In this document: positions 1 to 42,997 of the stretch, in pieces
Layout: each line of letters starts with the position of its first letter
How positions within the stretch are numbered: position 1 is the first letter of the stretch
NCBI GenBank assembly: GCA_964527795.1
Contig: CAZGOS010000003.1
Span: 1 to 42,997, forward strand
Length of the DNA: 42,997 nucleotides
Reading direction: 5' to 3'
Source: an uncultured Rhodothermales bacterium
GTDB lineage: Bacteria; Bacteroidota; Rhodothermia; Rhodothermales; UBA10348
Translations under genes and position numbers: made by a program
The notes under the pieces: generated by a model
Seen by the model: only the letters and a program-made list of their open reading frames with translations
The model's database searches: none
What the model was told of the DNA's origin: nothing

Positions 1-20
1 ATCCGTACCTGCACTATGCC

Positions 21-1280
21 ATGTTCAACAGCCTGGCGAACGTACTCACGGACGAGGCGGCGAAAGTTTTCAAATTTGAGGAGCAGGAAAAGCTCCACGA
101 AGACATCATCGATACCGGCCTTGCGAAAATCTATCAGTCCCACCTTGAAGTTGCCCGGCACATAGCCTCCGAAGAAGGAGTTGATCTGAAGATTACACTG
201 CTCGACGGCAAGGCGTTTGAGAAGGTGCTGGAATACGTACATCGAGTCGGGCCGTGGCTTCTTGTAATGGGCCGAATCGGTGTTCACAGTGATGCCGGCA
301 TGGATATAGGAAGCAATACCGAAAACCTACTCCGCATGGCGCCCTGCAATGTGTTTCTCTCCAGCCGGAGGTTCTCTCCGGATGTCGATGTGAAGGCGGA
401 CGAGTCCATGATCTGGGCGGAACCGGCCCAGCGCATACTGGACAAGGCCCCCGATTTTGCGAAAGGAATCGCGCGTACGATCGTGCATCGCTGGGCCATG
501 GAACGAGGGCACTCCGTCATCACGACCTCGGTACTGACACAGGCGCTTTCCACCATTCTTCCGGAGTCGTCCATGCGCGCCATGGGTATTATCGCGGAAG
601 ATCTGGCCGCTAAAAAGTTGGGGGAAGAAAACGCCGTTGTTTACGTCTGCCGGAAATGCGGCTGGGTCGCCCGTGGATTTGAGCCGAAGAAATGCACCGT
701 CTGTGAGGCCGGACCGGAAAAGCTTCAGAAGCTCGACCGTGAAATCATTGACGGTCTGGGTCCCCGGGACGGAGCATTTCACGAAGAAAAAGCCTTCGAC
801 AATGTTCGCTTACATTACACGGACGATGCTCGCGACCTGATTCGTTCGCTTCCCGACGGCTATCAGCGACGACGCGCAGAGGCGCAGGTTGAGAAACGAG
901 CCCGGGTACGCAAGATGACCATGATCACGAAAGAAATGGTGGAGGACGTTGTCGGGCAGACAAAGGAAACCGCGAAAAACCTGGAAGAAAAGGGGGAACT
1001 GGGCCAACGAGCGGTTGACACAGCCATGAAAGGCAAAGAATCGGTGGATCGCTATGTGCGCGACGGAGCCTTCGTATGGACGCGGGAAGCCCTTGCGCGT
1101 CTGAACAGAGTTCCGGAAGGATTCATGCGCAACGCCACGAAAAAATGCATCGAGAAGCTCGCCGCTTCCAGCAGGATGGATCTGATCGACCTGAATCTGG
1201 TGGAGGAAGGAATCAATAGCGGGTTGAACGTCATGGAAGAGAAGAGCAAGAAGCAGAACAGGCAGAAGGAGGACCGGTAG
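21..1280 (+). CDS. USP-like / Cys4 knuckle / 3x PCP_red-like repeat protein (5' end probably cut by the window edge)
   Basis: The frame is open back to nt 3 with no upstream stop, so the N-terminus is likely missing. aa ~60-115 resemble the C-terminal half of a universal stress protein fold (LLVMGRIGVHSDAGMDIGSNTENLLRMAPCNVFLSS). A rubredoxin-like CRKC-x14-CTVC knuckle lies at nt 639-707. Three ~46-aa repeats (nt 411-548, 810-953, 1074-1211) follow the pattern [WY]-x2-[ED]-A-x3-[LIM]-x2-[AVLI]-P-x-[FG]-...-I-[TD]. By eye this is the C-terminal domain of protochlorophyllide reductase subunit B (Pfam PCP_red). Confidence 0.6.
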   Translation: MFNSLANVLTDEAAKVFKFEEQEKLHEDIIDTGLAKIYQSHLEVARHIASEEGVDLKITLLDGKAFEKVLEYVHRVGPWLLVMGRIGVHSDAGMDIGSNTENLLRMAPCNVFLSSRRFSPDVDVKADESMIWAEPAQRILDKAPDFAKGIARTIVHRWAMERGHSVITTSVLTQALSTILPESSMRAMGIIAEDLAAKKLGEENAVVYVCRKCGWVARGFEPKKCTVCEAGPEKLQKLDREIIDGLGPRDGAFHEEKAFDNVRLHYTDDARDLIRSLPDGYQRRRAEAQVEKRARVRKMTMITKEMVEDVVGQTKETAKNLEEKGELGQRAVDTAMKGKESVDRYVRDGAFVWTREALARLNRVPEGFMRNATKKCIEKLAASSRMDLIDLNLVEEGINSGLNVMEEKSKKQNRQKEDR

Positions 1281-1392
1281 ACGCGACGTTCGGGGCGCGA
1301 AGCACTATGAAAACAAAACACGATATTGCGGCGCACGGTGTATCCTACGTTGCCAATGAGATTGGCGCTTATACGATAATTGAAGAAGTGCC

Positions 1393-1866
1393 ATGAAATT
1401 TCTTTGTGTGAATTGCAACGTACAGATGACTCTCGAAAAATCCCGGGGGCCGGATGACGGGTCTCTCTCGGTCGTATTTGGCTGCTCATCGTGTGGTCGA
1501 AAAATTGCCATGTTGACCAACTCCGAGGAAACCCAGGTGCTGCACTCACTCGGCATCAAGATTGCCGCGAGCGAGAAAGAGGCCGCTCCGATGGAAACGA
1601 ATCGCTCGTCTCCTATGGATAATCCAGGAGCAGCCGAGTCGCTGGAATCCGCCAAAGCAGATCCGACGGATAAAACCAGCGGCGGCGCTATCGACGCTCA
1701 ATCCGAACTGCAGTGGACACCGGAAGCCCTGGAACGGATGGACCGCATACCGGCGTTCGTCCGGGGAATGGTACAGAAAGGGATCGAGGATTATGCAAGG
1801 GCAAATGACATAACACGGGTTGACGAAGCCGTTCTCAAAGATGTGCGCGACGGATTCGGATTCTAA
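1393..1866 (+). CDS. Small Cys4 zinc-ribbon + PCP_red-like domain protein
   Basis: N-terminal CVNC-x22-CSSC ribbon, a low-complexity linker, then WTPEALERMDRIPAFVRGMVQKGIEDYARANDITRVDEAVL. This is the same module repeated three times in the upstream ORF. Confidence 0.6.
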   Translation: MKFLCVNCNVQMTLEKSRGPDDGSLSVVFGCSSCGRKIAMLTNSEETQVLHSLGIKIAASEKEAAPMETNRSSPMDNPGAAESLESAKADPTDKTSGGAIDAQSELQWTPEALERMDRIPAFVRGMVQKGIEDYARANDITRVDEAVLKDVRDGFGF

Positions 1867-1896
1867 TACACGTCCGGCGACCGCCAACGTGCACGT

Positions 1897-2604
1897 CTAA
1901 TCATCAGGTTTGAGATCGAATGTAGCGGTCTCCGTCTCACCGGGGCCGACCGTGATCGGCTTCGATTCTCCTTCTAAAGACTCATGCCATACGACCAGTT
2001 CATACGTTCCAGGAGGCACATCCTTTAGCGTGAATTCTCCACTCTCGTCCGTCACCGCATAATACGGGTGCGCAGCCACCACGATAACAGCACTCATCCA
2101 GTTATGGATATCGCACGATACGCGGGTGAAATCCGGAAATCGGAATCTGCGCCCGGCAACTTCCATCTCATTCATGGTCTTGGGCATCGCCAGGTTGACG
2201 GGACGATTGTTCTCAGGCGCTGTATGAAAATTATGGAGAATACCGTCGGAATTGCGCACCTTCAACGCCTGACCAACGGGCAGTATCACAACATGCGGGT
2301 CGAAAACACACCCTTTCTGGTCCAGTACAACGACATCTTCCGTCCGCCATGTCTGCGTCACATCGATTCCTTCCAGGTAGACGATTGCATTTTTCAGGCC
2401 GGACGACTCGCCGTCAACGATGAGTGTCTCATCTGGAATTTCGCTGTCACATGATGAAAACTCGTCGCTGACGGAATGGAAAACCGGTTCAACATCGGGG
2501 CCGTCATAACGGATCGCACCTCTGATCACCGACGTTGTCTGGGCCGTTGAGATCGTCGGAATCACCGCCGAAAGGAATAGGAAAATCAGAATTCGATTCT
2601 TCAT
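1897..2604 (-). CDS. Secreted cupredoxin (amicyanin-spaced type-1 Cu ligands) fused to a CarboxypepD_reg-like beta-sandwich
   Basis: Signal peptide MKNRILIFLFLSAVIPTISTAQ. Candidate Cu ligands are LHNFH upstream and C-D-I-H-N-W-M (C-x2-H-x2-M, the spacing found in amicyanin). The C-terminus YAVTDESGEFTLKDVPPGTYELVVWHE is typical of carboxypeptidase-regulatory-like domains. It is the last gene of a 4-gene minus-strand operon, 14 nt after the porin gene. Confidence 0.65.
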   Translation of the reverse strand: MKNRILIFLFLSAVIPTISTAQTTSVIRGAIRYDGPDVEPVFHSVSDEFSSCDSEIPDETLIVDGESSGLKNAIVYLEGIDVTQTWRTEDVVVLDQKGCVFDPHVVILPVGQALKVRNSDGILHNFHTAPENNRPVNLAMPKTMNEMEVAGRRFRFPDFTRVSCDIHNWMSAVIVVAAHPYYAVTDESGEFTLKDVPPGTYELVVWHESLEGESKPITVGPGETETATFDLKPDD

Positions 2605-2618
2605 TTTCAGCTCGGTTC

Positions 2619-3698
2619 TTAAAAGAAAATATGGAATTGAAACATCAGTTGATCCTGGTTCAGGGGCACATTTTGCGGAATGAATCGGTTGATCCGATAG
2701 AATACTCCGATCTGTAGAAACTGTGTGATAAACGGTTCGATGCCAAAGGTTAAACGATCCTGGCCGTCCAGCGTATTCTTTACGTCCCGACGACGATCAA
2801 AAAATTCGTAGGTCGTCCTGACATTGAAACCGCGCATCGGAAGGAAGTAAAGTTCGACGAAGCCGGCGAACTGTTCCCTCTTGCCAAACCGCATGAAATC
2901 GCCTTCGGCGGCTAAGGTAAATCGTCCAACATTCAGACCGGCGAACATCCCCATTTTGTAATCGATGCTCCCTCGAATATTCTGACTGAACGATCCGCCG
3001 ATTCGAAAGCGTCGAAACAGAATCTGGCCTATGACCGACACCTGATTACGTGTCAGATTGGCCATGACTGAAGTTCTCCCGGGCTCGAAACCGACCTCGA
3101 TTCCCAGATCGTGCTTGCTGTAGGTGAATCCCGTCCTTGCGCGAATAAATGCATCATCGTCGCGCAGTCTGAGCCCGAACGGCAACAGCATACGGCCAAC
3201 TTTCAAATACGAATTGAAGCGCCTGAACTGAATCAGACCGAAGAATTCGCGGTTTTCCGTGCCCGGAGCCAGTGTCTGGTCGACATAGGCCGTAAGCAGA
3301 TCCGGTACCAGGCGGACTGAGAGATACAGATTCGCTTCGGGAATCCGGGAATTCGTTGTCGCCTCGCCTTCTTCACCCTCCGGTGTCGTGTATCGAAGCA
3401 GAGAAATGTTGTCTATGCGCAGGTTGGATCCCACGGAGATCGATCTGCTAAGCCTTCCGTCAAAAAAACTCGCCGACCGGATGGGCTTCATCGCCAGATT
3501 GGTCTGCGAATAGATCACTCCAAAACTGGTCCGTTTGCCTCCTCCCGTCCGATTCACATGGCATTGAGAACACTTTAATCCTGTTCGAAGCGCCATGTAG
3601 GGCTCCGCCTGTGCCGGTTTCGTAATGGGAGCGATCATTCCAATGCAGAAAACCAGGGCAACCGGAATTCGAGTGAATGTTATGTGTGAAACGCGCAT
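2619..3698 (-). CDS. Fused monohaem cytochrome c / outer-membrane beta-barrel (Cyc2-like porin-cytochrome candidate)
   Basis: Signal peptide ending AQA. A single CSQCH motif (nt 3558-3572) lies ~12 aa into the mature protein. The remaining ~300 aa show alternating-hydrophobic amphipathic beta-strand patterns (for example NLYLSVRLVPDLLTAYV, FTLAAEGDFMRF, FNVRTTYEFFD). The terminus is the OMP-type FQFHIFF with a terminal Phe. Confidence 0.6.
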   Translation of the reverse strand: MRVSHITFTRIPVALVFCIGMIAPITKPAQAEPYMALRTGLKCSQCHVNRTGGGKRTSFGVIYSQTNLAMKPIRSASFFDGRLSRSISVGSNLRIDNISLLRYTTPEGEEGEATTNSRIPEANLYLSVRLVPDLLTAYVDQTLAPGTENREFFGLIQFRRFNSYLKVGRMLLPFGLRLRDDDAFIRARTGFTYSKHDLGIEVGFEPGRTSVMANLTRNQVSVIGQILFRRFRIGGSFSQNIRGSIDYKMGMFAGLNVGRFTLAAEGDFMRFGKREQFAGFVELYFLPMRGFNVRTTYEFFDRRRDVKNTLDGQDRLTFGIEPFITQFLQIGVFYRINRFIPQNVPLNQDQLMFQFHIFF

Positions 3699-3707
3699 TG
3701 TTCGGGT

Positions 3708-4214
3708 TCAGTCGTCTAGTGCTCCGGCTTTTATCCACGCAACCAGCCATTCAACCTCTGTTTTGGACACGAACGGCGGTCCATTCGATGGCATGCGGAA
3801 TCCTTTTTTGGGAGCAACGGCTGTGATTTTCTGGACGAGATAACTCTTCACCGGGTCACCGGGAAGAATCCGCAGTCTCGGATCTCGGTCTGGAAGCTGG
3901 AACGACGGCTGCAGGACGAGTGATTTATAGGAGTTGCCCACGGTCAAATCCAGACCGTTCTCCTCGTCCCCGCCTGTATTATTGTATCCGGATCCTCCCG
4001 GCGAATGACAGCTCGCACAGTAGGTATCGAAAATAGGCTGAATCTGGGACGAGAAACCCAACTCATCCAACGGCATTCCGCTTTGGGTCAAACCGAGACC
4101 GTCCCCCTTACACGAGAGCAAGACAGATGCGAGAAGAAATCCGATACCGACCTGGAAACCACGTCCCGAGCCCACCGCTCTCCTCAATATTTTTCCTCTA
4201 ATGAGTAAGCTCAT
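3708..4214 (-). CDS. Lipoprotein monohaem cytochrome c (PSCyt1-like domain)
   Basis: Lipobox VLLSC. IQPIFDTYCASCHSPGG plus the C-terminal EVEWLVAWIKAGA resemble the Planctomycete-type cytochrome c domain. The start overlaps the upstream gene's stop by 17 nt, and there is a 9-nt gap to the porin gene. Confidence 0.7.
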   Translation of the reverse strand: MSLLIRGKILRRAVGSGRGFQVGIGFLLASVLLSCKGDGLGLTQSGMPLDELGFSSQIQPIFDTYCASCHSPGGSGYNNTGGDEENGLDLTVGNSYKSLVLQPSFQLPDRDPRLRILPGDPVKSYLVQKITAVAPKKGFRMPSNGPPFVSKTEVEWLVAWIKAGALDD

Positions 4215-5157
4215 CGTCGTGCATGAAGAGTCGATAGAATAGATTCGGTCTTCTTGCCAGACTTTTTACAAAATACACCAACGACCATTTTCGGCGACTG
4301 TCCAGCTTCTGTGTCTCTGTATTATCTAATAGCTCTATCTCGCGCTCCGTCGGCTGCTTGAGGAAATACGCTTTCAGAGCCTGAATCTCGGCGTCGGAAT
4401 AGGCTTTCCGATAGTCGTCAAGCGTTGAAAGACTATCGCTGCCAAAGAGGAATGCGTCCGCGTAGGATGGCATCGGTGTGCCATCCATACCGGTACTAAA
4501 AGTTCTGAAGATGCTTTCATTGTCGTCTCCGCCCTTATACCCGCCACGCGTGAAGTCGAACGCATCAATTTTTCTCCCCGTGGCGTCCTTCAACGTGCCT
4601 TCCAGATGACCGGACCCGGTTCCGCGTACGCCGTGACACGTCCAGCAGTCCATGAGCATGTACAGATACTTCCCCTCCGCGAAAACGATTTCCGTCACAG
4701 TAGGCTCGGCCGGGATGTGCAACGTTGGTGCAAACTCATCTTCGTCGAAATATGGCGCAAACGCCCTGACGTACGTCGCGACATCGCGCAACTCTCGCTC
4801 ACTCAACAGGTCTCGCCAGGACGGCATCATCGTGCGCGGAACTCCATTGCGGATCGTGCGCATCAGATCATCGACGGTAGGCAGATCGCCTGTAGGCGTT
4901 GACCTGAATTTGAAAACACCGGTCGAAAAATCGCTCGGTCGTGGATCCAGGGCGGCATAGCCGGGACCTTTTCCGTCCCCCTCGTCGCCATGACAGGCTG
5001 CGCACGCGCGTACGTATATATGCTCGCCTCGGCTTCGGGCCAGAGCAGCTTCTATCAAATCAGAAGCGGTGCGTTCAGACGTCCCGGCCGAAGACTGTGC
5101 GATTGCCGGACCGGCAGAGAAAAAGAGCAGGGTCAGACTGGTCAGTATGCTTCGCAT
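4198..5157 (-). CDS. Periplasmic dihaem cytochrome c
   Basis: Two CxxCH motifs (CAACH, CWTCH), each followed by a conserved F-[KR]-x-[FT]-x-x-G-x-x-G-T-P/M-MP-[SA]-[WY] type Met-ligand segment. MRSILTSLTLLFFSAGPAIAQ reads as a clean signal peptide, so I prefer the start at 5157; the longest ORF starts at 5205. It is a paralogue of the N-terminal half of the 11462-13420 protein. Confidence 0.8.
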   Translation of the reverse strand: MRSILTSLTLLFFSAGPAIAQSSAGTSERTASDLIEAALARSRGEHIYVRACAACHGDEGDGKGPGYAALDPRPSDFSTGVFKFRSTPTGDLPTVDDLMRTIRNGVPRTMMPSWRDLLSERELRDVATYVRAFAPYFDEDEFAPTLHIPAEPTVTEIVFAEGKYLYMLMDCWTCHGVRGTGSGHLEGTLKDATGRKIDAFDFTRGGYKGGDDNESIFRTFSTGMDGTPMPSYADAFLFGSDSLSTLDDYRKAYSDAEIQALKAYFLKQPTEREIELLDNTETQKLDSRRKWSLVYFVKSLARRPNLFYRLFMHDDELTH

Positions 5158-5321
5158 CAAGTCGGCTGCCCGTTCGGTGACTCTTGAGCCGGACCTTTGT
5201 CCCATATTGTGCTCACGCTATAGAATTGGTCGAGACGACTACTTTGATAATTGTGCACGATAGAACTCTGGGTAAATCCTTCGCGGGCTTGCCGCGATGT
5301 ACTTGTCGGATGATGCGCGCG

Positions 5322-5361
5322 CTGCCGGCTCGGGCAGACCGGAATCTGCGTCAGCCGGCAG
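5322..5361. promoter_or_regulatory. Interrupted 14-bp inverted repeat / stem-loop in the divergent control region
   Basis: CTGCCGGCT-cgg-GCAGA-ccggaa-TCTGC-gtc-AGCCGGCAG: 9+5 bp of perfect complementarity with a symmetric 3x3 internal loop. It lies between the two divergent cytochrome operons. Confidence 0.3.
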
Positions 5362-5432
5362 ATATCCGAAAAATACTCAGAACCCACATCAGTTTCATGG
5401 ATATTTCCGGCGGGGAAATTCGGATTCGTCAA

Positions 5433-5463
5433 GCTTCGGTCTGACGACATGGCTTCGGTCTGA
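5433..5463. repeat. 12-bp perfect direct repeat GCTTCGGTCTGA x2 (19 bp start to start)
   Basis: Copies at 5433-5444 and 5452-5463. A 6-bp inverted repeat ATTTCC-n5-GGAAAT lies just upstream at 5403-5419. Possible transcription-factor sites; function unknown. Confidence 0.3.
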
Positions 5464-5702
5464 TAATCAACGCATTAAACGAGCGCGATGAACCGGTGCT
5501 TGGGCCGGGTGCGATAGTGCATCTTTCTGCAACGCTGTTCGGTCGCCTCCTTCGGGATCATTTTCTACCTGTTCGTTATGTACAAAACTCAGGTATTCCC
5601 CCACAACATTTGTATTAAGACGGGATTACAATTCTGGGGATGAATCGACTCGAGACATGCTGGTTCACCTGCGTCGACTCCGTGCAACCTTCAGCGCCTG
5701 CC

Positions 5703-6455
5703 ATGCAAGAACATGTAAACCCCGCATCGCCAAACCAACAAATCCCTATTACGGAGAAGAAGGTGTGCACACGCTTTCGCGCAATTCCATCACGTATCTC
5801 GATCGGGATATTACTGGGCTGTACTTTCCTCGCGAGTTGCGATATCGGGCCTAAACACGAGGAGCCTGTAGCCCCTGAAACTCCCTCCCTCACGGCTCCG
5901 CTCGACGGATCCGCTGATCAGCAGAACGCTCTCTATCTGGAATGGACCGAGTCGCCTGTGGCTTCAGCATATCATGTTCAGGTATCCACTCAATCGGATT
6001 TTCTTGATCTGACCGTCGATGACCGAAATATTCTAGTTCCGATTACACCGGTAAAAGATTTGCAGGTCGATTCAACCTACCACTGGCGGGTGAGAGCTTT
6101 TAACGAAGTGGGTTTCAGCGATTGGTCGTCGGCTTGGTCGTTCACGCCTTCATCACCCGCATCGTTTCCAGCCGTTCCACAGCTCGTATATCCGCCAGAC
6201 GGGACAATTGATCTGGGAACCACCGTTGAATTCAAGTGGAGGACTACAAAAGGTTCCAGATTTTATCATATTCAGGCATCTCTGGAACGGGATTTTTTCA
6301 GCAGGGAAGCCGATATGATCGTGGCTGACACGGCACAGTCTGTTTCGGCGCTCGTATATGAGTATTGGTATTACTGGCGCGTGCGGGGACAAAATGCCGC
6401 CGGATATGGGCCCTGGTCTCCTACGTGGTTAATCGTAATCGCGGCCGGCGGATAG
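5703..6455 (+). CDS. Lipoprotein with two tandem Fn3/Ig-like repeats
   Basis: Lipobox FLASC. Two ~95-aa repeats each carry P-x-DG-...-L/F-x-W-...-Y-x-[VI]-Q-[VA]S-...-Y-[HY]-WRVR-[AG]-x-N-x-x-G-...-WS. The start is ambiguous: ATG at 5640 or 5703, or a GTG at 5763 preceded by GGAGAAGAAG that would give a compact lipoprotein signal. Confidence 0.6.
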   Translation: MQEHVNPASPNQQIPITEKKVCTRFRAIPSRISIGILLGCTFLASCDIGPKHEEPVAPETPSLTAPLDGSADQQNALYLEWTESPVASAYHVQVSTQSDFLDLTVDDRNILVPITPVKDLQVDSTYHWRVRAFNEVGFSDWSSAWSFTPSSPASFPAVPQLVYPPDGTIDLGTTVEFKWRTTKGSRFYHIQASLERDFFSREADMIVADTAQSVSALVYEYWYYWRVRGQNAAGYGPWSPTWLIVIAAGG

Positions 6456-6520
6456 ATCCGACGCCGATAAACAGGACGATCGATTCGAACAATTGGTACG
6501 CATAATCCGGTTATAGCGAC

Positions 6521-7861
6521 ATGAAATCATTTCATACAGAAAGAATCCTCTTTGGCGGATTGATATTCGGAATCAGTTTGGCCGGATGCACACTTTCACA
6601 GTCAGAAGTGGACGATACCATTCTGGACGAGCAGTTAATCCAGGTCCTCACAAAGAACGGTGAGCGTACCCTTGCCAATTTCATATTACCGGACAGCGAC
6701 GATTTTTCCTCCATCCCCCAGGATCCGGCAAATCTTCTTACTCTGGACAAAGTAGAGCTGGGTAAGCTACTGTTTCATGAAACCGCACTTGCCACAAATC
6801 CGCGGCACGAGAGCGGAAGGGGAACGTACGCATGCGCGACATGCCATCATGCAGCGGCCGGTTTCCAGGCAGGACGGAAGCAGGCCATAGCCGATGGTGG
6901 TTCCGGCTGGGGTGAGAGAGGTGAAGGACGTACACGGAATGTTGCCTACGAAGTAGAAGATCTGGATATTCAGCCTATCCGGTCTCCTACCATTCTGAAC
7001 ACTGCCTATCAACGAATCACGAAGTGGGACGGCGGTTTCGGCGCACACGGACTGAATGAAGGTACGGAGTCAAGTTGGATTCCCGGCACCGATGCCGCCA
7101 TGAATTGGTTGGGATACGACGGTCTCGAAACACAGGCCATCCGGGGATTGGTTGCCCATCGAATGGGCGATATCGAATCGAGTATCGTAGCCACTCATCC
7201 TACGTACACCGAGCTTTGGGACCGTGCATTTCCAGGTGAGCCTGTTTCGGTTGAAAAAGCGGGATTCGCCATAGCCGCGTACGAACGTACGGTTTTTGCC
7301 AATCAAGCCCCGTTCCAGCGCTGGCTAAGGGGTGAAACCAGCGCCATGTCCCCAGACGAAAAGCGAGGAGCTCTCGTCTTTTTTGGGGATACCGGTTGCG
7401 AGCGCATGTGCCACACCGGCGGCCCTCTCAGTTCAGTAAATTATTATGCTTTGGGAGTGGCGGATATGGAGGGTTCGGACGTTTACGGTGATATTCCTGA
7501 AACGCTGGGTAGAGGAGGTTTTCTTCAGGACCCGGACCAATACTTCATGTTCAAGATTCCACAACTCTACAATCTCAAGGACTCCCCCTATTACGGACAC
7601 GGCGGAATGTTCAGATCCCTTCGGGAGATCGTCGAATATTACAACGAAGCTGTTCCTGCCCGAATCCTTCCTGAAGGGCGCATCAAGAGTACGTTCAAAC
7701 CTCTCGAATTAACGGAGACACAGATTGACAATCTCGTGCTCTTTCTGACGGAATCACTCTACGACCCAAACTTAATGCGCTACGTGCCCGACTCGCTGCC
7801 TTCGGGAAACTGCACGCCGGCAAATGATCCGATTTCTAGAGTTGATCTGGGCTGCGACTGA
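6521..7861 (+). CDS. Dihaem cytochrome c peroxidase / MauG-family lipoprotein
   Basis: Lipobox SLAGC. LGKLLFHETAL...YACATCHHAAAGF is the classic first haem site (nt 6833-6847). FKIPQLYNLKDSPYYGHGGMFRSLREIVEYYN matches the CCP/MauG C-terminal signature. The second haem site reads GCERMCHTGG, which is CX3CH rather than CXXCH (nt 7397-7414). Confidence 0.8.
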   Translation: MKSFHTERILFGGLIFGISLAGCTLSQSEVDDTILDEQLIQVLTKNGERTLANFILPDSDDFSSIPQDPANLLTLDKVELGKLLFHETALATNPRHESGRGTYACATCHHAAAGFQAGRKQAIADGGSGWGERGEGRTRNVAYEVEDLDIQPIRSPTILNTAYQRITKWDGGFGAHGLNEGTESSWIPGTDAAMNWLGYDGLETQAIRGLVAHRMGDIESSIVATHPTYTELWDRAFPGEPVSVEKAGFAIAAYERTVFANQAPFQRWLRGETSAMSPDEKRGALVFFGDTGCERMCHTGGPLSSVNYYALGVADMEGSDVYGDIPETLGRGGFLQDPDQYFMFKIPQLYNLKDSPYYGHGGMFRSLREIVEYYNEAVPARILPEGRIKSTFKPLELTETQIDNLVLFLTESLYDPNLMRYVPDSLPSGNCTPANDPISRVDLGCD

Positions 7862-7968
7862 CGGGACGAAAGCATGAAGTGTTCGAAGGGAAACGTCGAT
7901 CGACTACGAGCACCGTCGAATCATCGCAGCGGATCGGTTTTGCGGTGTCCGAAACGAAATCAGACTGA

Positions 7969-7984
7969 GCCCGGCCTTCCGGGC
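7969..7984 (+). other. GC hairpin GCCCGG-CCTT-CCGGGC between the peroxidase gene and the bd-like operon
   Basis: Perfect 6-bp stem with a 4-nt loop and no following T-run, so at best a weak or partial terminator or an RNA processing element. Confidence 0.25.
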
Positions 7985-8028
7985 GACCGTTGTTCCGGTG
8001 CTCCACGGCTCTGGAGCGAGGCGAGTTG

Positions 8029-9798
8029 ATGGTAGGGCTAAATCACCGTTTCAGGCGATCACGCCTGCTGTGGTTGGCCCTTCTGGCTGCAATCGCCGTC
8101 GTCACACTTCTAGCAGTGCCGACCGAAGCATTTCCGCAGGAAGCCGTACAGGAAATACCCGCCGATCCCGAATACCGCAGGCTTCCCATGATCGGTAGCC
8201 GCGTCGGTATGTGGGTTGTAGGTCAGCTCCATCTGATGTTCGCGGCTTTCGTACTGGCAGTGCCCCTCGTCTCGCTCATCATCGAGATCGTGGGGCATAT
8301 GAAGAAGGAGAAGCGCTATGACGACCTGGCGTACGAATTCATGAAACTGATGTCGGTATCCTTTTCGCTGACGGCATCGCTGGGAGCACTACTGACGATT
8401 ATGCTGGTCGTGCTGTATCCGAGACTAACGACCTACCTCGTCTCGATCTTTAGCTGGACCTTTTTCCCGTATGCCCTTCTCTTTTTCCTCGAAGCTGTTT
8501 TTCTCTACAGTTATTACTACGGCTGGGGAAAGTTTTCGCCTCGGGTACACATCGCACTCGGAATTGGCCTCAACCTCACCGGGTTGTCCATCATGTTCAT
8601 CGCGAACGCCTGGCTGACGTTCATGAATACGCCCGGCGGCATCTCCGAGACAGGGGCGCTCGTGAACCTGTGGGATGCTATTAATAACTATACCTGGATG
8701 CCCATCAACATCCACCGAACAATTGCCAACGTTGCTTTTGGCGGTTCGATTGCGGCTGCGTACGGCGCATACAAGTATCTCGGCGCCAAAACGCCGGAGG
8801 CCCGCGCCCACTACGACTGGATGGCGTACGTAAGTATTCTCATCGCCATCATTGCCCTCATCCCTCTTCCTTTCGCCGGATATTTACTCGGGAAAGAGAT
8901 CTATGCGTTCTCCCAGTCGCTCGGAATAGCCACCATGGGAGGGACTTTCTCCTGGATCTTCATCATCCAGGGCGTCCTTGTGGGCAACCTGTTTCTGGCT
9001 GCCAACTACTACCTCTGGGTCAGCATGGACCGAATCGAAGGCGCAGAGCGGTATCGGAAATTCATCAAATACCTGCTCGCTTCGATCGCGGTCACGTACA
9101 TCGTCTGGGCGACGCCTCACTCGCTCGTTGCGACGGTTGAAGAAGCGAGGCGGATGGGTGGAGCCAACCATCCGATGCTGAACGTGCTGGGCGTGATGTC
9201 GGCTAAGAATACGGCCGTCAATGTGCTCATCCTGACGACGTTCGTGAGCTTTCTCCTTCACCGACGCAGCGACAAGGAGGCCACCGTGTCATGGGCGCGC
9301 ACCGGTAAGCGCGTCCAGCTTTGGATATTCATCGTGACGACGGTCTTCGTTGTTTTTCTGGGAGTGTACGGGTACTTCGTAGAAGCGCGCGTTCGAATCG
9401 CCTTCTCGATTCCACAGGTCCTGTCGGTCCTCCTGGCAATGATATCGGTAACGGTAATCGACATCTATCTGTTCAGAAACGCCAGGAAGCGCGGTTCGAT
9501 TCGATGGGGCGAAATGCCGGCCCGGGCGCATTACGTTCTTTTCTTTCTGGCCGTCACCTATGCCTGGACGATGGGCATCATGGGATACGTGCGCGGGGCG
9601 ATGCGGCAGCACTGGCACGTGTACGGGGTGATGGCGGATACGTCTCCGGACGCATTCACGCCTTCGATCGGATATGCGTCGGTCGTCACGTCGGTGACGG
9701 TTTTCATCTTCTTCGTCTTCATCGTATTCGTATTCTGGTTGGCGGGTCTCACCGGGCGAAAACCCTGGGAGTCTACCGAGGAGGAGTCAACGGCATGA
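8029..9798 (+). CDS. Cytochrome bd-like oxidase subunit (CydA homologue lacking the Q-loop; extended C-terminal TM region)
   Basis: CydA signatures by eye: a TM1 His (VGQLHLMFAAFVLAVPL), LFFLEAVFLYSYYYGWGK (compare E. coli FFLESTF..FGW), ANAWLTFMNTPGG (compare ANGWMQNPVG), and a TM5 His (NIHRTIANVAFGG). The segment where the quinol-binding Q-loop sits in CydA is only a few residues long (YLGAKTPEARAHYDW). Several extra TM helices follow and no cydB-like gene is present. GAGG lies 8 nt before the ATG at 8029; the longest ORF starts at a TTG at 7990. Confidence 0.75.
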   Translation: MVGLNHRFRRSRLLWLALLAAIAVVTLLAVPTEAFPQEAVQEIPADPEYRRLPMIGSRVGMWVVGQLHLMFAAFVLAVPLVSLIIEIVGHMKKEKRYDDLAYEFMKLMSVSFSLTASLGALLTIMLVVLYPRLTTYLVSIFSWTFFPYALLFFLEAVFLYSYYYGWGKFSPRVHIALGIGLNLTGLSIMFIANAWLTFMNTPGGISETGALVNLWDAINNYTWMPINIHRTIANVAFGGSIAAAYGAYKYLGAKTPEARAHYDWMAYVSILIAIIALIPLPFAGYLLGKEIYAFSQSLGIATMGGTFSWIFIIQGVLVGNLFLAANYYLWVSMDRIEGAERYRKFIKYLLASIAVTYIVWATPHSLVATVEEARRMGGANHPMLNVLGVMSAKNTAVNVLILTTFVSFLLHRRSDKEATVSWARTGKRVQLWIFIVTTVFVVFLGVYGYFVEARVRIAFSIPQVLSVLLAMISVTVIDIYLFRNARKRGSIRWGEMPARAHYVLFFLAVTYAWTMGIMGYVRGAMRQHWHVYGVMADTSPDAFTPSIGYASVVTSVTVFIFFVFIVFVFWLAGLTGRKPWESTEEESTA

Positions 9799-10652
9799 AG
9801 CTCAGCGTCAGAATTATCGTCTTCGTGACTCTTTCGATCGGATTTTACATGTATATAGGCCTGATTGTCCCGCAGACAACGATCTACCCTCCAGAGACTG
9901 CCGATCTTCGTAGTGATCTCACACCGGCAGAGCTGGCCGCAGCGGGAGAGGATATCGTCGCCGGAAAAGGCACCTGTCTGGTCTGTCATGCAATCGGAAA
10001 GCTCGAAGCCGCGCTACGCTATCCCGATCTCGGAAACATAGGTTCCGTCGCGGCATCCCGAGTCGACAGCCTCTCGGATGTGGCCTATCTCGCCCAATCG
10101 CTCTACGAGCCGGACTTATTCATCGTCGAGGGTTTCCTGCCCGGAATGCCTCCAGTCGATCGCCCCCCCATAGGTTTAACGGACGGCGAGATTCTGGCGG
10201 TAATCGCCTACATGCAGAATCTCGGCGGAGAGCCTTCGGTAACGCTGCAGACAAGGCTGCATTACCAGTCTGATTCGGTTCAGGTTGTCTTGCCGGAAGC
10301 GTCAACGTCTCAAGAAGAGATCACCAGAAGCCGAACGCCCCAACCGACGGGACCGAGAGGATCTCGCCTGTTCGTAAACTACTTCTGCACCACGTGCCAC
10401 CTGGTTGACGCTCCGAATCCAATCGATCCGGAAACGCCGCCCCTCAGAGGACCAAGCCTGTACGATGTCGGTTCCCGGCTATCCAGAGCGGCACTTTATG
10501 AGGCGATACTGGAACCGAACCTCAATCTCTCGGAGGGATACGAGGCCGATATAATGACTTCCACGCTCATTCCGAGTGGATTCTACGACGAACTGACTCC
10601 GGTTGAACTGCGCGCTCTTGTCGATTATTTGGCAACACTCACGGGTGGCTAA
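9795..10652 (+). CDS. Membrane-anchored dihaem cytochrome c
   Basis: The ATG overlaps the upstream stop (ATGA) and GAGGAGGAG lies 8-9 nt upstream. There is an N-terminal TM helix (IIVFVTLSIGFYMYIGLIV) and two CxxCH motifs (CLVCH, CTTCH). The 443-aa track ORF starting at 9321 is an out-of-frame extension through the upstream gene. Confidence 0.8.
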   Translation: MKLSVRIIVFVTLSIGFYMYIGLIVPQTTIYPPETADLRSDLTPAELAAAGEDIVAGKGTCLVCHAIGKLEAALRYPDLGNIGSVAASRVDSLSDVAYLAQSLYEPDLFIVEGFLPGMPPVDRPPIGLTDGEILAVIAYMQNLGGEPSVTLQTRLHYQSDSVQVVLPEASTSQEEITRSRTPQPTGPRGSRLFVNYFCTTCHLVDAPNPIDPETPPLRGPSLYDVGSRLSRAALYEAILEPNLNLSEGYEADIMTSTLIPSGFYDELTPVELRALVDYLATLTGG

Positions 10653-11465
10653 GTGAATCTTTTCATCATTCTCGGGATCGTTGGCGGCCTGATCGCGCTC
10701 AGATTCTTAAAGCCGAACCCTTTGTTGAGGGCTCTGGTCTGGTTGCTCGCCAGCTATCTGGGCCTTCGTTTCGCACCGGATCCACCGTTGCCGTCGACGA
10801 TCGTTTCGATGTTCATGGCCATCATCGCGCTGTGCCTGCTCGCCTATCTGACAGCAACGAAGGAGCGAATGCAGGATGCTGTGAGTCGGATCTCTGTTTT
10901 TCTTCTCGATCGGCGATTTGTCATTCCTCTGGTACTGCTGCTCATCGGGCTGCCCGTCCTGGTCGCAACACGAGTATATGTTAATGCCACGAGCGATCCT
11001 TCACCGCCGATTTCGGTCAGGACCGTGCATCCGCCTCCTCCAACTTCGATCTCCTTCAGGGATACGGAGATTGACCTCATCGCTGGGGATAATCCGTACC
11101 GTGAACTGGAAACGAGCAATCCCGAGGCATTTCAAGACCACCTCGAAAACGGACTTCGGGTCTATTACGAAAACTGTCTGCTTTGTCACGGATCCGAACT
11201 CAATGGGGACGGCCTCTTCGCCCACGGGCTGGATCCTATCCCGACAAATTTCAGAGATGCAACAACGATAGCCATACTGCAGGAGTCCTACCTTTTTTGG
11301 CGTATTGCCAAAGGCGCGCCGGGTCTTCCCGACGAGTCAACACCCTGGTCTTCGTCCATGCCGGCATGGGAGCCGTTCCTGTCCGCGGAAGAAATCTGGG
11401 ACGTCATACTCTTCCTCTACGATTACACCGGCCAGAGGCCGCGAGCCGTGGTGATCCCAAAATGA
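10653..11465 (+). CDS. Polytopic (~3-4 TM) monohaem cytochrome c
   Basis: The GTG start directly abuts the upstream TAA. Hydrophobic helices sit in the N-terminal 110 aa. The C-terminal class-I cytochrome c domain reads YYENCLLCHGSELNGDG...SSMPAWEPFLSAEEIWDVILFLYDY (CcoP/ActE-like flavour). Confidence 0.75.
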   Translation: MNLFIILGIVGGLIALRFLKPNPLLRALVWLLASYLGLRFAPDPPLPSTIVSMFMAIIALCLLAYLTATKERMQDAVSRISVFLLDRRFVIPLVLLLIGLPVLVATRVYVNATSDPSPPISVRTVHPPPPTSISFRDTEIDLIAGDNPYRELETSNPEAFQDHLENGLRVYYENCLLCHGSELNGDGLFAHGLDPIPTNFRDATTIAILQESYLFWRIAKGAPGLPDESTPWSSSMPAWEPFLSAEEIWDVILFLYDYTGQRPRAVVIPK

Positions 11466-13420
11466 GAGCGCTACTCCTGTCGATCGGTCTGGCCGCGCAC
11501 GTCTTCTCAGCAGACGCGCAGGATATCGATCTGGGTACGGACACCCAGCGCGGATCCGGCCGGCTGCTCTACGAGATAAAATGTGCGCAGTGCCACGGTG
11601 TCAAGGGAGACGGGGTGTCTCCGGGAAGTCCGTATCTCAGGCCCGGGCCCCGGGATTTCACGTCCGGGATCTACAAATTCAGGACGACGGAAAATGGAGA
11701 GATCCCTTCGGATGAGGATATCAAGCGCAGTATCCGAAACGGAATGCCGTATACGAGCATGCCGGCGTGGCCGTCGCTCAGCGACGATGACGTCACGAAC
11801 CTGATGTACTACCTGAAGACGTTCTCAGAGGACTTTATCTACTTCGGAGACGCGGTTTCCTTCGAAATTCCAGATCCCCCTGAAATCACTGCAGAGTCCC
11901 TCGCACGCGGCCGGGACGTTTACGTAGAGAATCAGTGTACCGACTGCCACGGAAACCACGGCCGAAGCAACGGAATATCGTCCCCAACGCTAAAGGACAT
12001 GTGGAATTCGCCCATCAGGGCGACAGATATGACCATGCGATGGACGTATCGAGGCGGTACGTCGCGGAAGGACATCTACAGGACGTTCACAGCCGGGATA
12101 GACGGAACTCCCATGCCTGCCTACAAGATCGAACCGCTGGAAGATCGATGGCACCTCGTGAACTACGTGGCATCACTTTCCGAGGTTGAGTCCGACTATG
12201 GCACGGTGGTCAGGGCGGTTCGGGTCCCCGACACGCCCGGCGATGCACTCTCTCCGGCGATGTTCAGGAGCGCTCCTCCCACGATGTTTCCTGTGGTGGC
12301 GCAACTCATCGAGCCCGGGCGTTCCTTTTTTCCAGCTGCTACAGCCATCGAAGTCCGGGCCGTCGTAACGGGTGAACACGTCGCCGTGATGCTCCAGTGG
12401 AATGACATGAGCGCTCAGGTTACCGGTTGGAACGATCCGAAGATCGACGTACCGCTGTGGCTGGAAGATTCGGACACAACTGAGGTCTTTTCAGATGCAG
12501 TCGCCGTGCAGTTTCCGTCGAGTACCGAATCGGGCCTGCAGAAGCCCTATTTCCTGTTCGGGGATATCAAACGGCCCACGGACATCTGGTTCGCGGATCT
12601 CTCGGAAACGGAGCCGTGGCACTACATAGGACGAGGAACCGGGTTGTTGCAGATCGGAAGCACGCCCCTTGACATGTGGTCCAGGTGGGACGACGGACAG
12701 TGGACGGTCATATTCCGCCGGGCGCGCATCGAGATGGACCACGCCGCTTTTGAAGAAGGTCGATTCGTCCCCATAGCCTTCTCCGTATGGGATGGATTCA
12801 GTCGGGAGAGAGGCAACCGGAGGGGCGTCACGTCGTGGTATAATCTGTACGTGCAGCGGGCAGACGACGGATCTCCAATTCCGAGCATGCTCATCCTGGG
12901 TCTACTGACGCTGATGGCCGGTGTCGTCGCTGCGATCCGTCTTCAGTGGAAATTTCTGGGTGACGATTCACGCGGCAACGTATTGAGAGAGAACGAATAC
13001 CTGTTGCGCAAATGTCCAATTAGCCGGCCTCTGAAAAGAATAATCCGTCGCGAGGGCCTGACTATCGGTATCAAGGACTATCGAAAGCTGAGAGAAACGC
13101 AGCCCGACACATATAATTTCTCACCTGATGAGCTGATCAAAATCAGCGACTCATACCTCCGCGCGGGCAACGTCGATGCAGCCCTCGCTTTTCTGCACCT
13201 TAACCTCGAAACACACCCACACGATGTCCCGGCGCTGGATCACGTCGGACATGCCTACATGCAGGCCGGGAAACCGGACCAGGCCACCGCTTTTTATGAG
13301 AAATCAGCCGCGCTGAACCCGGAAAGATCGATGGGTAGGCTTATTCTGGAAGCGCGCAGACGTGGAGATCGGAACAGCAAACGTATAGTGATTTCCCCTA
13401 TACATTACCGGGCAGTATAG
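11462..13420 (+). CDS. Dihaem cytochrome c + EB_dh/DOMON-type (ethylbenzene dehydrogenase gamma-like) domain + TM helix + TPR tail
   Basis: The ATG overlaps the upstream stop (ATGA) and is followed by the signal peptide MRALLLSIGLAAHVFSADAQ. Haem motifs are CAQCH and CTDCH. The middle region (EVRAVVTGEHVAVMLQWND..., AVAVQFPS..., KPYFLFGD..., DIWFADLS, GQWTVIFRRA, FSVWDGFSRERGNRRGVTSWYNLYV) reads as an EB_dh-type domain. A single TM follows (MLILGLLTLMAGVVAAI), then a TPR-like tail (YLRAGNVDAALAFLHLNLETHPHD...YMQAGKPDQATAFYEKSAALNP). The track ORF start at 11183 is an artefactual extension. Confidence 0.7.
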   Translation: MRALLLSIGLAAHVFSADAQDIDLGTDTQRGSGRLLYEIKCAQCHGVKGDGVSPGSPYLRPGPRDFTSGIYKFRTTENGEIPSDEDIKRSIRNGMPYTSMPAWPSLSDDDVTNLMYYLKTFSEDFIYFGDAVSFEIPDPPEITAESLARGRDVYVENQCTDCHGNHGRSNGISSPTLKDMWNSPIRATDMTMRWTYRGGTSRKDIYRTFTAGIDGTPMPAYKIEPLEDRWHLVNYVASLSEVESDYGTVVRAVRVPDTPGDALSPAMFRSAPPTMFPVVAQLIEPGRSFFPAATAIEVRAVVTGEHVAVMLQWNDMSAQVTGWNDPKIDVPLWLEDSDTTEVFSDAVAVQFPSSTESGLQKPYFLFGDIKRPTDIWFADLSETEPWHYIGRGTGLLQIGSTPLDMWSRWDDGQWTVIFRRARIEMDHAAFEEGRFVPIAFSVWDGFSRERGNRRGVTSWYNLYVQRADDGSPIPSMLILGLLTLMAGVVAAIRLQWKFLGDDSRGNVLRENEYLLRKCPISRPLKRIIRREGLTIGIKDYRKLRETQPDTYNFSPDELIKISDSYLRAGNVDAALAFLHLNLETHPHDVPALDHVGHAYMQAGKPDQATAFYEKSAALNPERSMGRLILEARRRGDRNSKRIVISPIHYRAV

Positions 13421-13474
13421 TCGTACAATTTCAACCGCTTATTTAATTCCTGTAAGAATGAAGGGAGAAAGAAC

Positions 13475-13873
13475 ATGGCTTTAGAATGGAAGGATGAATT
13501 CGACTGTGGTGTGGCAGAGGTAAACGAACAACACCAACAGCTGGTTGGGCTACTCAATTCTTTGGAGCAAATGATTGCTGATGGGATTGAGAGTGGTCCT
13601 AAGGTGGACAGTCTGCTCAGCTCGCTGGCGTCTGATGCAGTGGCGCATTTCTCGTTTGAGGAAGGGTGCATGGCGCGCTACAATTGTCCGGCAGCCCGGT
13701 TAAACAAGGAAGCACACGCCCAATTTTTGGAGATCTTCGGGGATTTCCAGCGCGAAATTGAGGAAAACGGATCGAATGCACCGCTGCTCAAGAGACTACA
13801 CGAGACGGCTGAGGGTTGGATTGTTACACATATACTCAATGTGGATGTCCAGTTGAAACCGTGTGTTCACTGA
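13475..13873 (+). CDS. Bacteriohemerythrin-like protein
   Basis: WKDEFDCGVAEVNEQHQQLVGLLNSL is the hallmark N-terminus. HF..EE, H..F and H....D ligand segments are present. AAGGGAG lies ~9 nt upstream of the ATG, 54 nt after the oxidase operon. Confidence 0.8.
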   Translation: MALEWKDEFDCGVAEVNEQHQQLVGLLNSLEQMIADGIESGPKVDSLLSSLASDAVAHFSFEEGCMARYNCPAARLNKEAHAQFLEIFGDFQREIEENGSNAPLLKRLHETAEGWIVTHILNVDVQLKPCVH

Positions 13874-13964
13874 TCTGAAGTCAACGCAGTCTGAAAAACA
13901 GCGGCGGAACACGTTGCATAAGAGATGCTGACTGACGAGCTGCGAAGGTGCGAATAATCGAAGT

Positions 13965-14249
13965 TCAGGAGGTGAGCGAGTATTCCGTGAATGAAACGCA
14001 ATAGATAACGATCTTCGAGACCTGCCGGGCCCACGAACGCCGGGTGCGGCTGAATGGGCCTTTCACAGAACCGGATTCCCGAGTTTCATGCTCGACCTGC
14101 GGCGTGCTTCGCCTGACGATGCAAACTCCTCGTGGCTGACCCAACCGATACTTTTCAGAAGCATCAGGGCCATGGCATTGAGTTACGCTTTTAATCGTAC
14201 CGTTCTTTCTGACGACTACGATGAGGTGATTTTCTTCGATCAGACCCAT
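13965..14249 (-). CDS. Orphan ORF, no recognisable family (possibly non-coding or a remnant)
   Basis: Known only as an open frame in a gene-poor patch; I recognise no motif. Confidence 0.15.
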   Translation of the reverse strand: MGLIEENHLIVVVRKNGTIKSVTQCHGPDASEKYRLGQPRGVCIVRRSTPQVEHETRESGSVKGPFSRTRRSWARQVSKIVIYCVSFTEYSLTS

Positions 14250-14460
14250 CCTTCCGTACTACTTCATTGAGTAGACTGATGAATCGTGATCTCATTTAAG
14301 GAGACACGCTCGTAACGAGTTTTTGGTCGTGCAAACGAGTGACTTTTTTTACCCACATATCGCCGCTCTGAAAGAACGGTACGATCATGCAGATAAGTGT
14401 TCTCTTTCGTACTCTGGCAGTGAATGGGAGCCTTACGTCAAACTTTCCGATGTGACGAAA

Positions 14461-14937
14461 ATGAAATATTGTTCGGCTATCTCATGTATTGTCCTACTGG
14501 CCATATTCAGTATTGGAATAAGCGGCTGTTCATCCTCTAACAGTGGAAAACCGGCCTTTGACGCATCGTCCATCCCGGATACGGCGTTCGAGATCCATCT
14601 GTATAGCGAGAGGGATCCGGAAGACTACATTGGATACATCCGGCGAAGACTTGAAGCACTCGGATTTGATATTGGTGATTACAGTCCTGTTGATCGAACG
14701 GTCAGGACGTTATCAACGGACGTTGGGCGCCGGATTTCACTCACGATCTTTGCGTCTACAGACTATGACGTTAACGTTTCCAGAACAATTGCTCGTTTCA
14801 GTGGCCTTGTTGGAGACGACAGAGGTATCGCCCGCTGGAATAGCAGCGATGACGAACAAGCATTTGCTTTTAAAGCATTGGCGGAATACGTGCAAATGAT
14901 CGAACACGAACACCTGGTCTACGCTGTTCAGCAGTAA
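14461..14937 (+). CDS. Hypothetical lipoprotein
   Basis: MKYCSAISCIVLLAIFSIGISGCSSSNSGK is a lipoprotein signal with lipobox ISGC. The longest ORF starts at 14323, but that extension has no signal-peptide logic. No family recognised. Confidence 0.45.
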   Translation: MKYCSAISCIVLLAIFSIGISGCSSSNSGKPAFDASSIPDTAFEIHLYSERDPEDYIGYIRRRLEALGFDIGDYSPVDRTVRTLSTDVGRRISLTIFASTDYDVNVSRTIARFSGLVGDDRGIARWNSSDDEQAFAFKALAEYVQMIEHEHLVYAVQQ

Positions 14938-15596
14938 ACCAGCAAGACATACGGCCCAGGACGAGTAGCGACTATTGATCCTCGTCGTCAAAATCGTCCC
15001 AATCCGTTTCTTCGTCTTCCCAGTCAGTTTCTTCTGAGTCTGATTCGTCTTTCTTCGTCGAAATTTCCGTAATCGCCGTAATCGCCCTCGGACGAATCGC
15101 CGTCGCCGATCACCCGCGATATCGGCTGCCCAGCTCGCCGGATCGACGAAATCCGGTTCGAATTTCCGGCACGGTCCCTGCAGTGGAAGGGCTAAATCAA
15201 GAAAAAATATCGTAATGATCTATTGATGCATTAGCGGCGTACTCGAAAGCCGGTCCGGAAAATTGTATCCAATAAAAGCAAGGACTGGTATCGAGCCGCC
15301 GGTATGCTGCCCTCAATGATCAATCGCTAATAGTAATGGTTTCAATCCTATTAATCTCAACACTCGTTCTCTGGCTGGCATCAACGCTGCTACTTATTCC
15401 TTTCGCCCATCATGTGTCTGACAGGCGAAAAATGAACGAACGCCCACCGCATTCAAAAAGCTGATGTCAAGATGGCCGTCAACACGGTCCGGAACGGCAA
15501 CGGCCGACTGAACGACACTTCTCACGGAAATTGTAACGGAAACTGAAAATCTCGTGGGAGCGAGAATGGTTTCATCAGCGGCCGCGACGACGCGCC

Positions 15597-16667
15597 TTAT
15601 CGAATCCTCGGCTTCCACCGTCCTTCCGAATAGACGCTACGAATGTCCACGAGGACTTCGCGGTCGAACATGAGCTGTTCACCGCCGGCGACATCGACTG
15701 ATTCAACGGGAGCAATTCTCAGGTCATAATTCTCCCATCCCATGTAGTCGACGAGAATGCGCTGGAATTCCAGGTCAACAATGCCGTCGATTGTGCCGTC
15801 GTAGAAACCACGCACCGTCCACATTTCCTGGAATTCACGCGCCAGTGCTTCGTCAACCGGAATCATGTTTTCCCGCTGCGACTGCGTAAAGTAAAGATTG
15901 TTGAGTTTGTAGAGGCGCTCAAGCTCTGCAATCGGAGTCTCGTGGTCATACACCGAGATGTCGATGAAATTGTCCATACCGTCATAACCGGCGCCCTCCC
16001 GTACGACAAGGAGCGCTGCGCTCTGCTCACCGCGCTGGTCTCCACCGGCCTTTCCACCCGCCACCAGCGCCGCCACCAGTCGATCGGCGAGTGAGCCTTC
16101 CGTGGACTGGAAGGCATCGGCCATGGCTTCTACGGTCTCTTTCGAAACCAGAATGTTTCCCTGCGCTGTAAATCCATACCCGGTCAGCACGGTGCCGACG
16201 TTGCCCTGCTCCGGTCCCATCGCCGCTACGCTGGAATCCCTTTGCCCTATTCGTGCACCCTGCCAGGCAAACGCACCGCTTCCCGTCCATGTGGCTGCGT
16301 TCCCACGGGCATCCACCATGCCAACCTGCCTGTCTTCTCGGCCCTCATCTCCCCGAAGCACGATACGAAGCGCCTCCTCGGCGGTCGCTCCGTCTTCCAT
16401 GAGTGCGAGCCCCTTGATACCGTAGTCGAGCTCCACGAAGCTCTGCGTGGCAACGGCTCCAACGCCTGCTCGGGCCCATGGCACGACCGGACGAAGGTTC
16501 GGAAATTTCGATTGCACGACAACCCCCAGATCTCCGTTCTCCGGATCGAATGCGACCATCGAGAACGTGGACACGAGCGGATCCCTGGACGATTGGTTCA
16601 GAAAAAACAGGGCGGCGGACAGAGCGGCAACTGAGACAAGCGCACGTGCGATAATGGAGCGTTTCAT
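15597..16667 (-). CDS. DUF1028-family (Ntn-hydrolase-like) secreted protein with a C-terminal peptidoglycan-binding-like domain
   Basis: STFSMVAFDPENGDLGVVVQSKFPNLRPVVPWARAGVGAVATQS is the DUF1028 N-terminal signature, with Thr/Ser after the signal peptide. The C-terminal FQEMWTVRGFYDGTIDGIVDLEFQRILVDYMGWENYDLR matches the PG-binding-like tail common in this family. The start at MKRSII (16667) is preferred over 16733. Confidence 0.75.
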   Translation of the reverse strand: MKRSIIARALVSVAALSAALFFLNQSSRDPLVSTFSMVAFDPENGDLGVVVQSKFPNLRPVVPWARAGVGAVATQSFVELDYGIKGLALMEDGATAEEALRIVLRGDEGREDRQVGMVDARGNAATWTGSGAFAWQGARIGQRDSSVAAMGPEQGNVGTVLTGYGFTAQGNILVSKETVEAMADAFQSTEGSLADRLVAALVAGGKAGGDQRGEQSAALLVVREGAGYDGMDNFIDISVYDHETPIAELERLYKLNNLYFTQSQRENMIPVDEALAREFQEMWTVRGFYDGTIDGIVDLEFQRILVDYMGWENYDLRIAPVESVDVAGGEQLMFDREVLVDIRSVYSEGRWKPRIR

Positions 16668-16792
16668 ACGGCAGAGATGATGAGTCTTGATTTCACAAGG
16701 ATAGAGAATGTGCACACTCGGAAGGATTTTCACAGGGTCCCGCGCAACGATTTCCGAAAACGATTACTTAGAACGATTGCTTAAACCACTGC

Positions 16793-18841
16793 TTAGAACA
16801 AAATGTTGACACCGCCTTGAAACGTGCGACCGGATCCCGGATCGAAATAGCGACGACTTCTCGAATTGATCGTGACCGAGGTCACATATTTCTCGTTGAA
16901 CAGATTGTTCACCTGCACGAACGGACGGATCATCGCCGATCCCGCGGATATGCCTGAATGCGATAGATTTACATCAGCCAGCGAATAAGCATCCGTTCTC
17001 GCCGTATTTGCATCGTCCACGAAATAAGAATCCACGAATAACATATTGAACTGCAGCACCATATTTCCCGGTGTCATGACTGCCGAGAAAGTGAGCTGGG
17101 TCTCCGGAACACCCGGCAGACGGTTTCCGTCAAGCGGCTCTTCCCTGAACTCAAATCTACCCCTCGTGAGCGCAGTACCCAGTTCTACATCGGGCGCGGG
17201 AACCCAGGAAAAAGAAGCTTCGATGCCGACGTGAATGTTTTCGCCCCCGTTTCGAAAAAAGGTTCGTTCGCCACCCTCTTCGGTCTGAAAGGCGACGAGA
17301 CGATCCTGAACGATCAAACGATAGACGGCTATGTCGGCAGCAAATCCCGTGTCATTCTTTCTGGTTCGAATTCCCGCTTCCACTCCCACGGTTCTCTGGG
17401 CATCCAGATCCGGATTGAATCCCCCCGTCAGATCAGGGCGATTCACCAGTTCCGTCGTTGTCGGTGTTTCGAAGGCAGTGCCCACATCGGCATAGACGGT
17501 TGCGCCCGGCAACTGATACGAAAATCCAAGAACCGGACTGAACGCCTGAAACGTGCGTTTACCGGACTGATCACCATTAAGAAGAAGATCGTCTTCCATT
17601 TTGAATCGAACGTAGTCAAACCTCGCCCCCGCGACGAACCGAACTCGATTGGAAACGGAATACGAGAATACGGAGCGAACCGAGCCGTTCAGCACACGCT
17701 CATTCTGATCCAGTTTTAGATCGGTCCCCCGCCCCCCTTCCACCGTATTCCAGTTCTTGCGCTTATCCGATTGAAATCGAATGTCAGCACCGACGGCCAG
17801 TGTCAGCCGAGACGCCGGCGTCTGCAATGATACATCCGCGCCACCCGCTTGTCGGTCAAGGTCAATGAAGGCAAAAGGAAGGGGATTTCGGAGAGCCCGC
17901 CTGATCCAGTGCGCCGACACGGTCACCAGGCCAAAACCCGTCTGCTGAAGAAAATCTGTTCCCAGTTGAACCTGCCGGCTCTCCTTGCCGGCTTTCTGCC
18001 TCTTGAAGAACGCGCTGGCGAGCGTGGGATCCGCCTCATATTCGACCCTGGTCAGCGAGCCCGGATGGTCTGCGCGTTGATCAGCCGCCGCACCCCTGAA
18101 ATTCAGAACTGAAGAAGATCCCACGTTAAAACGAGCGAGAAGCGCTCCCCGGGTGAATCGTCCTGAACTATGATCGCGGTATCCGTCGCGTGATATGGAC
18201 GATGCATATACTTTGATCCGGTGCTTGTCCAACCGGAGATTAGTCTCACCGACCGCCTGCATGAGCCCATCCGATCCTGCCGAGAGACGTACGCGCGTGG
18301 CATAGTCGTCTCGATTTCTACTCGTCGACAGAAAAAGGGCTCCGCCACTCCCGTTTCCCCAGAATACCGATACCGGACCGCGAATGAGTTCGGCCGACGT
18401 AATCATGCCCGGATCGACGATGTCGGCGATAGACTGTCCATCGGGCAGCGTGAGAGGGATACCGTCGAGAACGATCTGAACACCACGAACACCGAACGGT
18501 GCGCGGCTGCCCATTCCTCTTACTATGAGCCGCTCACCAACGGCAAAATGGTTGCGATCACTCAAGAACAGGCCCGGAATTCCGCGCAGGGTCTGCTCGA
18601 GTGATGTGCCGGGCGCCGTATCGACGATCTGCTGCGGTCGCCGTATCGAGACAAGAGAGAATGGTGATGTTGCTTCCGTACCGAGTCCCCGCGTGGCGGA
18701 TACCCGAACTTCCGGAAGCGCAACGTGCACGGAATCCTGTGCAAATACAGGCAACGGCGTTGCCGGCGCCAGACCGGATACGATCAAAGCGACCGAAAAG
18801 GCGCGATAATATGCACGGGGCAGTTTCGTTCGGAAACACAT
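16793..18841 (-). CDS. TonB-dependent outer-membrane receptor
   Basis: Signal peptide then a plug domain (PEVRVSATRG...SLEQTLRGIPGLFLSDRNHFAVGERLIVRGMGS...GVQIVLDGIPLTLPDGQ), a long beta-barrel and a terminal ...GGVNILF. The start is uncertain (18841 or 18865); the longest ORF (18928) would overlap the rodA 3' end. Confidence 0.85.
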   Translation of the reverse strand: MCFRTKLPRAYYRAFSVALIVSGLAPATPLPVFAQDSVHVALPEVRVSATRGLGTEATSPFSLVSIRRPQQIVDTAPGTSLEQTLRGIPGLFLSDRNHFAVGERLIVRGMGSRAPFGVRGVQIVLDGIPLTLPDGQSIADIVDPGMITSAELIRGPVSVFWGNGSGGALFLSTSRNRDDYATRVRLSAGSDGLMQAVGETNLRLDKHRIKVYASSISRDGYRDHSSGRFTRGALLARFNVGSSSVLNFRGAAADQRADHPGSLTRVEYEADPTLASAFFKRQKAGKESRQVQLGTDFLQQTGFGLVTVSAHWIRRALRNPLPFAFIDLDRQAGGADVSLQTPASRLTLAVGADIRFQSDKRKNWNTVEGGRGTDLKLDQNERVLNGSVRSVFSYSVSNRVRFVAGARFDYVRFKMEDDLLLNGDQSGKRTFQAFSPVLGFSYQLPGATVYADVGTAFETPTTTELVNRPDLTGGFNPDLDAQRTVGVEAGIRTRKNDTGFAADIAVYRLIVQDRLVAFQTEEGGERTFFRNGGENIHVGIEASFSWVPAPDVELGTALTRGRFEFREEPLDGNRLPGVPETQLTFSAVMTPGNMVLQFNMLFVDSYFVDDANTARTDAYSLADVNLSHSGISAGSAMIRPFVQVNNLFNEKYVTSVTINSRSRRYFDPGSGRTFQGGVNILF

Positions 18842-18902
18842 TCGACACCATATTCGGAAATGCATTCGCAGTTGAACCTTCGATTCGATATACGAGTGGA
18901 AC

Positions 18903-20162
18903 TCAGTACCCATAAATCGAGAAGTCATCTCTCCGCATATATAGAGAAATCACGATAGCCAGTAGCGCCGTATTAGCCAGTAGCGCTGAACCGCCGTACG
19001 AAAGAAACGGAAGCGGAATACCGATCACGGGAAGAATGGCGGTCGCCATCCCGATGTTAATGAAGATGTGTATTAGATAGATGCCCACGGCGCCCGCGGC
19101 CACCATCACAGCGAACGGGTGTTTGATTCTGCTACCGAGTTGAATGAGCCGGAGCAGCAGTCCCAGAAACAGCGCCAGCACGACCAACGAGCCGAGAAAA
19201 CCGAACTCTTCTCCGATAACGCTGAATACGAAGTCCGTCGACTGCTCCGAAACGAAAACACCTTGCGTTTGCGTACCCTGCATGAATCCTTTTCCAGCCC
19301 ATCCACCGGATCCGATGGCGGCCATGGATTGAACCTGCTGAAATCCTTCGTTTAATCGGAATTGCTCCGATCCGGGATCCGTGAAGGAAAGGATGCGAGC
19401 CACCTGATGCGGTTGTAGCAACTGTGTGAGCGCGAGCGAGGCAACGAGCACGGTACCGACCGAAAACAAGCCGCTTATCCATGTCAGATTGCGGTCACGG
19501 GTACGGAAGTACATGATCAGCGTAAAACCTATCGCAAATAACCAGGCGCCCGGTTCATAAACGATGGAAAGGTATCCGGCTACGGCAGGAGCGATCATGA
19601 TAAGCAGAAGATCCAGTTCGAGGCCACTCCAGAACAGCGCAATCGGAATAAATCCGATAAATACCAGGGCCGTGCCCATGTCGTTTTGCAACACGATCAG
19701 AAACGCGGGAATCAGGATCATGCCCACCACCAGGAGGGCGAAGCGAATGCCCATTCTCTTCGGGCGACGAATACCAACGACCTGCGCCACGCCCAGGACC
19801 ATTCCAACCTTGGCGAGTTCAGACACCTGAAGCTGCATGGATCCGATCATGATCCACGATTTTGCTCCGTTGATTTCCCTGCCAAACAGCAGAGCTCCCA
19901 GCAGCAGAAGAACTGTGAACACATAGATCGGAAAAGCCGTCTGCTGGTAAAAACGAACAGGCAAAAGCATTGCAATAATCAAAGCGATTCCGGAGACGGC
20001 AAACCAGAGAAGCTGCCTGTCGAAATTCCTTCTCACGCTGGCCAACAGGAATTCGGAAGCCGGGCTATTCGTGGCTGAAAAAATGGCCGTCAGTCCGACA
20101 ATTACGAGCGAGCACCAAAAAAATAGGCTCAAAAAATCGAGATTGTTATACCAGGTGCGCAC
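18903..20162 (-). CDS. rodA: SEDS-family peptidoglycan glycosyltransferase RodA
   Basis: FtsW/RodA/SpoVE signatures are present (GSGGWAGKGFMQGTQTQ...SEQSTDFVFSVIGEEFGFLGS...PVIGIPLPFLSYGGSALLAN). It lies directly downstream of the PBP2 gene. Confidence 0.9.
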   Translation of the reverse strand: MRTWYNNLDFLSLFFWCSLVIVGLTAIFSATNSPASEFLLASVRRNFDRQLLWFAVSGIALIIAMLLPVRFYQQTAFPIYVFTVLLLLGALLFGREINGAKSWIMIGSMQLQVSELAKVGMVLGVAQVVGIRRPKRMGIRFALLVVGMILIPAFLIVLQNDMGTALVFIGFIPIALFWSGLELDLLLIMIAPAVAGYLSIVYEPGAWLFAIGFTLIMYFRTRDRNLTWISGLFSVGTVLVASLALTQLLQPHQVARILSFTDPGSEQFRLNEGFQQVQSMAAIGSGGWAGKGFMQGTQTQGVFVSEQSTDFVFSVIGEEFGFLGSLVVLALFLGLLLRLIQLGSRIKHPFAVMVAAGAVGIYLIHIFINIGMATAILPVIGIPLPFLSYGGSALLANTALLAIVISLYMRRDDFSIYGY

Positions 20163-20188
20163 TGATTCTCTTTCCGTTTCTAATTCGA

Positions 20189-22018
20189 TCAGGGAATTAT
20201 CGACGCCAGTTGTTCCGGTAGCGCTCCACTGGAGTTTTCCAATACTTGCCGGAAAAGCCAGTTACGTGCCGGCGAAATCTGGCCCGTTAAATACCGCTCC
20301 GCCATAAAACTGGCGATGGGCCCGGCAGTCATCGACCCGAAACCAATGTTTTCCACCATAACGGCGATGGCGATCTGTGGCTCATCGAACGGTGCGAACA
20401 TCACAAATACAGAATCGTCTTCGCCACGACTGTTCTGAGCCGTTCCCGTTTTCCCGGCACTGGGCACCCCGGGTATTTCCAACCAGGGGCTTGTCTCGGT
20501 CATTACGTCCCGAAGAGCTCTTCGTACAATTTCGAAGTAACGTGGATTGATCGATATCTGAGACGGTTCTGCCGGCACGACTGCCTCGATATCGCCGGTC
20601 AATGGATCCTCCGTAAACCGTACCAGGTACGGTGTAACGAGTGTGCCGCCATTTGCGATGGCGGCGATGTAACGCGCAAGCTGCATGGGTGTGACACCCA
20701 TGTCGCCCTGGCCGACCCCCAGACTCATCGGTGTTCCAACGTTCCAGCCGTCGGGATATACACGATTATAGTAGGCAGAATCCGGAATGAGTCCGGCACC
20801 CTGTTCGCGTATATCAATCGCGGCCATTTCTCCGAATCCGAACGAGTGGGCGTAGCGACTGAACGTATTGACATCAACACGTGTCATCATTTCGAAGAAA
20901 AACGTGTTGCATGATTCCCGGATGGCAGCTTCGACCGCGATATTTCCATGCACGTGCAGGCACCGAAACATTCCGGGGCCACCGCGCGGATGATAGCCGG
21001 CGCAGTACACCGTCGACGACGGAGTGATGACGCCTTCTTCGAGAGCCATCAGCGCCACGAAGGGTTTGAATGTGGAACCTGGAGGAAGCAGACTCGACGT
21101 GGCTCGATTGAAAATGGGTTTTTCCAGACTGGCTGTCAGGTATTCCCAGGTCTCCGGTTTGATCGCCTTGGAAAAAACATCCAGGTCGTAGTCCGGCGCG
21201 CTCAACATCGTGAGGATTTCTCCCGTATTGACATCAAGCGCTACGGCGGCACCGCGTTTGTTTACGAAGAGCGACTCTGCGAGCGCCTGGATTTCGTTGT
21301 CAATAGTCAGATGCAGGTTACGCCCGCTTTGAGAATCTATATCCCTGGATCCATCCAGATAGGATTCAGTGATCTGACCATACCTGTTCACGAGGTTAAA
21401 CTCGCTCCCGAGTTTGCCGCGCACCATGCGCTCGTACGTACGTTCCAGTCCGGATTGACCGATCAGATCACCCAATCGATACCCTTCATCCCGCCTTGCT
21501 TCGAGATCCGGTTCACTGATCTGACGAACATAGCCCAGCACGTGCGAGGCACGCGCTTTCGATTTATACAGTCGTTTTTGATCAACCTCGTACGAGATAC
21601 CGGGCAGACGATTGTGGTTTTCGAGAACGCGAGCCAACACATCGAACGAAATTCCTCGGACGAGCAAACTCGAACGAAATGAGTTCCACCTACGGGCCTT
21701 GTGCACGCGATCGGAGATGACCGAATCGGGCATCGCTAACAGCTCGGCCAGTAAGGGAATCGTTTCCGTATCGAAATAAAGTGGAGTAACGAGAAGAGAA
21801 TAAGCCGGTTCATTGTCGACGAGAAGCACACCGCTGCGGTCGAAGATGGCACCACGGGCGGGAAGAATGCGGCGCTCTCGAACGGCGTTACTCCGCGATT
21901 CCCCGGAATAAGCGGACGTGTCGATGATCTGCAGTTTGAAAAGTCGGAGTGTCAGCACACCCAGAATCGCACAAATGAGGACGACAAAGAGACGGGTCCG
22001 AGTGCGATTTTCTTCCAT
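20189..22018 (-). CDS. mrdA: Penicillin-binding protein 2 (elongasome transpeptidase)
   Basis: N-terminal TM anchor, a PBP dimerisation domain, and the transpeptidase motifs STFKP, SCN and KTGTAQ. It pairs with rodA. Confidence 0.9.
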   Translation of the reverse strand: MEENRTRTRLFVVLICAILGVLTLRLFKLQIIDTSAYSGESRSNAVRERRILPARGAIFDRSGVLLVDNEPAYSLLVTPLYFDTETIPLLAELLAMPDSVISDRVHKARRWNSFRSSLLVRGISFDVLARVLENHNRLPGISYEVDQKRLYKSKARASHVLGYVRQISEPDLEARRDEGYRLGDLIGQSGLERTYERMVRGKLGSEFNLVNRYGQITESYLDGSRDIDSQSGRNLHLTIDNEIQALAESLFVNKRGAAVALDVNTGEILTMLSAPDYDLDVFSKAIKPETWEYLTASLEKPIFNRATSSLLPPGSTFKPFVALMALEEGVITPSSTVYCAGYHPRGGPGMFRCLHVHGNIAVEAAIRESCNTFFFEMMTRVDVNTFSRYAHSFGFGEMAAIDIREQGAGLIPDSAYYNRVYPDGWNVGTPMSLGVGQGDMGVTPMQLARYIAAIANGGTLVTPYLVRFTEDPLTGDIEAVVPAEPSQISINPRYFEIVRRALRDVMTETSPWLEIPGVPSAGKTGTAQNSRGEDDSVFVMFAPFDEPQIAIAVMVENIGFGSMTAGPIASFMAERYLTGQISPARNWLFRQVLENSSGALPEQLASIIP

Positions 22019-22389
22019 ATGAATGTCCGCTGATTAAGACAGCAAGCTTATTGTCCGTCCTGAGTGCAGGACCGTTTCTTCATCCGGAACGTGTAATCGT
22101 GAATCTGCGCCTACCGTTCGCCTGCCTGCATCTTCCGACTGGGACACGCTATCGGCCATTGGCAAAGATCGCGGAGCTATTGGGATCGGTTATTGCGACA
22201 ATCAACCGTGCCGGAAATTAATCGTCCCGCCGGCAACAGCCTTCCTGCTGCCCCGTTACATTGTTGTGCCTGAAGACACAAACGAGTAAATGGAACGGCG
22301 GTTTCGAGGATTATTCGGGACGGCCAGGGTAGCCGGATATCCTAAGACTCATAAGCGGGAGTGCGTCACCGACACACACGATTGATCAA

Positions 22390-25300
22390 ATGAAAAGAAA
22401 AACGGAAAGGATCGACGTCTGGACGAAGCACGCACTCGGTGCCATTATTCTAATGTTTATAGCTGTAGCGCTTGCTGTCCCGGATCCGGCATTGGCACAG
22501 TATTTCGGACGGAACAAGGTTCAGTACGACAGTTTTGAATTTCAGAGTTTCGAAACGGACCATTTCGAAATCTATCTCTATCCGGAAGAAGAACGTGCTG
22601 TGAGGGACGCCGCACGAATGGCAGAGCGTTGGTATGAGCGTCATACCAGATCGTTTTTAAGAGAGTTCTTTGAGCGTAAGCCGATCATTTTTTATGCGAA
22701 CGACGCCGATTTCCAGCAGACGAATGCGATCGGAGGTTCCATCAGTGAGGGAATTGGCGGCGTGACGGAGTCTCTCAAAGAGAGGGTAATCATGCCCCTC
22801 ACCGGAAGCTACCGTGAGACCGATCACGTGCTTGGTCACGAGCTTGTGCACTCGTTCCAGTACGACATAGGCCTTTCCCGCACGGATTCTATCCTTTTTT
22901 CCATGCAATACCTTCCCGGCTGGCTGATAGAGGGAATGGCCGAGTATTTCTCAGTTGGAAGGGAAGATCCACACACGGCGATGTGGATGCGTGATGCGGC
23001 CATCCGCGATGATCTTCCTACCATTCGCCAGATCACGACGGATGCAAGCTACTTCCCCTACCGCTACGGCCAGGCCTATCTCGCCTACGTTGGTGGTAAG
23101 TATGGCGATGCAGCTGTGGCCAACCTTTATAAACTGGGCGGGCGCATCGGGCTCGATTCAGCCTTCGTCTATACGATCGGTATTACAGCGGATTCCCTGT
23201 CGACCGAGTGGATTTCCGCCGTGAAGGATGCCTATCTGCCGCTCGTTGAAGGCCGCACTCCGTTTAACGAGGCGGGGCACCGAGTGCTGGCGAGCGACAT
23301 TGACGCCGGCGACATCAATATTTCTCCGGTTGTCAGTCCAGACGGACAGTACGTGGCCTTTCTTTCGGAAATAGATCTTTTCAATATCAATCTTTTCATC
23401 GCCGATGCGTCAACGGGTAAGGTTGTAAAAAAGCTCAAGGGAACGTTCCGCGATTCGCACTTCGATTCAATTCGATTTATCAGCTCCGCCGGATCGTGGT
23501 CTCCTGATGGACAGCGTTTTGCCTTCATTACGTTCGTAGCGGGCGACAACGAAATCTCGATTCTCGACTGGAACACGGGCATCATCGAGGAGCGCATCTC
23601 CGTTGCAGGCGTATCCGCGATTTCAAATCCGGCCTGGTCACCCGACGGTCGCACAATCGCGTTTTCGGGCCTGGACGGAGGCATCAGCGATATCTATTTG
23701 CTCGATCTTCCGACAAAGAAAGTAACGCAGTTGACTGACGATCGTTATGCCGATCTGCAGCCGGCCTGGTCACCGGACGGCCGCACGCTGGCATTTGTTA
23801 CGGATCGCGGACCGGGCGGTACGAATTTCCAAACGCTTGATTTCGCCAAGGAACGTCTGGCGATCATGGACACGGAAACGCTGGAGTTGAATGTGCTCCG
23901 CCCGTTTGACGGTCGGCATTCCAATCCGCAATTCTCGCCGGACGGACGAAACCTGTACTTCATATCTGATCATGACGGATTCAAGGACATTTACCGCTTG
24001 GCCCTTGATTCGGAAGACGTCTTCAAAATCACGAATCTTCAGACCGGCGTCTCCGGAATCACGTCGATGTCACCGGCCATGTCGGTCGCGATGCAGAGTG
24101 GTCGGATGATGTTCTCAGTGTACAGCGATGGTGATTACTCGGTCTTCTCGAAGGAACCGGATGAGCTTGAAGGATCTCTCGTTCAGCAGACGCAGCCCGC
24201 TTCGCCGTCAGTGGCAGGCATTCTTCCGCCCCTGCGCGCAGTTGATGCAGGATTGGTCGGTAACTACCTGAACGATCCGCTCACCGGTCTTCCGGACGAC
24301 CAGGATTTTGAAATGTCCGACTACAACGCGCGACTGAAGCTGGACTACGTCGCTCCGCCGACGATCGGCGTCTCGGCCGGTGGACCGTATGGGGGCGGTC
24401 TTCAAGGTGGTGTCGCGCTGTTCTTCAGCGACATGCTCGGTAATCATAACCTGGCAATCGTCGCCCAGGCGAACGGCACCTTCAAGGATGTTGGTGCGCA
24501 GGTCCAGTATACAAATCGGGCTCGCCGACTCAACTACGGTGGATCGGTCGCGCATATTCCGATTTTATTCGGTGGATATCTGGCTCCGAGCATTGGCCCG
24601 GATCCGGACGGGGTAATCTCGGAGATCTACGGACAACTCCGTCAGCGAATCTATATCGATCTGCTTCAGGCAAACGCCTCTTATCCGTTTACGACCACAC
24701 GTCGATTCGAATTTTCCGCAGGTGTTACGAGATATGGATTCGATTACGAAGTGGACCGATTCTTTGTGAATCAGTTTGGCGTCCGGAGGGAGCGAACAGA
24801 TCTGAATGAAATGGAACCGGACCCCGTCTACTATGCCCAGGCCGGATTGGCACTCGTCTCGGATTATTCATTCATTGGCTTTACTTCGCCGGTTCGAGGC
24901 GGACGATCCCGACTGGAAGTAACCCCGTCCATAGGTTCTCAGAACTACGTTCGACTACTGGCCGATCTCAGACGGTACATTTATCTGAAGCCGTTTACGT
25001 TGGCTATTCGCGGTTTGCACATCGGCAATTACGGCGTGAAGGATCGGGACGATGCCCTCTTTACAAGTGAATATCTGGGCTATACGTATGGAAGCGGCTT
25101 CATCCGTGGGTACGGGTTCAGTACATTTAATGGACTCGATTGTCTCGGCACGTCTCAGGAGTGCCTTGCGGAACAGGATCGCCTGATTGGTACGCGTATC
25201 GTAACGGCGAGCATGGAGTTTCGCATTCCTTTGCTAGGCACGAGCGCCTTCGGTCTGATCGAGTTTCCATACCTGCCGACCGAGTTGACCTTCTTCGTTG

Positions 25301-25509
25301 ATGGTGGCGTGGCATGGACAGCCGATGAGGCACCCAACCTGGTATTTACGACAGAACCCACGGTCGATCGCATTCCGGTGTTCAGCACGGGCGTATCCAC
25401 ACGATTCAACATGTTCGGATACACGGTCCTCGAAATCTTTTACGCAAAACCCTTCCAGCGACCGGATAAAGGCGCGCATTTTGGTTTCCAGATCATTCCC
25501 GGCTGGTAA
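22390..25509 (+). CDS. Three-module envelope protein: HExxH (MA-clan-like) peptidase domain + TolB-type PD40 beta-propeller repeats + Omp85/surface-antigen-type C-terminal barrel
   Basis: HELVHSFQYD lies in the N-terminal domain. There are five or more PD40 repeats (SPDGQYVAFLS, WSPDGQRFAF, WSPDGRTIAF, WSPDGRTLAFV, FSPDGRNLYF). The C-terminal ~400 aa carry Bac_surface_Ag-like motifs (ASMEFRIPLLG, FVDGGVAW, ...FGFQIIPGW). Confidence 0.7.
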   Translation: MKRKTERIDVWTKHALGAIILMFIAVALAVPDPALAQYFGRNKVQYDSFEFQSFETDHFEIYLYPEEERAVRDAARMAERWYERHTRSFLREFFERKPIIFYANDADFQQTNAIGGSISEGIGGVTESLKERVIMPLTGSYRETDHVLGHELVHSFQYDIGLSRTDSILFSMQYLPGWLIEGMAEYFSVGREDPHTAMWMRDAAIRDDLPTIRQITTDASYFPYRYGQAYLAYVGGKYGDAAVANLYKLGGRIGLDSAFVYTIGITADSLSTEWISAVKDAYLPLVEGRTPFNEAGHRVLASDIDAGDINISPVVSPDGQYVAFLSEIDLFNINLFIADASTGKVVKKLKGTFRDSHFDSIRFISSAGSWSPDGQRFAFITFVAGDNEISILDWNTGIIEERISVAGVSAISNPAWSPDGRTIAFSGLDGGISDIYLLDLPTKKVTQLTDDRYADLQPAWSPDGRTLAFVTDRGPGGTNFQTLDFAKERLAIMDTETLELNVLRPFDGRHSNPQFSPDGRNLYFISDHDGFKDIYRLALDSEDVFKITNLQTGVSGITSMSPAMSVAMQSGRMMFSVYSDGDYSVFSKEPDELEGSLVQQTQPASPSVAGILPPLRAVDAGLVGNYLNDPLTGLPDDQDFEMSDYNARLKLDYVAPPTIGVSAGGPYGGGLQGGVALFFSDMLGNHNLAIVAQANGTFKDVGAQVQYTNRARRLNYGGSVAHIPILFGGYLAPSIGPDPDGVISEIYGQLRQRIYIDLLQANASYPFTTTRRFEFSAGVTRYGFDYEVDRFFVNQFGVRRERTDLNEMEPDPVYYAQAGLALVSDYSFIGFTSPVRGGRSRLEVTPSIGSQNYVRLLADLRRYIYLKPFTLAIRGLHIGNYGVKDRDDALFTSEYLGYTYGSGFIRGYGFSTFNGLDCLGTSQECLAEQDRLIGTRIVTASMEFRIPLLGTSAFGLIEFPYLPTELTFFVDGGVAWTADEAPNLVFTTEPTVDRIPVFSTGVSTRFNMFGYTVLEIFYAKPFQRPDKGAHFGFQIIPGW

Positions 25510-25531
25510 CCTGAATCCGTAGAATTACAGA

Positions 25532-25566
25532 GGGCGCAGGACGAGGATCTTGCGCCCTTTTTTGTT
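25532..25566 (+). terminator. Rho-independent terminator
   Basis: GGGCGCA-n12-TGCGCCC stem followed by TTTTTTGTTT, 22 nt after the stop at 25509. Confidence 0.7.
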
Positions 25567-25724
25567 TCTGTTTACCAGCGTCACGCTCAACACAACAATT
25601 ACTGATCCACGAGAAGATCGGATTTCATTACCGTCACGGCGTGTCCCGAGAGATGTACGCTATCGCCTCTTCACGGAGTCCCTCGGCAGACCTATCTTCA
25701 CTTCGTACATCTCGATGGTTACGC

Positions 25725-26828
25725 ATGCATCCCTTCATCAAGCGCATTCTGTTCAGCCTGAGTCCGGAACAGGCCCATAATGTGGCGATCGGAGCTGCTC
25801 GGGTATCACAAACGGTTATCCCCAGGGTCATCGACTCGACTTATTCCTATGCACATCCCCGCCTTCATACGTCGCTTTTCGAAAAGCAGTTCACGAATCC
25901 GATCGGTCTCGCTGCAGGATTTGACAAGAATGCCCAGCTGATCACGTTCTGGAGAAAACTTGGTTTTGGGTTTGTCGAGGTCGGATCGATCAGCGCCAGG
26001 CGAAGCAGAGGAAATCGACGACCCAGAGCTTTTCGGCTTCCCGACGACGAAGCGCTCATCAACCGCATGGGATTGAACAATCATGGCGCCGCCAGAATTA
26101 TCCGAAGAGTGGCTCGGCATGCCGGCATGAAAGCCTTTCCGGTCGGCGTGAATCTTGCCAAAACCCACGACCCATCAATCACTGGAGAAGCCGCCATCGA
26201 AGACTTCTGCGAAAGCTTTCGTCTTCTTGCTCCGTATGCCGATTACATTGCTCTTAACATTTCCTGTCCAAATACGGCTGATGGAAAGACATTTGAAGAT
26301 CCGAATGCGCTCGATGACCTGCTGGCGGCTATTCAAGCCGAGCGCAGCGAGCTGTCTCGGAAGCTTCCGATTTTGGTCAAGTTATCGCCGCCGCTCACTT
26401 CGGATCCGTTCGTACTGGACAGTCTGATCGACGAACTGGTCATGGTCTCGCTCGCCCACGGCGTGAATGGATTCATTGCTTCGAACACGGCAAGCGACCG
26501 ACAGAATCTGAGGAGCCGTTCTGAGCTCGTTGAGGCGATTGGGCCGGGCGGGCTCAGCGGACCCCCGATCGAGGCCAGGTCAACAGAGCTGGTACGCTAT
26601 CTTTACAGAAAAACAGGTGGTAAGCTGCCTATCATCGGGGTTGGCGGCGTGGCATCGGCCGAATCCGCCTATAGAAAGATTCGCGCAGGAGCGTCGCTCG
26701 TGCAATTGTATACAGGCCTCGTATACAACGGTCCGGCTCTCATTCGGGATATCAAGCAGAATCTCGTTACGCTCCTTATCGAGGATGGGTTTTCTGCCAT
26801 ATCGAAAGCTGTTGGGTTGGACACCTGA
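25725..26828 (+). CDS. pyrD: Dihydroorotate dehydrogenase (quinone), class 2
   Basis: NPIGLAAGFDKNA, FGFVEVGSIS, LINRMGLNNHG, LNISCPNT, GGLSGPP, LPIIGVGGV and GASLVQLYTGLVYNGP are all present. The start at MHPFIKR (25725) is preferred over 25641. Confidence 0.9.
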   Translation: MHPFIKRILFSLSPEQAHNVAIGAARVSQTVIPRVIDSTYSYAHPRLHTSLFEKQFTNPIGLAAGFDKNAQLITFWRKLGFGFVEVGSISARRSRGNRRPRAFRLPDDEALINRMGLNNHGAARIIRRVARHAGMKAFPVGVNLAKTHDPSITGEAAIEDFCESFRLLAPYADYIALNISCPNTADGKTFEDPNALDDLLAAIQAERSELSRKLPILVKLSPPLTSDPFVLDSLIDELVMVSLAHGVNGFIASNTASDRQNLRSRSELVEAIGPGGLSGPPIEARSTELVRYLYRKTGGKLPIIGVGGVASAESAYRKIRAGASLVQLYTGLVYNGPALIRDIKQNLVTLLIEDGFSAISKAVGLDT

Positions 26829-26903
26829 TTCTGTCACTCAAATTGCCTTTCGTCACGCCACCCGTTACATTTTTCCGGTTCGTCCCCTATTCCCACCAGA
26901 GAT

Positions 26904-28793
26904 ATGCCTGCCGTTATAAATTTTAATACGGTTCCCGAGCTGTTTAATGGCCTGGCTGAAAGGCACGAGGGAACCGATCAGGTGATCGTGCGCTACCGAG
27001 ATCCATCCGAAAAGACGTGGATCGATATTACGTGGGACGAGTTTCGCGGGCGTGTTCAAGCCATGGCGGGGTATCTGTTCGGCCTGGGTATTCGTCCGGG
27101 CGACAGGGTAGCGATCCTGTCTGAAAACAGGCCGGAATGGGCTATTACCGACATTGCGACACAGCTCCTCGGAGGTATCAACGTCTCACTTTACACGTCG
27201 CTACCGTCTTCACAGGTCGCGTTTATCCTGCACGATTCCGAATCGAGGGTGTTCATAACTTCGACACGTATGCAATTCACGAAGGCCAAGGAGGTTTTCA
27301 ATCTCTGCCCGGACCTGAAGAATGTGGTCACGATGACGAAGCCGAAAGATGAACTGCCGGATTATGCTGTTCTGTTCGACGACGCCATGAAAGAAGGTCA
27401 GGCAGTATATGAAGAGCGAAAAGCGGAAATAAATGCCCTGACTAGAAATATCCGGCCCAACGATGTTTCAGCACTCATTTATACAAGCGGAACGACCGGG
27501 AATCCGAAGGGCGTCATGCTGACGCAGTGCAACTTCTGCGAGAACGTGAAAGCCGCTCTCGATCGTGTACCGTTCGGTGATCAGGATAAACATCTCTCCT
27601 TCCTTCCTCTCTGTCATTCATTCGAGCGCACGGCGGGATACACGGCCGTACTCGCCTACGGAGGCACCATCACCTATGCCCAGAGCTTTGACACGGTTGC
27701 CCGGGATCTTATGGAGGTTCGGCCCACGGTTTTGCTTTCCGTGCCGCGTTTATTCGAAAAGATATATAACAGCATTACGAAGTCGGTTGAAGAAGGCTCG
27801 GCGATTAAGAAATCCATCTTCAACTGGTCAGTCAAAGCGGGCATGCAGTACTTCCAGGCGCAGCGCAACGGAAAGAAACCTGGGCCTATCCTCAGGGCCA
27901 AGAAAAACATCGCTCATAGGCTGGTATTCTCGAAGCTTCACGAGAAACTTGGCGGTCGTGTTCGGTTCGCCGCTTCCGGAGGCGCAGCGCTTCCGAAAGC
28001 CATTGGTGAGTTTTTTATGGCTGCGGGTGTAACCATCATCGAAGCGTACGGATTGACCGAAACAGCACCCATTCTGACGATCAATCCGTACGATAGACCA
28101 CGATTCGGGACCGTTGGTCATGTCATCGGTGGTGTCACGATCGGCATAATGAATCTTGAAGACGGATCGATCATCTGTCAACTGTCAGGAGAAGAATATC
28201 CGTCCGATCTGACGTCGGAAGCAGGAGAGATTGTCGCGAGAGGACCCAATATCATGCTCGGCTACTGGAACAATGAGGAGGCGACACGCGAAGCCATCGA
28301 TGAGAACGGTTGGTACCACACGGGTGATGTCGGCCGCTTTGATGACGGCTACCTTATGATTACCGATAGAATCAAGCACATGATCGTCTCGAAGGGAGGA
28401 AAGAATATTTATCCCGGGCCGATTGAAGATAAATTCAAGAGTGAAACCTTTATTGATCAGATCATGGTTGTGGGCGAAGCCCGCGAATATCTGACGGCGC
28501 TCATCGTCGCAGATGAAGACGTCGTCAGAAGTTTCGCAAAAGAGAAAAAGCTCGAAGAATCCAAATATGTAGAGCTGCTTGCGAATGAAGAATTGAAGAA
28601 CGTCGTCAAAGGACTGCTAAAGACGTATTCCAAAAGCGCCGTAGCTCATGAGAAAATTCGAGATTTTCGGTTTATTATTGAGCCGTTCAGCGTGGAGAAC
28701 GGTATGATGACGCCGACAATGAAGCTGAAACGGAAGGTGATCGAGCAGAATTACGCCGACCTGATTGATGAGATGTATAAAGGAGTCGTTTAG
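26904..28793 (+). CDS. Long-chain acyl-CoA synthetase (AMP-forming adenylating enzyme)
   Basis: [15 protein letters not shown] (AMP-binding P-loop), [16 protein letters not shown] and [17 protein letters not shown] are present. Confidence 0.88.
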
Positions 28794-28855
28794 GTTGGGT
28801 CTGGCGACCGTGTGTGATGGAACACTTGTAAAACCAGTGCATTTGAGCGCACCCA

Positions 28856-28929
<74 letters not shown>

Positions 28930-29012
28930 CTGGCACGACGGCCGGTACAGCGTTGTACTGGCCGAAGTTGTATTCGGGAGTTGTGACTGCGGGATTACAA
29001 GTGAATACGCAT

Positions 29013-29045
29013 AAATCCCGCCACCCCGACAGGCACCACGGCGGT
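29013..29045 (+). repeat. Imperfect direct repeat of the tRNA-Pro 3' end (att-like scar)
   Basis: AAATCCCGCCACCCCGAC (18/18) at 29013-29030 duplicates 28913-28930 exactly 100 bp downstream. Similarity continues as xGGCACxACGGCxGx, giving 29 of 33 positions overall. Confidence 0.6.
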
Positions 29046-29070
29046 CGAGGCAATTCAGCGACCGAAAGTA

Positions 29071-29817
29071 TTAATTGAGAGGGCCGGCCGACTGGCCTGC
29101 CAGCAATTTTTCCTCCAGCCTGGCAGCCTTGGGAAAGAGAATGTTGTTTTCAAGGTGAATGTGGTGGTGCAGGTCGCTTTCAAACTCCTCCAGCTTGGCG
29201 TACGCGACCCGATATGTGTTGCACGCGTGTTCGGGCGGTGTATAATCGTTGCTCAACTCCCGAATTCTACGCATGGCGGAGCCTGCACTATCGTGTTCGT
29301 GCTCCATCATCCGAATAGGATTTCTCACCGTTCCGAACATCGGAAGGCTCAGCGATTCTTCACTCCGCTCTGCATCTTCCATTTCTTTTACGAAAGGAAA
29401 GAGTATGCCTTCCTCTTTGATCATGTGTTGCTGCAACTCAATCGCAACCCGTTCGAAAATCTCTGCAATGGACGCGACTTCCGGATTTGCCACTCCATGA
29501 ACGCGCGCGACCTTTTGTGTGAATTCCTGCAACACGGGAATGCTTTTCGTTACATACGTGTGGTGATGATTCACGATGTAGTCCACGAGAAATCCGAGGT
29601 CCCATCTGTCTGGCTGAATAGAGTCTCCCTCTCGCCCTTTTTCAGCCACCTCAAGTTCAGCGAGGACCTCATCCAATAACAGTTCCCGTTCCTGACACGC
29701 AACCTCAAGGGTCGTACCACCACCACAGCAAAAATCGATTCCGTGTCCCTTAAAGACCGTGGCTCTTCTGAAGTCTTCTGCAACCAGACTGCCAATAGTT
29801 CGATGAGAAATGTTCAT
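29071..29817 (-). CDS. ric: Iron-sulfur cluster repair di-iron protein (RIC / YtfE / ScdA family)
   Basis: The N-terminal ScdA_N motif GIDFCCGG is present. Two hemerythrin-like HHE segments (NHHHTYV...; MEHEHDSAG; HHHIHLENNILFP) follow. The start at MNISHR (29817) is preferred over 29871. Confidence 0.85.
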   Translation of the reverse strand: MNISHRTIGSLVAEDFRRATVFKGHGIDFCCGGGTTLEVACQERELLLDEVLAELEVAEKGREGDSIQPDRWDLGFLVDYIVNHHHTYVTKSIPVLQEFTQKVARVHGVANPEVASIAEIFERVAIELQQHMIKEEGILFPFVKEMEDAERSEESLSLPMFGTVRNPIRMMEHEHDSAGSAMRRIRELSNDYTPPEHACNTYRVAYAKLEEFESDLHHHIHLENNILFPKAARLEEKLLAGQSAGPLN

Positions 29818-29870
29818 TTGTGTGTTTGCATTGTAGAAATAAAATCGGTCGTTTTTCAGCCCACGGGGCA

Positions 29871-29884
29871 TATTGTTAACAATA
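29871..29884. promoter_or_regulatory. Perfect 14-bp palindrome TATTGTTAACAATA upstream of ric
   Basis: Centred ~60 nt upstream of the preferred ric start. A TACAAT -10-like hexamer lies between it and the ATG on the coding strand. Candidate operator for an NO/nitrosative-stress regulator; the regulator is not in the window. Confidence 0.35.
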
Positions 29885-29970
29885 TACGGACTTATTGTAT
29901 ATTTAGGATAAGTTTGTCTTTAATAAATGCGGAGGCGTCCATGTCCATGCATTGAGCGTCGTACTGTCTG

Positions 29971-31620
29971 CTATACACTCGATATCAGAATGCGGACGAG
30001 CCGGATCCCACTTGTTCGAAGCGCGGTTTGTATACGCTCCAGGATTTCCTCTCTGGGGGCATCGATCGAGAATGTGTCGATATGACGGATACCACAGGCC
30101 CGAGCAATCTCTTCCATGTCGAGCGGAAGAGCCTCCTGTCCAAGAGCGTCGACCGGTAAGCCCGGATGAGGCTGTCTTCCAGATGCGAGTGCTGTTCCAT
30201 TGTCAGCGAGAATAATCAGGATATCGCGTTTATGATGGGACGCATTACAGATCGCCGGAATGCTGGAATGGAAGAATCCGGAATCACCCAGGACTGCTAT
30301 TGGAATTTTCTCGATTCCGGAACGCGTCATTCCATCTGCAACGGCGACTGCAGAACCGATGGCATACTTGGCTGCCAGTCGATCGGCGACCGTGACGAAG
30401 CAACCCGGATCTGCGACAAACAGCGGTTTCTGACCGACTCCAGAGCATGCTTCTGCGAGCACGTCGAGCAACTCGTCGCATCGACAATTTTCACAGTTGT
30501 TCTTTTTGATCGGTTGCTCCCGCGCCTCCTCTTCCTTTTTGTACAGAACATCGGGTTCGAATTCTGGCAGGTATCGTGACAGCACATTCTGAATTTCCCA
30601 TCGAAACAGTTCCCCCTCGCGACTCACCCAGTCGTCCAAAGAGCCGTGAATCCGAACGTCCAACGTTTTTCGGTGAGCAAGCGCTGCGATCTGTGTTTCT
30701 ATAAACGGCTCCATCTCCTCCAAAATCAACACTTCGTCCAGGTCGGCAAGAAATTCAGAAATAACCGCCGCCGGTAGTGGATTCAAGATCGACAACTTCA
30801 TAATACGGGCATATTCAGGAAGCGCCGATCCTCCAACATCCATCAATTTCGAATAGGTGAAACCGGCTGCAATAATTCCCTTTCTCCCGGTTCCCCACAT
30901 GCCGTTTAAGTCAGATGCTTCGGACCAGTCAATGAGTCTTTTCATCGTGGCGTGAAGCTCGGCGTGTTTGGCCACTACGTTTTTCGGCACGGGTACGAAT
31001 CGGAGAACTTCATGTCGGTATCCCAGTCCGGTTCCGGAGGACGTTGTCTGAGGAACCTCTACGTCCTGCACAACCTGCGAAAAACTCCTCGTTATCCGAA
31101 CGATGACTGTGGTATTCTGGGCTTCAGACAATCGAAATGCTTTCCGTATCATTTCGTATGCCTCTCTCGGCGTTGAGGGCTCCATCATCGGCATCTCCAG
31201 CATATACGAGAGTGGCCGCGTATCCTGATCGTTTTGCGAGCCGTAGCCGCCTGGATCGTCGCCCAGAACAATCACCAAGCCCCCGTGCACCGGTGTCAGA
31301 TTCAGGGCCATCATGGTATCAAGCATCACGTTCATCCCTACGCTCTTGACGCAAACCATCGCTCGGCGACCGGCAATAGAGGCTCCGATCGCGACCTCCA
31401 GCGCTACCCGCTCATTGCTTGACCACTCGATATCAAGTCCGTGATCTTGAGCAAGCGGCAACAGGGCTTCAAATGCTTTCGAACTCGGCGAACCGGGATA
31501 TCCCGACACGAGATTTACACCGGCGGCGAGCGCACCGCGGGCAATGGCTTCCTCTCCACTGAGCTGCATTACTGTGCTGCGTGTTTCGTCATTAAACCCG
31601 TCCAAGTTAAAGAAGAACAT
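29971..31620 (-). CDS. IorA-like thiamine-diphosphate enzyme (indolepyruvate/2-oxoacid:ferredoxin oxidoreductase alpha-type)
   Basis: The N-terminus LSGEEAIARGALAAGVNLVSGYPGSPSS and the TPP-binding LGDSGFFHSSIPAICNA...ILADNG match the IorA architecture. The central region has only CENCRC instead of two CxxCxxCxxxC ferredoxin motifs. No iorB-like gene is adjacent. The start may be 31569 (MQLSGEE). Confidence 0.6.
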   Translation of the reverse strand: MFFFNLDGFNDETRSTVMQLSGEEAIARGALAAGVNLVSGYPGSPSSKAFEALLPLAQDHGLDIEWSSNERVALEVAIGASIAGRRAMVCVKSVGMNVMLDTMMALNLTPVHGGLVIVLGDDPGGYGSQNDQDTRPLSYMLEMPMMEPSTPREAYEMIRKAFRLSEAQNTTVIVRITRSFSQVVQDVEVPQTTSSGTGLGYRHEVLRFVPVPKNVVAKHAELHATMKRLIDWSEASDLNGMWGTGRKGIIAAGFTYSKLMDVGGSALPEYARIMKLSILNPLPAAVISEFLADLDEVLILEEMEPFIETQIAALAHRKTLDVRIHGSLDDWVSREGELFRWEIQNVLSRYLPEFEPDVLYKKEEEAREQPIKKNNCENCRCDELLDVLAEACSGVGQKPLFVADPGCFVTVADRLAAKYAIGSAVAVADGMTRSGIEKIPIAVLGDSGFFHSSIPAICNASHHKRDILIILADNGTALASGRQPHPGLPVDALGQEALPLDMEEIARACGIRHIDTFSIDAPREEILERIQTALRTSGIRLVRILISSV

Positions 31621-31688
31621 GCAAGCGATAGTTGAAGTCGAGGGTTCGTATCGTTGCTGTGCAATGACCGATAAACCGGTGTGGCCCC

Positions 31689-33119
31689 ATGAAATACATG
31701 CTAGTCGTAGTCCTTCTCACGCTACCGCTCACGACCCAGGCCCAGCAATCGGAATCGTATGACTACTGGCACGTGAATCGTGCCATGATTCAGCACGGTG
31801 TTCAGGCAATCATGATGTGCAACGGCCTGTTTACATCCACCCGCACGCTCGACCAGGTGTTCGACCAGGAGCTGAAATACCTGCCATCGCCGATTGGCAC
31901 AGCAGAGGCCGGCGATTACGTCGTCGACAGAAACCTCCGAGCGGTTGCAGTAGGCACCCATGATAACCTTGCCACCATGCGAGCCGTCTACCGAGACGGT
32001 CTTGGTTGCATCATCATGGCGCCGGATCAGACGTTTGACGACATCGACGAACTCCCGATTCTTGACATGGCGACCCCGGAGGGAGATCCTGCCAACATTC
32101 CGTGGCCGGACGGCGACCTTCTTTCCGACACATCGTTTCCGCCCGAAGTCGATAGTACGGCGGTGGAAGATGCGGCCGACTGGGCCTTCAATCGCGATAC
32201 GCCCGAGCAGGTGACGGTCAGTATGATCGTCGTATACAAAGATCAGATTGTTCTGGAACGCTACGCCCCGGGCGTGGACTACCTGACCAAGACGCGTACC
32301 TGGTCGACGGCCAAGAGCCTCGCGGTTACGCTGATCGGGATGCTGGTGGACCAGGGGAGGCTTTCCCTCGACGAACCGTTGGGCTTCGATTGGCTACCCC
32401 GCGCCGCCTCTCCCGAGACGGATCCGCGTGGCGCCATAACTCTTCGTCACCTTCTCAACATGTCGAGCGGGCTGTACCCTGTTGACAACGGCGGCCTCGA
32501 ATATGCGACGGGTTCAGGTATGTCTTATTGGGCCGGTGCGAGCTCTGTTCAAGGTGCGTTGAGCAGAGCGCTAATTCGTGAACCAGACGCAATTTGGGAC
32601 TACGAAAACTACGACACGATTCTTGCCGTGTATGCCATGAAACAGGCCATAGGCGATGAGCAGGCTTATCTTGAGTTCCCTCGAAAAGCGCTCTTTGATA
32701 AAATCGGAATGCGAAACACTGAGCCCGGCGTCGACCGCTTTGGAGATTTTATCATGAGCAGCCAAATCTATACGACGGCGAGAGATCTAACTCGATTCGG
32801 GCTTCTGTACCTCAACGGCGGCGTCTGGAATGGTGAAAGACTCCTATCAGACGAGTGGATCGAGTTCGTTCGCACACCTGCGCCGGCAACGGTCAACCGG
32901 GGTAATTATTACGGAGGCCAGTGGTGGCTTGTGCCGGATGATCGTACGGACGTTCCAAAAGACGCCTACTCTAGTGCCGGCAATCGCGGTCAATATGTTG
33001 TTGTAGTCCCATCATACGATCTGGTAATTGTGCGTCGTGGATTGGACTACGGCCGGCAGGGATTCAATCGCTGGGATATGACGCGAGAAGTATTGAAGGC
33101 TTTGCCGTTGAAGGACTAG
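31689..33119 (+). CDS. Secreted serine hydrolase (beta-lactamase/transpeptidase-like fold, class C-related)
   Basis: Signal peptide MKYMLVVVLLTLPLTTQAQ. S-x-x-K nucleophile motif WSTAKSL. Family-typical LLNMSSGL and the general length and architecture also fit. Confidence 0.7.
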   Translation: MKYMLVVVLLTLPLTTQAQQSESYDYWHVNRAMIQHGVQAIMMCNGLFTSTRTLDQVFDQELKYLPSPIGTAEAGDYVVDRNLRAVAVGTHDNLATMRAVYRDGLGCIIMAPDQTFDDIDELPILDMATPEGDPANIPWPDGDLLSDTSFPPEVDSTAVEDAADWAFNRDTPEQVTVSMIVVYKDQIVLERYAPGVDYLTKTRTWSTAKSLAVTLIGMLVDQGRLSLDEPLGFDWLPRAASPETDPRGAITLRHLLNMSSGLYPVDNGGLEYATGSGMSYWAGASSVQGALSRALIREPDAIWDYENYDTILAVYAMKQAIGDEQAYLEFPRKALFDKIGMRNTEPGVDRFGDFIMSSQIYTTARDLTRFGLLYLNGGVWNGERLLSDEWIEFVRTPAPATVNRGNYYGGQWWLVPDDRTDVPKDAYSSAGNRGQYVVVVPSYDLVIVRRGLDYGRQGFNRWDMTREVLKALPLKD

Positions 33120-33125
33120 GATCCG

Positions 33126-34070
33126 ATGTTTGAGCCTGCGTATCTGAAGCTGCAGCCGGGCGAGCTCGAGCGACGCGCCCGCACCGCGGTTGCCTCACTC
33201 GCTTCTTGCCGAGCGTGTCCCCGCGACTGCGACGTCAATCGCCTGGAAGACAAGTATTCGGCCTGTAAGACCGGCAGGTATGCCGTCGTGAGCAGTTTTT
33301 TCGCACATCACGGCGAAGAAGATTGCCTTCGGGGATACAGAGGCTCCGGTACGATCTTCTTCTCGCATTGCAATCTGCGCTGCGTCTTTTGCCAGAATTA
33401 CGATATCAGCCAGGCTAGTAAGCCACACACCTTTCCCGGATGCCGGCCTAAACAGCTCGCAACAATGATGCTTGAGCTACAAGCGGCAGGTTGCCACAAC
33501 ATCAACTTCGTGACGCCCGAGCACGTCGTGCCTCAGATACTCGAAGCGCTGGTTCTTGCCGTCGGCGGAGGTCTGTGTTTGCCGATTGTCTATAACACGA
33601 GCGCCTACGATTCCCTGGAGAGCCTGAAGACTATGGACGGCATCGTGGATATCTACATGCCCGATTTCAAATACTGGTCCAGTAATCTTGCAGAGAAGTA
33701 CCTGAAAGCAGAAGATTATCCGCAAGTCGCTCGTGCTGCGATTCATGAAATGCACCGCCAGGTCGGGCCGCTTGACCTTGGTGAACGCGGAATCGCACAG
33801 CGCGGTGTTCTCATTCGTCATCTCGTCATGCCGGGAAGCCTTGAGGAAACGCGCAGCATTCTCGGGTGGATCGCGAACACCCTTGGACCTGAGTCCTACG
33901 TCAATCTCATGGATCAGTACCGCCCCGCGGGGAAAGTATCCCGTGAGCGATATCCCGAACTTAACCGACGGATTACGTCCACCGAATTCCTAGCTTCGAT
34001 CCGAAACGCCCAAGAACTCGGAATTGAACGTCTGGATAATCGACGAGTGACCACCATATTCCGTGGTTAG
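33126..34070 (+). CDS. Radical SAM protein, PflX-type (pyruvate formate-lyase-activase-like)
   Basis: CNLRCVFCQN is the CxxxCxxC SAM cluster motif. An N-terminal CxxCxxxC-like Cys set is present (CRACPRDC). It starts 6 nt after the hydrolase gene. Confidence 0.75.
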   Translation: MFEPAYLKLQPGELERRARTAVASLASCRACPRDCDVNRLEDKYSACKTGRYAVVSSFFAHHGEEDCLRGYRGSGTIFFSHCNLRCVFCQNYDISQASKPHTFPGCRPKQLATMMLELQAAGCHNINFVTPEHVVPQILEALVLAVGGGLCLPIVYNTSAYDSLESLKTMDGIVDIYMPDFKYWSSNLAEKYLKAEDYPQVARAAIHEMHRQVGPLDLGERGIAQRGVLIRHLVMPGSLEETRSILGWIANTLGPESYVNLMDQYRPAGKVSRERYPELNRRITSTEFLASIRNAQELGIERLDNRRVTTIFRG

Positions 34071-34103
34071 TGCTTCTGTATGTACTCAGTCGGTTTTGAT
34101 ACT

Positions 34104-34859
34104 CTAGCCGGCGTCCTTCGCACACCTGAACCCGACCGCCGGCGTACGCACATACCGCAAAGTTCCCGCCCGCCAGTACGTGCGCGTCACGTGTGGCTCG
34201 CTTGATATCCCGCCGCCCCGCAGGATACGCATGTCCCTTTTGTCCGGATTGTTGTAGACGGGCAAATCACCCGTTTCAGGGTAGTTCTCGTAATAAGCTC
34301 CTACCCACTCCCCCACGTTTCCGCTCATATCGAAAAGACCAAAAATATTCGGTTTCTTCTGCCCTACAGGCAATGATTTGCCGCTACTATTCTCCCGGTA
34401 GCTCACAAATTCGTCAATCGCAAGATCATCGTTTGTACCGGCATACTTCTGTTTTGCCCTCCCTCCAGCGGCCGCATACTCCCATTCTCGTTCCGTCGGA
34501 AGACGAGCGCCAACATGTGCGCAGTACGACGCTGCGTCATCCCAGGACACGTCAACCACAGCACGTTTTCCCCTGTCACCGCTTTCTGGAACCGGAATCG
34601 GACGACTCGTGCTTTTGGCGAACGCATCGTAGTCTTCGAACGTGGTCTCGAAGCGGGAGAGGTAAAAGGTTTCTGCCTCGAAAGCGTGCAGGGGGAGCGC
34701 ATCGTCGTTCGATCCTTCGAAACTGTCTCCCATGAGAAAAGGACCGCCTTCTATCCGAACCATGTCCAGTTCGAGTATACTCGGCCTTCTCAGTCTTGCG
34801 GATCCGGAGCAACCCGTTACAGCCACACAGATAACGAGGTACAAAGTAAATCGCAACAT
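34104..34859 (-). CDS. Formylglycine-generating-enzyme (SUMF1/FGE) family lipoprotein
   Basis: Lipobox VTGCSG. GGPFLMGD, WDDAASYCAHVGARLPTEREWEYAA, NIFGLFDMSGNVGEW, ILRGGG and GFRCAKD are present. Confidence 0.8.
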   Translation of the reverse strand: MLRFTLYLVICVAVTGCSGSARLRRPSILELDMVRIEGGPFLMGDSFEGSNDDALPLHAFEAETFYLSRFETTFEDYDAFAKSTSRPIPVPESGDRGKRAVVDVSWDDAASYCAHVGARLPTEREWEYAAAGGRAKQKYAGTNDDLAIDEFVSYRENSSGKSLPVGQKKPNIFGLFDMSGNVGEWVGAYYENYPETGDLPVYNNPDKRDMRILRGGGISSEPHVTRTYWRAGTLRYVRTPAVGFRCAKDAG

Positions 34860-34929
34860 CGGAGAAGAACGGAAAAGTGGTTTTCGGCTCTACGACCTGC
34901 TGTCCCACGCAAAGTTGCTGTCAACTCTC

Positions 34930-35157
34930 CTATTCGTGGTGCAGGGCATTCACCGGGTCTGCCGTGGCCGCCTTGACCGACTGATAGCCCACGGTCAGCC
35001 ATGCGATAATGACCGCCATCGCGCCTGCGAAGGCTAATATTTCCCATCCCATCTCGGTCGCGTACGCGAAATCCTGCAGCCATGCTCGCTTGGCGAAGTA
35101 GGCCACAGGAAATGCCAGGGCCGGATACGTCGCGCCCCGAATCATCGCTGATGGCAC
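34930..35157 (-). pseudogene. 3' remnant of an FtsX/MacB-type ABC permease gene
   Basis: Only the last ~70 aa are present (FPVAYFAKRAWLQDFAYATEMGWEILAFAGAMAVIIAWLTVGYQSVKAATADPVNALHHE). This is the conserved final TM hairpin and tail of FCB-type FtsX permeases. The upstream space is occupied by an unrelated intact gene ending at 35190. Confidence 0.55.
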
Positions 35158-35189
35158 ATAAATCCGCGTTCCGGTTTGCGACGTGAATG

Positions 35190-36407
35190 TTATCGTGGGC
35201 CGTCGATAAAACCCGGCTTGACGACCAACCACAGACTGAATCCGACGGGCAAAAGCGCCGGCCAAGCCATTTCAAAAAGGATCCAGCCGCCCTTCAGGCC
35301 TCCCGGCCAAAACATGGTGAGTGGGAGCAGGGAGAGTACGACCAGCGAAACGGCCAGGTTCATCCAAAAACGCTGCGCCCTGCCTGTTACTCCGATGATC
35401 TGATGAGCGGCGGCGATAATACCGAGCGAAACAAATCCAAGCAGATGGACGTGCAGGTAGAGAAGGCGCTCGGCGTATAAATCAGACCACCAGATGGTCG
35501 GTGTAATACAGACGATAAAGAGACCGAGGGTTTTGAGGGCCAGGAAGAGTGCCGGCACTTTCCACACCCCGTCAGACCGACGAAAAATTTGTCTGCAAAT
35601 CACCAGAAGCCCAACCGCCATGAACGACCCGGCTATGCGGGCGAGAAGCTGCGCGGGTGGCGAAACAAGAGAGCGAGGCATTCCCAGCAGAAACGAAATC
35701 GATATGCCTGCCACGAGCATCCATGTGGCCACGGTCATCGCTTTGGTCGCACCCCGGTCTTCTTCGACAAAAGAAATCGCCAGCCCGAGCACGGCGAGCA
35801 ATAACCAACCCTCTGAGAAATAGTTCAGAAAGATGCGCGTGAACGCCGTCGTTAGCACGAGACCGTCGGCGCCGAGCGGTGTGGCAACTGAAATACCCCA
35901 CGCTCCAAGCGATGCGAGAACAAGAAAAAGAAGCGCGCCATCAAAAAGCGCTATCGCCCTTCTTCTCTGCACGCCTCTCGTTTGCCTGGCATACCCCCAG
36001 ATAAACAGATACCACGAAAACATATTCAACCCGGCCAGAATCACAGAAGGTGGAAGGGTGAATGTGCCAATCGTCATCGGACTGTATCCGAAGAGCAGGA
36101 ACGGGATGTAGGAGAGCCAGCCCAGAATCAGGGCTGAGACCATTCCGAGCTTGCCGGCCTTATGTGCTTCACGACCTGTGAGCGCGCGCACGCGAGCCGT
36201 GATCAACAGAAACAGAGCGGGCGTAACCCATGCGAAATACATCAGGTGCGAGTGGGCATGCCTGGCGTTGGCAAGATTAATGCCGGATGGGAACCCATAT
36301 GCCAAGCTGAATCTGAAAAAAGCACCCGTGGCCGCTGCCAGAGTGAACGCAAGAACAGCTCCCCGCCAGACGGTGCGCTCGAGAGAAGATAGATGGGCCG
36401 GTGTCAT
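35190..36407 (-). CDS. Polytopic (~12 TM) His-motif membrane protein, NnrS-like
   Basis: NARHAHSHLMYFAWV lies near TM2. LYLHVHLLGFVSLGIIAAAHQIIGVTGR lies near the C-terminus. These resemble the HAHEM...GF and H...G...GHTGR segments of NnrS by eye. The assignment is tentative. Confidence 0.4.
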   Translation of the reverse strand: MTPAHLSSLERTVWRGAVLAFTLAAATGAFFRFSLAYGFPSGINLANARHAHSHLMYFAWVTPALFLLITARVRALTGREAHKAGKLGMVSALILGWLSYIPFLLFGYSPMTIGTFTLPPSVILAGLNMFSWYLFIWGYARQTRGVQRRRAIALFDGALLFLVLASLGAWGISVATPLGADGLVLTTAFTRIFLNYFSEGWLLLAVLGLAISFVEEDRGATKAMTVATWMLVAGISISFLLGMPRSLVSPPAQLLARIAGSFMAVGLLVICRQIFRRSDGVWKVPALFLALKTLGLFIVCITPTIWWSDLYAERLLYLHVHLLGFVSLGIIAAAHQIIGVTGRAQRFWMNLAVSLVVLSLLPLTMFWPGGLKGGWILFEMAWPALLPVGFSLWLVVKPGFIDGPR

Positions 36408-36796
36408 GTGGGTGTATCAATCATAATCGGATTGGTCTTGGGACCTTGAAATTACTTCCTTCCCGAATCTAGATCCTGTCAATTCCGCACATATTGCATC
36501 TCTCGGAACTTCCAGCAATTGTCGGAAAGAAAGGAATCGGCCGGTCGTCTTCGATTATGCTCGCCATTATCGCCGGCGCCTGGCTCTACAGAGAATAGGA
36601 GCATGGACGCTGCTCGACCGCCGGATAGGTTGAGAACATGGAAAAGGCCGATGGGTGGATTCGGTGTGTTTTCCGTATTCCGAAATGTTGCCGGACAATT
36701 TCACAATTCGAGTTGTTATACTTCTGATATGCATGTAATATATTAGCTCTCCCCGGCTTCGTAACCATGTGTTGACAACCTGGACCCAAGAGTGCC

Positions 36797-37711
36797 ATGT
36801 CTGACCGCTGGACCGGCGTTTTTCCTGCCGTTACAACCAAATTTAATGATGATTATTCGCTGGATTATGCAGGCATGGAGCGCCACTTCAACTACCAGAT
36901 CGAAGCCGGCGTTCATGGAATCGTTGTCACAGGCACGCTTGGCGAGAATGGTTCGCTGACGGCCGAAGAAAAACAGGAAGTTTTGAAACTGGCCGTGTAC
37001 GTCAGCGACGGGCGCGTACCGGTACTGGCCGGTGTTGCGGAAAACACGACAGTCGAGGCATGCCGTGTCGTTGAGTCAGGTACGGAAGATGGCGCCAACG
37101 GATTCATGATACTTCCGGCTATGCTGTATGAAGCTGATCGACGGGAAACTCTGACGCACTTTCGCGCGGTAGCCCGGGCGTCAGATCTTCCGATGATGAT
37201 TTACAACAATCCGGTGGCCTACAAAGTCGACATTACGCCGGCCATGTTTGCCGAGTTGGCCGATGAACCTGCGTTTGTTGCAATCAAGGAGTCTTCGGAA
37301 GATGTCAGGCGCATCACGGATATCTACAACGCGGTTGGCGACCGGTATCAGATCTTCACAGGTGTGGATAACCTGGCTCTGGAGAGTATTCTTCTCGGTG
37401 CGGTCGGTTGGGTTGCCGGTCTGGCCTGTGCATTTCCAAAAGAAACAGTTGCCCTGTTCGAACTGGCAAAAGCCGCGCGGACCAAAGAGGCGCGTGCGTT
37501 GTATCGCTGGTTCATGCCTCTCCTTCATCTCGACGTTTCTAACAAACTCGTCCAGAATATCAAGCTGGCGGAAACGATCGAGGGTGTCGGCACCGAAACC
37601 GTGCGGCCGCCGCGCCTTGCCCTGCATGGAGACGAGAGAAACCGCATTGCCGCGACTGTTGAATCGGCCATCGCCCGACGACCTGACTTAACCGTACTGG
37701 AAACAGCCTGA
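36797..37711 (+). CDS. DHDPS/DapA-family enzyme, likely delta1-pyrroline-4-hydroxy-2-carboxylate deaminase
   Basis: DapA-family N-terminus (GVFPAVTTKF...GVHGIVVTGTLGENGSLTAEEK) and MIYNNP are present. The function is inferred from the operon with a hydroxyproline epimerase, an FAD oxidase and an aldehyde dehydrogenase. Confidence 0.75.
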   Translation: MSDRWTGVFPAVTTKFNDDYSLDYAGMERHFNYQIEAGVHGIVVTGTLGENGSLTAEEKQEVLKLAVYVSDGRVPVLAGVAENTTVEACRVVESGTEDGANGFMILPAMLYEADRRETLTHFRAVARASDLPMMIYNNPVAYKVDITPAMFAELADEPAFVAIKESSEDVRRITDIYNAVGDRYQIFTGVDNLALESILLGAVGWVAGLACAFPKETVALFELAKAARTKEARALYRWFMPLLHLDVSNKLVQNIKLAETIEGVGTETVRPPRLALHGDERNRIAATVESAIARRPDLTVLETA

Positions 37712-37758
37712 TCAGAAATTCATTTCCTTTTCCACAGATACACTTCCCTTTACGAACC

Positions 37759-39204
37759 ATGAATAACGGATCCTCAAGCAGCAATTTCATCGGCGGTGCA
37801 TGGACAGCGGCGCCCGATGTCATTCAGAATATCAATCCATCGGATCTTTCCGATGTCGTCGGGGAATATGGACATTCCGAAGCTGATCAAGTCCATGAAG
37901 CCGTTGCTGCGGCCACGGTTGCGGCCGCCGAGTGGGCCCACTCGACCCCACAGCAACGTTTCAACGTACTCGACGCCGTGGGCACGGAGATTCTGGCAAG
38001 AAAAGAAGAAATAGGAACCCTGCTGGCTCGCGAAGAGGGTAAAACGCTTCCCGAGGGCATCGGAGAGACAAATCGCGCAGGACAGATCTTCAAGTTTTTC
38101 GCCGGCGAAGCGCTTCGTCTCGGGGGTGAGAAGATTCCGTCGGTCCGCCCGAACGTGGATGTCGAAATCAGTCGTCACCCCATCGGCGTAGTCGGAATCA
38201 TCACTCCCTGGAATTTCCCTATTGCCATTCCCGCCTGGAAAATTGCTCCGGCGATCTGCTACGGAAATGCCGTCGTATTCAAACCTGCTGAACTGGCTCC
38301 CGGATGCGGCTGGGTGCTCGCGGACATCATCTCCCGTTCCGCGCTACCCGAAGGTGTTTTCAATATGGTCTGTGGTTCCGGCCGCTCGGTTGGAAACGCC
38401 ATCACGGAGCACCCGGACATTGCCGGTGTTTCGTTCACGGGATCGCAAACGGTTGGCCACATGGTGGCGATGAAATGTATCGAGCGCCACGCCAAGATCC
38501 AGCTAGAGATGGGTGGTAAGAATCCGCTCGTTGTGCTGGACGATGCCGATTTGAATACGGCTGTTGACTGCGCAGTCAATGGCGCTTTTTTCTCGACCGG
38601 TCAGCGTTGCACGGCCTCCAGCCGCTTCATCGTAACGGAGGGGTTGCACGACCGTTTTGTCGAATGTGTAATCGAAACCATCAGGAATCTAAAGGTGGGA
38701 AATGCTCTCGAACCGGATACAATAATCGGCCCGGTTGTATGTGAGGATCAGCTTAATAAAAATCTGGCGTACATCGAGATCGGGAAAAAGGAAGGTGCAA
38801 CACTGGCCTGGGGAGGCGAACGCCTCGAACGCGAAACGGAAGGCTACTACCAGGCCCCTGCCCTGTTTACGGATACGACGCCGGACATGCGCATTAACAG
38901 GGAGGAAATATTTGGACCGGTGGCAAGCGTCATCCGCGTCAAGGACTACGAGGAAGCACTCGCGGTCGCCAACGATACGGAATTCGGTCTTTCAACCGGT
39001 ATTTGCACGACCTCACTCCGGTATGCCCGCGATTTTCAGAAACGCGCTGACGCCGGCATGGTCATGATCAATCTGCCGACTGCCGGTGTCGATTACCATG
39101 TTCCCTTCGGAGGGAAAAAGGGATCGAGTTATGGAAGCCGGGAGCAGGGATCGTATGCGGCCGAATTCTATACGACCGTGAAAACAACCTACATCCATTC
39201 CTGA
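37759..39204 (+). CDS. NAD(P)+ aldehyde dehydrogenase, likely alpha-ketoglutarate semialdehyde dehydrogenase
   Basis: ALDH motifs are present: ITPWNFP, FTGSQTVG, LEMGGKNP, the catalytic-Cys segment STGQRCTA, and EEIFGPV. Confidence 0.8.
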   Translation: MNNGSSSSNFIGGAWTAAPDVIQNINPSDLSDVVGEYGHSEADQVHEAVAAATVAAAEWAHSTPQQRFNVLDAVGTEILARKEEIGTLLAREEGKTLPEGIGETNRAGQIFKFFAGEALRLGGEKIPSVRPNVDVEISRHPIGVVGIITPWNFPIAIPAWKIAPAICYGNAVVFKPAELAPGCGWVLADIISRSALPEGVFNMVCGSGRSVGNAITEHPDIAGVSFTGSQTVGHMVAMKCIERHAKIQLEMGGKNPLVVLDDADLNTAVDCAVNGAFFSTGQRCTASSRFIVTEGLHDRFVECVIETIRNLKVGNALEPDTIIGPVVCEDQLNKNLAYIEIGKKEGATLAWGGERLERETEGYYQAPALFTDTTPDMRINREEIFGPVASVIRVKDYEEALAVANDTEFGLSTGICTTSLRYARDFQKRADAGMVMINLPTAGVDYHVPFGGKKGSSYGSREQGSYAAEFYTTVKTTYIHS

Positions 39205-39219
39205 TTTCCGGAGATCATC

Positions 39220-39879
39220 ATGGCTGTAGACGCATGCGATGGCCGCGAATCGCTGGCCGATCAGGCGTACGACATGGTCGAGCGCATGATCGTGACGCTC
39301 GATCTTGCCCCCGGGACGGTGTTCTCGGAAATAAAACTCAGTGAACAAATCGGTATCGGCCGCACACCGCTGAGGGAAGCGCTGCAACGACTGGCCGGTG
39401 ATCGCCTGGTCGTCGCTTTGCCGCGTCGGGGCATGATGGTGACAGAAATCAACGTCATGGAGTACCTGGCCCTTCTCGACACGCGCCGCGAACTCGATCG
39501 CCTGATCGCAGTACGCGCCTGCAGAAGAGGAAAGGCCGATCAGCGGGAAACGCTGCGCGACTATGCCCGGCAGATCGGCGAGGCGGCAGATCACCAGGAT
39601 GTGGATACGTTCATGCGACTGGATAGAGCGTGTGATGAAATTCTGGAAGCAGCGGCCCGTAATGCATTCGCCGTTCAGGCCGTGGCTCCTCTACACGCCC
39701 ACTGTCGACGCTTCTGGTCGATGTATAAGGAAAACGGTGATTTGGCCCAGTCGGCTGCTCTTCACAGCTCGATGTTGAAGGCCGTGGCGGACGGAAACGA
39801 AGAGAAGGCCGCCGAAGCGTCGGATGCCCTGATCGATTATCTGGAGCGGTTCACCCGCGAAGCTTTGGAGCTCGTCTGA
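39220..39879 (+). CDS. GntR-family transcriptional regulator (FadR/FCD subfamily)
   Basis: The N-terminal wHTH LSEQIGIGRTPLREALQRLAGDRLV is present. The all-helical C-terminal domain carries His/Asp residues typical of FCD. Confidence 0.8.
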   Translation: MAVDACDGRESLADQAYDMVERMIVTLDLAPGTVFSEIKLSEQIGIGRTPLREALQRLAGDRLVVALPRRGMMVTEINVMEYLALLDTRRELDRLIAVRACRRGKADQRETLRDYARQIGEAADHQDVDTFMRLDRACDEILEAAARNAFAVQAVAPLHAHCRRFWSMYKENGDLAQSAALHSSMLKAVADGNEEKAAEASDALIDYLERFTREALELV

Positions 39880-39883
39880 GGTT

Positions 39884-40885
39884 ATGGCACGCAGAGAATT
39901 TGTTTGCATCGATACACATACGTGCGGCAATCCCGTTCGGATCGTCGTCGAAGGCGGTCCGGATCTGTCGGGCTCTTCGATGATGGAACGGCGGCGCCAT
40001 TTCATCGACGAATACGACTGGATCCGTACCGGTCTGATGTTTGAACCAAGAGGACACGACATGATGTCCGGGAGCCTGCTGTACGAGGCGACACGGGACG
40101 ACTGCGACGTTGCCGTATTGTTTATCGAAACAAGTGGCTGTCTTCCCATGTGCGGTCATGGCACGATCGGAACCGTGACTACCCTGATCGAACAATCGCT
40201 GGTCACGCCCCGAACTCCGGGGGTTGTTTGTCTCGACACGCCGGCCGGTCGCGTGGACGCGTACTACACGCTGGAGGGCGAACGTGTCAGTTCTGTCCGG
40301 TTTGTCAACGTGCCGGCTTTCGTTTCCCAAACGCAGTGCGTAGTTGATTGTCCGGACCTTGGCAAACTGTATCTGGACGTATGTTATGGCGGTAACTTCT
40401 ACGCCATCGTCGATAGACAGAAGAACTATCGGGATATGGCCGATCATGCGGCCACGGATCTCATTCGCCATAGCCGCGAGATACGCAGGCAACTGAATGA
40501 ACGGTACGAATTCATTCATCCTGAAAGTCCCGACATTCACGGCTGCTCCCATCTGCTCTGGACGGGCGAAGCGATCCATCCGGATGCGCATGCCCGCAAT
40601 GCCGTATTCTACGGCGAGACGGCCATCGATCGATCTCCGTGCGGCACGGGGACTTCATCCAGAATGGCGCTGATGGCATCAAAAGGCTTACTGGAAGTCG
40701 GCGAACCATTTGTGCACGAGAGTATCATCGGAAGTCTTTTTACCGGACGAATCGAGGCAAAAACGACGGTCGGAAACAAGGAAGCGATCGTGCCCAGTAT
40801 TGAAGGTTGGGCTCGTATCATCGGCTTCAACAAAATCATTATTGATGAGGACGATCCCTACGCACACGGGTTTCAGGTGATATAG
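39884..40885 (+). CDS. Proline racemase-family enzyme, 4-hydroxyproline 2-epimerase type (Cys/Cys catalytic pair)
   Basis: HTCGNPVRIV is present. The first catalytic Cys lies in LPMCGHGTIG and the second in DRSPCGTGTS. A Cys/Cys pair indicates an epimerase or racemase rather than a Cys/Thr dehydratase. Confidence 0.85.
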   Translation: MARREFVCIDTHTCGNPVRIVVEGGPDLSGSSMMERRRHFIDEYDWIRTGLMFEPRGHDMMSGSLLYEATRDDCDVAVLFIETSGCLPMCGHGTIGTVTTLIEQSLVTPRTPGVVCLDTPAGRVDAYYTLEGERVSSVRFVNVPAFVSQTQCVVDCPDLGKLYLDVCYGGNFYAIVDRQKNYRDMADHAATDLIRHSREIRRQLNERYEFIHPESPDIHGCSHLLWTGEAIHPDAHARNAVFYGETAIDRSPCGTGTSSRMALMASKGLLEVGEPFVHESIIGSLFTGRIEAKTTVGNKEAIVPSIEGWARIIGFNKIIIDEDDPYAHGFQVI

Positions 40886-40920
40886 CCATCACTTGTATTC
40901 TTACGAGTTCAGGTAATCTG

Positions 40921-42177
40921 ATGAACGATCGATACGATGTGACGATAATCGGCGGCGGCGTCATTGGACTCAGCTGCGCCCACTACGTCCGTCGGACAGG
41001 TGCTTCGGTCTGCGTCCTGGAGAAAGGTCCGTTTCTGCAGGGCGCCTCGATGGAAAATGCAGGCCTGCTTGTTCCGAGTCATATTGAATCCTACGCGGCA
41101 CCGGGCATCATTGCGCAAGGCTTGAGGTGGCTGTCCGATCCCGAGAGTCCGTTCTATATCAAACCCCGTGTCGACATGGAGCTCACGCGCTGGCTCTGGG
41201 GATTCAGGGCTGCCTGTACGAAAGAAAATGTAGCGCGGGGCATTCCGATTCTCAGGGACCTCGCATTCGCAAGCCTTGAACTGCACGCTACGCTTGCCCG
41301 GTTGCCCGGATTTGAGAACACGGGTCTCGAGCACAAGGGGCTTTTTGTACTGCACAACTCGAAGAAGAGTGAGCGTTCGAATCTGGCGCTCGCGGATGCA
41401 GCCGAGAAGGCCGGACTTCGAATCGAACGCCTGTCGAAGGAAGAGACGCTGGCTCGGGATCCCGGTATCCGCACGCCCATGAACGGCTCCGTCTATTTTG
41501 AAGAGGATGCGTCTTTCGATTCCGAGAAATTCATGACCGCTCTGCTGGCCCACGTGAAGAACGAAGGTGTCGAGCTGATCGAAGAGACGGACGTGCAGGG
41601 CTTTCAGAATTCGAATGGCGCAGTAACGAGCGTGCAGACATCCGCCGGTGATATCGAGACGGACCACCTCGTATTGGCAGCCGGAGCATGGTCGGGGCTT
41701 CTGAGCCGGAAACTGGGATTCCGTCTTCCCATTCAGCCGGCTACAGGTTATAGCATCACGGTTGATAATCCAGGTTCTGAACTTAGAATACCTGTCATAA
41801 TTACCGATCAGAAAGTGACCATCACGCCCATGCCTGGACGTATGCGATTCGGAGGAACACTCACACTCGTTGGATTCGATACGGAAATAGATACGAGGCG
41901 GGTACGACCGCTTCAGCACCAGGTGAAATTGTACTGCCCTGAAATCGAGTCCGGTGAGAGGCCCATGCCGGAAACCTGGTCCGGGTTCAGACCGTGTACG
42001 AATGACGGTCTGCCCATCATTGGCCGCGCGGAAAAGTGGAAGAATGTGATCGTGGCTTCCGGGCACGGAATGCTGGGCATGACCCAGGGACCCATTACGG
42101 GTAAGCTTGTGGCCGATCTATGTGAGAACGGTACACTCGATCTGGATATTTCCGAACTGAGTCCCAACCGGTTCTGA
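40921..42177 (+). CDS. FAD-dependent oxidoreductase (DAO family), likely D-hydroxyproline dehydrogenase/oxidase
   Basis: The dinucleotide-binding motif YDVTIIGGGVIGLSCA and the C-terminal GHGMLGMTQGPITGKL are present. Operon context supports the call. Confidence 0.8.
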   Translation: MNDRYDVTIIGGGVIGLSCAHYVRRTGASVCVLEKGPFLQGASMENAGLLVPSHIESYAAPGIIAQGLRWLSDPESPFYIKPRVDMELTRWLWGFRAACTKENVARGIPILRDLAFASLELHATLARLPGFENTGLEHKGLFVLHNSKKSERSNLALADAAEKAGLRIERLSKEETLARDPGIRTPMNGSVYFEEDASFDSEKFMTALLAHVKNEGVELIEETDVQGFQNSNGAVTSVQTSAGDIETDHLVLAAGAWSGLLSRKLGFRLPIQPATGYSITVDNPGSELRIPVIITDQKVTITPMPGRMRFGGTLTLVGFDTEIDTRRVRPLQHQVKLYCPEIESGERPMPETWSGFRPCTNDGLPIIGRAEKWKNVIVASGHGMLGMTQGPITGKLVADLCENGTLDLDISELSPNRF

Positions 42178-42198
42178 TTTCAAACCCGGCCGGTTGCC

Positions 42199-42997
42199 AT
42201 GCCCGACGAATCATCAAACAACTCTCTCCCGGGTGTGAGTGACGGGATACCCGGCAGACCTCGACTCACAGAAGCTGATGCCGTGGAACTGGCTCGGTCG
42301 CGGTACGGATTGCAGGGAACGGCCTCTCCGCTTCCAAGCGACAGAGATCAGAATTTTCTGATAGAAGTCGCCCGTGGAACCAGGTTCTTGCTCAAGATTT
42401 CGAATGCGGACGAGAACCGCTCGATTCTGGAAGCGCAGGAGCTGGCCCTCAATGTCTCCCACAAAGCGGGACTTTCCGTTCAGCTAATTGTCGGCTCCAC
42501 ATCCGGAGCTTCGATCGAATCCTGCGCCAGTTCCGAGACGGGAGATCATTATGTTAGACTGGTGACGTACCTGGACGGATATCCGATCGCTGAGGCCGAG
42601 CCTCAATCTGTTGAGATGCTGGAAGAGCTGGGGCAATTTCTCGGCAGGTTGGACCATGTTTTGTCAGGCGTCGACCACGAAGGCGCCCATCGTCATCACG
42701 CCTGGGACGTTCAGCACGCCCCGGAGACCATACGAGCGCATATCGATCATATTGACGATCCGGAGCGCGTTCGCCTCGTGCGGCGATTTCTTGAGCTGGT
42801 CGAGACGGAGGCGGTGCCGATTCTTCATACCCTTCCTCGCCAGCTTATCCACGGAGACGCCAACGACTACAACGTGCTCGTCGATATCGATGCTTCGCTT
42901 GAACGGCATCTGACGGGTCTCGTGGACTTTGGCGACGTGATACATACGGTTCGTGTGGCCGAGCCTGCAATCGCCTGTGCCTATCACATGATGGACA
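42199..42997 (+). CDS. APH-family phosphotransferase (hydroxylysine-kinase / homoserine-kinase-II-like), 3'-truncated by the window edge
   Basis: Not in the ORF track because no stop is reached. I translated it by hand from the ATG at 42199: MPDESSNN...DQNFLIEV...FLLKISN...LIHGDANDYNVLV...GLVDFGD. The HGDxxxxN catalytic loop and the DFG-type motif mark the aminoglycoside-phosphotransferase/choline-kinase fold. Confidence 0.7.
   Translation, partial: MPDESSNNSLPGVSDGIPGRPRLTEADAVELARSRYGLQGTASPLPSDRDQNFLIEVARGTRFLLKISNADENRSILEAQELALNVSHKAGLSVQLIVGSTSGASIESCASSETGDHYVRLVTYLDGYPIAEAEPQSVEMLEELGQFLGRLDHVLSGVDHEGAHRHHAWDVQHAPETIRAHIDHIDDPERVRLVRRFLELVETEAVPILHTLPRQLIHGDANDYNVLVDIDASLERHLTGLVDFGDVIHTVRVAEPAIACAYHMMD

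Follow-up and report, generated by a model that had tools for sequence, protein, structure and literature searches.

The stretch of DNA analysed here (the window) comprises 42,997 nt from an uncultured Rhodothermales bacterium (GCA_964527795.1 CAZGOS010000003.1:1-42997), and the system under study occupies positions 1,897-13,873, where two gene sets diverge from a 482-nt intergenic region (5158..5639; no strand) that presumably holds the promoters. Scans of this region for promoters and terminators did not exceed the chance level, and a search for palindromes turned up none of the FNR or Fur type. On the minus strand, four ORFs (5157-4198, 4214-3708, 3698-2619, and 2604-1897), joined by a 17-nt overlap and gaps of 9 and 14 nt, encode a dihaem cytochrome c, a monohaem cytochrome c lipoprotein, a haem-bearing outer-membrane barrel, and a copper protein. 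On the plus strand, genes for an Fn3 lipoprotein and a MauG/CCP-like dihaem lipoprotein (5640..7861; Pfam fn3 and CCP_MauG) are followed by an operon of four ORFs (8029-9798, 9795-10652, with the start corrected to 9795, 10653-11465, and 11462-13420) with the junctions GGCATGAAG (ATGA), GGCTAAGTG (TAA-GTG), and AAAATGAGA (ATGA), and by a hemerythrin gene (13475..13873; Pfam) downstream of the operon. ORF calls and Pfam/NCBIfam searches agree with the first-pass annotation on all eleven genes, on the junctions of both strands, and on the domains. Its total of 11 c-haem motifs also stands, although not all are canonical: 10 are CXXCH and one is CX3CH, the latter (CERMCH) in the MauG-like protein, which has one CXXCH besides. 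The lipoproteins of the window carry the lipoboxes LLSC (3708-4214), LASC, and LAGC. Domain searches of the whole window detected no bc1, ACIII, or quinol module, as stated previously, and no COX genes for an aa3-type haem-copper oxidase.

The barrel protein (2619..3698, minus strand) is a monohaem porin-cytochrome of 359 aa, with a signal peptide, a haem motif, a 16-strand barrel, and a C-terminal Phe (...FHIFF), and has zero matches in Pfam or NCBIfam. The single haem motif, CSQCH (residues 43-47), follows a hydrophobic N-terminus ending in ...PAQA and is embedded in the stretch AEPYMALRT-GLK-CSQCH-VNRTGGGKRT. The AlphaFold (AF2) model (pLDDT 78) contains the 16 strands, and a Foldseek search with this model yielded OprP (2o4v; 2.3e-12) as the top match, with OprO (4rjx) ranking fourth; these two porins have also been reported as templates for Cyc2. 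When compared using hhalign to a Cyc2 reference set, consisting of 28 motif-bearing homologues from Burkholderiales and Methylocystis that are not proven iron oxidases, the full-length protein scored 93.9% (1.6e-7) and its haem domain 95.2% (2.8e-8), against 2-67% for nine other haem sites in the window taken as controls; the match of the barrel part alone was weak (28.9%; 6e-4).

The published Cyc2 criteria (Keffer et al. 2021, PMC8406198) include the motif AXPXFAR[Q/K][T/Y] upstream of CXXCH, applied as PXFAR[QK][TY], a downstream PXL, a 16-strand OprO/OprP-like porin, and a length of at least 365 aa, the FeGenie/pipeline cut-off. The barrel protein has the signal peptide, the one N-terminal CXXCH and, judging from the AF2 model and the Foldseek matches, the OprO/OprP-like fold. 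However, its PYMALRT retains the A, P, A, and T and the 3-residue spacing but not F-A-R-[QK], VNRTGGGKRT takes the place of PXL after CXXCH, and the protein falls short of the length cut-off, so that the published pipeline and the FeGenie length filter would reject it. The barrel belongs to an unannotated family that comprises 1,785 clusters at 50% identity and spans 470 species genomes. The family consensus upstream of the haem is AEPYLAVRT, and the N-terminal pattern AxPx(M/L/F)AxRTGxxCxxCH lines up in register with AxPxFARQTGxxCxxCH of Cyc2; N49, G52-G54, R56, and T57 are invariant across 30 family sequences. Members of the Cyc2 family, such as Cyc2 of A. ferrooxidans, Cyc2PV-1 of Mariprofundus, and Cyt572 of Leptospirillum, share with the barrel the single N-terminal CXXCH and signal peptide, the register A-x-P-x-hydrophobic-A-x-basic-T-G-x-x-CxxCH, the 16-strand OprP/OprO-like fold with the C-terminal Phe, and adjacent genes for periplasmic cytochromes c. 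They are, however, mostly longer than 400 aa, whereas the barrel family ranges from 353 to 420 aa (mostly 353-371 aa among the 80 closest homologues), and their FAR[QK] core and PXL are replaced in this family by (L/M)A(V/L)R and an invariant N-x-T-GGG-K-RT insertion, respectively. Furthermore, Met75, conserved in the Cyc2 reference set, has no equivalent in the barrel family, and neither a conserved Met nor a second His that could serve as the sixth haem ligand was found among its members, suggesting that, instead of only passing electrons on, the haem may be a site of ligand binding. Taken together, the CXXCH, the N-terminus, the AF2 model, and the Foldseek and hhalign results indicate that the barrel is probably a remote, short relative of Cyc2, so that the earlier designation of this protein as Cyc2-like holds for the haem-bearing 16-strand porin and the N-terminal signature in register, but not for the published definition of Cyc2. 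The barrel-bearing genomes are all MAGs or SAGs, with no known iron oxidiser among them, and include diverse heterotroph-like MAGs of soil, groundwater, and sea water.

Three putative electron carriers are encoded with the barrel. The gene for the monohaem cytochrome c lipoprotein (3708..4214, minus strand; CASCH; one match to Pfam Cytochrome_CBB3/Cytochrom_C), a putative periplasmic carrier, lies immediately upstream of the barrel gene, and this position is conserved, the two being adjacent in 51 of 80 loci (at least 60% query coverage). The periplasmic dihaem cytochrome c (4198..5157, minus strand; CAACH and CWTCH; two matches to Pfam Cytochrom_C) is encoded beside the barrel in 44 of the 80. 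Its best PDB match is 6h5l_B (2.5e-45), which also matches the N-terminal module of the EB_dh subunit encoded at 11462-13420 (1.1e-43); the dihaem protein is a paralogue of this module and, given that the module belongs to the oxidase itself, the relationship fits docking at the same complex. Chain B of 6h5l ('Conserved hypothetical cytochrome protein') we take to be Kustc0457, which binds to Kustc0458, an HAO-like nitrite reductase of Kuenenia; Kustc0457 has been described as a dihaem cytochrome c in a stable complex with its enzyme. The context of Kustc0457 is anammox nitrite reduction, whereas here the context is an outer-membrane cytochrome and a bd-like oxidase. The first look at the sequence had put the dihaem protein in the layer that Cyc1 occupies in the rus operon, but with 6h5l_B as the best match and no c4/Cyc1 structure among the PDB matches, it is not Cyc1/c4-like.

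The secreted type-1 copper protein (1897..2604, minus strand) falls into three parts, namely an N-terminal region containing two invariant, paired Cys, a cupredoxin domain (~95-180), and a beta-sandwich matching Pfam CarboxypepD_reg (172-232). The cupredoxin domain is not detected by Pfam; a 17-sequence profile of it, searched against the PDB, matched the blue-copper protein 5fc9 (1e-5) and amicyanin (2.6e-5), and the matches to these two and to pseudoazurin span the ligand loop. The ligands H124, C164, and H167 are invariant among relatives, and the fourth, Met170, is Met in all except two Fibrobacterota sequences, which have Glu, giving the His-Cys-His-Met set of a type-1 Cu site. Thus, the cupredoxin layer proposed from the first look at the sequence is a real type-1 Cu protein, but it is not rusticyanin, given that the nearest structures are the blue-copper domain protein and amicyanin and that the domain is fused to CarboxypepD_reg. 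In relatives, the cupredoxin gene comes after either the barrel or the oxidase block.

The plus-strand operon (8029-13420) is an OR-N2-type bd-like operon, as judged by residue spacing rather than with the HMM of Murali et al. It encodes, all on the plus strand, a CydA-like subunit (8029..9798), a membrane-anchored dihaem cytochrome c (9795..10652; CLVCH and CTTCH; Pfam and TM prediction), a three-TM monohaem cytochrome c (10653..11465; CLLCH; Pfam), and a subunit with a periplasmic dihaem c plus EB_dh (haem b) module, a TM segment at 476-494, and a TPR tail (11462..13420; Pfam, NCBIfam, and PDB). The CydA-like protein matches Pfam PF01654 Cyt_bd_oxida_I (1.5e-24), with the alignment limited to positions 2-248 of the 418 in the profile, and CydA 9r2g_A from the PDB at 9.5e-16; the similarity ends before the Q-loop region. 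In the AF2 model (pLDDT 66, moderate confidence), an N-terminal anchor precedes 14 long helices, and no inter-helix loop is longer than about 27 residues; the top 10 Foldseek matches of the model are without exception bd subunit I. The conserved residues of the protein, H68 (invariant, equivalent to H19), Y148, E155, Y162, Y164, H229, M390/N394, and W529, parallel the OR-N2 signature, which in the Nitrospira numbering is H99, Y183, E190, Y197, Y199, H269, M430/N434, and W569 (Murali et al. 2021, Table S6): both have the same Y-7-E-7-Y-x-Y and M-4-N spacings, with consistent offsets elsewhere. Pfam, the PDB, and the model hence bear out the earlier proposal of a Q-loop-less bd-like oxidase among c-type cytochromes, but not its newness, because the operon falls into a known class that has been described in silico, with operons including several cytochromes c and an ebdC homologue (Murali et al. 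2021). Indeed, the 14 TM segments without a quinol site, the H19-/H186-equivalent His with the Y/E, YxY, M/N, and W signature, and the several cytochromes c with an ebdC-like haem b subunit are all common to this operon and the Nitrospira/Manganitrophus 'bd-like' TO complexes (Murali, Gennis, Hemp 2021).

In relatives, the homologue of 9795-10652 always follows cydA, the third and fourth genes are fused in two cases (L045 and L062), and in one case, a cytochrome c domain is fused to CydA. Given these fusions, the lack of the Q-loop, and the five c-haems encoded by the operon, the complex would take electrons from cytochrome c, not quinol, in agreement with the same inference for OR-N2 by Murali et al. 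2021. The fourth subunit also matches the gamma subunit of ethylbenzene dehydrogenase (2ivf_C), and its TPR tail is cytoplasmic and lineage-specific, being absent from homologues of 500-525 aa. A role as terminal oxidases has been proposed for the OR-N 'bd-like' enzymes of Nitrospira, Nitrospina, and 'Ca. Manganitrophus', and the electron donor of these oxidases is described in the literature as unclear; in the literature searched, we found no report on the purification of any OR-N enzyme.

Unlike typical OR-N2 operons, which are very common and usually have no barrel nearby, the operon analysed here, as well as those of a minority of lineages, is joined to an outer-membrane cytochrome-porin and cupredoxin module. 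Of 80 barrel-anchored loci, 13 (11 at a coverage of at least 60%) have the four-gene OR-N2 block no more than 10 kb from the barrel, as do 7 of the 32 that extend at least 8 kb on both sides; for a block present once per genome of ~4 Mb, we estimate the chance of lying so near a random gene at ~0.5%. The 13 linked loci represent Fibrobacterota, Gammaproteobacteria, Burkholderiales, 'Deltaproteobacteria', and unclassified MAGs, i.e., at least four phylum-level lineages, and display three gene orders, with the barrel and the OR-N2 block usually on the same strand. In one of these orders, the OR-N2 block is inserted between the barrel and the cupredoxin gene with gaps of 18-65 nt, and in a groundwater locus, all eight genes are co-directional. 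Synteny of the two operons in relatives, a check named beforehand, is therefore observed in several phyla, often as one co-directional cluster. The OR-N2 block itself is intact in every CydA-anchored locus with enough flanking sequence; none of these loci contains a barrel near CydA, and most barrel loci lack OR-N2 within 10 kb, so that the coupling is optional. In line with what had been noted before, the literature searched holds no description of a linked Cyc2-like/bd-like cluster.

The remaining genes fare differently. Homologues of the Fn3 and MauG-like lipoproteins were found in none of the 80 barrel-anchored loci, and the sole match in the CydA-anchored loci is a distant MauG-like protein of L103 (25% identity), encoded some 8 kb away from cydA; the hemerythrin gene is absent from all related loci, both barrel- and CydA-anchored. 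Hence, the initial view of these three genes as parts of the system does not hold. An ScdA/hemerythrin gene is also present elsewhere in the window (29071-29871).

We propose that the locus combines two modules, one consisting of the dihaem c, the monohaem c lipoprotein, the Cyc2-like outer-membrane porin-cytochrome, and the secreted type-1 copper protein, and the other of the OR-N2 complex, that is, the CydA-like subunit with its 14 TM segments and no quinol site, two cytochromes c anchored in the membrane, and the dihaem-c/haem-b (EB_dh) subunit. Under this scenario, the barrel haem would be reduced by a soluble one-electron donor, extracellular or periplasmic, for which Fe(II) is the best candidate; next in line would be the lipoprotein cytochrome c, the dihaem c, and/or the cupredoxin, from which electrons would reach the periplasmic haems of the OR-N2 complex and finally, via the CydA-like haems, O2. 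To the gene content, folds, cofactor motifs, and conserved linkage described above, this path adds an order of carriers, a donor, an acceptor, and a direction of flow that we infer. We give the complete inward path a probability of roughly 45%. Functional coupling of the barrel and OR-N2 modules as such is well supported, and the locus would provide a credible route for external electrons, for example, from dissolved iron, to oxygen.

The same hardware could also work inwards with a different donor, such as Mn(II), a soluble shuttle (for example, reduced humics), or a reductant within the periplasm, a reading that we consider rather unlikely. It has in its favour that nothing in the sequence specifies iron, that the haem-packing motif of the barrel is unlike that of iron-oxidising Cyc2, that the hosts appear to be heterotrophs of varied habitats, and that 'Ca. 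Manganitrophaceae' are proposed to oxidise Mn(II) via Cyc2 and OR-N-type bd-like oxidases. Yet those members of the wider Cyc2 superfamily that have been studied biochemically are all Fe(II) oxidisers, and Mn(II) would require potentials far above those usual for one c-haem. It is improbable, in our estimate, that the barrel module instead exports electrons to extracellular acceptors, with OR-N2 as an entry or branch point rather than an O2 reductase. Such outward flow would be compatible with the KSB1 locus in which the barrel module is close to an MtrC-like multihaem protein with a T9SS tail, with the hydrogenase near another locus, and with a function of OR-N2 that is still putative; however, cupredoxins and CydA-type haem sites typically belong to chains of high potential that lead to O2, the O2-reducing core retains its H19-equivalent His and channel Glu, and no quinol-oxidising module is linked in the window.

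Periplasmic protection rather than energy conservation, in which micro-oxic cells would use the haem barrel and the oxidase as scavengers of O2, NO, or peroxide, would account for the hemerythrin and MauG/CCP-like peroxidase adjacent in the window, the additional ScdA/hemerythrin gene, the NnrS and ScdA genes flanking the cluster in L083, and the barrel haem with no obvious sixth ligand. Nevertheless, stress-type neighbours are not kept across loci, and a four-carrier chain with an outer-membrane cytochrome seems elaborate for mere scavenging, so that we assign little probability to this function. Equally hard to favour is the possibility that the modules work with other partners and their adjacency reflects general clustering of respiratory genes. 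Most OR-N2 operons do occur without a barrel, OR-N2 is missing from the vicinity of the barrel in about 78% of the barrel loci flanked by at least 8 kb on each side, and in Latescibacterota and Gemmatimonadota, the barrel stands alone among housekeeping genes. But the linkage recurs in several phyla and in three gene orders, and the insertion of OR-N2 between the barrel and the cupredoxin gene, on one strand and with such short gaps, is hard to explain without co-function.

In the rus operon of Acidithiobacillus ferrooxidans (cyc2-cyc1-orf-coxBACD-rus), genes for a monohaem porin-cytochrome of the outer membrane, a dihaem c, a cupredoxin, and a terminal oxidase stand together, and the locus described here follows the same logic with different components. 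The oxidase is bd-like OR-N2 instead of aa3, the dihaem c matches 6h5l_B instead of being c4/Cyc1, an amicyanin-like cupredoxin with CarboxypepD_reg replaces rusticyanin, and there is an extra lipoprotein monohaem c. Tentatively, and as a possible rather than a probable generalization, a short Cyc2-superfamily clade unseen by iron-gene callers could be the outer-membrane entry of a chain, free of quinone and haem-copper oxidase, that leads from an extracellular donor to O2 via OR-N2. If so, the long-unknown physiological donor route of OR-N2 enzymes would be identified, and Fibrobacterota, KSB1, Marinimicrobia, and several proteobacterial lineages would join the extracellular electron uptakers. 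The operon-level link to a cytochrome-porin, a cupredoxin, and soluble cytochromes c provides a concrete hypothesis for the electron source of OR-N, with eight proteins as a defined set for expression and testing. Because this Cyc2 relative lies outside the iron-gene criteria, surveys of groundwater, soil, and marine MAGs may miss the barrel family, and should the coupling serve no respiratory purpose, the family would still represent an uncharacterised class of haem-bearing outer-membrane pores.

Finally, two PCP_red-domain genes precede the minus-strand genes (21..1866, plus strand; Usp with two PCP_red, and Cys-rich with PCP_red; Pfam). Such genes are found beside the OR-N2 block in L001, L011, L013, L022, L023, L026, L050, L083, L091, L092, L095, L099, and L103 and, on the strength of this co-occurrence, are accessory genes travelling with the block. 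The radical-SAM/PCP_red/ParA-like genes that travel with the block may serve to supply the enzyme with a modified tetrapyrrole. Against the proposed inward path, the NnrS and ScdA neighbours of some contexts and the carriers that match 6h5l_B hint at NO or nitrosative chemistry.

The minus-strand operon of the window (5157-1897) consists of four tightly packed genes, separated by a 17-nt overlap and by gaps of +9 and +14 nt. ORF calling and Pfam assign the first two to a dihaem cytochrome c (5157-4198; CAACH and CWTCH) and a monohaem cytochrome c lipoprotein (4214-3708; CASCH, lipobox LLSC), which are followed by the ORF of a 359-aa barrel protein with a single CSQCH at residues 43-47 and the C-terminus FHIFF (3698-2619), and by a secreted 235-aa protein recognized as a cupredoxin by profile comparison with the PDB (2604-1897). 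On the plus strand, a CydA-like gene (8029-9798), which matches Cyt_bd_oxida_I over profile positions 2-248 of 418 only, is translationally coupled through ATGA, TAA-GTG and ATGA junctions to genes for a dihaem cytochrome c (9795-10652, with the start corrected to 9795), a transmembrane monohaem cytochrome c (10653-11465; both from ORF and Pfam) and an EB_dh and TPR protein carrying the DMSO-reductase type II haem b subunit signature (11462-13420; Pfam and NCBIfam). Between the two modules (5640-7861) lie plus-strand genes for an Fn3 lipoprotein (5640-6455; Pfam fn3) and a MauG/CCP-like dihaem lipoprotein (6521-7861; Pfam CCP_MauG), and a hemerythrin gene (13475-13873, plus strand; Pfam) follows the oxidase block. 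Across the window proteins, Pfam and NCBIfam recognized Cytochrom_C domains, fn3, CCP_MauG, EB_dh, TPR and hemerythrin, the remaining genes having cell-wall, amino-acid and miscellaneous functions. This map, with its start and stop codons and junctions, agrees with the first-pass annotation, as does the lack of bc1, ACIII or other quinol modules in the window. The 11 c-haem motifs that had been counted become 10 canonical CXXCH motifs and one variant because the second haem site of the MauG-like protein, next to a single CXXCH, is CERMCH (CX3CH). Scans of the divergent intergenic region for promoters, terminators and inverted repeats gave nothing above chance, and no FNR/Fur-type box was found there.

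The two modules are joined repeatedly in related genomes. Every window protein was used to search 80 loci anchored on the barrel gene, each extending for up to 10 kb to either side of it. At a query coverage of at least 60%, the barrel gene is adjoined by the monohaem cytochrome c in 51 loci, the dihaem cytochrome c in 44 and the cupredoxin in 22. The complete oxidase block lies within 10 kb of the barrel gene in 13 of the 80 loci (11 at a coverage of at least 60%). Among the 32 loci with 8 kb or more of sequence to either side, it lies within this distance in 7; we estimate that chance would place a single-copy block of a genome of about 4 Mb that close to a random gene approximately 0.5% of the time. 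Thus, the synteny in relatives on which the first-pass proposal of a conduit from the outer membrane to the oxidase chiefly depended is indeed seen. The joined loci come in three arrangements. One, entirely on one strand, reads dihaem c, monohaem c, barrel, the four oxidase genes, cupredoxin; it occurs in unclassified MAGs, Gammaproteobacteria, Burkholderiales and "Proteobacteria", and also in a groundwater "Deltaproteobacterium", where the dihaem c gene comes after the barrel gene. The gap between barrel and cydA is 18-65 nt in three such loci (L001, L003 and L062), and the third and fourth oxidase genes are fused in two. Groundwater, glacier-fed streams and soil are the sites of the fused operons of Fibrobacterota and proteobacteria. 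Another single-strand order, with the oxidase block followed by dihaem c, monohaem c, barrel and cupredoxin, is found in Fibrobacterota and in one groundwater contig (L083), the CydA-like protein of which (665 aa) has a fused N-terminal cytochrome c domain; the third arrangement is divergent, as in the window.

Each module also occurs by itself. No barrel gene was found near CydA in 25 CydA-anchored metagenome loci, in Rhodocaloribacter litoris or in one further contig, the oxidase block being always intact. In R. litoris (CP076718, about 728-750 kb), PCP_red genes accompany the block, and a barrel gene is absent over 10 kb. The barrel module, in turn, neighbours an EB_dh protein in Marinimicrobia. 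In KSB1-type loci (L081, 11511-20009; L094, 5005-8100), it lies beside sigma-54 response regulators and their HisKA-type sensor kinase, and L081 encodes nearby an MtrC-like multihaem protein of 925 aa that carries a T9SS sorting tail; in Latescibacterota and Gemmatimonadota, the barrel gene stands without a partner among housekeeping genes. The picture that emerges is one of two autonomous modules that have come together more than once.

The barrel protein belongs to a large family without annotation. Pfam and NCBIfam models do not match it, and all 285 relatives retrieved by a word-indexed protein search are labelled hypothetical. An exhaustive profile search yielded 1,785 clusters at 50% identity, 895 of them at 1e-10 or better; most of the best 150 of the 1,785 have lengths of 345-426 aa. 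Scanning species genomes placed relatives in 470 of them, the best 80 of which are all MAGs or SAGs and represent KSB1, Marinimicrobia/Fidelibacterota, Fibrobacterota, Latescibacterota, Gemmatimonadota, Myxococcota and Proteobacteria. The invariant N-terminal signature AEPYxAxRxGxKCxxCHxNxxGGGxRT is common to 30 family sequences. Some homologues (P0103 and P0111; L050, about 9270-11017) reach 580 aa through a Cys-rich acidic insert of approximately 220 aa between the haem domain and the barrel.

Several observations connect this family with Cyc2. The AlphaFold model of the window protein (pLDDT 78) has 16 strands, with the haem segment poorly defined, as expected without the cofactor. Foldseek ranked OprP (2o4v) first and OprO (4rjx) fourth, among other 16-strand porins, and these two proteins are the structural templates reported for Cyc2 (Keffer et al. 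2021, PMC8406198). For sequence comparison, tblastn of plasmids with a Cyc2 N-terminal consensus gave homologues with a perfect motif on replicons of Ralstonia, Caballeronia, Methylocystis and Ideonella (e.g., AVPAFARQTGMACMACHVSFPEL), which are not proven iron oxidases. A further protein search with them recovered close Burkholderiales-type relatives only and no Zetaproteobacteria or Gallionella Cyc2; the reference set was widened to 28 sequences. The register is identical, A-x-P-x-F-A-R-Q-T-G-x-x-CxxCH in Cyc2 and A-E-P-Y-M-A-L-R-T-G-L-K-CSQCH in the window protein. In profile-profile comparison, the haem domain alone matches the reference at 95.2% (2.8e-8, 33 columns) and the full-length protein collinearly at 93.9% (1.6e-7), with the barrel portion alone reaching only 28.9% (6e-4); nine other haem sites of the window, used as controls, scored 2-67% over only 9-16 columns around CXXCH. 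We conclude that the protein probably belongs to the Cyc2 superfamily as a remote member. The published criteria for Cyc2 are a signal peptide, one CXXCH, a 16-strand porin and a length of at least 365 aa, with AXPXFAR[Q/K][T/Y] upstream of CXXCH and PXL downstream (PMC8406198). The first-pass description of a Cyc2-like barrel therefore holds for the 16-strand porin and the haem-motif register and fails for the length and for two motifs, the FAR[QK] core and PXL, so that the protein would be discarded by the published Cyc2 pipeline and by the FeGenie length filter. Furthermore, whereas the reference set has an invariant Met75, the alignment of the barrel family contains no conserved Met or His beyond the CXXCH histidine, and an invariant N-x-T-G-G-G-K-R-T takes the place of PXL. 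For the barrel haem, this could mean five-coordination or a Tyr or Lys ligand.

A search of the protein collection with the CydA-like protein gave more than 6,900 relatives, many of them 66-92% identical to it. Rhodothermales, Calditrichia, KSB1, Gemmatimonadota and Latescibacterota are among their sources, as is the isolate R. litoris; the best named relatives are Rhodothermales, at 73-74% identity. Its match to solved CydA structures is confined to the N-terminal half and ends at the Q-loop position, and every loop of its AlphaFold model, which is of moderate confidence (pLDDT 66), is too small for a Q-loop, bearing out the earlier description of a Q-loop-less bd-like enzyme. The model comprises an N-terminal anchor and 14 long helices, and its ten best structural matches in the PDB are all bd subunit I. 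The bd superfamily has been split into qOR, OR-C and OR-N, with 14 helices in OR-N1 and OR-N2 and an electron donor of OR-N called unclear, possibly cytochrome c (Murali, Gennis and Hemp 2021). The window protein agrees in residue type and spacing with the OR-N2 column of Table S6 in that study: H68, Y148, E155, Y162, Y164, H229, M390, N394 and W529 correspond to H99, Y183, E190, Y197, Y199, H269, M430, N434 and W569 in Nitrospira numbering. By this sequence agreement, 8029-13420 is an OR-N2 operon, a class already described in silico; in the literature consulted on the class, we found no report of a purified OR-N enzyme. OR-C was rejected, given that it requires haem c motifs within CydA and 8 transmembrane helices. 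The four genes keep a constant order in every CydA-anchored locus with enough flanking sequence. In the C-terminal part of the EB_dh subunit (12890-13420), a transmembrane helix at residues 476-494 precedes a cytoplasmic TPR tail of approximately 150 aa, which homologues of 500-525 aa from other lineages lack.

The carriers differ from those of the rus operon, with which the locus had been compared. In Pfam, the cupredoxin protein shows a C-terminal CarboxypepD_reg domain only, and a single-sequence search of the PDB was marginal (0.11). A profile of its 17-sequence family, by contrast, gives matches that each span the ligand loop, to the blue-copper protein 5fc9 (1.1e-5), to amicyanin (2.6e-5) and pseudoazurin, and to cupredoxin domains in copper nitrite reductases. 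The ligands H124, C164 and H167 are invariant and M170 is Met except for Glu in two Fibrobacterota sequences. Hence, the proposed type-1 copper site (1897-2604) stands, and the likeness to rusticyanin does not, the nearest structures being 5fc9 and amicyanin. The same alignment contains an invariant Cys pair, C52 and C99, ahead of the copper domain, which probably forms a disulfide in an extra N-terminal sub-domain. The dihaem cytochrome c (4198-5157) is a paralogue of the dihaem module at the N-terminus of the EB_dh subunit (11462-12200); the two match PDB chain 6h5l_B at 2.5e-45 and 1.1e-43, respectively. We take this chain to be Kustc0457, the dihaem cytochrome in stable complex with the Kuenenia HAO-like nitrite reductase of anammox. 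Assignment of the dihaem protein to Cyc1/c4 was rejected since no such structure is among the PDB matches.

The Fn3, MauG-like and hemerythrin genes, previously counted among the conduit components, have no homologue in any of the 80 barrel-anchored loci, and the CydA-anchored loci contain a single distant MauG-like match (25% identity), approximately 8 kb from cydA (L103). We rejected them as parts of the system because they are not conserved with either kind of locus. In the groundwater contig L083, NnrS lies upstream (1155-4832) and ScdA/hemerythrin downstream (20856-21095) of the fused cluster, and the window has an ScdA_N and hemerythrin gene at 29071-29871, some 15 kb away; such neighbours hint at an NO or nitrosative context.

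Taken together, the locus encodes a porin of the outer membrane that has a covalent haem site, three secreted carriers with three c-haems and one copper in total, and a membrane complex. This complex combines five c-haems and an EB_dh haem b domain with a CydA-like core, which lacks the quinol site and retains the O2-site histidine and the channel glutamate. We propose a path in which the barrel haem would receive electrons from a soluble donor and the carriers would hand them on to the periplasmic haems of the OR-N2 complex, from which they would serve the reduction of O2. To inward flow from an Fe(II)-type donor to O2 we assign a probability of about 0.45. The sole reason for putting Fe(II) first is that it is oxidized by the tested members of the broader Cyc2 superfamily (Keffer et al. 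2021, PMC8406198). Inward flow from another donor appears rather unlikely overall, with Mn(II) being a live alternative because "Ca. Manganitrophaceae" have been proposed to use both Cyc2 and OR-N complexes.

Electron flow in the outward direction, through the same porin and carriers, we regard as improbable. A role in protection or scavenging, including ligand binding, would fit the NnrS and ScdA genes occasionally seen nearby and a barrel haem without a conserved sixth ligand; we consider it a long shot. It is equally doubtful that the two modules, which also occur separately, are functionally uncoupled, their operon-level linkage being conserved. Fe(II)-type oxidation coupled to O2 is the reading we prefer. 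Both Cyc2-type iron oxidation chains and OR-N2 operons are already known kinds. What is apparently new is the short Cyc2-like clade, unannotated and outside the current calling criteria, and the repeated joining of this clade to a cupredoxin and an OR-N2 oxidase. Within an incomplete coverage of the literature, we found no published linkage of bd-like or OR-N2 enzymes with Cyc2, outer-membrane cytochromes or iron oxidation, and no description of a linked Cyc2-like/bd-like system, in line with the first-pass annotation. The real interest of the finding is that the linkage turns the question of the OR-N2 electron donor into a directly testable one.

Two further gene associations concern the oxidase block. 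At the edge of the window (21-1280 and 1393-1866) are genes for PCP_red-domain proteins, fused to Usp or to a Cys-rich N-terminus; PCP_red is the C-terminal domain of the protochlorophyllide reductase B subunit. Such proteins accompany the OR-N2 block with or without the barrel (L091, 16833-21842; L092, 9071-15764; L083, 11938-16734), and in relatives their genes occur with those for a radical-SAM/SPASM(+PCP_red) protein, a small ferredoxin and a CbiA/ParA-type ATPase. Speculatively, this set may serve maturation of a cofactor, perhaps a tetrapyrrole, for the bd-like enzyme. In L092 (3-5764), a close relative, a haem-copper oxidase set immediately precedes the OR-N2 cydA in the same orientation and comprises a 556-aa gene cut by the contig end (without a Pfam record, presumably COX1), COX3, COX4_pro and COX2. 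Together with the database protein P0208, a COX4_pro-CydA-like fusion, this gene set suggests that OR-N2 is linked to aa3-type oxidases.

Follow-up and report, generated by a model that had tools for sequence, protein, structure and literature searches.

Does a short gene in a Rhodothermia-like genome encode an iron oxidase of the Cyc2 type, a relative of these proteins, or a porin that has come by its haem independently? The gene (2619..3698, (-) strand, with an ATG start and its stop codon at 2619-2621) lies near one end of the window, the whole stretch of 42,997 nucleotides that was analysed, and encodes a fused monohaem cytochrome-porin of 359 amino acids. An earlier reading of the DNA, made without database searches (the sequence-only reading), took the product for a compact Cyc2-like fused cytochrome-porin and left two origins for it: either it belongs to a minimal or divergent clade of Cyc2, or the haem-in-porin idea was invented here independently. 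The comparisons described here favor the first over the second. Judged by its sequence, the protein is most probably a member of a divergent, compact sister family of Cyc2, and neither canonical Cyc2 nor an independent invention.

The chain opens with a predicted signal peptide (residues 1-31; 3606..3698, (-) strand) that is recognized by inspection and consists of MRVSHITFTR, the hydrophobic core IPVALVFCIGMIAPI, and TKPAQA, with cleavage predicted between AQA and EP. Conservation within the family begins abruptly at A31/E32, which fits cleavage after AQA, where the sequence-only reading had ended the signal peptide. The haem c attachment motif CSQCH (C43-H47; 3558..3572, (-) strand) follows, its C43 being residue 12 of the mature chain, as had also been read from the DNA. 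Both cysteines of the mature protein reside in this motif, an arrangement that is found in 177/214 family members. The C-terminus, ...FQFHIFF, is aromatic and of the type seen in outer membrane proteins, and a terminal F is present in 175/214 members.

CSQCH is embedded in a haem-binding segment and linker (residues 32-86, EPYMALRTGLKCSQCHVNRTGGGKRTSFGVIY...; 3441..3605, (-) strand) that is delimited by conservation and by alignment to the haem segment of Cyc2. The CxxCH motif is retained by 221/221 near-full-length homologues (those of at least 330 aa), as one copy in 218 and two in the other 3, at a median position of about 40. C43, C46 and H47 are invariant across the family alignment, and together with E32, P33, N49, G52-54 and R56 they make up the residues of the segment conserved in 95% or more of sequences. 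Attachment of a haem c at CSQCH is the probable role of the segment, and the loss of the motif from close homologues, which had been named in advance as evidence against a haem, is seen in none of them. A fortuitous CxxCH was considered as a candidate explanation and is ruled out by the occurrence of the motif at the same place in all 221. AlphaFold2 (AF2) confidence is low for residues 23-78, so that the model leaves the haem unplaced.

The remainder of the protein (residues 87-359; 2622..3440, (-) strand) is predicted to form a 16-strand β-barrel, as indicated by AF2 strands, Foldseek matches and a barrel-only alignment to Cyc2. The AF2 model, built with a 30-sequence alignment, has a mean pLDDT of 78.8 and a pTM of 0.77, with block-mean pLDDT values of 79-94 over residues 81-359. 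Its 16 strands bear out the β-strand region with a terminal aromatic proposed from the DNA, and exceed the dozen or so below which that proposal was to be abandoned. In a Foldseek search of the PDB, OprP (2o4v) ranks first (E 2e-12, TM ~0.58), followed by PorB, OmpU and OprO, with 4rjx in seventh and 4rjw in eleventh place. For Cyc2, too, OprP was reported as the template (Keffer et al. 2021, PMC8406198). Sequence-based searches gave no match of the family profile to PDB sequences at E <= 10, and no Pfam hit for the target protein at E <= 0.1, hence no match to Porin_4 or OMP_b-brl.

Two elements of the barrel stand out by their conservation. The loop between strands 5 and 6 (residues 172-195, LPFGLRLRDDDAFIRARTGFTYSK; 3114..3185, (-) strand), whose position in the AF2 model is that of an L3-type constriction loop, is the most conserved barrel element; P173, G175 and R177 are conserved at 95% or more, and D180, F184 and R186 at 85-95%. 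By analogy to general porin architecture, it may serve as a pore eyelet or cation site. The second element is H356 in the last strand (2631..2633, (-) strand), 95% conserved and the only conserved His of the family outside CxxCH. By strand alternation its side chain should face the lumen near the periplasmic rim, and it is a candidate for the distal (sixth) haem ligand. No counterpart of H356 is found in the Cyc2 reference set.

Homology to Cyc2 was assessed by profile comparison with hhalign, for which the compact family was represented by 214 sequences and Cyc2 by 89 motif-defined sequences that include PV-1-like ones; sequences matching the mass-spectrometry peptides of Cyc2PV-1 are among the 89. 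Metagenome contigs were scanned with a Cyc2 motif pattern, and a hand-repaired Halioglobus protein (its gene has two frameshifts) also served as a query. Over the whole protein, the family aligns to Cyc2 at 98.3% (E 1.3e-14, 306 columns), and to the PV-1-like subgroup at 94.9% (E 4e-8). Each module does so separately: the haem segment alone at 97% (E 1e-10) over 36 columns, and the barrel alone at 85.6% (E 5.6e-6, with E 0.61 for the reversed control). Deep profiles are needed for this result: when the input to hhalign is one sequence or a profile of little depth, the values are only 31% and 84%, and the alignment is confined to the N-terminus. The haem segment and barrel occur in the same order in the compact family and in Cyc2, and the first impression of a compact Cyc2-like fusion therefore stands for both modules.

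These alignments also bear on whether the haem-in-porin design arose here by convergence, or the CxxCH is a chance feature of an ordinary porin. Barrel similarity is generic among 16-strand porins, and the Pfam Porin_4 model is matched by 2/30 family members, both of which are compatible with such an origin. Generic resemblance does not extend to the haem segment, however, where unrelated CxxCH segments used as controls align over just 8-10 columns (E 4e-5 to 1e-3), against the 36 columns shared with Cyc2. Coupled with the identical order of modules and the CxxCH common to all homologues, this makes convergence the least probable of the explanations considered here, and with it falls the independent invention that the sequence-only reading had entertained.

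If convergence is set aside, might the protein simply be a short member of Cyc2 cluster 1, 2 or 3, with no separate family required? It shares the architecture and fold template of Cyc2, and its N-terminus follows a similar pattern, A-x-P-x-hydrophobic-A-x-[RK]-[TY]-x3-CxxCH ... [TN]-x-[FY]-G. The operational criteria by which Cyc2 is recognized (McAllister 2020; Keffer 2021; FeGenie) provide a sharper comparison. A signal peptide, recognized by inspection, and a single N-terminal CXXCH are present in the target (exactly one CxxCH in 218/221 homologues, as above), and AF2 with Foldseek yields the 16-strand, OprO/OprP-like porin. The sequence AXPXFAR[Q/K][T/Y] upstream of CXXCH is "unique to Cyc2" and serves as a filter (Keffer et al. 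2021, PMC8406198). The target has AEPYMALRT, which agrees at A, P, A and T but not in FAR[Q/K], and P.FAR[QK][TY] is matched by 0/214 family members. Four residues after CXXCH, where Cyc2 has PXL, the target reads CSQCHVNRTGGGKRTSFG; even with variable spacing allowed, PXL occurs in 0/214 of the family, versus 85/89 of the Cyc2 set.

Length points the same way. At 359 aa, the target is under the minimum-length filters of both Keffer (365 aa) and FeGenie (375 aa), as are 94/214 and 139/214 family members, respectively (44-65% under the cut-offs). The motif-defined Cyc2 set spans 395-581 aa with a median of 456, so the statement in the sequence-only reading that characterised members are longer, at roughly 430-490 aa, was about right. 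A surrogate Cyc2 HMM, built from the 89 motif-defined sequences and distinct from the published cluster HMMs, gives the target 19.7 bits. The best blastp hit is 23% identical over 260 aa, with an E value of 1.4e-6 that applies to the 89-sequence database; in a database the size of NCBI's it would greatly exceed the ceiling of 1e-5 set for a blastp match to a representative of clusters 1-3. By its motifs and length, the target falls outside the operational definition of Cyc2, and its score against the surrogate HMM is low. It does belong to a Cyc2 superfamily taken in the wide sense, for which it is enough that both modules are homologous and identically ordered.

The family also has an invariant signature of its own (EPY, VN, GGG-K/M-R and H356) that is missing from Cyc2. 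Four sampled Cyc2 subgroups, the PV-1-like one included, score 104-224 against each other in hhalign and 61-71 against the compact family, which by this measure is more distant from each Cyc2 subgroup than the subgroups are mutually. Canonical Cyc2 membership is consequently very improbable, only marginally less so than convergence. Homology in both modules, taken together with the divergent motifs and length, points instead to a compact sister family.

The family is large: it yields 285 hits among sequences clustered at 90%, and no fewer than 845 clusters when the identity threshold is 50%. Labelled carriers are MAGs of Fibrobacteres/Fibrobacterota, Marinimicrobia and Deltaproteobacteria, in addition to the Rhodothermia-like window. 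In Pfam and NCBIfam no model was found for the family, and none matched the Cyc2-like clade tested; no name given by any source was found. A literature search of incomplete coverage, by which absence is not proven, returned no description of a compact cytochrome-porin family, and the family appears to be undescribed.

The genes around the cytochrome-porin are those of electron transfer. In the window it is the third gene of a four-gene operon on the (-) strand, with spacings of -17, 9 and 14 nt. The first gene (4198..5205, (-) strand) encodes a 335-aa, c4-like dihaem cytochrome c with two CxxCH motifs and two Cytochrom_C domains. Next, directly upstream of the cytochrome-porin, is a 168-aa lipoprotein (3708..4214, (-) strand) with a C-terminal monohaem cytochrome c domain (Pfam Cytochrome_CBB3 and Cytochrom_C; CASCH and an invariant MP). 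Directly downstream lies the gene for a 235-aa secreted protein (1897..2604, (-) strand) that combines an amicyanin-like cupredoxin with CarboxypepD_reg (Pfam). This protein has an amicyanin-like Cys-x2-His-x2-Met site. H124/H127, C164 and H167 do not vary among the homologues, of which 4/5 also have M170, and the profile of the protein matches PDB amicyanins weakly (E 0.0055-0.02). Single-sequence AF2 gave an unusable model (pLDDT 40), and the cupredoxin assignment therefore rests on the ligand residues and the weak profile match. Both flanking genes agree with the lipoprotein cytochrome and cupredoxin that the sequence-only reading had placed there.

A divergently transcribed cluster on the (+) strand begins beyond a gene for a dihaem cytochrome c peroxidase/MauG-family protein (6521..7861, (+) strand; Pfam CCP_MauG, E 2.3e-23), which lies between the two operons. 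It comprises a 602-aa homologue of cytochrome bd-like oxidase subunit I (7990..9798, (+) strand; Cyt_bd_oxida_I, E 1.7e-24) and, downstream, three cytochrome c genes identified by Pfam (9321..13420, (+) strand; ORFs 9321-10652, 10653-11465 and 11183-13420). The third of these also has EB_dh (haem b) and TPR domains; where the first and third truly begin is uncertain, since their ORFs as listed run into the genes upstream. A hemerythrin gene (13475-13873) is found nearby. Usp-domain proteins are also among the neighbors of the family, and NnrS is encoded at loci L126 and L127. A scan for promoters and terminators gave nothing informative.

Ten loci were compared: that of the window, those of MAGs bearing the labels Fibrobacteres, Fibrobacterota and Deltaproteobacteria, and those of further contigs. 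A three-gene core of dihaem cytochrome c, monohaem lipoprotein cytochrome and cytochrome-porin is present in 10/10. The dihaem gene is upstream of the cytochrome-porin in 9/10 and directly downstream in L128, and a lipoprotein cytochrome homologue keeps its position in 9/9 loci with readable DNA, CX3CH replacing CxxCH in two. A bd-like oxidase with cytochrome c subunits adjoins the core in 5/10; the subunit I gene is next to the cytochrome-porin in L126, L127, L128 and L129, and proteins of 270 aa and ~500 aa (cytochrome c plus EB_dh) are encoded at equivalent places in L126, L127 and L129. A cupredoxin-like gene occurs in 6/10 loci.

What might such an assembly do? We consider it probable, with a fair margin of doubt, that this outer-membrane haem-porin is a conduit for electron uptake, most probably from Fe2+, that feeds the bd-like oxidase; its role, the position of the haem, the direction of flow, the substrate and the acceptor are all inferred. 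One covalent haem c would be carried on the short N-terminal segment fused to a minimal 16-strand porin and, by analogy to Cyc2, that segment would sit as a plug in the barrel's periplasmic mouth. The reductant, small and soluble (Fe2+ most probably, with Mn2+ or other species possible), would pass the conserved, acid-rich L3 constriction loop with its acidic cluster D180-D182, enter the pore and reduce the haem. Electrons might then move to the carriers encoded in the same operon, namely the two cytochromes (the monohaem lipoprotein and the c4-like dihaem protein) and the amicyanin-like cupredoxin, and from these carriers to the adjacent cytochrome-c-rich bd-like terminal oxidase. In outline this is the scheme of the Acidithiobacillus rus operon (Cyc2, rusticyanin, Cyc1, oxidase), built from other components. 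There is precedent for Cyc2 together with bd-like terminal oxidases in Nitrospirota and 'Ca. Manganitrophus' (PMC9040806). The family does not have the motifs that define Cyc2, and transfer of function from Cyc2 thus spans a long evolutionary distance. To our knowledge, only three Cyc2 proteins are characterised, and we know of no characterised bd-like oxidase.

The same protein could instead act as an outlet or work in both directions, in which case respiratory electrons from periplasmic cytochromes would be handed over to something soluble outside the cell, for example chelated Fe(III), Mn(III), humics or O2-derived species. Half of the loci (5/10) have no terminal oxidase within ~9 kb of the three-gene core, an observation that was counted against oxidase-coupled uptake, and a large multihaem MtrC-like protein with a T9SS tail is encoded near the core at locus L124/L125. 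Against this, the association that recurs most tightly is with an electron sink, the bd-like oxidase cluster; the carriers are of a high-potential type (cupredoxin, c4-like cytochrome) typical of oxidative chains; and every characterised relative is an oxidase (PMC8406198). An outlet is accordingly unlikely, though it is the strongest of the competing functions.

Less probable still is a haem porin for defence or sensing, in which the protein, within a nitrosative or oxidative stress cluster, would scavenge or sense NO, H2O2 or O2 at the outer membrane. Such a function would suit the NnrS, CCP/MauG, hemerythrin and Usp-domain neighbors. It would also suit the family alignment, which has no conserved Met for the sixth ligand, so that the haem might be open or weakly ligated; against this, H356 is a plausible sixth ligand. 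The partners that never vary are electron carriers (the dihaem and monohaem cytochromes) and not detoxifying enzymes, while CCP and NnrS are not conserved over the ten loci. Electron uptake thus remains the favored function. With respect to its substrate, the literature search found no report of iron oxidation for the Fibrobacteres/Fibrobacterota, Marinimicrobia, Deltaproteobacteria-MAG or Rhodothermia-like carriers, which was counted against uptake from Fe(II).

Cyc2 is the main genetic marker from which microbial iron oxidation is inferred in genomes and metagenomes, and the lineages that carry the compact family are largely heterotrophic. Tentatively, and with somewhat less than an even chance of being right in full, we suggest that a widespread sister family of Cyc2 has gone unrecognised and been systematically missed, and that it forms an uptake module that frequently connects to bd-like oxidases and has three components: the cytochrome-porin, a c4-type dihaem cytochrome and, as an obligate partner, a monohaem cytochrome that is a lipoprotein. 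The last-strand His would then give a bis-His haem held by the barrel wall, an environment unlike that in Cyc2. The family falls under the length and motif filters of Cyc2 pipelines and FeGenie, and metal oxidation or electron uptake in its carriers would consequently go unseen. Were it an electron conduit, more organisms and environments would be credited with extracellular electron uptake, and the poorly understood bd-like oxidases would gain a link to a defined periplasmic electron supply. As a minimal 16-strand haem-porin, the compact protein is also suited to studies of structure and mechanism. If it does not oxidize metals, the family would show where the function of the Cyc2 superfamily ends, which would help annotation just as much.

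The family has its ancestry and architecture in common with Cyc2, as well as a setting among genes for electron transfer, and one of the closest known counterparts is Cyc2 cluster 1, exemplified by Cyc2PV-1 of Mariprofundus ferrooxydans (PMC8406198). In both, a signal peptide precedes a single CxxCH that lies roughly twelve residues from the start of the mature chain, and a 16-strand porin resembling OprP/OprO follows; the N-terminal pattern given above, with [TN]-x-[FY]-G after the haem motif, is shared as well. They differ in that the target is 359 aa long, compared with about 400-460 aa, and has EPY-x-A-x-R-[TSE] in place of PXFAR[Q/K][T/Y] and a GGG-[KM]-R insertion instead of PXL; the compact protein has very short extracellular loops, and its family has the conserved, probably lumen-facing His in the last strand. 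At the level of gene clusters, the rus operon of Acidithiobacillus ferrooxidans, cyc2-cyc1-cup-coxBACD-rus (PMC10654088), likewise encodes a cytochrome-porin, a dihaem c4-type cytochrome, a cupredoxin and a terminal oxidase together. Here, however, a bd-like oxidase with cytochrome c and EB_dh subunits takes the place of aa3, and an amicyanin-like cupredoxin with CarboxypepD_reg that of rusticyanin; a lipoprotein monohaem cytochrome is invariably added, and the sequences are non-orthologous.

Cyt572, or Cyc2 cluster 3, and the 'TO' clusters of Nitrospirota (PMC9040806) offer a parallel for a fused monohaem cytochrome-porin with non-canonical bd-like oxidases; the Nitrospirota 'TO' oxidases have periplasmic haem b (EB_dh) and c subunits (PMC9040806). 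'Ca. Manganitrophus' genomes carry canonical Cyc2, whereas here a compact-family porin is physically linked to the oxidase cluster in 5/10 loci. OprP and OprO (2o4v, 4rjw), also 16-strand porins, are the best structural matches, and the strand 5-6 loop occupies their L3 position, but they have no haem segment and are only 9-13% identical in sequence. Finally, MtrAB, MtoAB, PioAB and the porin-cytochrome complexes (PCC) similarly combine an outer-membrane barrel with c-type haem for electron transfer across the outer membrane. MtrAB, MtoAB and PioAB do so with two or more polypeptides, a 26-strand barrel and a decahaem wire (PMC8406198); the compact protein, in contrast to porin-cytochrome complexes, is one polypeptide with 16 strands and one haem, accompanied by a separate monohaem lipoprotein.

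The cytochrome-porin gene occupies 2619..3698 on the minus strand, as an ATG-initiated open reading frame of 359 aa. By inspection, its N-terminus is laid out like a Sec signal peptide (MRVSHITFTR and a hydrophobic core leading into TKPAQA), and the predicted cleavage after AQA fits a 30-sequence family alignment, because conservation sets in at A31/E32: the alignment is variable before this point and nearly invariant after it (AEPY.A.RTG.KCSQCHVN.TGGGKRT.FG). The CSQCH haem c motif (residues 43-47; nt 3558-3572, minus strand) begins at C43, residue 12 of the mature chain, and holds the only two Cys of the mature protein, as is also the case in 177 of the 214 family members. The chain closes in FQFHIFF; a terminal Phe, the usual β-signal of outer-membrane proteins, ends 175 of the 214 relatives. 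A sequence-only reading had proposed this open reading frame, a signal peptide ending in AQA, a CSQCH about 12 residues into the mature chain and the terminal aromatic, all of which are borne out.

An AlphaFold2 model from the 30-sequence alignment (mean pLDDT 78.8, pTM 0.77; block means 79-94 over residues 81-359 and below 50 over residues 23-78) contains 16 long β-strands by DSSP: 87-100, 114-131, 135-144, 148-158, 163-171, 196-204, 209-216, 219-227, 231-240, 247-257, 260-271, 274-288, 291-301, 312-325, 328-339 and 350-358. The predicted 16 strands exceed the minimum of about 12 that the earlier reading had set for its proposal. Given periplasmic termini, the extracellular loops span only 2-13 residues, which accounts for the protein's compact size. 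The exception is the strand 5-6 loop of 24 residues (172-195), the best-conserved element of the barrel (LLPYG.RL.DD.AFIR..TG.TY), which occupies the place of the L3 constriction loop of general porins. Foldseek searches of the PDB placed OprP (2o4v) first, with OprO (4rjx, 4rjw), PorB, OmpU and OmpF close behind (E 2e-12 to 1e-9; query TM-scores about 0.55-0.60). Cyc2 was likewise assigned 16 strands, with 4RJW and 2O4V as templates (Keffer et al. 2021, PMC8406198), and OprP/OprO are among the best structural matches of the present model as well.

A word-indexed search returned 285 homologues, every one named "hypothetical", and an exhaustive HMMER search (E ≤ 1e-3) gave 845 clusters at 50% identity. 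CxxCH is present in 221/221 homologues of at least 330 aa (one copy in 218, two in 3; median offset about 40), and E32, P33, C43, C46, H47, N49, G52, G53, G54 and R56 are at least 95% conserved in the 214-sequence alignment. The motif is therefore a defining feature of the family rather than a fortuitous one lacking in its closest homologues, as had been considered. Three members of about 580 aa (P0103, P0111, P0113) carry a ~215-residue Cys- and Glu-rich insertion between haem segment and barrel, and P0230, P0232 and P0247 (405-413 aa) have a second CxxCH about 85-95 residues beyond the first. The target has no match in Pfam or NCBIfam, no model for its family was found in either, and a literature search found no description of the family. 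FCB-group heterotrophs were already known to have canonical Cyc2 homologues (PMC9769843); thus the idea is not new, though the clade of compact cytochrome-porins appears to be.

Pfam and NCBIfam also offered nothing useful for a bona fide Cyc2-like clade, and a reference set was built on the motif criterion of Keffer et al. A pattern search of metagenome contigs gave 120 loci and from these 79 complete ORFs of 395-581 aa with P.FAR[QK][TY]...C..CH; a gammaproteobacterial clade was added via a frame-corrected Halioglobus protein. The resulting 89 sequences include PV-1-like members (L103, L096, L036, L037, L072, L058) to which the Cyc2PV-1 haem peptide QTGAACLSCHFQTFPALNAFGR and further mass-spectrometry peptides (Keffer et al., Table S1) can be matched. 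The Halioglobus sp. gene itself (L001, MAG JAXHMT010000003.1, 4640-4860, minus strand) is canonical Cyc2-like (AMPEFARKYDMT-CTACHAAYP-KLNQFG); it is broken by a pair of single-base frameshifts no more than 30 nt apart, of which one falls in a C homopolymer, and these are probably long-read assembly errors rather than marks of a pseudogene.

Comparison by hhalign of the target family (214 sequences) with the Cyc2 set (89 sequences) gave 98.3% (E 1.3e-14) over 306 columns that cover both haem segment and barrel, 97% (E 1.1e-10; 36 columns) for the haem segment without signal peptide, and 85.6% (E 5.6e-6; 230 columns) for the barrel alone. In the controls, the barrel against a reversed Cyc2 barrel gave E 0.61, and CxxCH regions from neighbouring cytochromes aligned with the haem segment over 8-10 columns at E 4e-5 to 1e-3. 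Both groups share the pattern A-x-P-x-(F/M/I/L)-A-x-(R/K)-(T/Y)-x3-CxxCH ... (T/N)-x-(F/Y)-G-x-x-(F/Y). The sequence-only reading had left the choice between a divergent Cyc2 clade and an independent invention of the haem-in-porin design; since each module is homologous to Cyc2, independent invention is unlikely, and the divergent relative stands. The target is very probably a haem-porin fusion homologous to Cyc2.

Identity with canonical Cyc2 was rejected on several grounds. PXFAR[Q/K][T/Y] and PXL occur in 0/214 family members, and P-x-[L/F] in 85/89 of the Cyc2 set. At 359 aa the target is shorter than the minimum lengths of 365 aa (Keffer et al.) and 375 aa (FeGenie), as are 94/214 and 139/214 members, respectively. 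It scores 19.7 bits against a surrogate Cyc2 HMM built from the motif-defined set, and its best blastp match there is 23% identical over 260 aa. By hhalign, four Cyc2 subgroups score 104-224 among themselves (E 1e-13 to 1e-29) and 61-71 against the target family (E 1e-7 to 1e-8). The family has a signature of its own: a mature N-terminal EPY, CH-VN, GGG-(K/M)-R inserted at the site of the Cyc2 P-x-L, and His356. This histidine is 95% conserved and lies in the last strand; strand alternation counted from the terminal Phe would point it into the lumen at the periplasmic rim, which makes it a candidate for the sixth ligand of the haem. No second His or Met is conserved in the Cyc2 set. The compact family matters to annotators of iron cycling.

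Four minus-strand genes lie close together here, and the cytochrome-porin is the third, after those for a dihaem cytochrome c (4198-5205) and a lipoprotein monohaem cytochrome (3708-4214) and before that for a 235-aa protein (1897-2604), with spacings of -17, 9 and 14 nt. Ten loci were compared: the window and nine with homologues of 40-60% identity, three of them from MAGs labelled Fibrobacteres, Fibrobacterota and Deltaproteobacteria, the remainder unlabelled. In 10/10 the porin gene has a dihaem cytochrome c gene (product 272-361 aa) beside it, on the upstream side in nine and just downstream in L128. All ten also have some gene directly upstream of the porin, and in 9/9 loci with readable DNA (the window and eight others) it encodes a lipoprotein, whose C-terminal domain carries CxxCH (CX3CH in two) and an invariant MP; this domain appears to resemble the planctomycete-type cytochrome c domain, for which no Pfam match was obtained. 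CX3CH, a rare haem-attachment spacing, occurs as CDVGCH and CAVTCH in L129 (8244-9008) and L130 (8486-9004). GDG[VI]GL follows the lipobox Cys by a few residues in the window, L125, L126, L127, L130 and L132. The 235-aa protein combines a CarboxypepD_reg domain with a separate domain having invariant H124, H127, C164 and H167; M170, completing an amicyanin-type Cys-x2-His-x2-Met loop, is present in 4/5 homologues, and the protein's profile matches PDB amicyanins over nearly their full length (E 0.0055-0.02). Of the flanking partners proposed earlier, the lipoprotein cytochrome recurs as described; the evidence for the cupredoxin, ligand residues and a weak amicyanin match, is no more than suggestive.

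A gene for a cytochrome bd-like subunit I adjoins this three-gene core of dihaem cytochrome, lipoprotein cytochrome and porin in 5/10 loci: the window (7990-13420, plus strand), L126 (1480-6246), L127 (835-6093), L129 (1886-7017) and L128 (11681-16065). In the conserved cluster, subunit I (545-689 aa) comes first, followed by two or three cytochrome c genes and by a protein joining cytochrome c to EB_dh (haem b). The Pfam listings of these clusters show no subunit II homologue, and the clusters resemble the Nitrospirota "TO" oxidases, which are uncharacterised. In L126 and L127, NnrS is found upstream. Genes for PCP_red (protochlorophyllide-reductase 57 kD C-terminal), Usp, rubredoxin and radical-SAM/SPASM proteins recur around the core. 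PCP_red proteins, in which this domain is combined with Usp, rubredoxin-like or radical-SAM/SPASM domains, lie near the porin and oxidase clusters in the window (21-1280 and 1393-1866, plus strand), L126 (9909-14602), L127 (9938-14734) and L128 (7047-7442 and 16777-17752); a possible role is the maturation of an oxidase cofactor or peptide.

Between its porin and oxidase operons the window has plus-strand genes for an fn3-domain protein (5640-6455) and a CCP/MauG-family dihaem peroxidase (6521-7861), neither seen in the other loci examined. A stand-alone hemerythrin (13475-13873, plus strand) directly past the oxidase cluster and a ScdA_N-hemerythrin protein of the iron-sulfur repair di-iron type (29071-29871, minus strand) hint at O2/NO handling. 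At the locus of homologue P0011 (L124/L125), 6 kb downstream of the porin gene, a 925-aa multihaem protein (17232-20009) with faint MtrC/MtrF-domain matches and a T9SS Por_Secre_tail could act as an extracellular partner cytochrome in certain lineages. In the window, a 1039-aa protein of unusual architecture (22390-25509, plus strand) joins PD40/β-propeller repeats to a C-terminal Omp85-superfamily barrel. Elsewhere the window has ordinary chromosomal genes; its PBP2 shares 81% identity with the counterpart in a "Rhodothermia bacterium" MAG and 56-57% with the Rhodothermus marinus and Rhodocaloribacter litoris proteins.

The best-supported reading, and by analogy with Cyc2 a reasonably probable one, is that the target would serve as an outer-membrane electron conduit of Cyc2 type; Fe(II) is proposed only tentatively as its substrate. 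The pore would be narrow, with the haem at its periplasmic mouth, and a soluble reductant would enter past the L3 loop, whose conserved R177, D180-D182 and R186 are a possible cation site. Passage of electrons outward, or in both directions, through the same protein is unlikely, and a stress or sensing role is more doubtful still. In the inward conduit, electrons would pass from the haem to the lipoprotein cytochrome, c4-like cytochrome and cupredoxin before reaching the bd-like oxidase. This set of components parallels the rus operon of Acidithiobacillus ferrooxidans (PMC10654088), and the pairing of Cyc2 with a bd-like oxidase in Nitrospirota (PMC9040806) parallels the arrangement in the window.

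What the first reader, a model, noticed from the sequence alone, without database searches (positions are those of the whole stretch)
8029..11465. CydA homologue without a Q-loop or CydB, hard-wired to c-type cytochromes by overlapping start/stop codons
Seen in sequence:
- The CydA hallmarks are retained: a TM1 His, an FFLEA..GW glutamate segment, ANAW..NTPGG and a TM5 His.
- The periplasmic quinol-binding loop between helices 6 and 7 is reduced to a few residues.
- The protein is extended by additional C-terminal helices, and no CydB- or CydX-like ORF follows.
- Three haem-c proteins follow instead, with ATGA / TAAGTG / ATGA junctions that imply stoichiometric co-translation.

Established knowledge: canonical bd oxidases are quinol oxidases made of CydAB. 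Q-loop-less bd-like proteins have been noted bioinformatically, for example in Nitrospira and in catalogued bd-superfamily subgroups. They lack biochemical characterisation.

Inference: this is a cytochrome c-dependent reductase of the bd fold. Whether the substrate is O2, NO or something else is open.
Basis: partly seen in the sequence, partly recalled or inferred. Interest (0 to 1): 0.75.

Follow-up and report, generated by a model that had tools for sequence, protein, structure and literature searches.

The report
Catalogued bd-like oxidase with cytochromes c
This is a real four-gene respiratory module: a relative of cytochrome bd subunit I that lacks the quinol site, followed by three membrane-anchored haem-c proteins; it belongs to a family (the 'OR-N2' bd-like oxidase cluster) that was described years ago in nitrite oxidisers and other bacteria and whose chemistry is still untested.

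Summary
The sequence observation holds. Gene 8029..9798 encodes a 589-aa, 14-helix CydA homologue (Pfam 1.5e-24; all ten best Foldseek matches are CydA chains). It has no Q-loop. No CydB was found in the window or in 80 related genomes. Three haem-c genes follow, with ATGA / TAAGTG / ATGA junctions; the third runs to 13420, beyond the stated end.

It is not new. The residue signature, the 14 helices and the operon (dihaem c, monohaem c, EbdC/NxrC-like dihaem c) match the OR-N2 subfamily of Murali et al. 2021. They also match the 'bd-like oxidase / alternative NxrC' cluster of Lücker 2013 and Mundinger 2019.

The order cydA-like, c1, c2, c3 is kept in 65-75 of 66-76 species from about ten phyla. 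Natural CydA-like::c1 fusions exist.

The equivalents of E. coli H19, E107, H126, H186 and M393 are conserved. E99 is an invariant Tyr. E445 appears to be Ser/Ala/Gly, though that C-terminal alignment is weak.

A cytochrome c-fed reductase, most likely of O2, is therefore plausible but unproven.

One possibly new point: NirJ2/AhbD-like radical-SAM and PCP_red-domain genes are conserved neighbours.

Verdict: new member of a known, uncharacterised kind. Interest 0.35.

The parts
8029..9798 (+). cydA-like gene (OR-N2-type 'bd-like oxidase'). 589 aa with 14 predicted TM helices, N and C termini cytoplasmic. No Q-loop and no CxxCH.
   Evidence: Pfam PF01654 E 1.5e-24 over residues 57-303. AF2 helices. 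Foldseek top 10 are all CydA. K+R count 28 inside against 10 outside. OR-N2 residue signature.
8230..8232 (+). H68, the equivalent of E. coli CydA H19 (axial ligand of the active-site haem), near the periplasmic end of TM1.
   Evidence: hhalign against E. coli CydA. His in 77 of 80 species and Lys in 3.
8470..8493 (+). Y148..E155. Y148 stands where E99 would be. E155 is the equivalent of E107 (proton-channel glutamate) in FFLEA.
   Evidence: Y148 in 79/80 and E155 in 80/80. Same pattern as OR-N2 'Y183/E190'.
8548..8550 (+). H174, the equivalent of E. coli H126 (proton channel, cytoplasmic half of TM4).
   Evidence: Spacing E155+19, as in E. coli E107/H126. Invariant 80/80.
8713..8715 (+). H229, the equivalent of H186 (haem b558 ligand, TM5).
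   Evidence: PDB alignments. Invariant 80/80.
9169..9210 (+). H381..M390..N394. M390 is the equivalent of M393 (second b558 ligand). H381, K393 and N394 are invariant.
   Evidence: P-x7-M alignment to E. coli P385..M393. Matches OR-N2 'M430/N434'. 80/80 conservation.
9583..9618 (+). GYVRGAMRQHWH, the counterpart of the CydA motif GW..E..GRQPW at the periplasmic end of TM8. The E445 position is Gly/Ala here (Ser in most relatives). R522, R526, W529 and H530 are invariant.
   Evidence: Weak HMMER second domains to 9r2g and 7ose chains. Pairwise motif comparison. Column counts. OR-N2 'S563 (S/A), W569'.
9795..10652 (+). c1: dihaem cytochrome c with one N-terminal TM anchor. Start overlaps the cydA-like stop (ATGA).
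   Evidence: Pfam Cytochrom_C. Two CxxCH and one TM. Present in 75/76 loci. The first haem motif with M118 is conserved; the second CxxCH is present in 43 of 76 orthologues. Fused to the CydA-like protein in P0121, 32% identity, E 1e-40.
10653..11465 (+). c2: monohaem cytochrome c with three N-terminal TM helices. GTG start directly after the c1 TAA.
   Evidence: Pfam Cytochrome_CBB3/Cytochrom_C. TM and CxxCH. Present in 71/71 loci. C175, C178, H179, M236 and H126 conserved.
11462..13420 (+). c3 ('alternative NxrC'-type). Signal peptide, two haem-c domains, an EB_dh (EbdC/NxrC-like) domain, a TM anchor (about residues 470-496) and a cytoplasmic TPR tail. Start overlaps the c2 stop (ATGA).
   Evidence: Pfam Cytochrom_C x2, EB_dh and TPR. 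NCBIfam DMSO_red_II_gam 8.8e-19. PDB 2ivf_C E 6e-6. Present in 65/66 loci, two CxxCH in 69/69.
3..1280 (+). C-terminal part of a Usp + PCP_red-domain protein, cut by the window edge. It is a conserved neighbour of the module.
   Evidence: Pfam PCP_red x2 and Usp. 38.7% identity to residues 517-964 of the 1039-aa protein downstream of the module in L002. A homologue lies within 10 kb in 34/39 loci.
1393..1866 (+). Small PCP_red-domain protein (157 aa), a conserved neighbour of the module.
   Evidence: Pfam PCP_red 2.3e-14. A homologue is present in 29/39 fully flanked loci.

Best explanation
Genes 8029..13420 encode a membrane respiratory complex of the OR-N2 'bd-like oxidase' type, probably from a Rhodothermales-like bacterium.

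Shown:
- A 14-helix CydA homologue keeps the four-helix haem core. It retains H68, the E155/H174 proton-path residues and the low-spin haem pair H229/M390.
- It lacks the quinol-binding Q-loop and has no CydB partner.
- It is always co-encoded, and sometimes fused, with membrane-anchored c-type cytochromes. In this window they carry five CxxCH motifs.

Inferred mechanism:
1. Electrons from periplasmic donors (soluble cytochromes c, or a docked periplasmic dehydrogenase) enter through the haems c of c3, c1 and c2.
2. They pass to the b558-like haem (H229/M390) near the periplasmic face.
3. They move on to a high-spin haem at H68.
4. There a small oxidant, most probably O2, is reduced. Protons are drawn from the cytoplasm along E86/D98, H174, E155 and Y148.
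5. The enzyme would therefore conserve energy by charge separation, as cytochrome bd does, but it would be fed by cytochrome c instead of quinol.
6. The five extra helices of the CydA-like protein and the five anchor helices of c1-c3 would occupy the place of CydB.

Identity as an OR-N2 module is about 0.9 certain. The O2-reductase mechanism is about 0.45-0.5; the confidence value given refers to the mechanism.
For: Fold and core residues.

Topology places H68, H229, M390, H381 and H528/H530 on the periplasmic side and E86 and H174 on the cytoplasmic side.

Invariance of buried E155, H174 and Y148 across 80 species at 51-74% identity fits a proton-consuming active site better than a bare electron wire.

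Association with the cytochromes:
- Strict synteny with c1-c3.
- Conserved tight junctions.
- Natural CydA-like::c1 fusions.

No CydB and no second CydA-like gene (1/39).

Carriers include groups I recall as largely aerobic (Rhodothermales, Gemmatimonadota, Vicinamibacterales).

The literature treats OR-N enzymes as the likely cytochrome c-dependent terminal oxidases of Nitrospirales and Nitrospinota, some of which have no other oxidase.
Against: - No member of the family has been purified or assayed.
- The E99 carboxylate is an invariant Tyr. The E445 haem ligand aligns to Ser/Ala/Gly, so the three-haem bd active site is probably not intact.
- The C-terminal half has no significant sequence match to CydA. 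The ligand mapping there rests on weak motif alignments.
- According to the literature, the same cluster type sits in NXR gene clusters of strictly anaerobic anammox bacteria. That argues against an obligatory O2 function.
- Three Acidobacteriota orthologues have Lys in place of H68.
- The canonical Met/Lys haem-b ligands of the EB_dh domain are not conserved in c3.
Confidence: 0.47

Rival explanations
1. An electron-transfer or anchor module, not an oxidase. The complex would tether or serve a periplasmic type-II DMSO-reductase-family enzyme (NXR-like) through the EbdC/NxrC-like domain of c3. It would pass electrons between that enzyme, cytochromes c and the quinone pool, acting like an alternative complex III, for example in reverse electron transport.
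For: - This role is proposed in the literature for the homologous cluster in Nitrospira, Nitrospina and anammox bacteria.
- In Gemmatimonadaceae and Latescibacteria loci L002, L003 and L005 the module lies directly downstream of a 1183-aa molybdopterin subunit, an Fe-S subunit, a NarJ-like chaperone and an EB_dh gamma subunit.
- c3 has a DMSO_red_II_gam-type domain.
- Loss of the E445 and E99 equivalents weakens the case for an oxidase site.
Against: - No molybdoenzyme lies within 10 kb in 0 of 80 species loci, nor anywhere in this 43-kb window. The module is therefore mostly independent of NXR-type enzymes.
- All known quinol-binding residues and the Q-loop are missing.
- The H19-equivalent ligand and the intramembrane Glu/His proton path are invariant.
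- The EbdC Met108/Lys201 haem-b ligands align to Phe/Arg in c3.
Confidence: 0.25
2. A cytochrome c-dependent reductase of an oxidant other than O2, such as NO or H2O2, serving detoxification or anaerobic respiration. It might use a haem/non-haem-metal site built from the invariant periplasm-side His and carboxylate residues (H381, H528/H530, E372, D537).
For: - In this window the module is flanked by a CCP/MauG-family dihaem enzyme (6521..7861) and a bacteriohemerythrin (13475..13873). An ScdA/RIC di-iron repair protein lies at 29071..29871.
- According to the literature, the cluster type occurs in anammox bacteria; NC10 loci were retrieved here. I recall both groups as handling NO.
- The altered active-site ligands allow a changed chemistry.
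- Copper-binding His residues were once proposed for a Nitrospira bd-like paralogue.
Against: - The flanking genes are not conserved: CCP in 1/39 loci, hemerythrin in none.
- There is no sequence similarity to NOR or haem-copper oxidases.
Confidence: 0.12
3. A degenerate or non-catalytic bd relic that merely scaffolds the cytochromes c or handles haem.
For: Two canonical ligand positions are lost. The C-terminal half is not recognisable by Pfam.
Against: - Conservation is extreme: 51-92% identity across about ten phyla, with 150 positions at least 97% conserved in 80 species.
- The Nitrospira homologue cluster is among the 40 most transcribed genes.
Confidence: 0.03

Closest known systems
OR-N2 subfamily of the cytochrome bd superfamily (Murali, Gennis & Hemp 2021). 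Equivalent to the 'bd-like oxidase + dihaem c + monohaem c + alternative NxrC' cluster of Nitrospira (bd-like_3/alt_NxrC_2), Nitrospina gracilis and Kuenenia (Lücker 2013; Mundinger 2019).
   Same: - 14 TM helices and no Q-loop or quinol residues.
- Residue pattern H19=H, E99=Y, E107=E, F114/F116=Y/Y, H126=H, H186=H, M393=M(+N), E445=S/A/G, followed by a conserved W.
- Operon with one dihaem and one monohaem membrane cytochrome c plus a dihaem, EbdC-like, membrane-anchored protein.
- Usually no second cydA-like gene.
- Nitrospinae MAG orthologues are 51% identical and have the same gene order.
   Different: - This copy is in a Rhodothermales-like genome with no NXR or other molybdoenzyme nearby.
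- c3 carries a 156-aa cytoplasmic TPR tail that most orthologues lack.
- Here the module sits between a CCP/MauG-like gene and a hemerythrin gene.
- Formal placement with the authors' HMMs or tree was not possible.
Canonical cytochrome bd quinol oxidase CydAB(X) (qOR1-3; E. coli 6RKO/6RX4, Geobacillus 5DOQ)
   Same: Fold of subunit I (Foldseek E down to 3.5e-9). TM1 His, the FFLE glutamate, H126, and the b558 His/Met pair. N-terminus of TM1 on the outer side and haems near the periplasmic face.
   Different: No Q-loop (K252/E257), no CydB or CydX, and E99 and E445 are not conserved. There are five extra helices and dedicated c-type cytochromes. The electron donor is presumably cytochrome c rather than quinol.
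OR-C1a/b (bd-family proteins with haem c motifs fused to CydA)
   Same: Quinol site lost. Cytochrome c implied as donor.
   Different: OR-C proteins have 8 TM helices and CxxCH motifs within the CydA polypeptide, and they come as a/b pairs. The window protein has no CxxCH and 14 helices. Only a few relatives are fused to c1.
cbb3-type cytochrome c oxidase (CcoNOP): a functional analogy only
   Same: A membrane catalytic subunit served by mono- and dihaem membrane-anchored cytochromes c encoded in the same operon. c2 and c3 give weak CcoP-type matches.
   Different: The catalytic subunit is unrelated: haem-copper superfamily with CuB and proton pumping.

Membership tests
OR-N2 subfamily of the cytochrome bd superfamily | CydA-type N-terminal four-helix haem core with the H19-equivalent His | tested here: met
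   Pfam E 1.5e-24. hhalign H68 to H19. Foldseek to CydA chains.
OR-N2 subfamily of the cytochrome bd superfamily | Quinol-binding Q-loop and its residues absent | tested here: met
   The Pfam match stops at profile position 248 of 418. The model shows TM helices 307-335 and 340-366 where the Q-loop would be. No periplasmic loop exceeds about 30 residues.
OR-N2 subfamily of the cytochrome bd superfamily | 14 transmembrane helices | tested here: met
   14 long helices in the AF2 model. Hydropathy. Positive-inside count 28 against 10.
OR-N2 subfamily of the cytochrome bd superfamily | Published residue signature (Suppl. Table 6): Y at E99, E at E107, Y/Y at F114/F116, H at H126, H at H186, M+N at M393, S/A at E445, and a conserved W after it | tested here: met
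   Y148, E155, Y162/Y164, H174, H229, M390/N394, G523 (S 64/80 and A 13/80 in relatives), W529. The last three positions rest on spacing and weak alignments.
OR-N2 subfamily of the cytochrome bd superfamily | Operon with several cytochromes c and an EbdC (type-II DMSO reductase gamma) homologue, usually without a second cydA | tested here: met
OR-N2 subfamily of the cytochrome bd superfamily | Placement inside the OR-N2 clade by the authors' tree or HMM classifier | not testable with these tools
   The reference sequences (TKS59798.1 and others) and HMMs could not be fetched. The nearest proxy is 51% identity and identical synteny with Nitrospinae MAG loci L080 and L087.
Canonical cytochrome bd quinol oxidase (CydAB) | Q-loop with K252/E257 quinol site | tested here: not met
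Canonical cytochrome bd quinol oxidase (CydAB) | CydB subunit encoded with CydA | tested here: not met
   hhalign probability 0.3%. No tblastn hit in the window or in 80 loci.
Canonical cytochrome bd quinol oxidase (CydAB) | Full ligand set H19, H186/M393, E445 plus E99 | tested here: not met
   H68, H229 and M390 are present. E99 is Y148. E445 is G523/A524. The E445 mapping is weakly supported.
OR-C family | CxxCH haem-c motifs within the CydA polypeptide; about 8 TM helices | tested here: not met
   No CxxCH in the 589-aa protein, and 14 helices.
NXR-associated membrane module (as in Nitrospira, Nitrospina and Kuenenia nxr clusters) | Genomic association with NxrAB-type molybdoenzyme genes | tested here: not met
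   None in the window and none in 80 species loci. Present only in L002, L003 and L005.
Type-II DMSO reductase gamma subunit (EbdC/NxrC) for the c3 C-terminal domain | Met/Lys axial ligands of haem b (EbdC Met108/Lys201) | tested here: not met
   These align to F366 and R454. In 69 orthologues position 366 is F50/M7/L5 and position 454 is R57. The alignment is local, E 6e-6.

The most novel reading that the evidence does not exclude
The OR-N2 complex could be a third, independent kind of cytochrome c oxidase whose active site differs from cytochrome bd. It would have a single high-spin haem at H68, paired with a site built from the invariant periplasm-side residues H381, H528/H530, E372 and D537 (or H126 of c2). 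That site would hold either a non-haem metal or a specially modified haem.

The cofactor would be made or inserted by the conserved neighbouring genes: a NirJ2/AhbD-like radical-SAM enzyme with a PCP_red tail, Usp-PCP_red proteins, a ferredoxin and an Mrp-like Fe-S carrier.

The linkage is specific. 21 of 62 metagenomic radical-SAM homologues with the PCP_red tail sit next to module genes, against 0 of 18 without the tail.
Probability: 0.12. Interest if true: 0.8.

Novelty: new member of a known kind. Interest (0 to 1): 0.35.

Why it matters
The family is very widespread. More than 6,900 database proteins match it, it occurs in at least 591 GTDB species, and it spans about ten phyla at over 50% identity. 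It is highly expressed in nitrite oxidisers and may be their main terminal oxidase, yet no member has been purified.

This window adds no new principle. It does reinforce three points useful to anyone who takes the family on:
- The module is mostly independent of nitrite oxidoreductase.
- Its link to the cytochromes c is physical, because natural fusions exist.
- It travels with a tetrapyrrole-type radical-SAM/PCP_red gene set, which hints at a dedicated cofactor.

A cultured carrier (Rhodocaloribacter litoris) makes the question experimentally approachable.

Tried and rejected
- Pfam scans of the C-terminal fragments (residues 295-589, 367-589, 483-589) at E up to 10 gave no bd-related hit. 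Sequence alone cannot place the C-terminal helices.
- hhalign of the family profile against E. coli CydA aligned only residues 57-221. Against CydB it aligned nothing. The idea that the C-terminal half is a fused CydB was dropped.
- Two alternative counterparts of the E445 motif were considered. 'GYFVEAR' (448-454; E452 is only 58/80 conserved) fits less well than 'GYVRGAMRQHW'. 'WLAGLTGRKPW' (570-580) is on the cytoplasmic side and is not conserved. Both were rejected.
- Model coordinates are not exposed. No structure-guided residue alignment or His-cluster distances could be computed.
- Extending the window to the left failed. The first ORF is truncated and not on record. The PCP_red gene is found only on contigs of 1.6 kb or less.
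- Lücker et al. 2010 could not be read. The ISME J version of Murali et al. is not held.
- The Nitrospirota/Manganitrophaceae homologue P0284 (36% identity) turned out to be an orphan paralogue without cytochrome neighbours. It was not used as the orthologue.
- Promoter and terminator scans were at or below shuffle expectation and give no operon boundary.
- Literature searches for PCP_red/PF08369, and for AhbD/NirJ linked to bd oxidases, found nothing relevant. A search for a purified bd-like oxidase found none.

Full report
WHAT IS IN THE SEQUENCE

The region holds four tightly packed genes on the + strand.
- A cydA-like gene, 8029..9798, 589 aa.
- c1, 9795..10652, 285 aa, with one N-terminal TM helix and two CxxCH motifs.
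- c2, GTG 10653..11465, 270 aa, with three TM helices and one CxxCH.
- c3, 11462..13420, 652 aa. It has a signal peptide, two CxxCH, an EB_dh domain, one TM helix and a TPR tail.

The finding's end coordinate (11465) omits c3.

The first protein is a true CydA relative.
- Pfam Cyt_bd_oxida_I scores E 1.5e-24, but only over residues 57-303, which is profile 2-248 of 418.
- PDB CydA chains score 1e-15 to 1e-18.
- An AlphaFold2 model built on 42 homologues (pLDDT 72.7, pTM 0.72) has CydA chains as all ten of its best Foldseek matches in the PDB, E 3.5e-9 to 3e-5.
- It contains no CxxCH.
- Nothing in the window or in 80 related loci resembles CydB.

ANATOMY OF THE CYDA-LIKE PROTEIN

The model has 14 long helices. 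A count of Lys+Arg in the loops gives 28 on one side and 10 on the other. This fits an N-in/C-in topology.

Alignment to E. coli, Geobacillus and mycobacterial CydA gives the following equivalences:
- H68 = H19.
- E155 = E107.
- H174 = H126.
- H229 = H186.
- The E99 position is Pro147/Tyr148.

The C-terminal half has no significant sequence match to CydA, but two weak and mutually consistent alignments exist.
- P382-x7-M390 matches E. coli P385-x7-M393.
- 'GYVRGAMRQHWH' (519-530) matches the CydA motif 'GW..E.GRQPW' at the end of TM8.

On that mapping the E445 haem ligand is Gly/Ala in the window protein.

My best reading is that the nine CydA helices are all present. One helix is added at the N-terminus. 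One helical hairpin (307-366) replaces the Q-loop. A second hairpin (423-481) sits between TM7 and TM8.

Across 80 species (51-74% identity) the following are invariant: E86, Y148, E155, H174, H229, R230, D263, E290, R335, E372, H381, M390, K393, N394, R413, R456, D478, R522, R526, W529, H530 and D537. H68 is His in 77 and Lys in 3. Position 523 is Ser in 64 and Ala in 13.

IT IS A CATALOGUED FAMILY

Murali, Gennis and Hemp (bioRxiv 10.1101/2021.01.16.426971) divide the bd superfamily into qOR, OR-C and OR-N. Their Supplementary Table 6 describes OR-N2 as having 14 TM helices and these residues: H at H19, Y at E99, E at E107, Y/Y at F114/F116, H at H126, H at H186, M430/N434 at M393, S/A at E445, and a conserved W. 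The window protein matches position for position, including the spacings.

Lücker et al. 2013 (PMC3578206) describe the same cluster in Nitrospina, Nitrospira and Kuenenia. It consists of a 14-helix bd-like oxidase with the Q-loop replaced by membrane helices and the quinol residues missing, one mono- and one dihaem cytochrome c, and an 'alternative NxrC' with two haem-c sites.

Mundinger et al. 2019 (PMC6606698) show that the Nitrospira copy is among the 40 most transcribed genes.

Later comparative papers call OR-N enzymes putative cytochrome c-oxidising O2 reductases and stress that experimental confirmation is lacking. OR-N was already recorded in 27 phyla, including Bacteroidota. I found no paper reporting purification or structure.

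HOW CONSERVED IS THE MODULE?

The protein search returned more than 6,900 hits. The best 120 are 66-92% identical and come from Rhodothermales, Gemmatimonadota, Latescibacteria, KSB1, Calditrichia and Krumholzibacteria.

A scan of one genome per GTDB species found at least 591 carriers. These also include Acidobacteriota, Fibrobacteria, Myxococcota, NC10/Methylomirabilis, Rokubacteria, Chloroflexi and Nitrospinae.

In the best 80 loci:
- c1 follows the cydA-like gene in 75/76.
- c2 follows in 71/71.
- c3 follows in 65/66.
- A second cydA-like gene is present in 1/39.
- CydB is present in 0/80.
- A molybdoenzyme is present in 0/80.

Four-base stop/start overlaps occur at about half of all junctions, and about 85% of gaps are 15 nt or less (my start-codon choice favours short gaps). 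Rhodocaloribacter litoris has gaps of 8-81 nt.

At 50% clustering the family collapses to 312 representatives with E at or below 1e-30.

Three representatives are natural fusions of the CydA-like protein with c1: P0121, P0122 and P0132 (the last from a Nitrospinae vent metagenome). For P0121 the c1 part is 32% identical, E 1e-40. This supports direct physical contact between the two proteins.

THE CYTOCHROMES

- c1: the first haem motif and M118 are conserved. The second CxxCH is present in 43 of 76 orthologues.
- c2: C175/C178/H179, M236 and H126 are conserved.
- c3: both haem-c motifs occur in 69/69. The EB_dh domain is recognisable (NCBIfam DMSO_red_II_gam 8.8e-19; PDB 2ivf_C 6e-6). The EbdC haem-b ligands I recall (Met108, Lys201) align to F366 and R454, and to Phe/Arg in most orthologues. 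A canonical haem b in this domain is therefore doubtful.
- The 156-aa TPR tail of c3 is peculiar to this lineage. Most orthologues end within 25 residues of the anchor helix.

HOW IT PROBABLY WORKS

Shown: a bd-fold membrane protein that keeps one active-site haem ligand, the low-spin haem pair and a buried Glu/His/Tyr path. It has lost the quinol site and CydB. It is obligatorily partnered with membrane-anchored cytochromes c that face the periplasm.

Inferred: electrons enter through the haems c, reach the b558-like haem and then a high-spin haem at H68. There O2 is reduced with cytoplasmic protons. This would be a bd-like, non-pumping but electrogenic cytochrome c oxidase. I give this about 0.45-0.5.

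The main rival, about 0.25, is the role proposed for nitrite oxidisers and anammox bacteria: a membrane anchor or electron-transfer module for NXR-type enzymes that communicates with quinone. It is supported by loci L002, L003 and L005, where the module follows a molybdopterin/Fe-S/NarJ/gamma set. It is weakened by the absence of any molybdoenzyme in 80 of 80 other loci and in this window.

A reductase of NO or peroxide, about 0.12, is suggested only by local, non-conserved neighbours (a CCP/MauG-like gene and a hemerythrin gene) and by the altered ligands.

SOMETHING POSSIBLY NEW

The module travels with an unexplained gene set:
- A radical-SAM/SPASM enzyme closest to NirJ2/AhbD (E 1e-105 and 3e-98 for the R. 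litoris copy, below the equivalog cut-offs). It carries a C-terminal PCP_red (BchB C-terminal) domain.
- Large Usp+PCP_red proteins.
- A small PCP_red protein.
- In R. litoris, a ferredoxin and an MrpORP/ApbC-like Fe-S carrier.

Usp/PCP_red genes lie within 10 kb in 34/39 fully flanked loci and the radical-SAM gene in 23/39. They are usually on the same strand immediately after c3. In the window, two of these genes are at 3..1280 (cut by the window edge) and 1393..1866.

A reverse test on metagenome contigs shows specificity. 21 of 62 radical-SAM homologues that carry the PCP_red tail have module genes on the same, often short, contig (14/28 with at least 6 kb on one side). None of 18 without the tail do.

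The nearest characterised relatives act on tetrapyrroles, so a dedicated haem-modifying or haem-inserting system is a reasonable guess. Nothing here tests it. I found no literature on it.

VERDICT

The interpretation restates a published, still untested hypothesis, and only part of the proposed ligand set is conserved. This is a new member of a known, uncharacterised kind.

Noticed in passing
window 3..1280 (+) and 1393..1866 (+); L001:16833-21842; L002:15810-20214: PCP_red-domain proteins (one with Usp) and a NirJ2/AhbD-like radical-SAM/SPASM enzyme with a PCP_red tail are conserved neighbours of the bd-like module. In R. litoris there are also a ferredoxin and an Mrp-like Fe-S carrier. Usp/PCP_red is present in 34/39 loci and the radical-SAM gene in 23/39. 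In the reverse test, 21/62 tail-bearing radical-SAM homologues sit next to module genes, against 0/18 tail-less ones. The function is unknown and no literature was found.
   Followed up: yes
window 12557..12559 and 12821..12823 (c3 F366, R454): The EB_dh domain of c3 lacks the Met/Lys haem-b ligands of EbdC/NxrC in pairwise alignments. The family is mostly Phe and Arg at these positions, so the 'alternative NxrC' may not bind haem b in the canonical way.
   Followed up: partly
window 12950..13417 (c3 residues about 497-652): c3 has a 156-aa cytoplasmic TPR tail after its anchor helix. Most of 55 orthologues with a detectable anchor have tails shorter than 25 residues.
   Followed up: partly
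P0121 (889 aa), P0122 (784 aa), P0132 (807 aa): These are natural single-polypeptide fusions of the bd-like protein with the c1 cytochrome. P0132, from a Nitrospinae vent metagenome, also has Ser where E155 would be.
   Followed up: partly
L059, L070, L077 (Acidobacteriota loci): The H19-equivalent His (H68) is replaced by Lys ('AQLKLLF') in three orthologues. At least L059 and L077 keep the c1/c2/c3 synteny; no c3 hit was found in L070.
   Followed up: partly
L002/L003:2061-9863, L005:2025-9827: In marine Gemmatimonadaceae and a Latescibacteria MAG the module lies directly downstream of a 1183-aa molybdopterin subunit, a 121-aa ORF, a 428-aa Fe-S subunit, a NarJ-like chaperone and a dihaem EB_dh gamma subunit. 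This is an NXR/type-II DMSO reductase-like enzyme of unknown substrate.
   Followed up: partly
window 6521..7861 (+): A CCP/MauG/MbnH-family dihaem enzyme lies 167 bp upstream of the cydA-like gene. Its second haem site reads CERMCH (CX3CH) instead of CxxCH. This neighbour is not conserved (1/39 loci).
   Followed up: no
window 13475..13873 (+) and 29071..29871 (-): A bacteriohemerythrin gene lies 54 bp downstream of c3. An ScdA/RIC-type di-iron repair protein lies further on. These are O2/NO-related genes specific to this genome's arrangement.
   Followed up: no
window 1897..5205 (-): A divergent operon encodes a dihaem cytochrome c (335 aa, 48% identical to the N-terminal part of the L002 gamma-like protein), a monohaem c (168 aa), a 359-aa monohaem protein with no Pfam or NCBIfam match, and a CarboxypepD_reg-domain protein. 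The same set sits beside the module in L017 and L088.
   Followed up: partly
L001:15447-16607: In Rhodocaloribacter litoris an IS605-type OrfB/TnpB (Cas12f-like) gene is inserted between c3 and the radical-SAM gene.
   Followed up: no
L089/L090:10001-11914: A Nitrospirota/Manganitrophaceae bd-like paralogue (P0284, 36% identical) stands alone next to a NuoF-like gene, without cytochrome c neighbours. It has Asp at the H528 position.
   Followed up: partly

Follow-up and report, generated by a model that had tools for sequence, protein, structure and literature searches.

Genetic organization of the locus

The DNA analyzed here, hereafter the window, is a stretch of 42,997 nucleotides (43 kb) from an uncultured Rhodothermales bacterium, and its features are listed in Table 1. 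The target gene (11462..13420, + strand) encodes a protein of 652 residues, and its homologues begin at the same Met in the alignment. It is the last of four genes, which code for a bd-like CydA homologue, a dihaem cytochrome c, a monohaem cytochrome c and the target protein. The four genes (7990..13420) are translationally coupled by ATGA or abutting junctions; the target ATG at 11462 overlaps the stop codon of the preceding gene as ATGA. The true start of the dihaem cytochrome gene is the ATG at 9795, which overlaps the cydA stop codon in the same manner (ATGA), with GAGGAGGAG upstream. A longer open frame extending upstream of this start was discarded, as it is not conserved and the median overlap in 74 loci is 37 nt.

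Table 1 Features of the window, with the evidence for each
Feature	Position	Strand	Evidence
Usp-PCP_red protein (possibly cut by window start) and small PCP_red protein, recurrent OR-N2 neighbours	21..1866	+	Pfam; clusters in 73/80 and 71/80 loci
CarboxypepD_reg-domain protein, recurrent OR-N2 neighbour	1897..2604	-	Pfam; homologue in 37/80 loci
Cyc2-like fused monohaem cytochrome-porin: signal peptide, CSQCH, 16-strand barrel, C-terminal Phe	2619..3698	-	Translation, alignment, AF2, Foldseek
Small periplasmic monohaem cytochrome c of Cyc2-like cassette	3708..4214	-	Pfam; beside Cyc2-like gene in 46/80 genomes
Soluble dihaem cytochrome c of cassette	4198..5205	-	Beside Cyc2-like gene in 45/80 genomes
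fn3-domain protein	5640..6455	+	Pfam; upstream of bd-like gene
CCP_MauG-family cytochrome c peroxidase	6521..7861	+	Pfam; directly upstream of bd-like gene
bd-like CydA homologue, OR-N2 type, tentative start codon, about 12-14 TM helices, without Q-loop half	7990..9798	+	Pfam, residue pattern, 74 loci
Membrane-anchored dihaem cytochrome c subunit, CxxCH at aa 61 and 198	9795..10652	+	ATGA overlap, motif count
Monohaem cytochrome c subunit, three N-terminal TM helices	10653..11465	+	Pfam, TM and CxxCH count
Target: Sec-type signal peptide, aa 1-20, AxA site SADA/QD	11462..11521	+	Translation; N-terminus aligns with homologues
Target: dihaem cytochrome c module, Kustc0457 type, CxxCH aa 41-45 and 159-163	11537..12193	+	Pfam Cytochrom_C x2, PDB profile match, Foldseek, invariant columns
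Target: EB_dh / DOMON-like beta-sandwich, aa 245-470	12194..12871	+	Pfam PF09459, Foldseek, residue-level alignments, column counts
Target: single C-terminal transmembrane anchor, aa 472-497	12875..12952	+	Hydrophobicity, model helix 472-499, kept in homologues
Target: cytoplasmic tail, aa 498-652: basic juxtamembrane linker RKCPISRPLKR (conserved), about three TPR-like helix pairs, stop codon	12953..13420	+	Pfam, model, Foldseek, dN/dS
Hemerythrin-domain protein, 55 nt downstream of target	13475..13873	+	Pfam

We compared the locus with 80 related species genomes from at least eight phylum-level groups, mostly Rhodothermales, Calditrichia, Opitutales and Acidobacteriota. A CydA-like gene lies upstream of the target orthologue in 74 of them, a dihaem cytochrome c gene in 77 and a monohaem cytochrome c gene in 79, the four-gene module being syntenic in 74 to 80 of the 80 genomes. 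The bd-like CydA shows 59-77% identity in 74 loci. Recurrent neighbours of the module in relatives include radical SAM/SPASM, PCP_red-domain and Mrp/NUBPL genes. The tblastn match of the Usp-PCP_red protein begins at base 3 of the window, and homologues of the CarboxypepD_reg protein are also present in loci L082, L085 and L087. The fn3-domain protein and the CCP_MauG peroxidase gave no tblastn match in the 80 loci and are not conserved in relatives. The hemerythrin-domain protein had no match in the 80 loci either; in related locus L081, a radical SAM/SPASM enzyme gene takes its place downstream of the target orthologue.

Domain architecture of the target protein

The target protein starts with a signal peptide, followed by two c-type haem domains and an EB_dh beta-sandwich; one TM helix then leads into a cytoplasmic tail of ~155 residues. 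This order had been proposed in a preliminary description made from the sequence by eye, and Pfam, the AlphaFold2 model (mean pLDDT 85.7) and Foldseek all agree with it. The signal peptide, with its cleavage point, reads MRALLLSIGLAAHVFSADA/QD. Export is a prerequisite of c-type haem attachment, and the haem-binding motifs are CAQCH (C41..H45) and CTDCH (C159..H163), located in two stretches matched by Pfam Cytochrom_C (73.8 bits). The distal ligands of this module are probably Met95 or Met100, both invariant, and Met218.

The N-terminal module resembles the dihaem cytochrome c Kustc0457 (PDB 6H5L chain B), the partner of HAO-like Kustc0458. It was retrieved by a PDB profile match (6h5l_B, E 7.8e-65) and by Foldseek with residues ~30-240 (TM-score on target 0.87), it shares 39% identity with the N-terminal 220 residues, and a superposition of the two over 212 columns gives 2.0 Å. 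Unlike the target module, which is fused to EB_dh and membrane anchored, Kustc0457 occurs on its own as a soluble protein that binds an octahaem enzyme.

In the hydrophobicity profile of the protein, a single peak exceeds 1.6, at residues ~472-497. One Lys or Arg is found in the 17 residues before this helix and nine in the 33 after it; because of this distribution and of the c-type haems, the topology is predicted to be N-out/C-in. The redox part would thus be periplasmic and the tail cytoplasmic, as proposed in the preliminary description and in line with the model and Foldseek.

A TPR-like tail found in close relatives

Pfam TPR_2, TPR_19 and TPR_9 match residues 564-629 of the tail. All single-repeat TPR models score just under their gathering scores, with TPR_2 at residues 591-621 reaching 26.7 bits for a cut-off of 27. 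The model contains paired helices at residues 521-641, with a pLDDT of about 75-95 for residues 520-640. Foldseek matched the tail with three-repeat TPR proteins in the PDB (~0.6), including CTPR3-type matches with E-values of 6e-5 to 1e-3 and TM-scores of about 0.6-0.8.

The tail was found only in the window protein and in four sequences at 70-83% identity (P0002-P0004 and P0269), and a search with the tail sequence alone yielded no match. Such a narrow distribution might be explained by an assembly or gene-calling artefact, e.g., a frameshift fusing a downstream TPR gene. However, the four sequences with the same architecture come from four different JGI, NCBI and ENA assemblies other than that of the window, the reading frame runs unbroken through the tail, and the tail is modeled with confidence. 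Moreover, its dN/dS value of 0.17-0.23 relative to L081 indicates purifying selection. An artefact is effectively refuted by these data. Judging from its distribution, the TPR-like tail is a lineage-specific add-on. Since only the target and a handful of close relatives possess it, any coupling across the membrane would be a lineage-specific accessory. The cytoplasmic placement proposed at the outset stands, and such coupling would not belong to the general working of the complex.

Probable loss or re-ligation of haem b in the EB_dh domain

The middle region scores 52.4 bits against Pfam EB_dh (PF09459), above the gathering score of 33.3. Foldseek retrieved EbdC (2ivf_C, E 4e-15, TM 0.76) and Kuenenia NXR-C (7b04_C, E 1e-12, TM 0.63), which have the same beta-sandwich fold and share with the target the motifs P-[FY]-x-x-x-[M/F]-G-D and W-x-G-x3-E-x-G-x-[K/R]. 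The preliminary assignment to EB_dh is therefore borne out, and the blocks that it quoted, LQWND, AVQFP, KPYFLFGD, WTVIFRR and FSVWDG..RGVTSWY, are the conserved ones of the family alignment. In contrast with EbdC and NXR-C, the target scores below the cut-offs of the type II DMSO-reductase gamma family TIGR03477 (67.6 versus 169.85 bits) and of the EbdC family NF042980 (30.6 versus 400 bits). It also differs from them in having no alpha or beta partner and in carrying a dihaem cytochrome c module and a membrane anchor within the same polypeptide.

The axial ligands of haem b in NXR-C are M155/K305 (PMC8387239). In residue-level alignments these residues, as well as M108/K201 of EbdC, align with Phe366 and Arg454 of the target. 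Phe occupies the first column in 73 of 77 family sequences and Arg the second in all 77. Phe/Arg is also the commonest state among the genome orthologues (about 60 of 81), whereas distant OR-N2-linked homologues have M/K, H/H, M/C or M/R at the same two columns, which indicates that both are real ligand positions. Phe and Arg are not known to ligate iron. As the Met/Lys positions are occupied by Phe366 and the invariant Arg454, a haem-b redox function cannot be taken for granted for the domain, contrary to what had been envisaged, and its haem b has probably been lost or re-ligated in this clade.

It is conceivable, at odds well below even, that the domain still binds haem b or a modified tetrapyrrole through noncanonical ligands such as Met316. 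It would then provide a sixth redox center or a site for a small ligand (O2, NO or H2O2); in that case the iron would be open or weakly ligated, and Arg454 would sit in the distal pocket. The motifs lining the pocket (WDG..ERGN.RG and PYF..GD) are strongly conserved, and the radical SAM/SPASM, PCP_red and Mrp/NUBPL genes that recur near the module could make or insert a special cofactor. Met316 is kept in 74 of 77 sequences of the target clade and tracks the F366/R454 state, with Pro or Arg in the distant homologues examined; however, acidobacterial members of the clade have Leu, Val or Pro instead. The position of His314 is occupied by Asn in the window protein, and, Met316 aside, the 77-sequence columns of the domain include no invariant His, Met, Lys or Cys. 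Met316 could be a replacement haem ligand. The most likely role of the domain remains that of a haem-free docking or scaffold element on the periplasmic face, a haem with unconventional ligation being less likely.

The target as probable fourth subunit of an OR-N2-type module

The Pfam Cyt_bd_oxida_I profile aligns with the bd-like CydA over positions 2-248 of 418 only. We checked the CydA residues against the OR-N2 entries of Murali Table S6 (bioRxiv 10.1101/2021.01.16.426971 supplement), and H81/Y161/E168/Y175/Y177/H187/H242 reproduce the OR-N2 pattern H/Y/E/Y/Y/H/H. Modules of this type were described earlier by Lücker 2013 (PMC3578206), Mundinger 2019 (PMC6606698) and Murali 2021 (bioRxiv 10.1101/2021.01.16.426971), so the EB_dh domain is not a fresh recruitment as had been thought. 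By identical architecture and gene order with Nitrospira, Nitrospina and Kuenenia proteins, the target would correspond to the published alternative NxrC, or EbdC-like, subunit of the OR-N2 bd-like module. Thus, alt_nxrC_2 has a signal peptide, one TMH, two haems and a mass of 66.8 kDa, and is clustered with bd-like_3 and two cytochromes c (Mundinger 2019, PMC6606698). The traits listed in Mundinger Table 2 and Lücker 2013, a signal peptide, at least one CxxCH, EB_dh and a C-terminal TM helix, are all present in the target, as is an operon with a Q-loop-less ~14-TMH bd-like CydA and mono- and dihaem cytochromes c. Known examples are NITMOv2_3640 of Nitrospira moscoviensis (alt_NxrC_2), alt_NxrC of Nitrospina gracilis and a homologue in the Kuenenia nxr cluster, and their clusters likewise include one dihaem and one monohaem cytochrome c. 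Unlike them, the target has no nxrAB nearby and carries a TPR-like tail; the Phe/Arg state of its clade at the haem-b ligand positions may be another difference. This ligand state, the narrow distribution of the tail and the adjoining Cyc2-like cassette described below go beyond the preliminary description.

The absence of a molybdoenzyme from the window, pointed out in the preliminary description, was confirmed by a scan of all ORFs of at least 600 residues over the whole 43 kb, which revealed no molybdopterin protein. No NarG/NxrA-type gene was found within 10 kb in the 80 relatives, and hence co-encoding with Mo-bisPGD alpha and FeS beta subunits was seen in neither range. Only an ActB-like protein (molybdopterin-family/FeS), as part of an ActA/ActB-like pair, was present directly upstream of the bd-like gene in 7 of the 80 loci. 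The target might nevertheless be a true NXR-type gamma subunit or anchor, docking a periplasmic molybdopterin enzyme encoded elsewhere that feeds the bd-like complex. This has been proposed for the homologous module in nitrite oxidizers and anammox bacteria (Nitrospira, Nitrospina and Kuenenia) and would fit the EB_dh fold and Pfam membership as well as the ActB-like protein. We regard it as highly improbable, given the lack of a Mo enzyme at those distances, the score far under the TIGR03477 cut-off and the absence of the haem-b ligands, which in EbdC and NXR-C carry electrons arriving from the beta subunit. Furthermore, ActB of alternative complex III is not known to have a Mo cofactor, and the clade extends over Rhodothermales, Calditrichia, Opitutales and others, none of which are known to oxidize nitrite. 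The proposed link with the bd-like complex is upheld by the coupling of the four genes, their synteny and the absence of NarG/NxrA-type genes near them. We favor a cytochrome bd-like membrane complex of the OR-N2 type in which the target is the fourth subunit, as part of an overall explanation, comprising also the electron route outlined below, the haem-free EB_dh domain and the accessory tail, to which we assign a probability of about 0.7.

A Cyc2-like cassette in the divergent operon

The protein encoded at 2619..3698 resembles Cyc2 (Mariprofundus Cyc2PV-1, Acidithiobacillus Cyc2 and Leptospirillum Cyt572). It displays the Cyc2 features given in PMC8406198, a signal peptide, a single N-terminal CxxCH and a 16-strand OprP/OprO-like barrel, and both it and Cyc2 have periplasmic cytochrome c partners. 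C43, C46 and H47 are invariant in 60 homologues; the AF2 model (pLDDT 87) has 16 strands, and its best Foldseek matches are OprP and OprO. In contrast with Cyc2, the signature AxPxFAR[Q/K][T/Y] is degenerate (AEPYMALRT, three rather than five residues before CxxCH), the PxL located 4 residues downstream of CxxCH is absent, and the 359-residue length is under the 365-residue filter of Keffer 2021. There was no Pfam or NCBIfam match for this protein. Cyc2 'cluster 3' homologues have been reported in KSB1, Calditrichota and Gemmatimonadota MAGs (PMC9769843).

The soluble dihaem cytochrome c of the cassette is a paralogue of the N-terminal half of the target (41% identity over 193 residues, BLASTP E 1e-45). 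The cassette adjoins an OR-N2 module in 13 of 80 Cyc2-like-bearing genomes, and its recurrence there in several phyla suggests an electron route from the outer membrane to the oxidase. A Cyc2-like gene is absent from most loci of the F/R clade, and around some cassettes no OR-N2 module occurs within about 9 kb; this link would therefore be facultative. A comparable case is TO_1 of 'Ca. Manganitrophus', a bd-like complex whose periplasmic subunit (cytochrome b) is of the EB_dh type; this organism likewise possesses a fused cytochrome-porin. TO_1 has been proposed to act with Cyc2, with the same electron route hypothesized. Unlike in TO_1, the cytochrome-porin cassette physically adjoins the module here, and the equivalent of the periplasmic 'cytochrome b' probably has no haem b.

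Proposed electron route

In our proposal, the outer-membrane Cyc2-like cytochrome-porin would feed periplasmic donors, for which the mono- and dihaem cytochromes encoded in the divergent operon are the probable candidates. The two c-haems of the target and the three of its sister subunits would accept electrons from these donors and transfer them to the haems in the bd-like subunit, which most likely reduces O2. The cytoplasmic tail of about three TPR-like repeats would lie outside this core mechanism; it would be a lineage-specific platform where proteins interact for assembly, maturation or regulation. Because the OR-N family is 'yet uncharacterized' biochemically (PMC10839748), we infer both that O2 is reduced and in which direction electrons flow.

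It is unlikely, in our estimation, that the module is not a terminal oxidase but a cytochrome c hub for an adjacent aa3-type oxidase or a reverse cytochrome c:quinone oxidoreductase. A reverse-acting module has been suggested to serve reverse electron transport in nitrite oxidizers, a quinone-reductase role was raised by Lücker 2013 (PMC3578206), and in OR-N2 a Ser replaces the E445-equivalent haem b595 ligand (Murali Table S6, bioRxiv 10.1101/2021.01.16.426971). In addition, aa3-type COX genes sit immediately upstream in 31 of the 80 loci, and at L001 a COX2-like gene directly upstream of the bd-like gene encodes a protein with a cupredoxin domain only, without a cytochrome c match in Pfam. 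However, the quinol-binding Q-loop is missing (Pfam N-terminal half only; Lücker 2013), the H19 equivalent and the proton-channel Glu are retained, and the window keeps the module although it has no COX genes. Terminal oxidase activity is thus the reading that we prefer.

Among the 80 related loci, COX1/COX3/COX4 genes of the aa3 type occur in 31 and COX2-like genes in 22, which, with the ActA/ActB-like pair in 7, gives the module a respiratory setting that speaks for our main reading. Proximity to aa3 oxidase genes could also mean, however, that the module serves another oxidase.

The EB_dh subunit is an exported, membrane-anchored dihaem cytochrome

The product of the last of four tightly coupled genes is an exported dihaem cytochrome c that has an EB_dh fold and a C-terminal membrane anchor. 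The ATG of this gene and the stop codon of the preceding one overlap as ATGA, and alignment showed the same start Met as in the homologues. Pfam analyses detected two Cytochrom_C domains and one EB_dh domain (PF09459; 52.4 bits, gathering score 33.3), along with several TPR models over residues 564 to 629, each slightly below its own cut-off. The CxxCH motifs are at residues 41 and 159. We built an AlphaFold2 model on 77 homologues (mean pLDDT, 85.7) and compared it with the PDB using Foldseek. The dihaem part resembled the Kustc0457 dihaem cytochrome c (6h5l_B; TM, 0.87), the EB_dh part resembled EbdC (2ivf_C; TM, 0.76) and Kuenenia NXR-C (7b04_C; TM, 0.63), and the tail resembled three-repeat TPR proteins. 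The layout and the EB_dh-like middle region read by eye in the preliminary description were thus borne out by independent analyses.

The protein has a single hydrophobic segment (residues 472 to 497), with one Lys or Arg just before it and nine just after. Because of this distribution, and since c-type haems are obligatorily periplasmic, the body was placed in the periplasm and the tail in the cytoplasm, in agreement with the topology first proposed.

The operon belongs to a known but uncharacterised family

The protein and three others, a bd-like CydA and two more membrane cytochromes c, are co-translated and together form an OR-N2 module. We scanned species-representative genomes with an alignment of its homologues and obtained at least 578 related loci; the same scan with the single protein as the query gave no match. 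Upstream of the orthologue in the best 80 loci (L001 to L080), we found the CydA-like gene in 74, the dihaem cytochrome gene in 77 and the monohaem cytochrome gene in 79. The loci come from Rhodothermales, Calditrichia, Opitutales, Acidobacteriota, Fibrobacteria, Latescibacterota, Woeseiaceae and Nannocystaceae, the nearest relatives being Rhodothermales and Calditrichia (53 to 77% identity).

Features of the window discussed in the text
Feature	Position	Strand	Remarks
Usp-PCP_red and PCP_red genes	21..1280, 1393..1866	+	
CarboxypepD_reg gene	1897..2604	-	
Cyc2-like fused monohaem cytochrome-porin	2619..3698	-	359 aa; signal peptide, one CSQCH, beta-rich, C-terminal Phe
Small monohaem cytochrome c	3708..4214	-	
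Soluble dihaem cytochrome c	4198..5205	-	41% identical to the dihaem module of the EB_dh subunit
fn3-domain protein and CCP_MauG-family cytochrome c peroxidase	5640..7861	+	directly upstream of the bd-like gene
bd-like CydA	7990..9798	+	Pfam Cyt_bd_oxida_I, N-terminal half only; ~12-14 TM helices
Dihaem cytochrome c	9795..10652	+	ATGA junction; RBS GAGGAGGAG
Monohaem cytochrome c	10653..11465	+	three TM helices
EB_dh subunit	11462..13420	+	final gene of the operon
Stand-alone hemerythrin-domain protein	13475..13873	+	55 nt downstream of the EB_dh subunit gene
ScdA/RIC-type hemerythrin (repair of iron centres)	29071..29871	-	

Lücker et al. reported in 2013 (PMC3578206) that Kuenenia, Nitrospira and Nitrospina share a conserved gene cluster for an alternative NxrC, two cytochromes c, one of them monohaem and the other dihaem, and a bd-like oxidase with 14 TMH and no Q-loop. 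In N. moscoviensis, alt_nxrC_2 combines a signal peptide, one TMH and a dihaem cytochrome c (66.8 kDa), and it is clustered with bd-like_3 and two cytochromes c (Mundinger et al. 2019, PMC6606698). The fused architecture and the operon have been on record since 2010-2013, and their classification dates from 2021; the family is biochemically uncharacterised. Membership of a bd-like complex, as initially suggested, is supported by the coupled operon and by synteny; the idea of a fresh recruitment of the EB_dh domain is not, the architecture having been published by Lücker, Mundinger and Murali. A literature search found no structure of a bd-like/NXR complex.

In Nitrospira, Nitrospina and Manganitrophus, the terminal oxidase is presumed to be an OR-N bd-like complex; complexes of this kind occur in dozens of phyla, but not one complex has been characterised. 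The window CydA-like protein displays the residue pattern H81, Y161, E168, Y175, Y177, H187 and H242, tabulated for OR-N2 in Table S6 of the supplement of Murali et al. (bioRxiv 10.1101/2021.01.16.426971). The OR-N family is still called uncharacterised (PMC10839748), and a four-gene module with some function other than that of an oxidase is an improbable alternative.

Both frames of 9321..9798, where the CydA-like gene and a dihaem-c ORF starting at TTG 9321 share 478 nt, were seemingly matched by tblastn. This overlap was dismissed as an open alternative frame: it was open before the CydA stop for a median of only 37 nt in 74 loci and is thus not conserved, and the true start at 9795 has a canonical RBS and the ATGA junction. 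Within the bd-like gene, the dihaem-c frame happens to lack stop codons over the 474 nt that precede its real start, which creates a spurious 443-aa ORF. In locus L002, masked N runs had produced an artefactual 1004-aa ORF in which the orthologue seemed to be fused to a radical SAM enzyme. A scan of 5100..14400 for promoters and terminators found no more of them than in shuffled sequence.

The haem-b ligands have been replaced in the clade of the window protein

In EbdC, haem b is ligated by Met108 and Lys201. The haem b of NXR-C is bound via Met155 and Lys305, "as in EBDH" (PMC8387239). When the family profile and the window domain were each aligned with both PDB sequences in HMMER, the ligand Met consistently matched Phe366 (motif P-[FY]-x3-[M/F]-G-D) and the ligand Lys matched Arg454 (motif W-x-G-x3-E-x-G-x-[K/R]). 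Phe366 is present in 73 of 77 close homologues and Arg454 in all 77. This F/R state was by far the commonest among genome orthologues (~60 of 81, aligned together with six homologues from other contigs).

We searched the EB_dh domain alone exhaustively against 1.84 billion cluster representatives and obtained 766 relatives, 109 of which were aligned. Distant members harbour Met/Lys, His/His, Met/His, Met/Cys or Met/Met at columns 366/454, and because such classic ligand pairs occur exactly there, these columns are the real ligand positions. Neither Phe nor Arg can ligate iron. Judging by these alignments, the clade of the window protein has swapped both ligands for residues that do not ligate iron.

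Met316 (motif W-[HN]-D-M) goes along with the F/R state and might have supported a re-ligated haem. It is replaced by Leu, Val or Pro in acidobacterial members, and this variability therefore rules it out as a universal replacement ligand; we regard re-ligation as rather unlikely. Against the NCBI type II DMSO-reductase gamma family, the protein scored 67.6 bits, far below the cut-off of 169.85. The interpretation that we favour, at slightly better than even odds, is that the EB_dh domain has lost haem b in the F/R clade, where it would serve as a structural docking module. No systematic loss of the Met/Lys ligands in a large clade mainly outside the known nitrite oxidisers was found in the literature searched. 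That a large and widespread clade of the "haem b subunit" has no haem-b ligands changes the route of electrons to be drawn for these complexes and means that thousands of proteins annotated as "DMSO reductase family type II enzyme heme b subunit" are misleadingly labelled.

Axial ligation of this type of subunit is unusually variable. Contig L082 has two tandem paralogues (4532..7724) after one OR-N2 module, both Met/Lys, and the OR-N2 operons of contigs L083 and L085 have His/His and Met/Cys, respectively. A homologue in L084, a short contig with no bd-like gene among the called neighbours, has Met/Arg.

Genomic partners suggest several possible electron sources

The likeness to NXR-C raises the possibility that the protein anchors an NXR. 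No ORF of at least 600 aa in the window encodes a molybdopterin protein, in line with the lack of a molybdoenzyme partner noted in the preliminary description, and the 80 relatives have no gene of NarG/NxrA type within 10 kb; such a role is very unlikely. The relatives did reveal molybdopterin-like subunits of another type. A fused molybdopterin-like/FeS ActB-type protein of 1039-1329 aa is encoded directly upstream of the bd-like gene in 7 of the 80 loci (L056, L062, L065, L069, L074, L078 and L080), all Acidobacteriota/Holophagales-type. In L069 (2156..6087), the sole such locus examined in detail, it is preceded by the gene for an ActA-like multihaem cytochrome. Between the ActB-like and bd-like genes, no ActC gene of the NrfD-like kind was found. 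These loci may encode a hybrid of alternative complex III and the bd-like complex.

An aa3-type COX1 gene was found in 31 of the 80 loci, most of which also have COX3 and COX4; in Rhodothermales-type genomes all three are upstream of the bd-like gene and share its strand (L001, 1418..6484, and 30 others). Twenty-two loci have a cupredoxin-only COX2-like gene, which in L001 ends 3 nt before the bd-like gene. Repeated linkage to aa3 genes, ACIII-like genes or the Cyc2-like cassette described below provides electron-source hypotheses for organisms that do not oxidise nitrite.

Clusters of Usp-PCP_red and PCP_red proteins accompany the OR-N2 module in 71-73 of the 80 loci. Also recurrent are a Mrp/NUBPL-type ATPase, a CarboxypepD_reg protein and a radical SAM/SPASM enzyme, the last in some cases as a fusion with PCP_red (L001, 11692..18513; L082, L085 and L087). 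Together they appear to be dedicated to maturation or a cofactor, with a tetrapyrrole as a possible substrate.

The fn3 and CCP_MauG genes of the window have no counterpart in the 80 related loci, and a simple motif scan of the peroxidase found only one CxxCH. Both hemerythrins fit a theme of O2/NO stress, and neither is conserved with the OR-N2 module.

The TPR tail is lineage specific

Most family members stop a few residues past the TM helix, and only the window protein and its homologues P0002, P0003/P0269 and P0004 have a long tail. In another homologue, P0089, a DoxX-type membrane domain (PF07681) follows the TM helix in place of the TPR tail. The tailed relatives are 70-83% identical and come from JGI, NCBI and ENA assemblies. 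In a comparison with L081, the contig encoding P0004, dN/dS was ~0.17-0.23 for the tail versus 0.11-0.12 for the periplasmic domains, with dS saturated. An artefactual tail, which its restricted distribution might suggest, is thus extremely improbable; from sequence comparison, the tail is real and constrained but lineage specific. Any coupling of assembly or signalling across the membrane, as first proposed, would be confined to these few proteins and would not extend to the family.

No conserved cytoplasmic neighbour accounts for the tail, the downstream gene encoding a hemerythrin in the window and a radical SAM/SPASM enzyme in L081. A search with the tail alone (residues 499-652) found no match and missed even the known tailed relatives, so it is silent on the origin of the tail. 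No TPR-tailed variant was found in the literature searched. The tail might recruit a cytoplasmic partner.

A Cyc2-like cassette may feed the bd-like complex

Divergently from the operon, the window encodes a cassette of three cytochromes, one of them Cyc2-like. In the 285 homologues of the Cyc2-like protein, none of which has an assigned name, C43, C46 and H47 are invariant. Its model (pLDDT, 87) has 16 strands, and its best structural matches are OprP and OprO, which are also reported as templates for the iron oxidase Cyc2 (PMC8406198). The protein has the architecture that defines Cyc2 but lacks its sequence signature, AxPxFAR[QK][TY] being degenerate, PxL absent and the length only 359 aa.

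This family occurs in at least 470 species genomes. An OR-N2 module lies within 10 kb of the Cyc2-like gene in 13 of the best 80 of these, which include Fibrobacteria and Gamma-, Delta- and Betaproteobacteria-type MAGs, and likewise in L087; other copies stand away from OR-N2 modules. The nearest relatives of the Cyc2-like protein of the window are from KSB1-type and other MAGs (~60% identity). Cyc2 homologues have been described in KSB1, Calditrichota and Gemmatimonadota MAGs (PMC9769843), and a route from Cyc2 to a bd-like complex (TO_1) was proposed for "Ca. Manganitrophus" (PMC9040806). Recurrent physical linkage of the OR-N2 module and the Cyc2-like cassette was not found in the literature searched.

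The five c-haems of the module probably gather electrons from periplasmic cytochromes, here plausibly those of the cassette, and pass them to the bd-like haems for O2 reduction. Together, these elements would form a complete electron-uptake chain in an uncultured FCB-group bacterium, from the outer membrane Cyc2-like cytochrome-porin through the soluble mono- and dihaem cytochromes c and the EB_dh subunit to the OR-N2 oxidase and O2, with an extracellular electron donor, for instance Fe(II) or Mn(II), supporting respiration. The dihaem donor and the dihaem module of its acceptor are paralogues. The EB_dh domain, in its ancestral state a periplasmic "cytochrome b", would have turned into a haem-free docking module, and factors for maturation or regulation, possibly the radical SAM/SPASM, PCP_red, Usp or Mrp products that travel with OR-N2, would be held at the complex by the TPR tail. 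This combined reading is tentative, with a probability of about 0.2.

In L086, another contig examined, a Cyc2-like cassette without an OR-N2 module is near genes for an MtrC/MtrF-like multihaem cytochrome of 925 aa that carries a T9SS Por_Secre_tail (16232..19009) and for two sigma-54 response regulators, which hints at extracellular electron transfer in an FCB-group organism.
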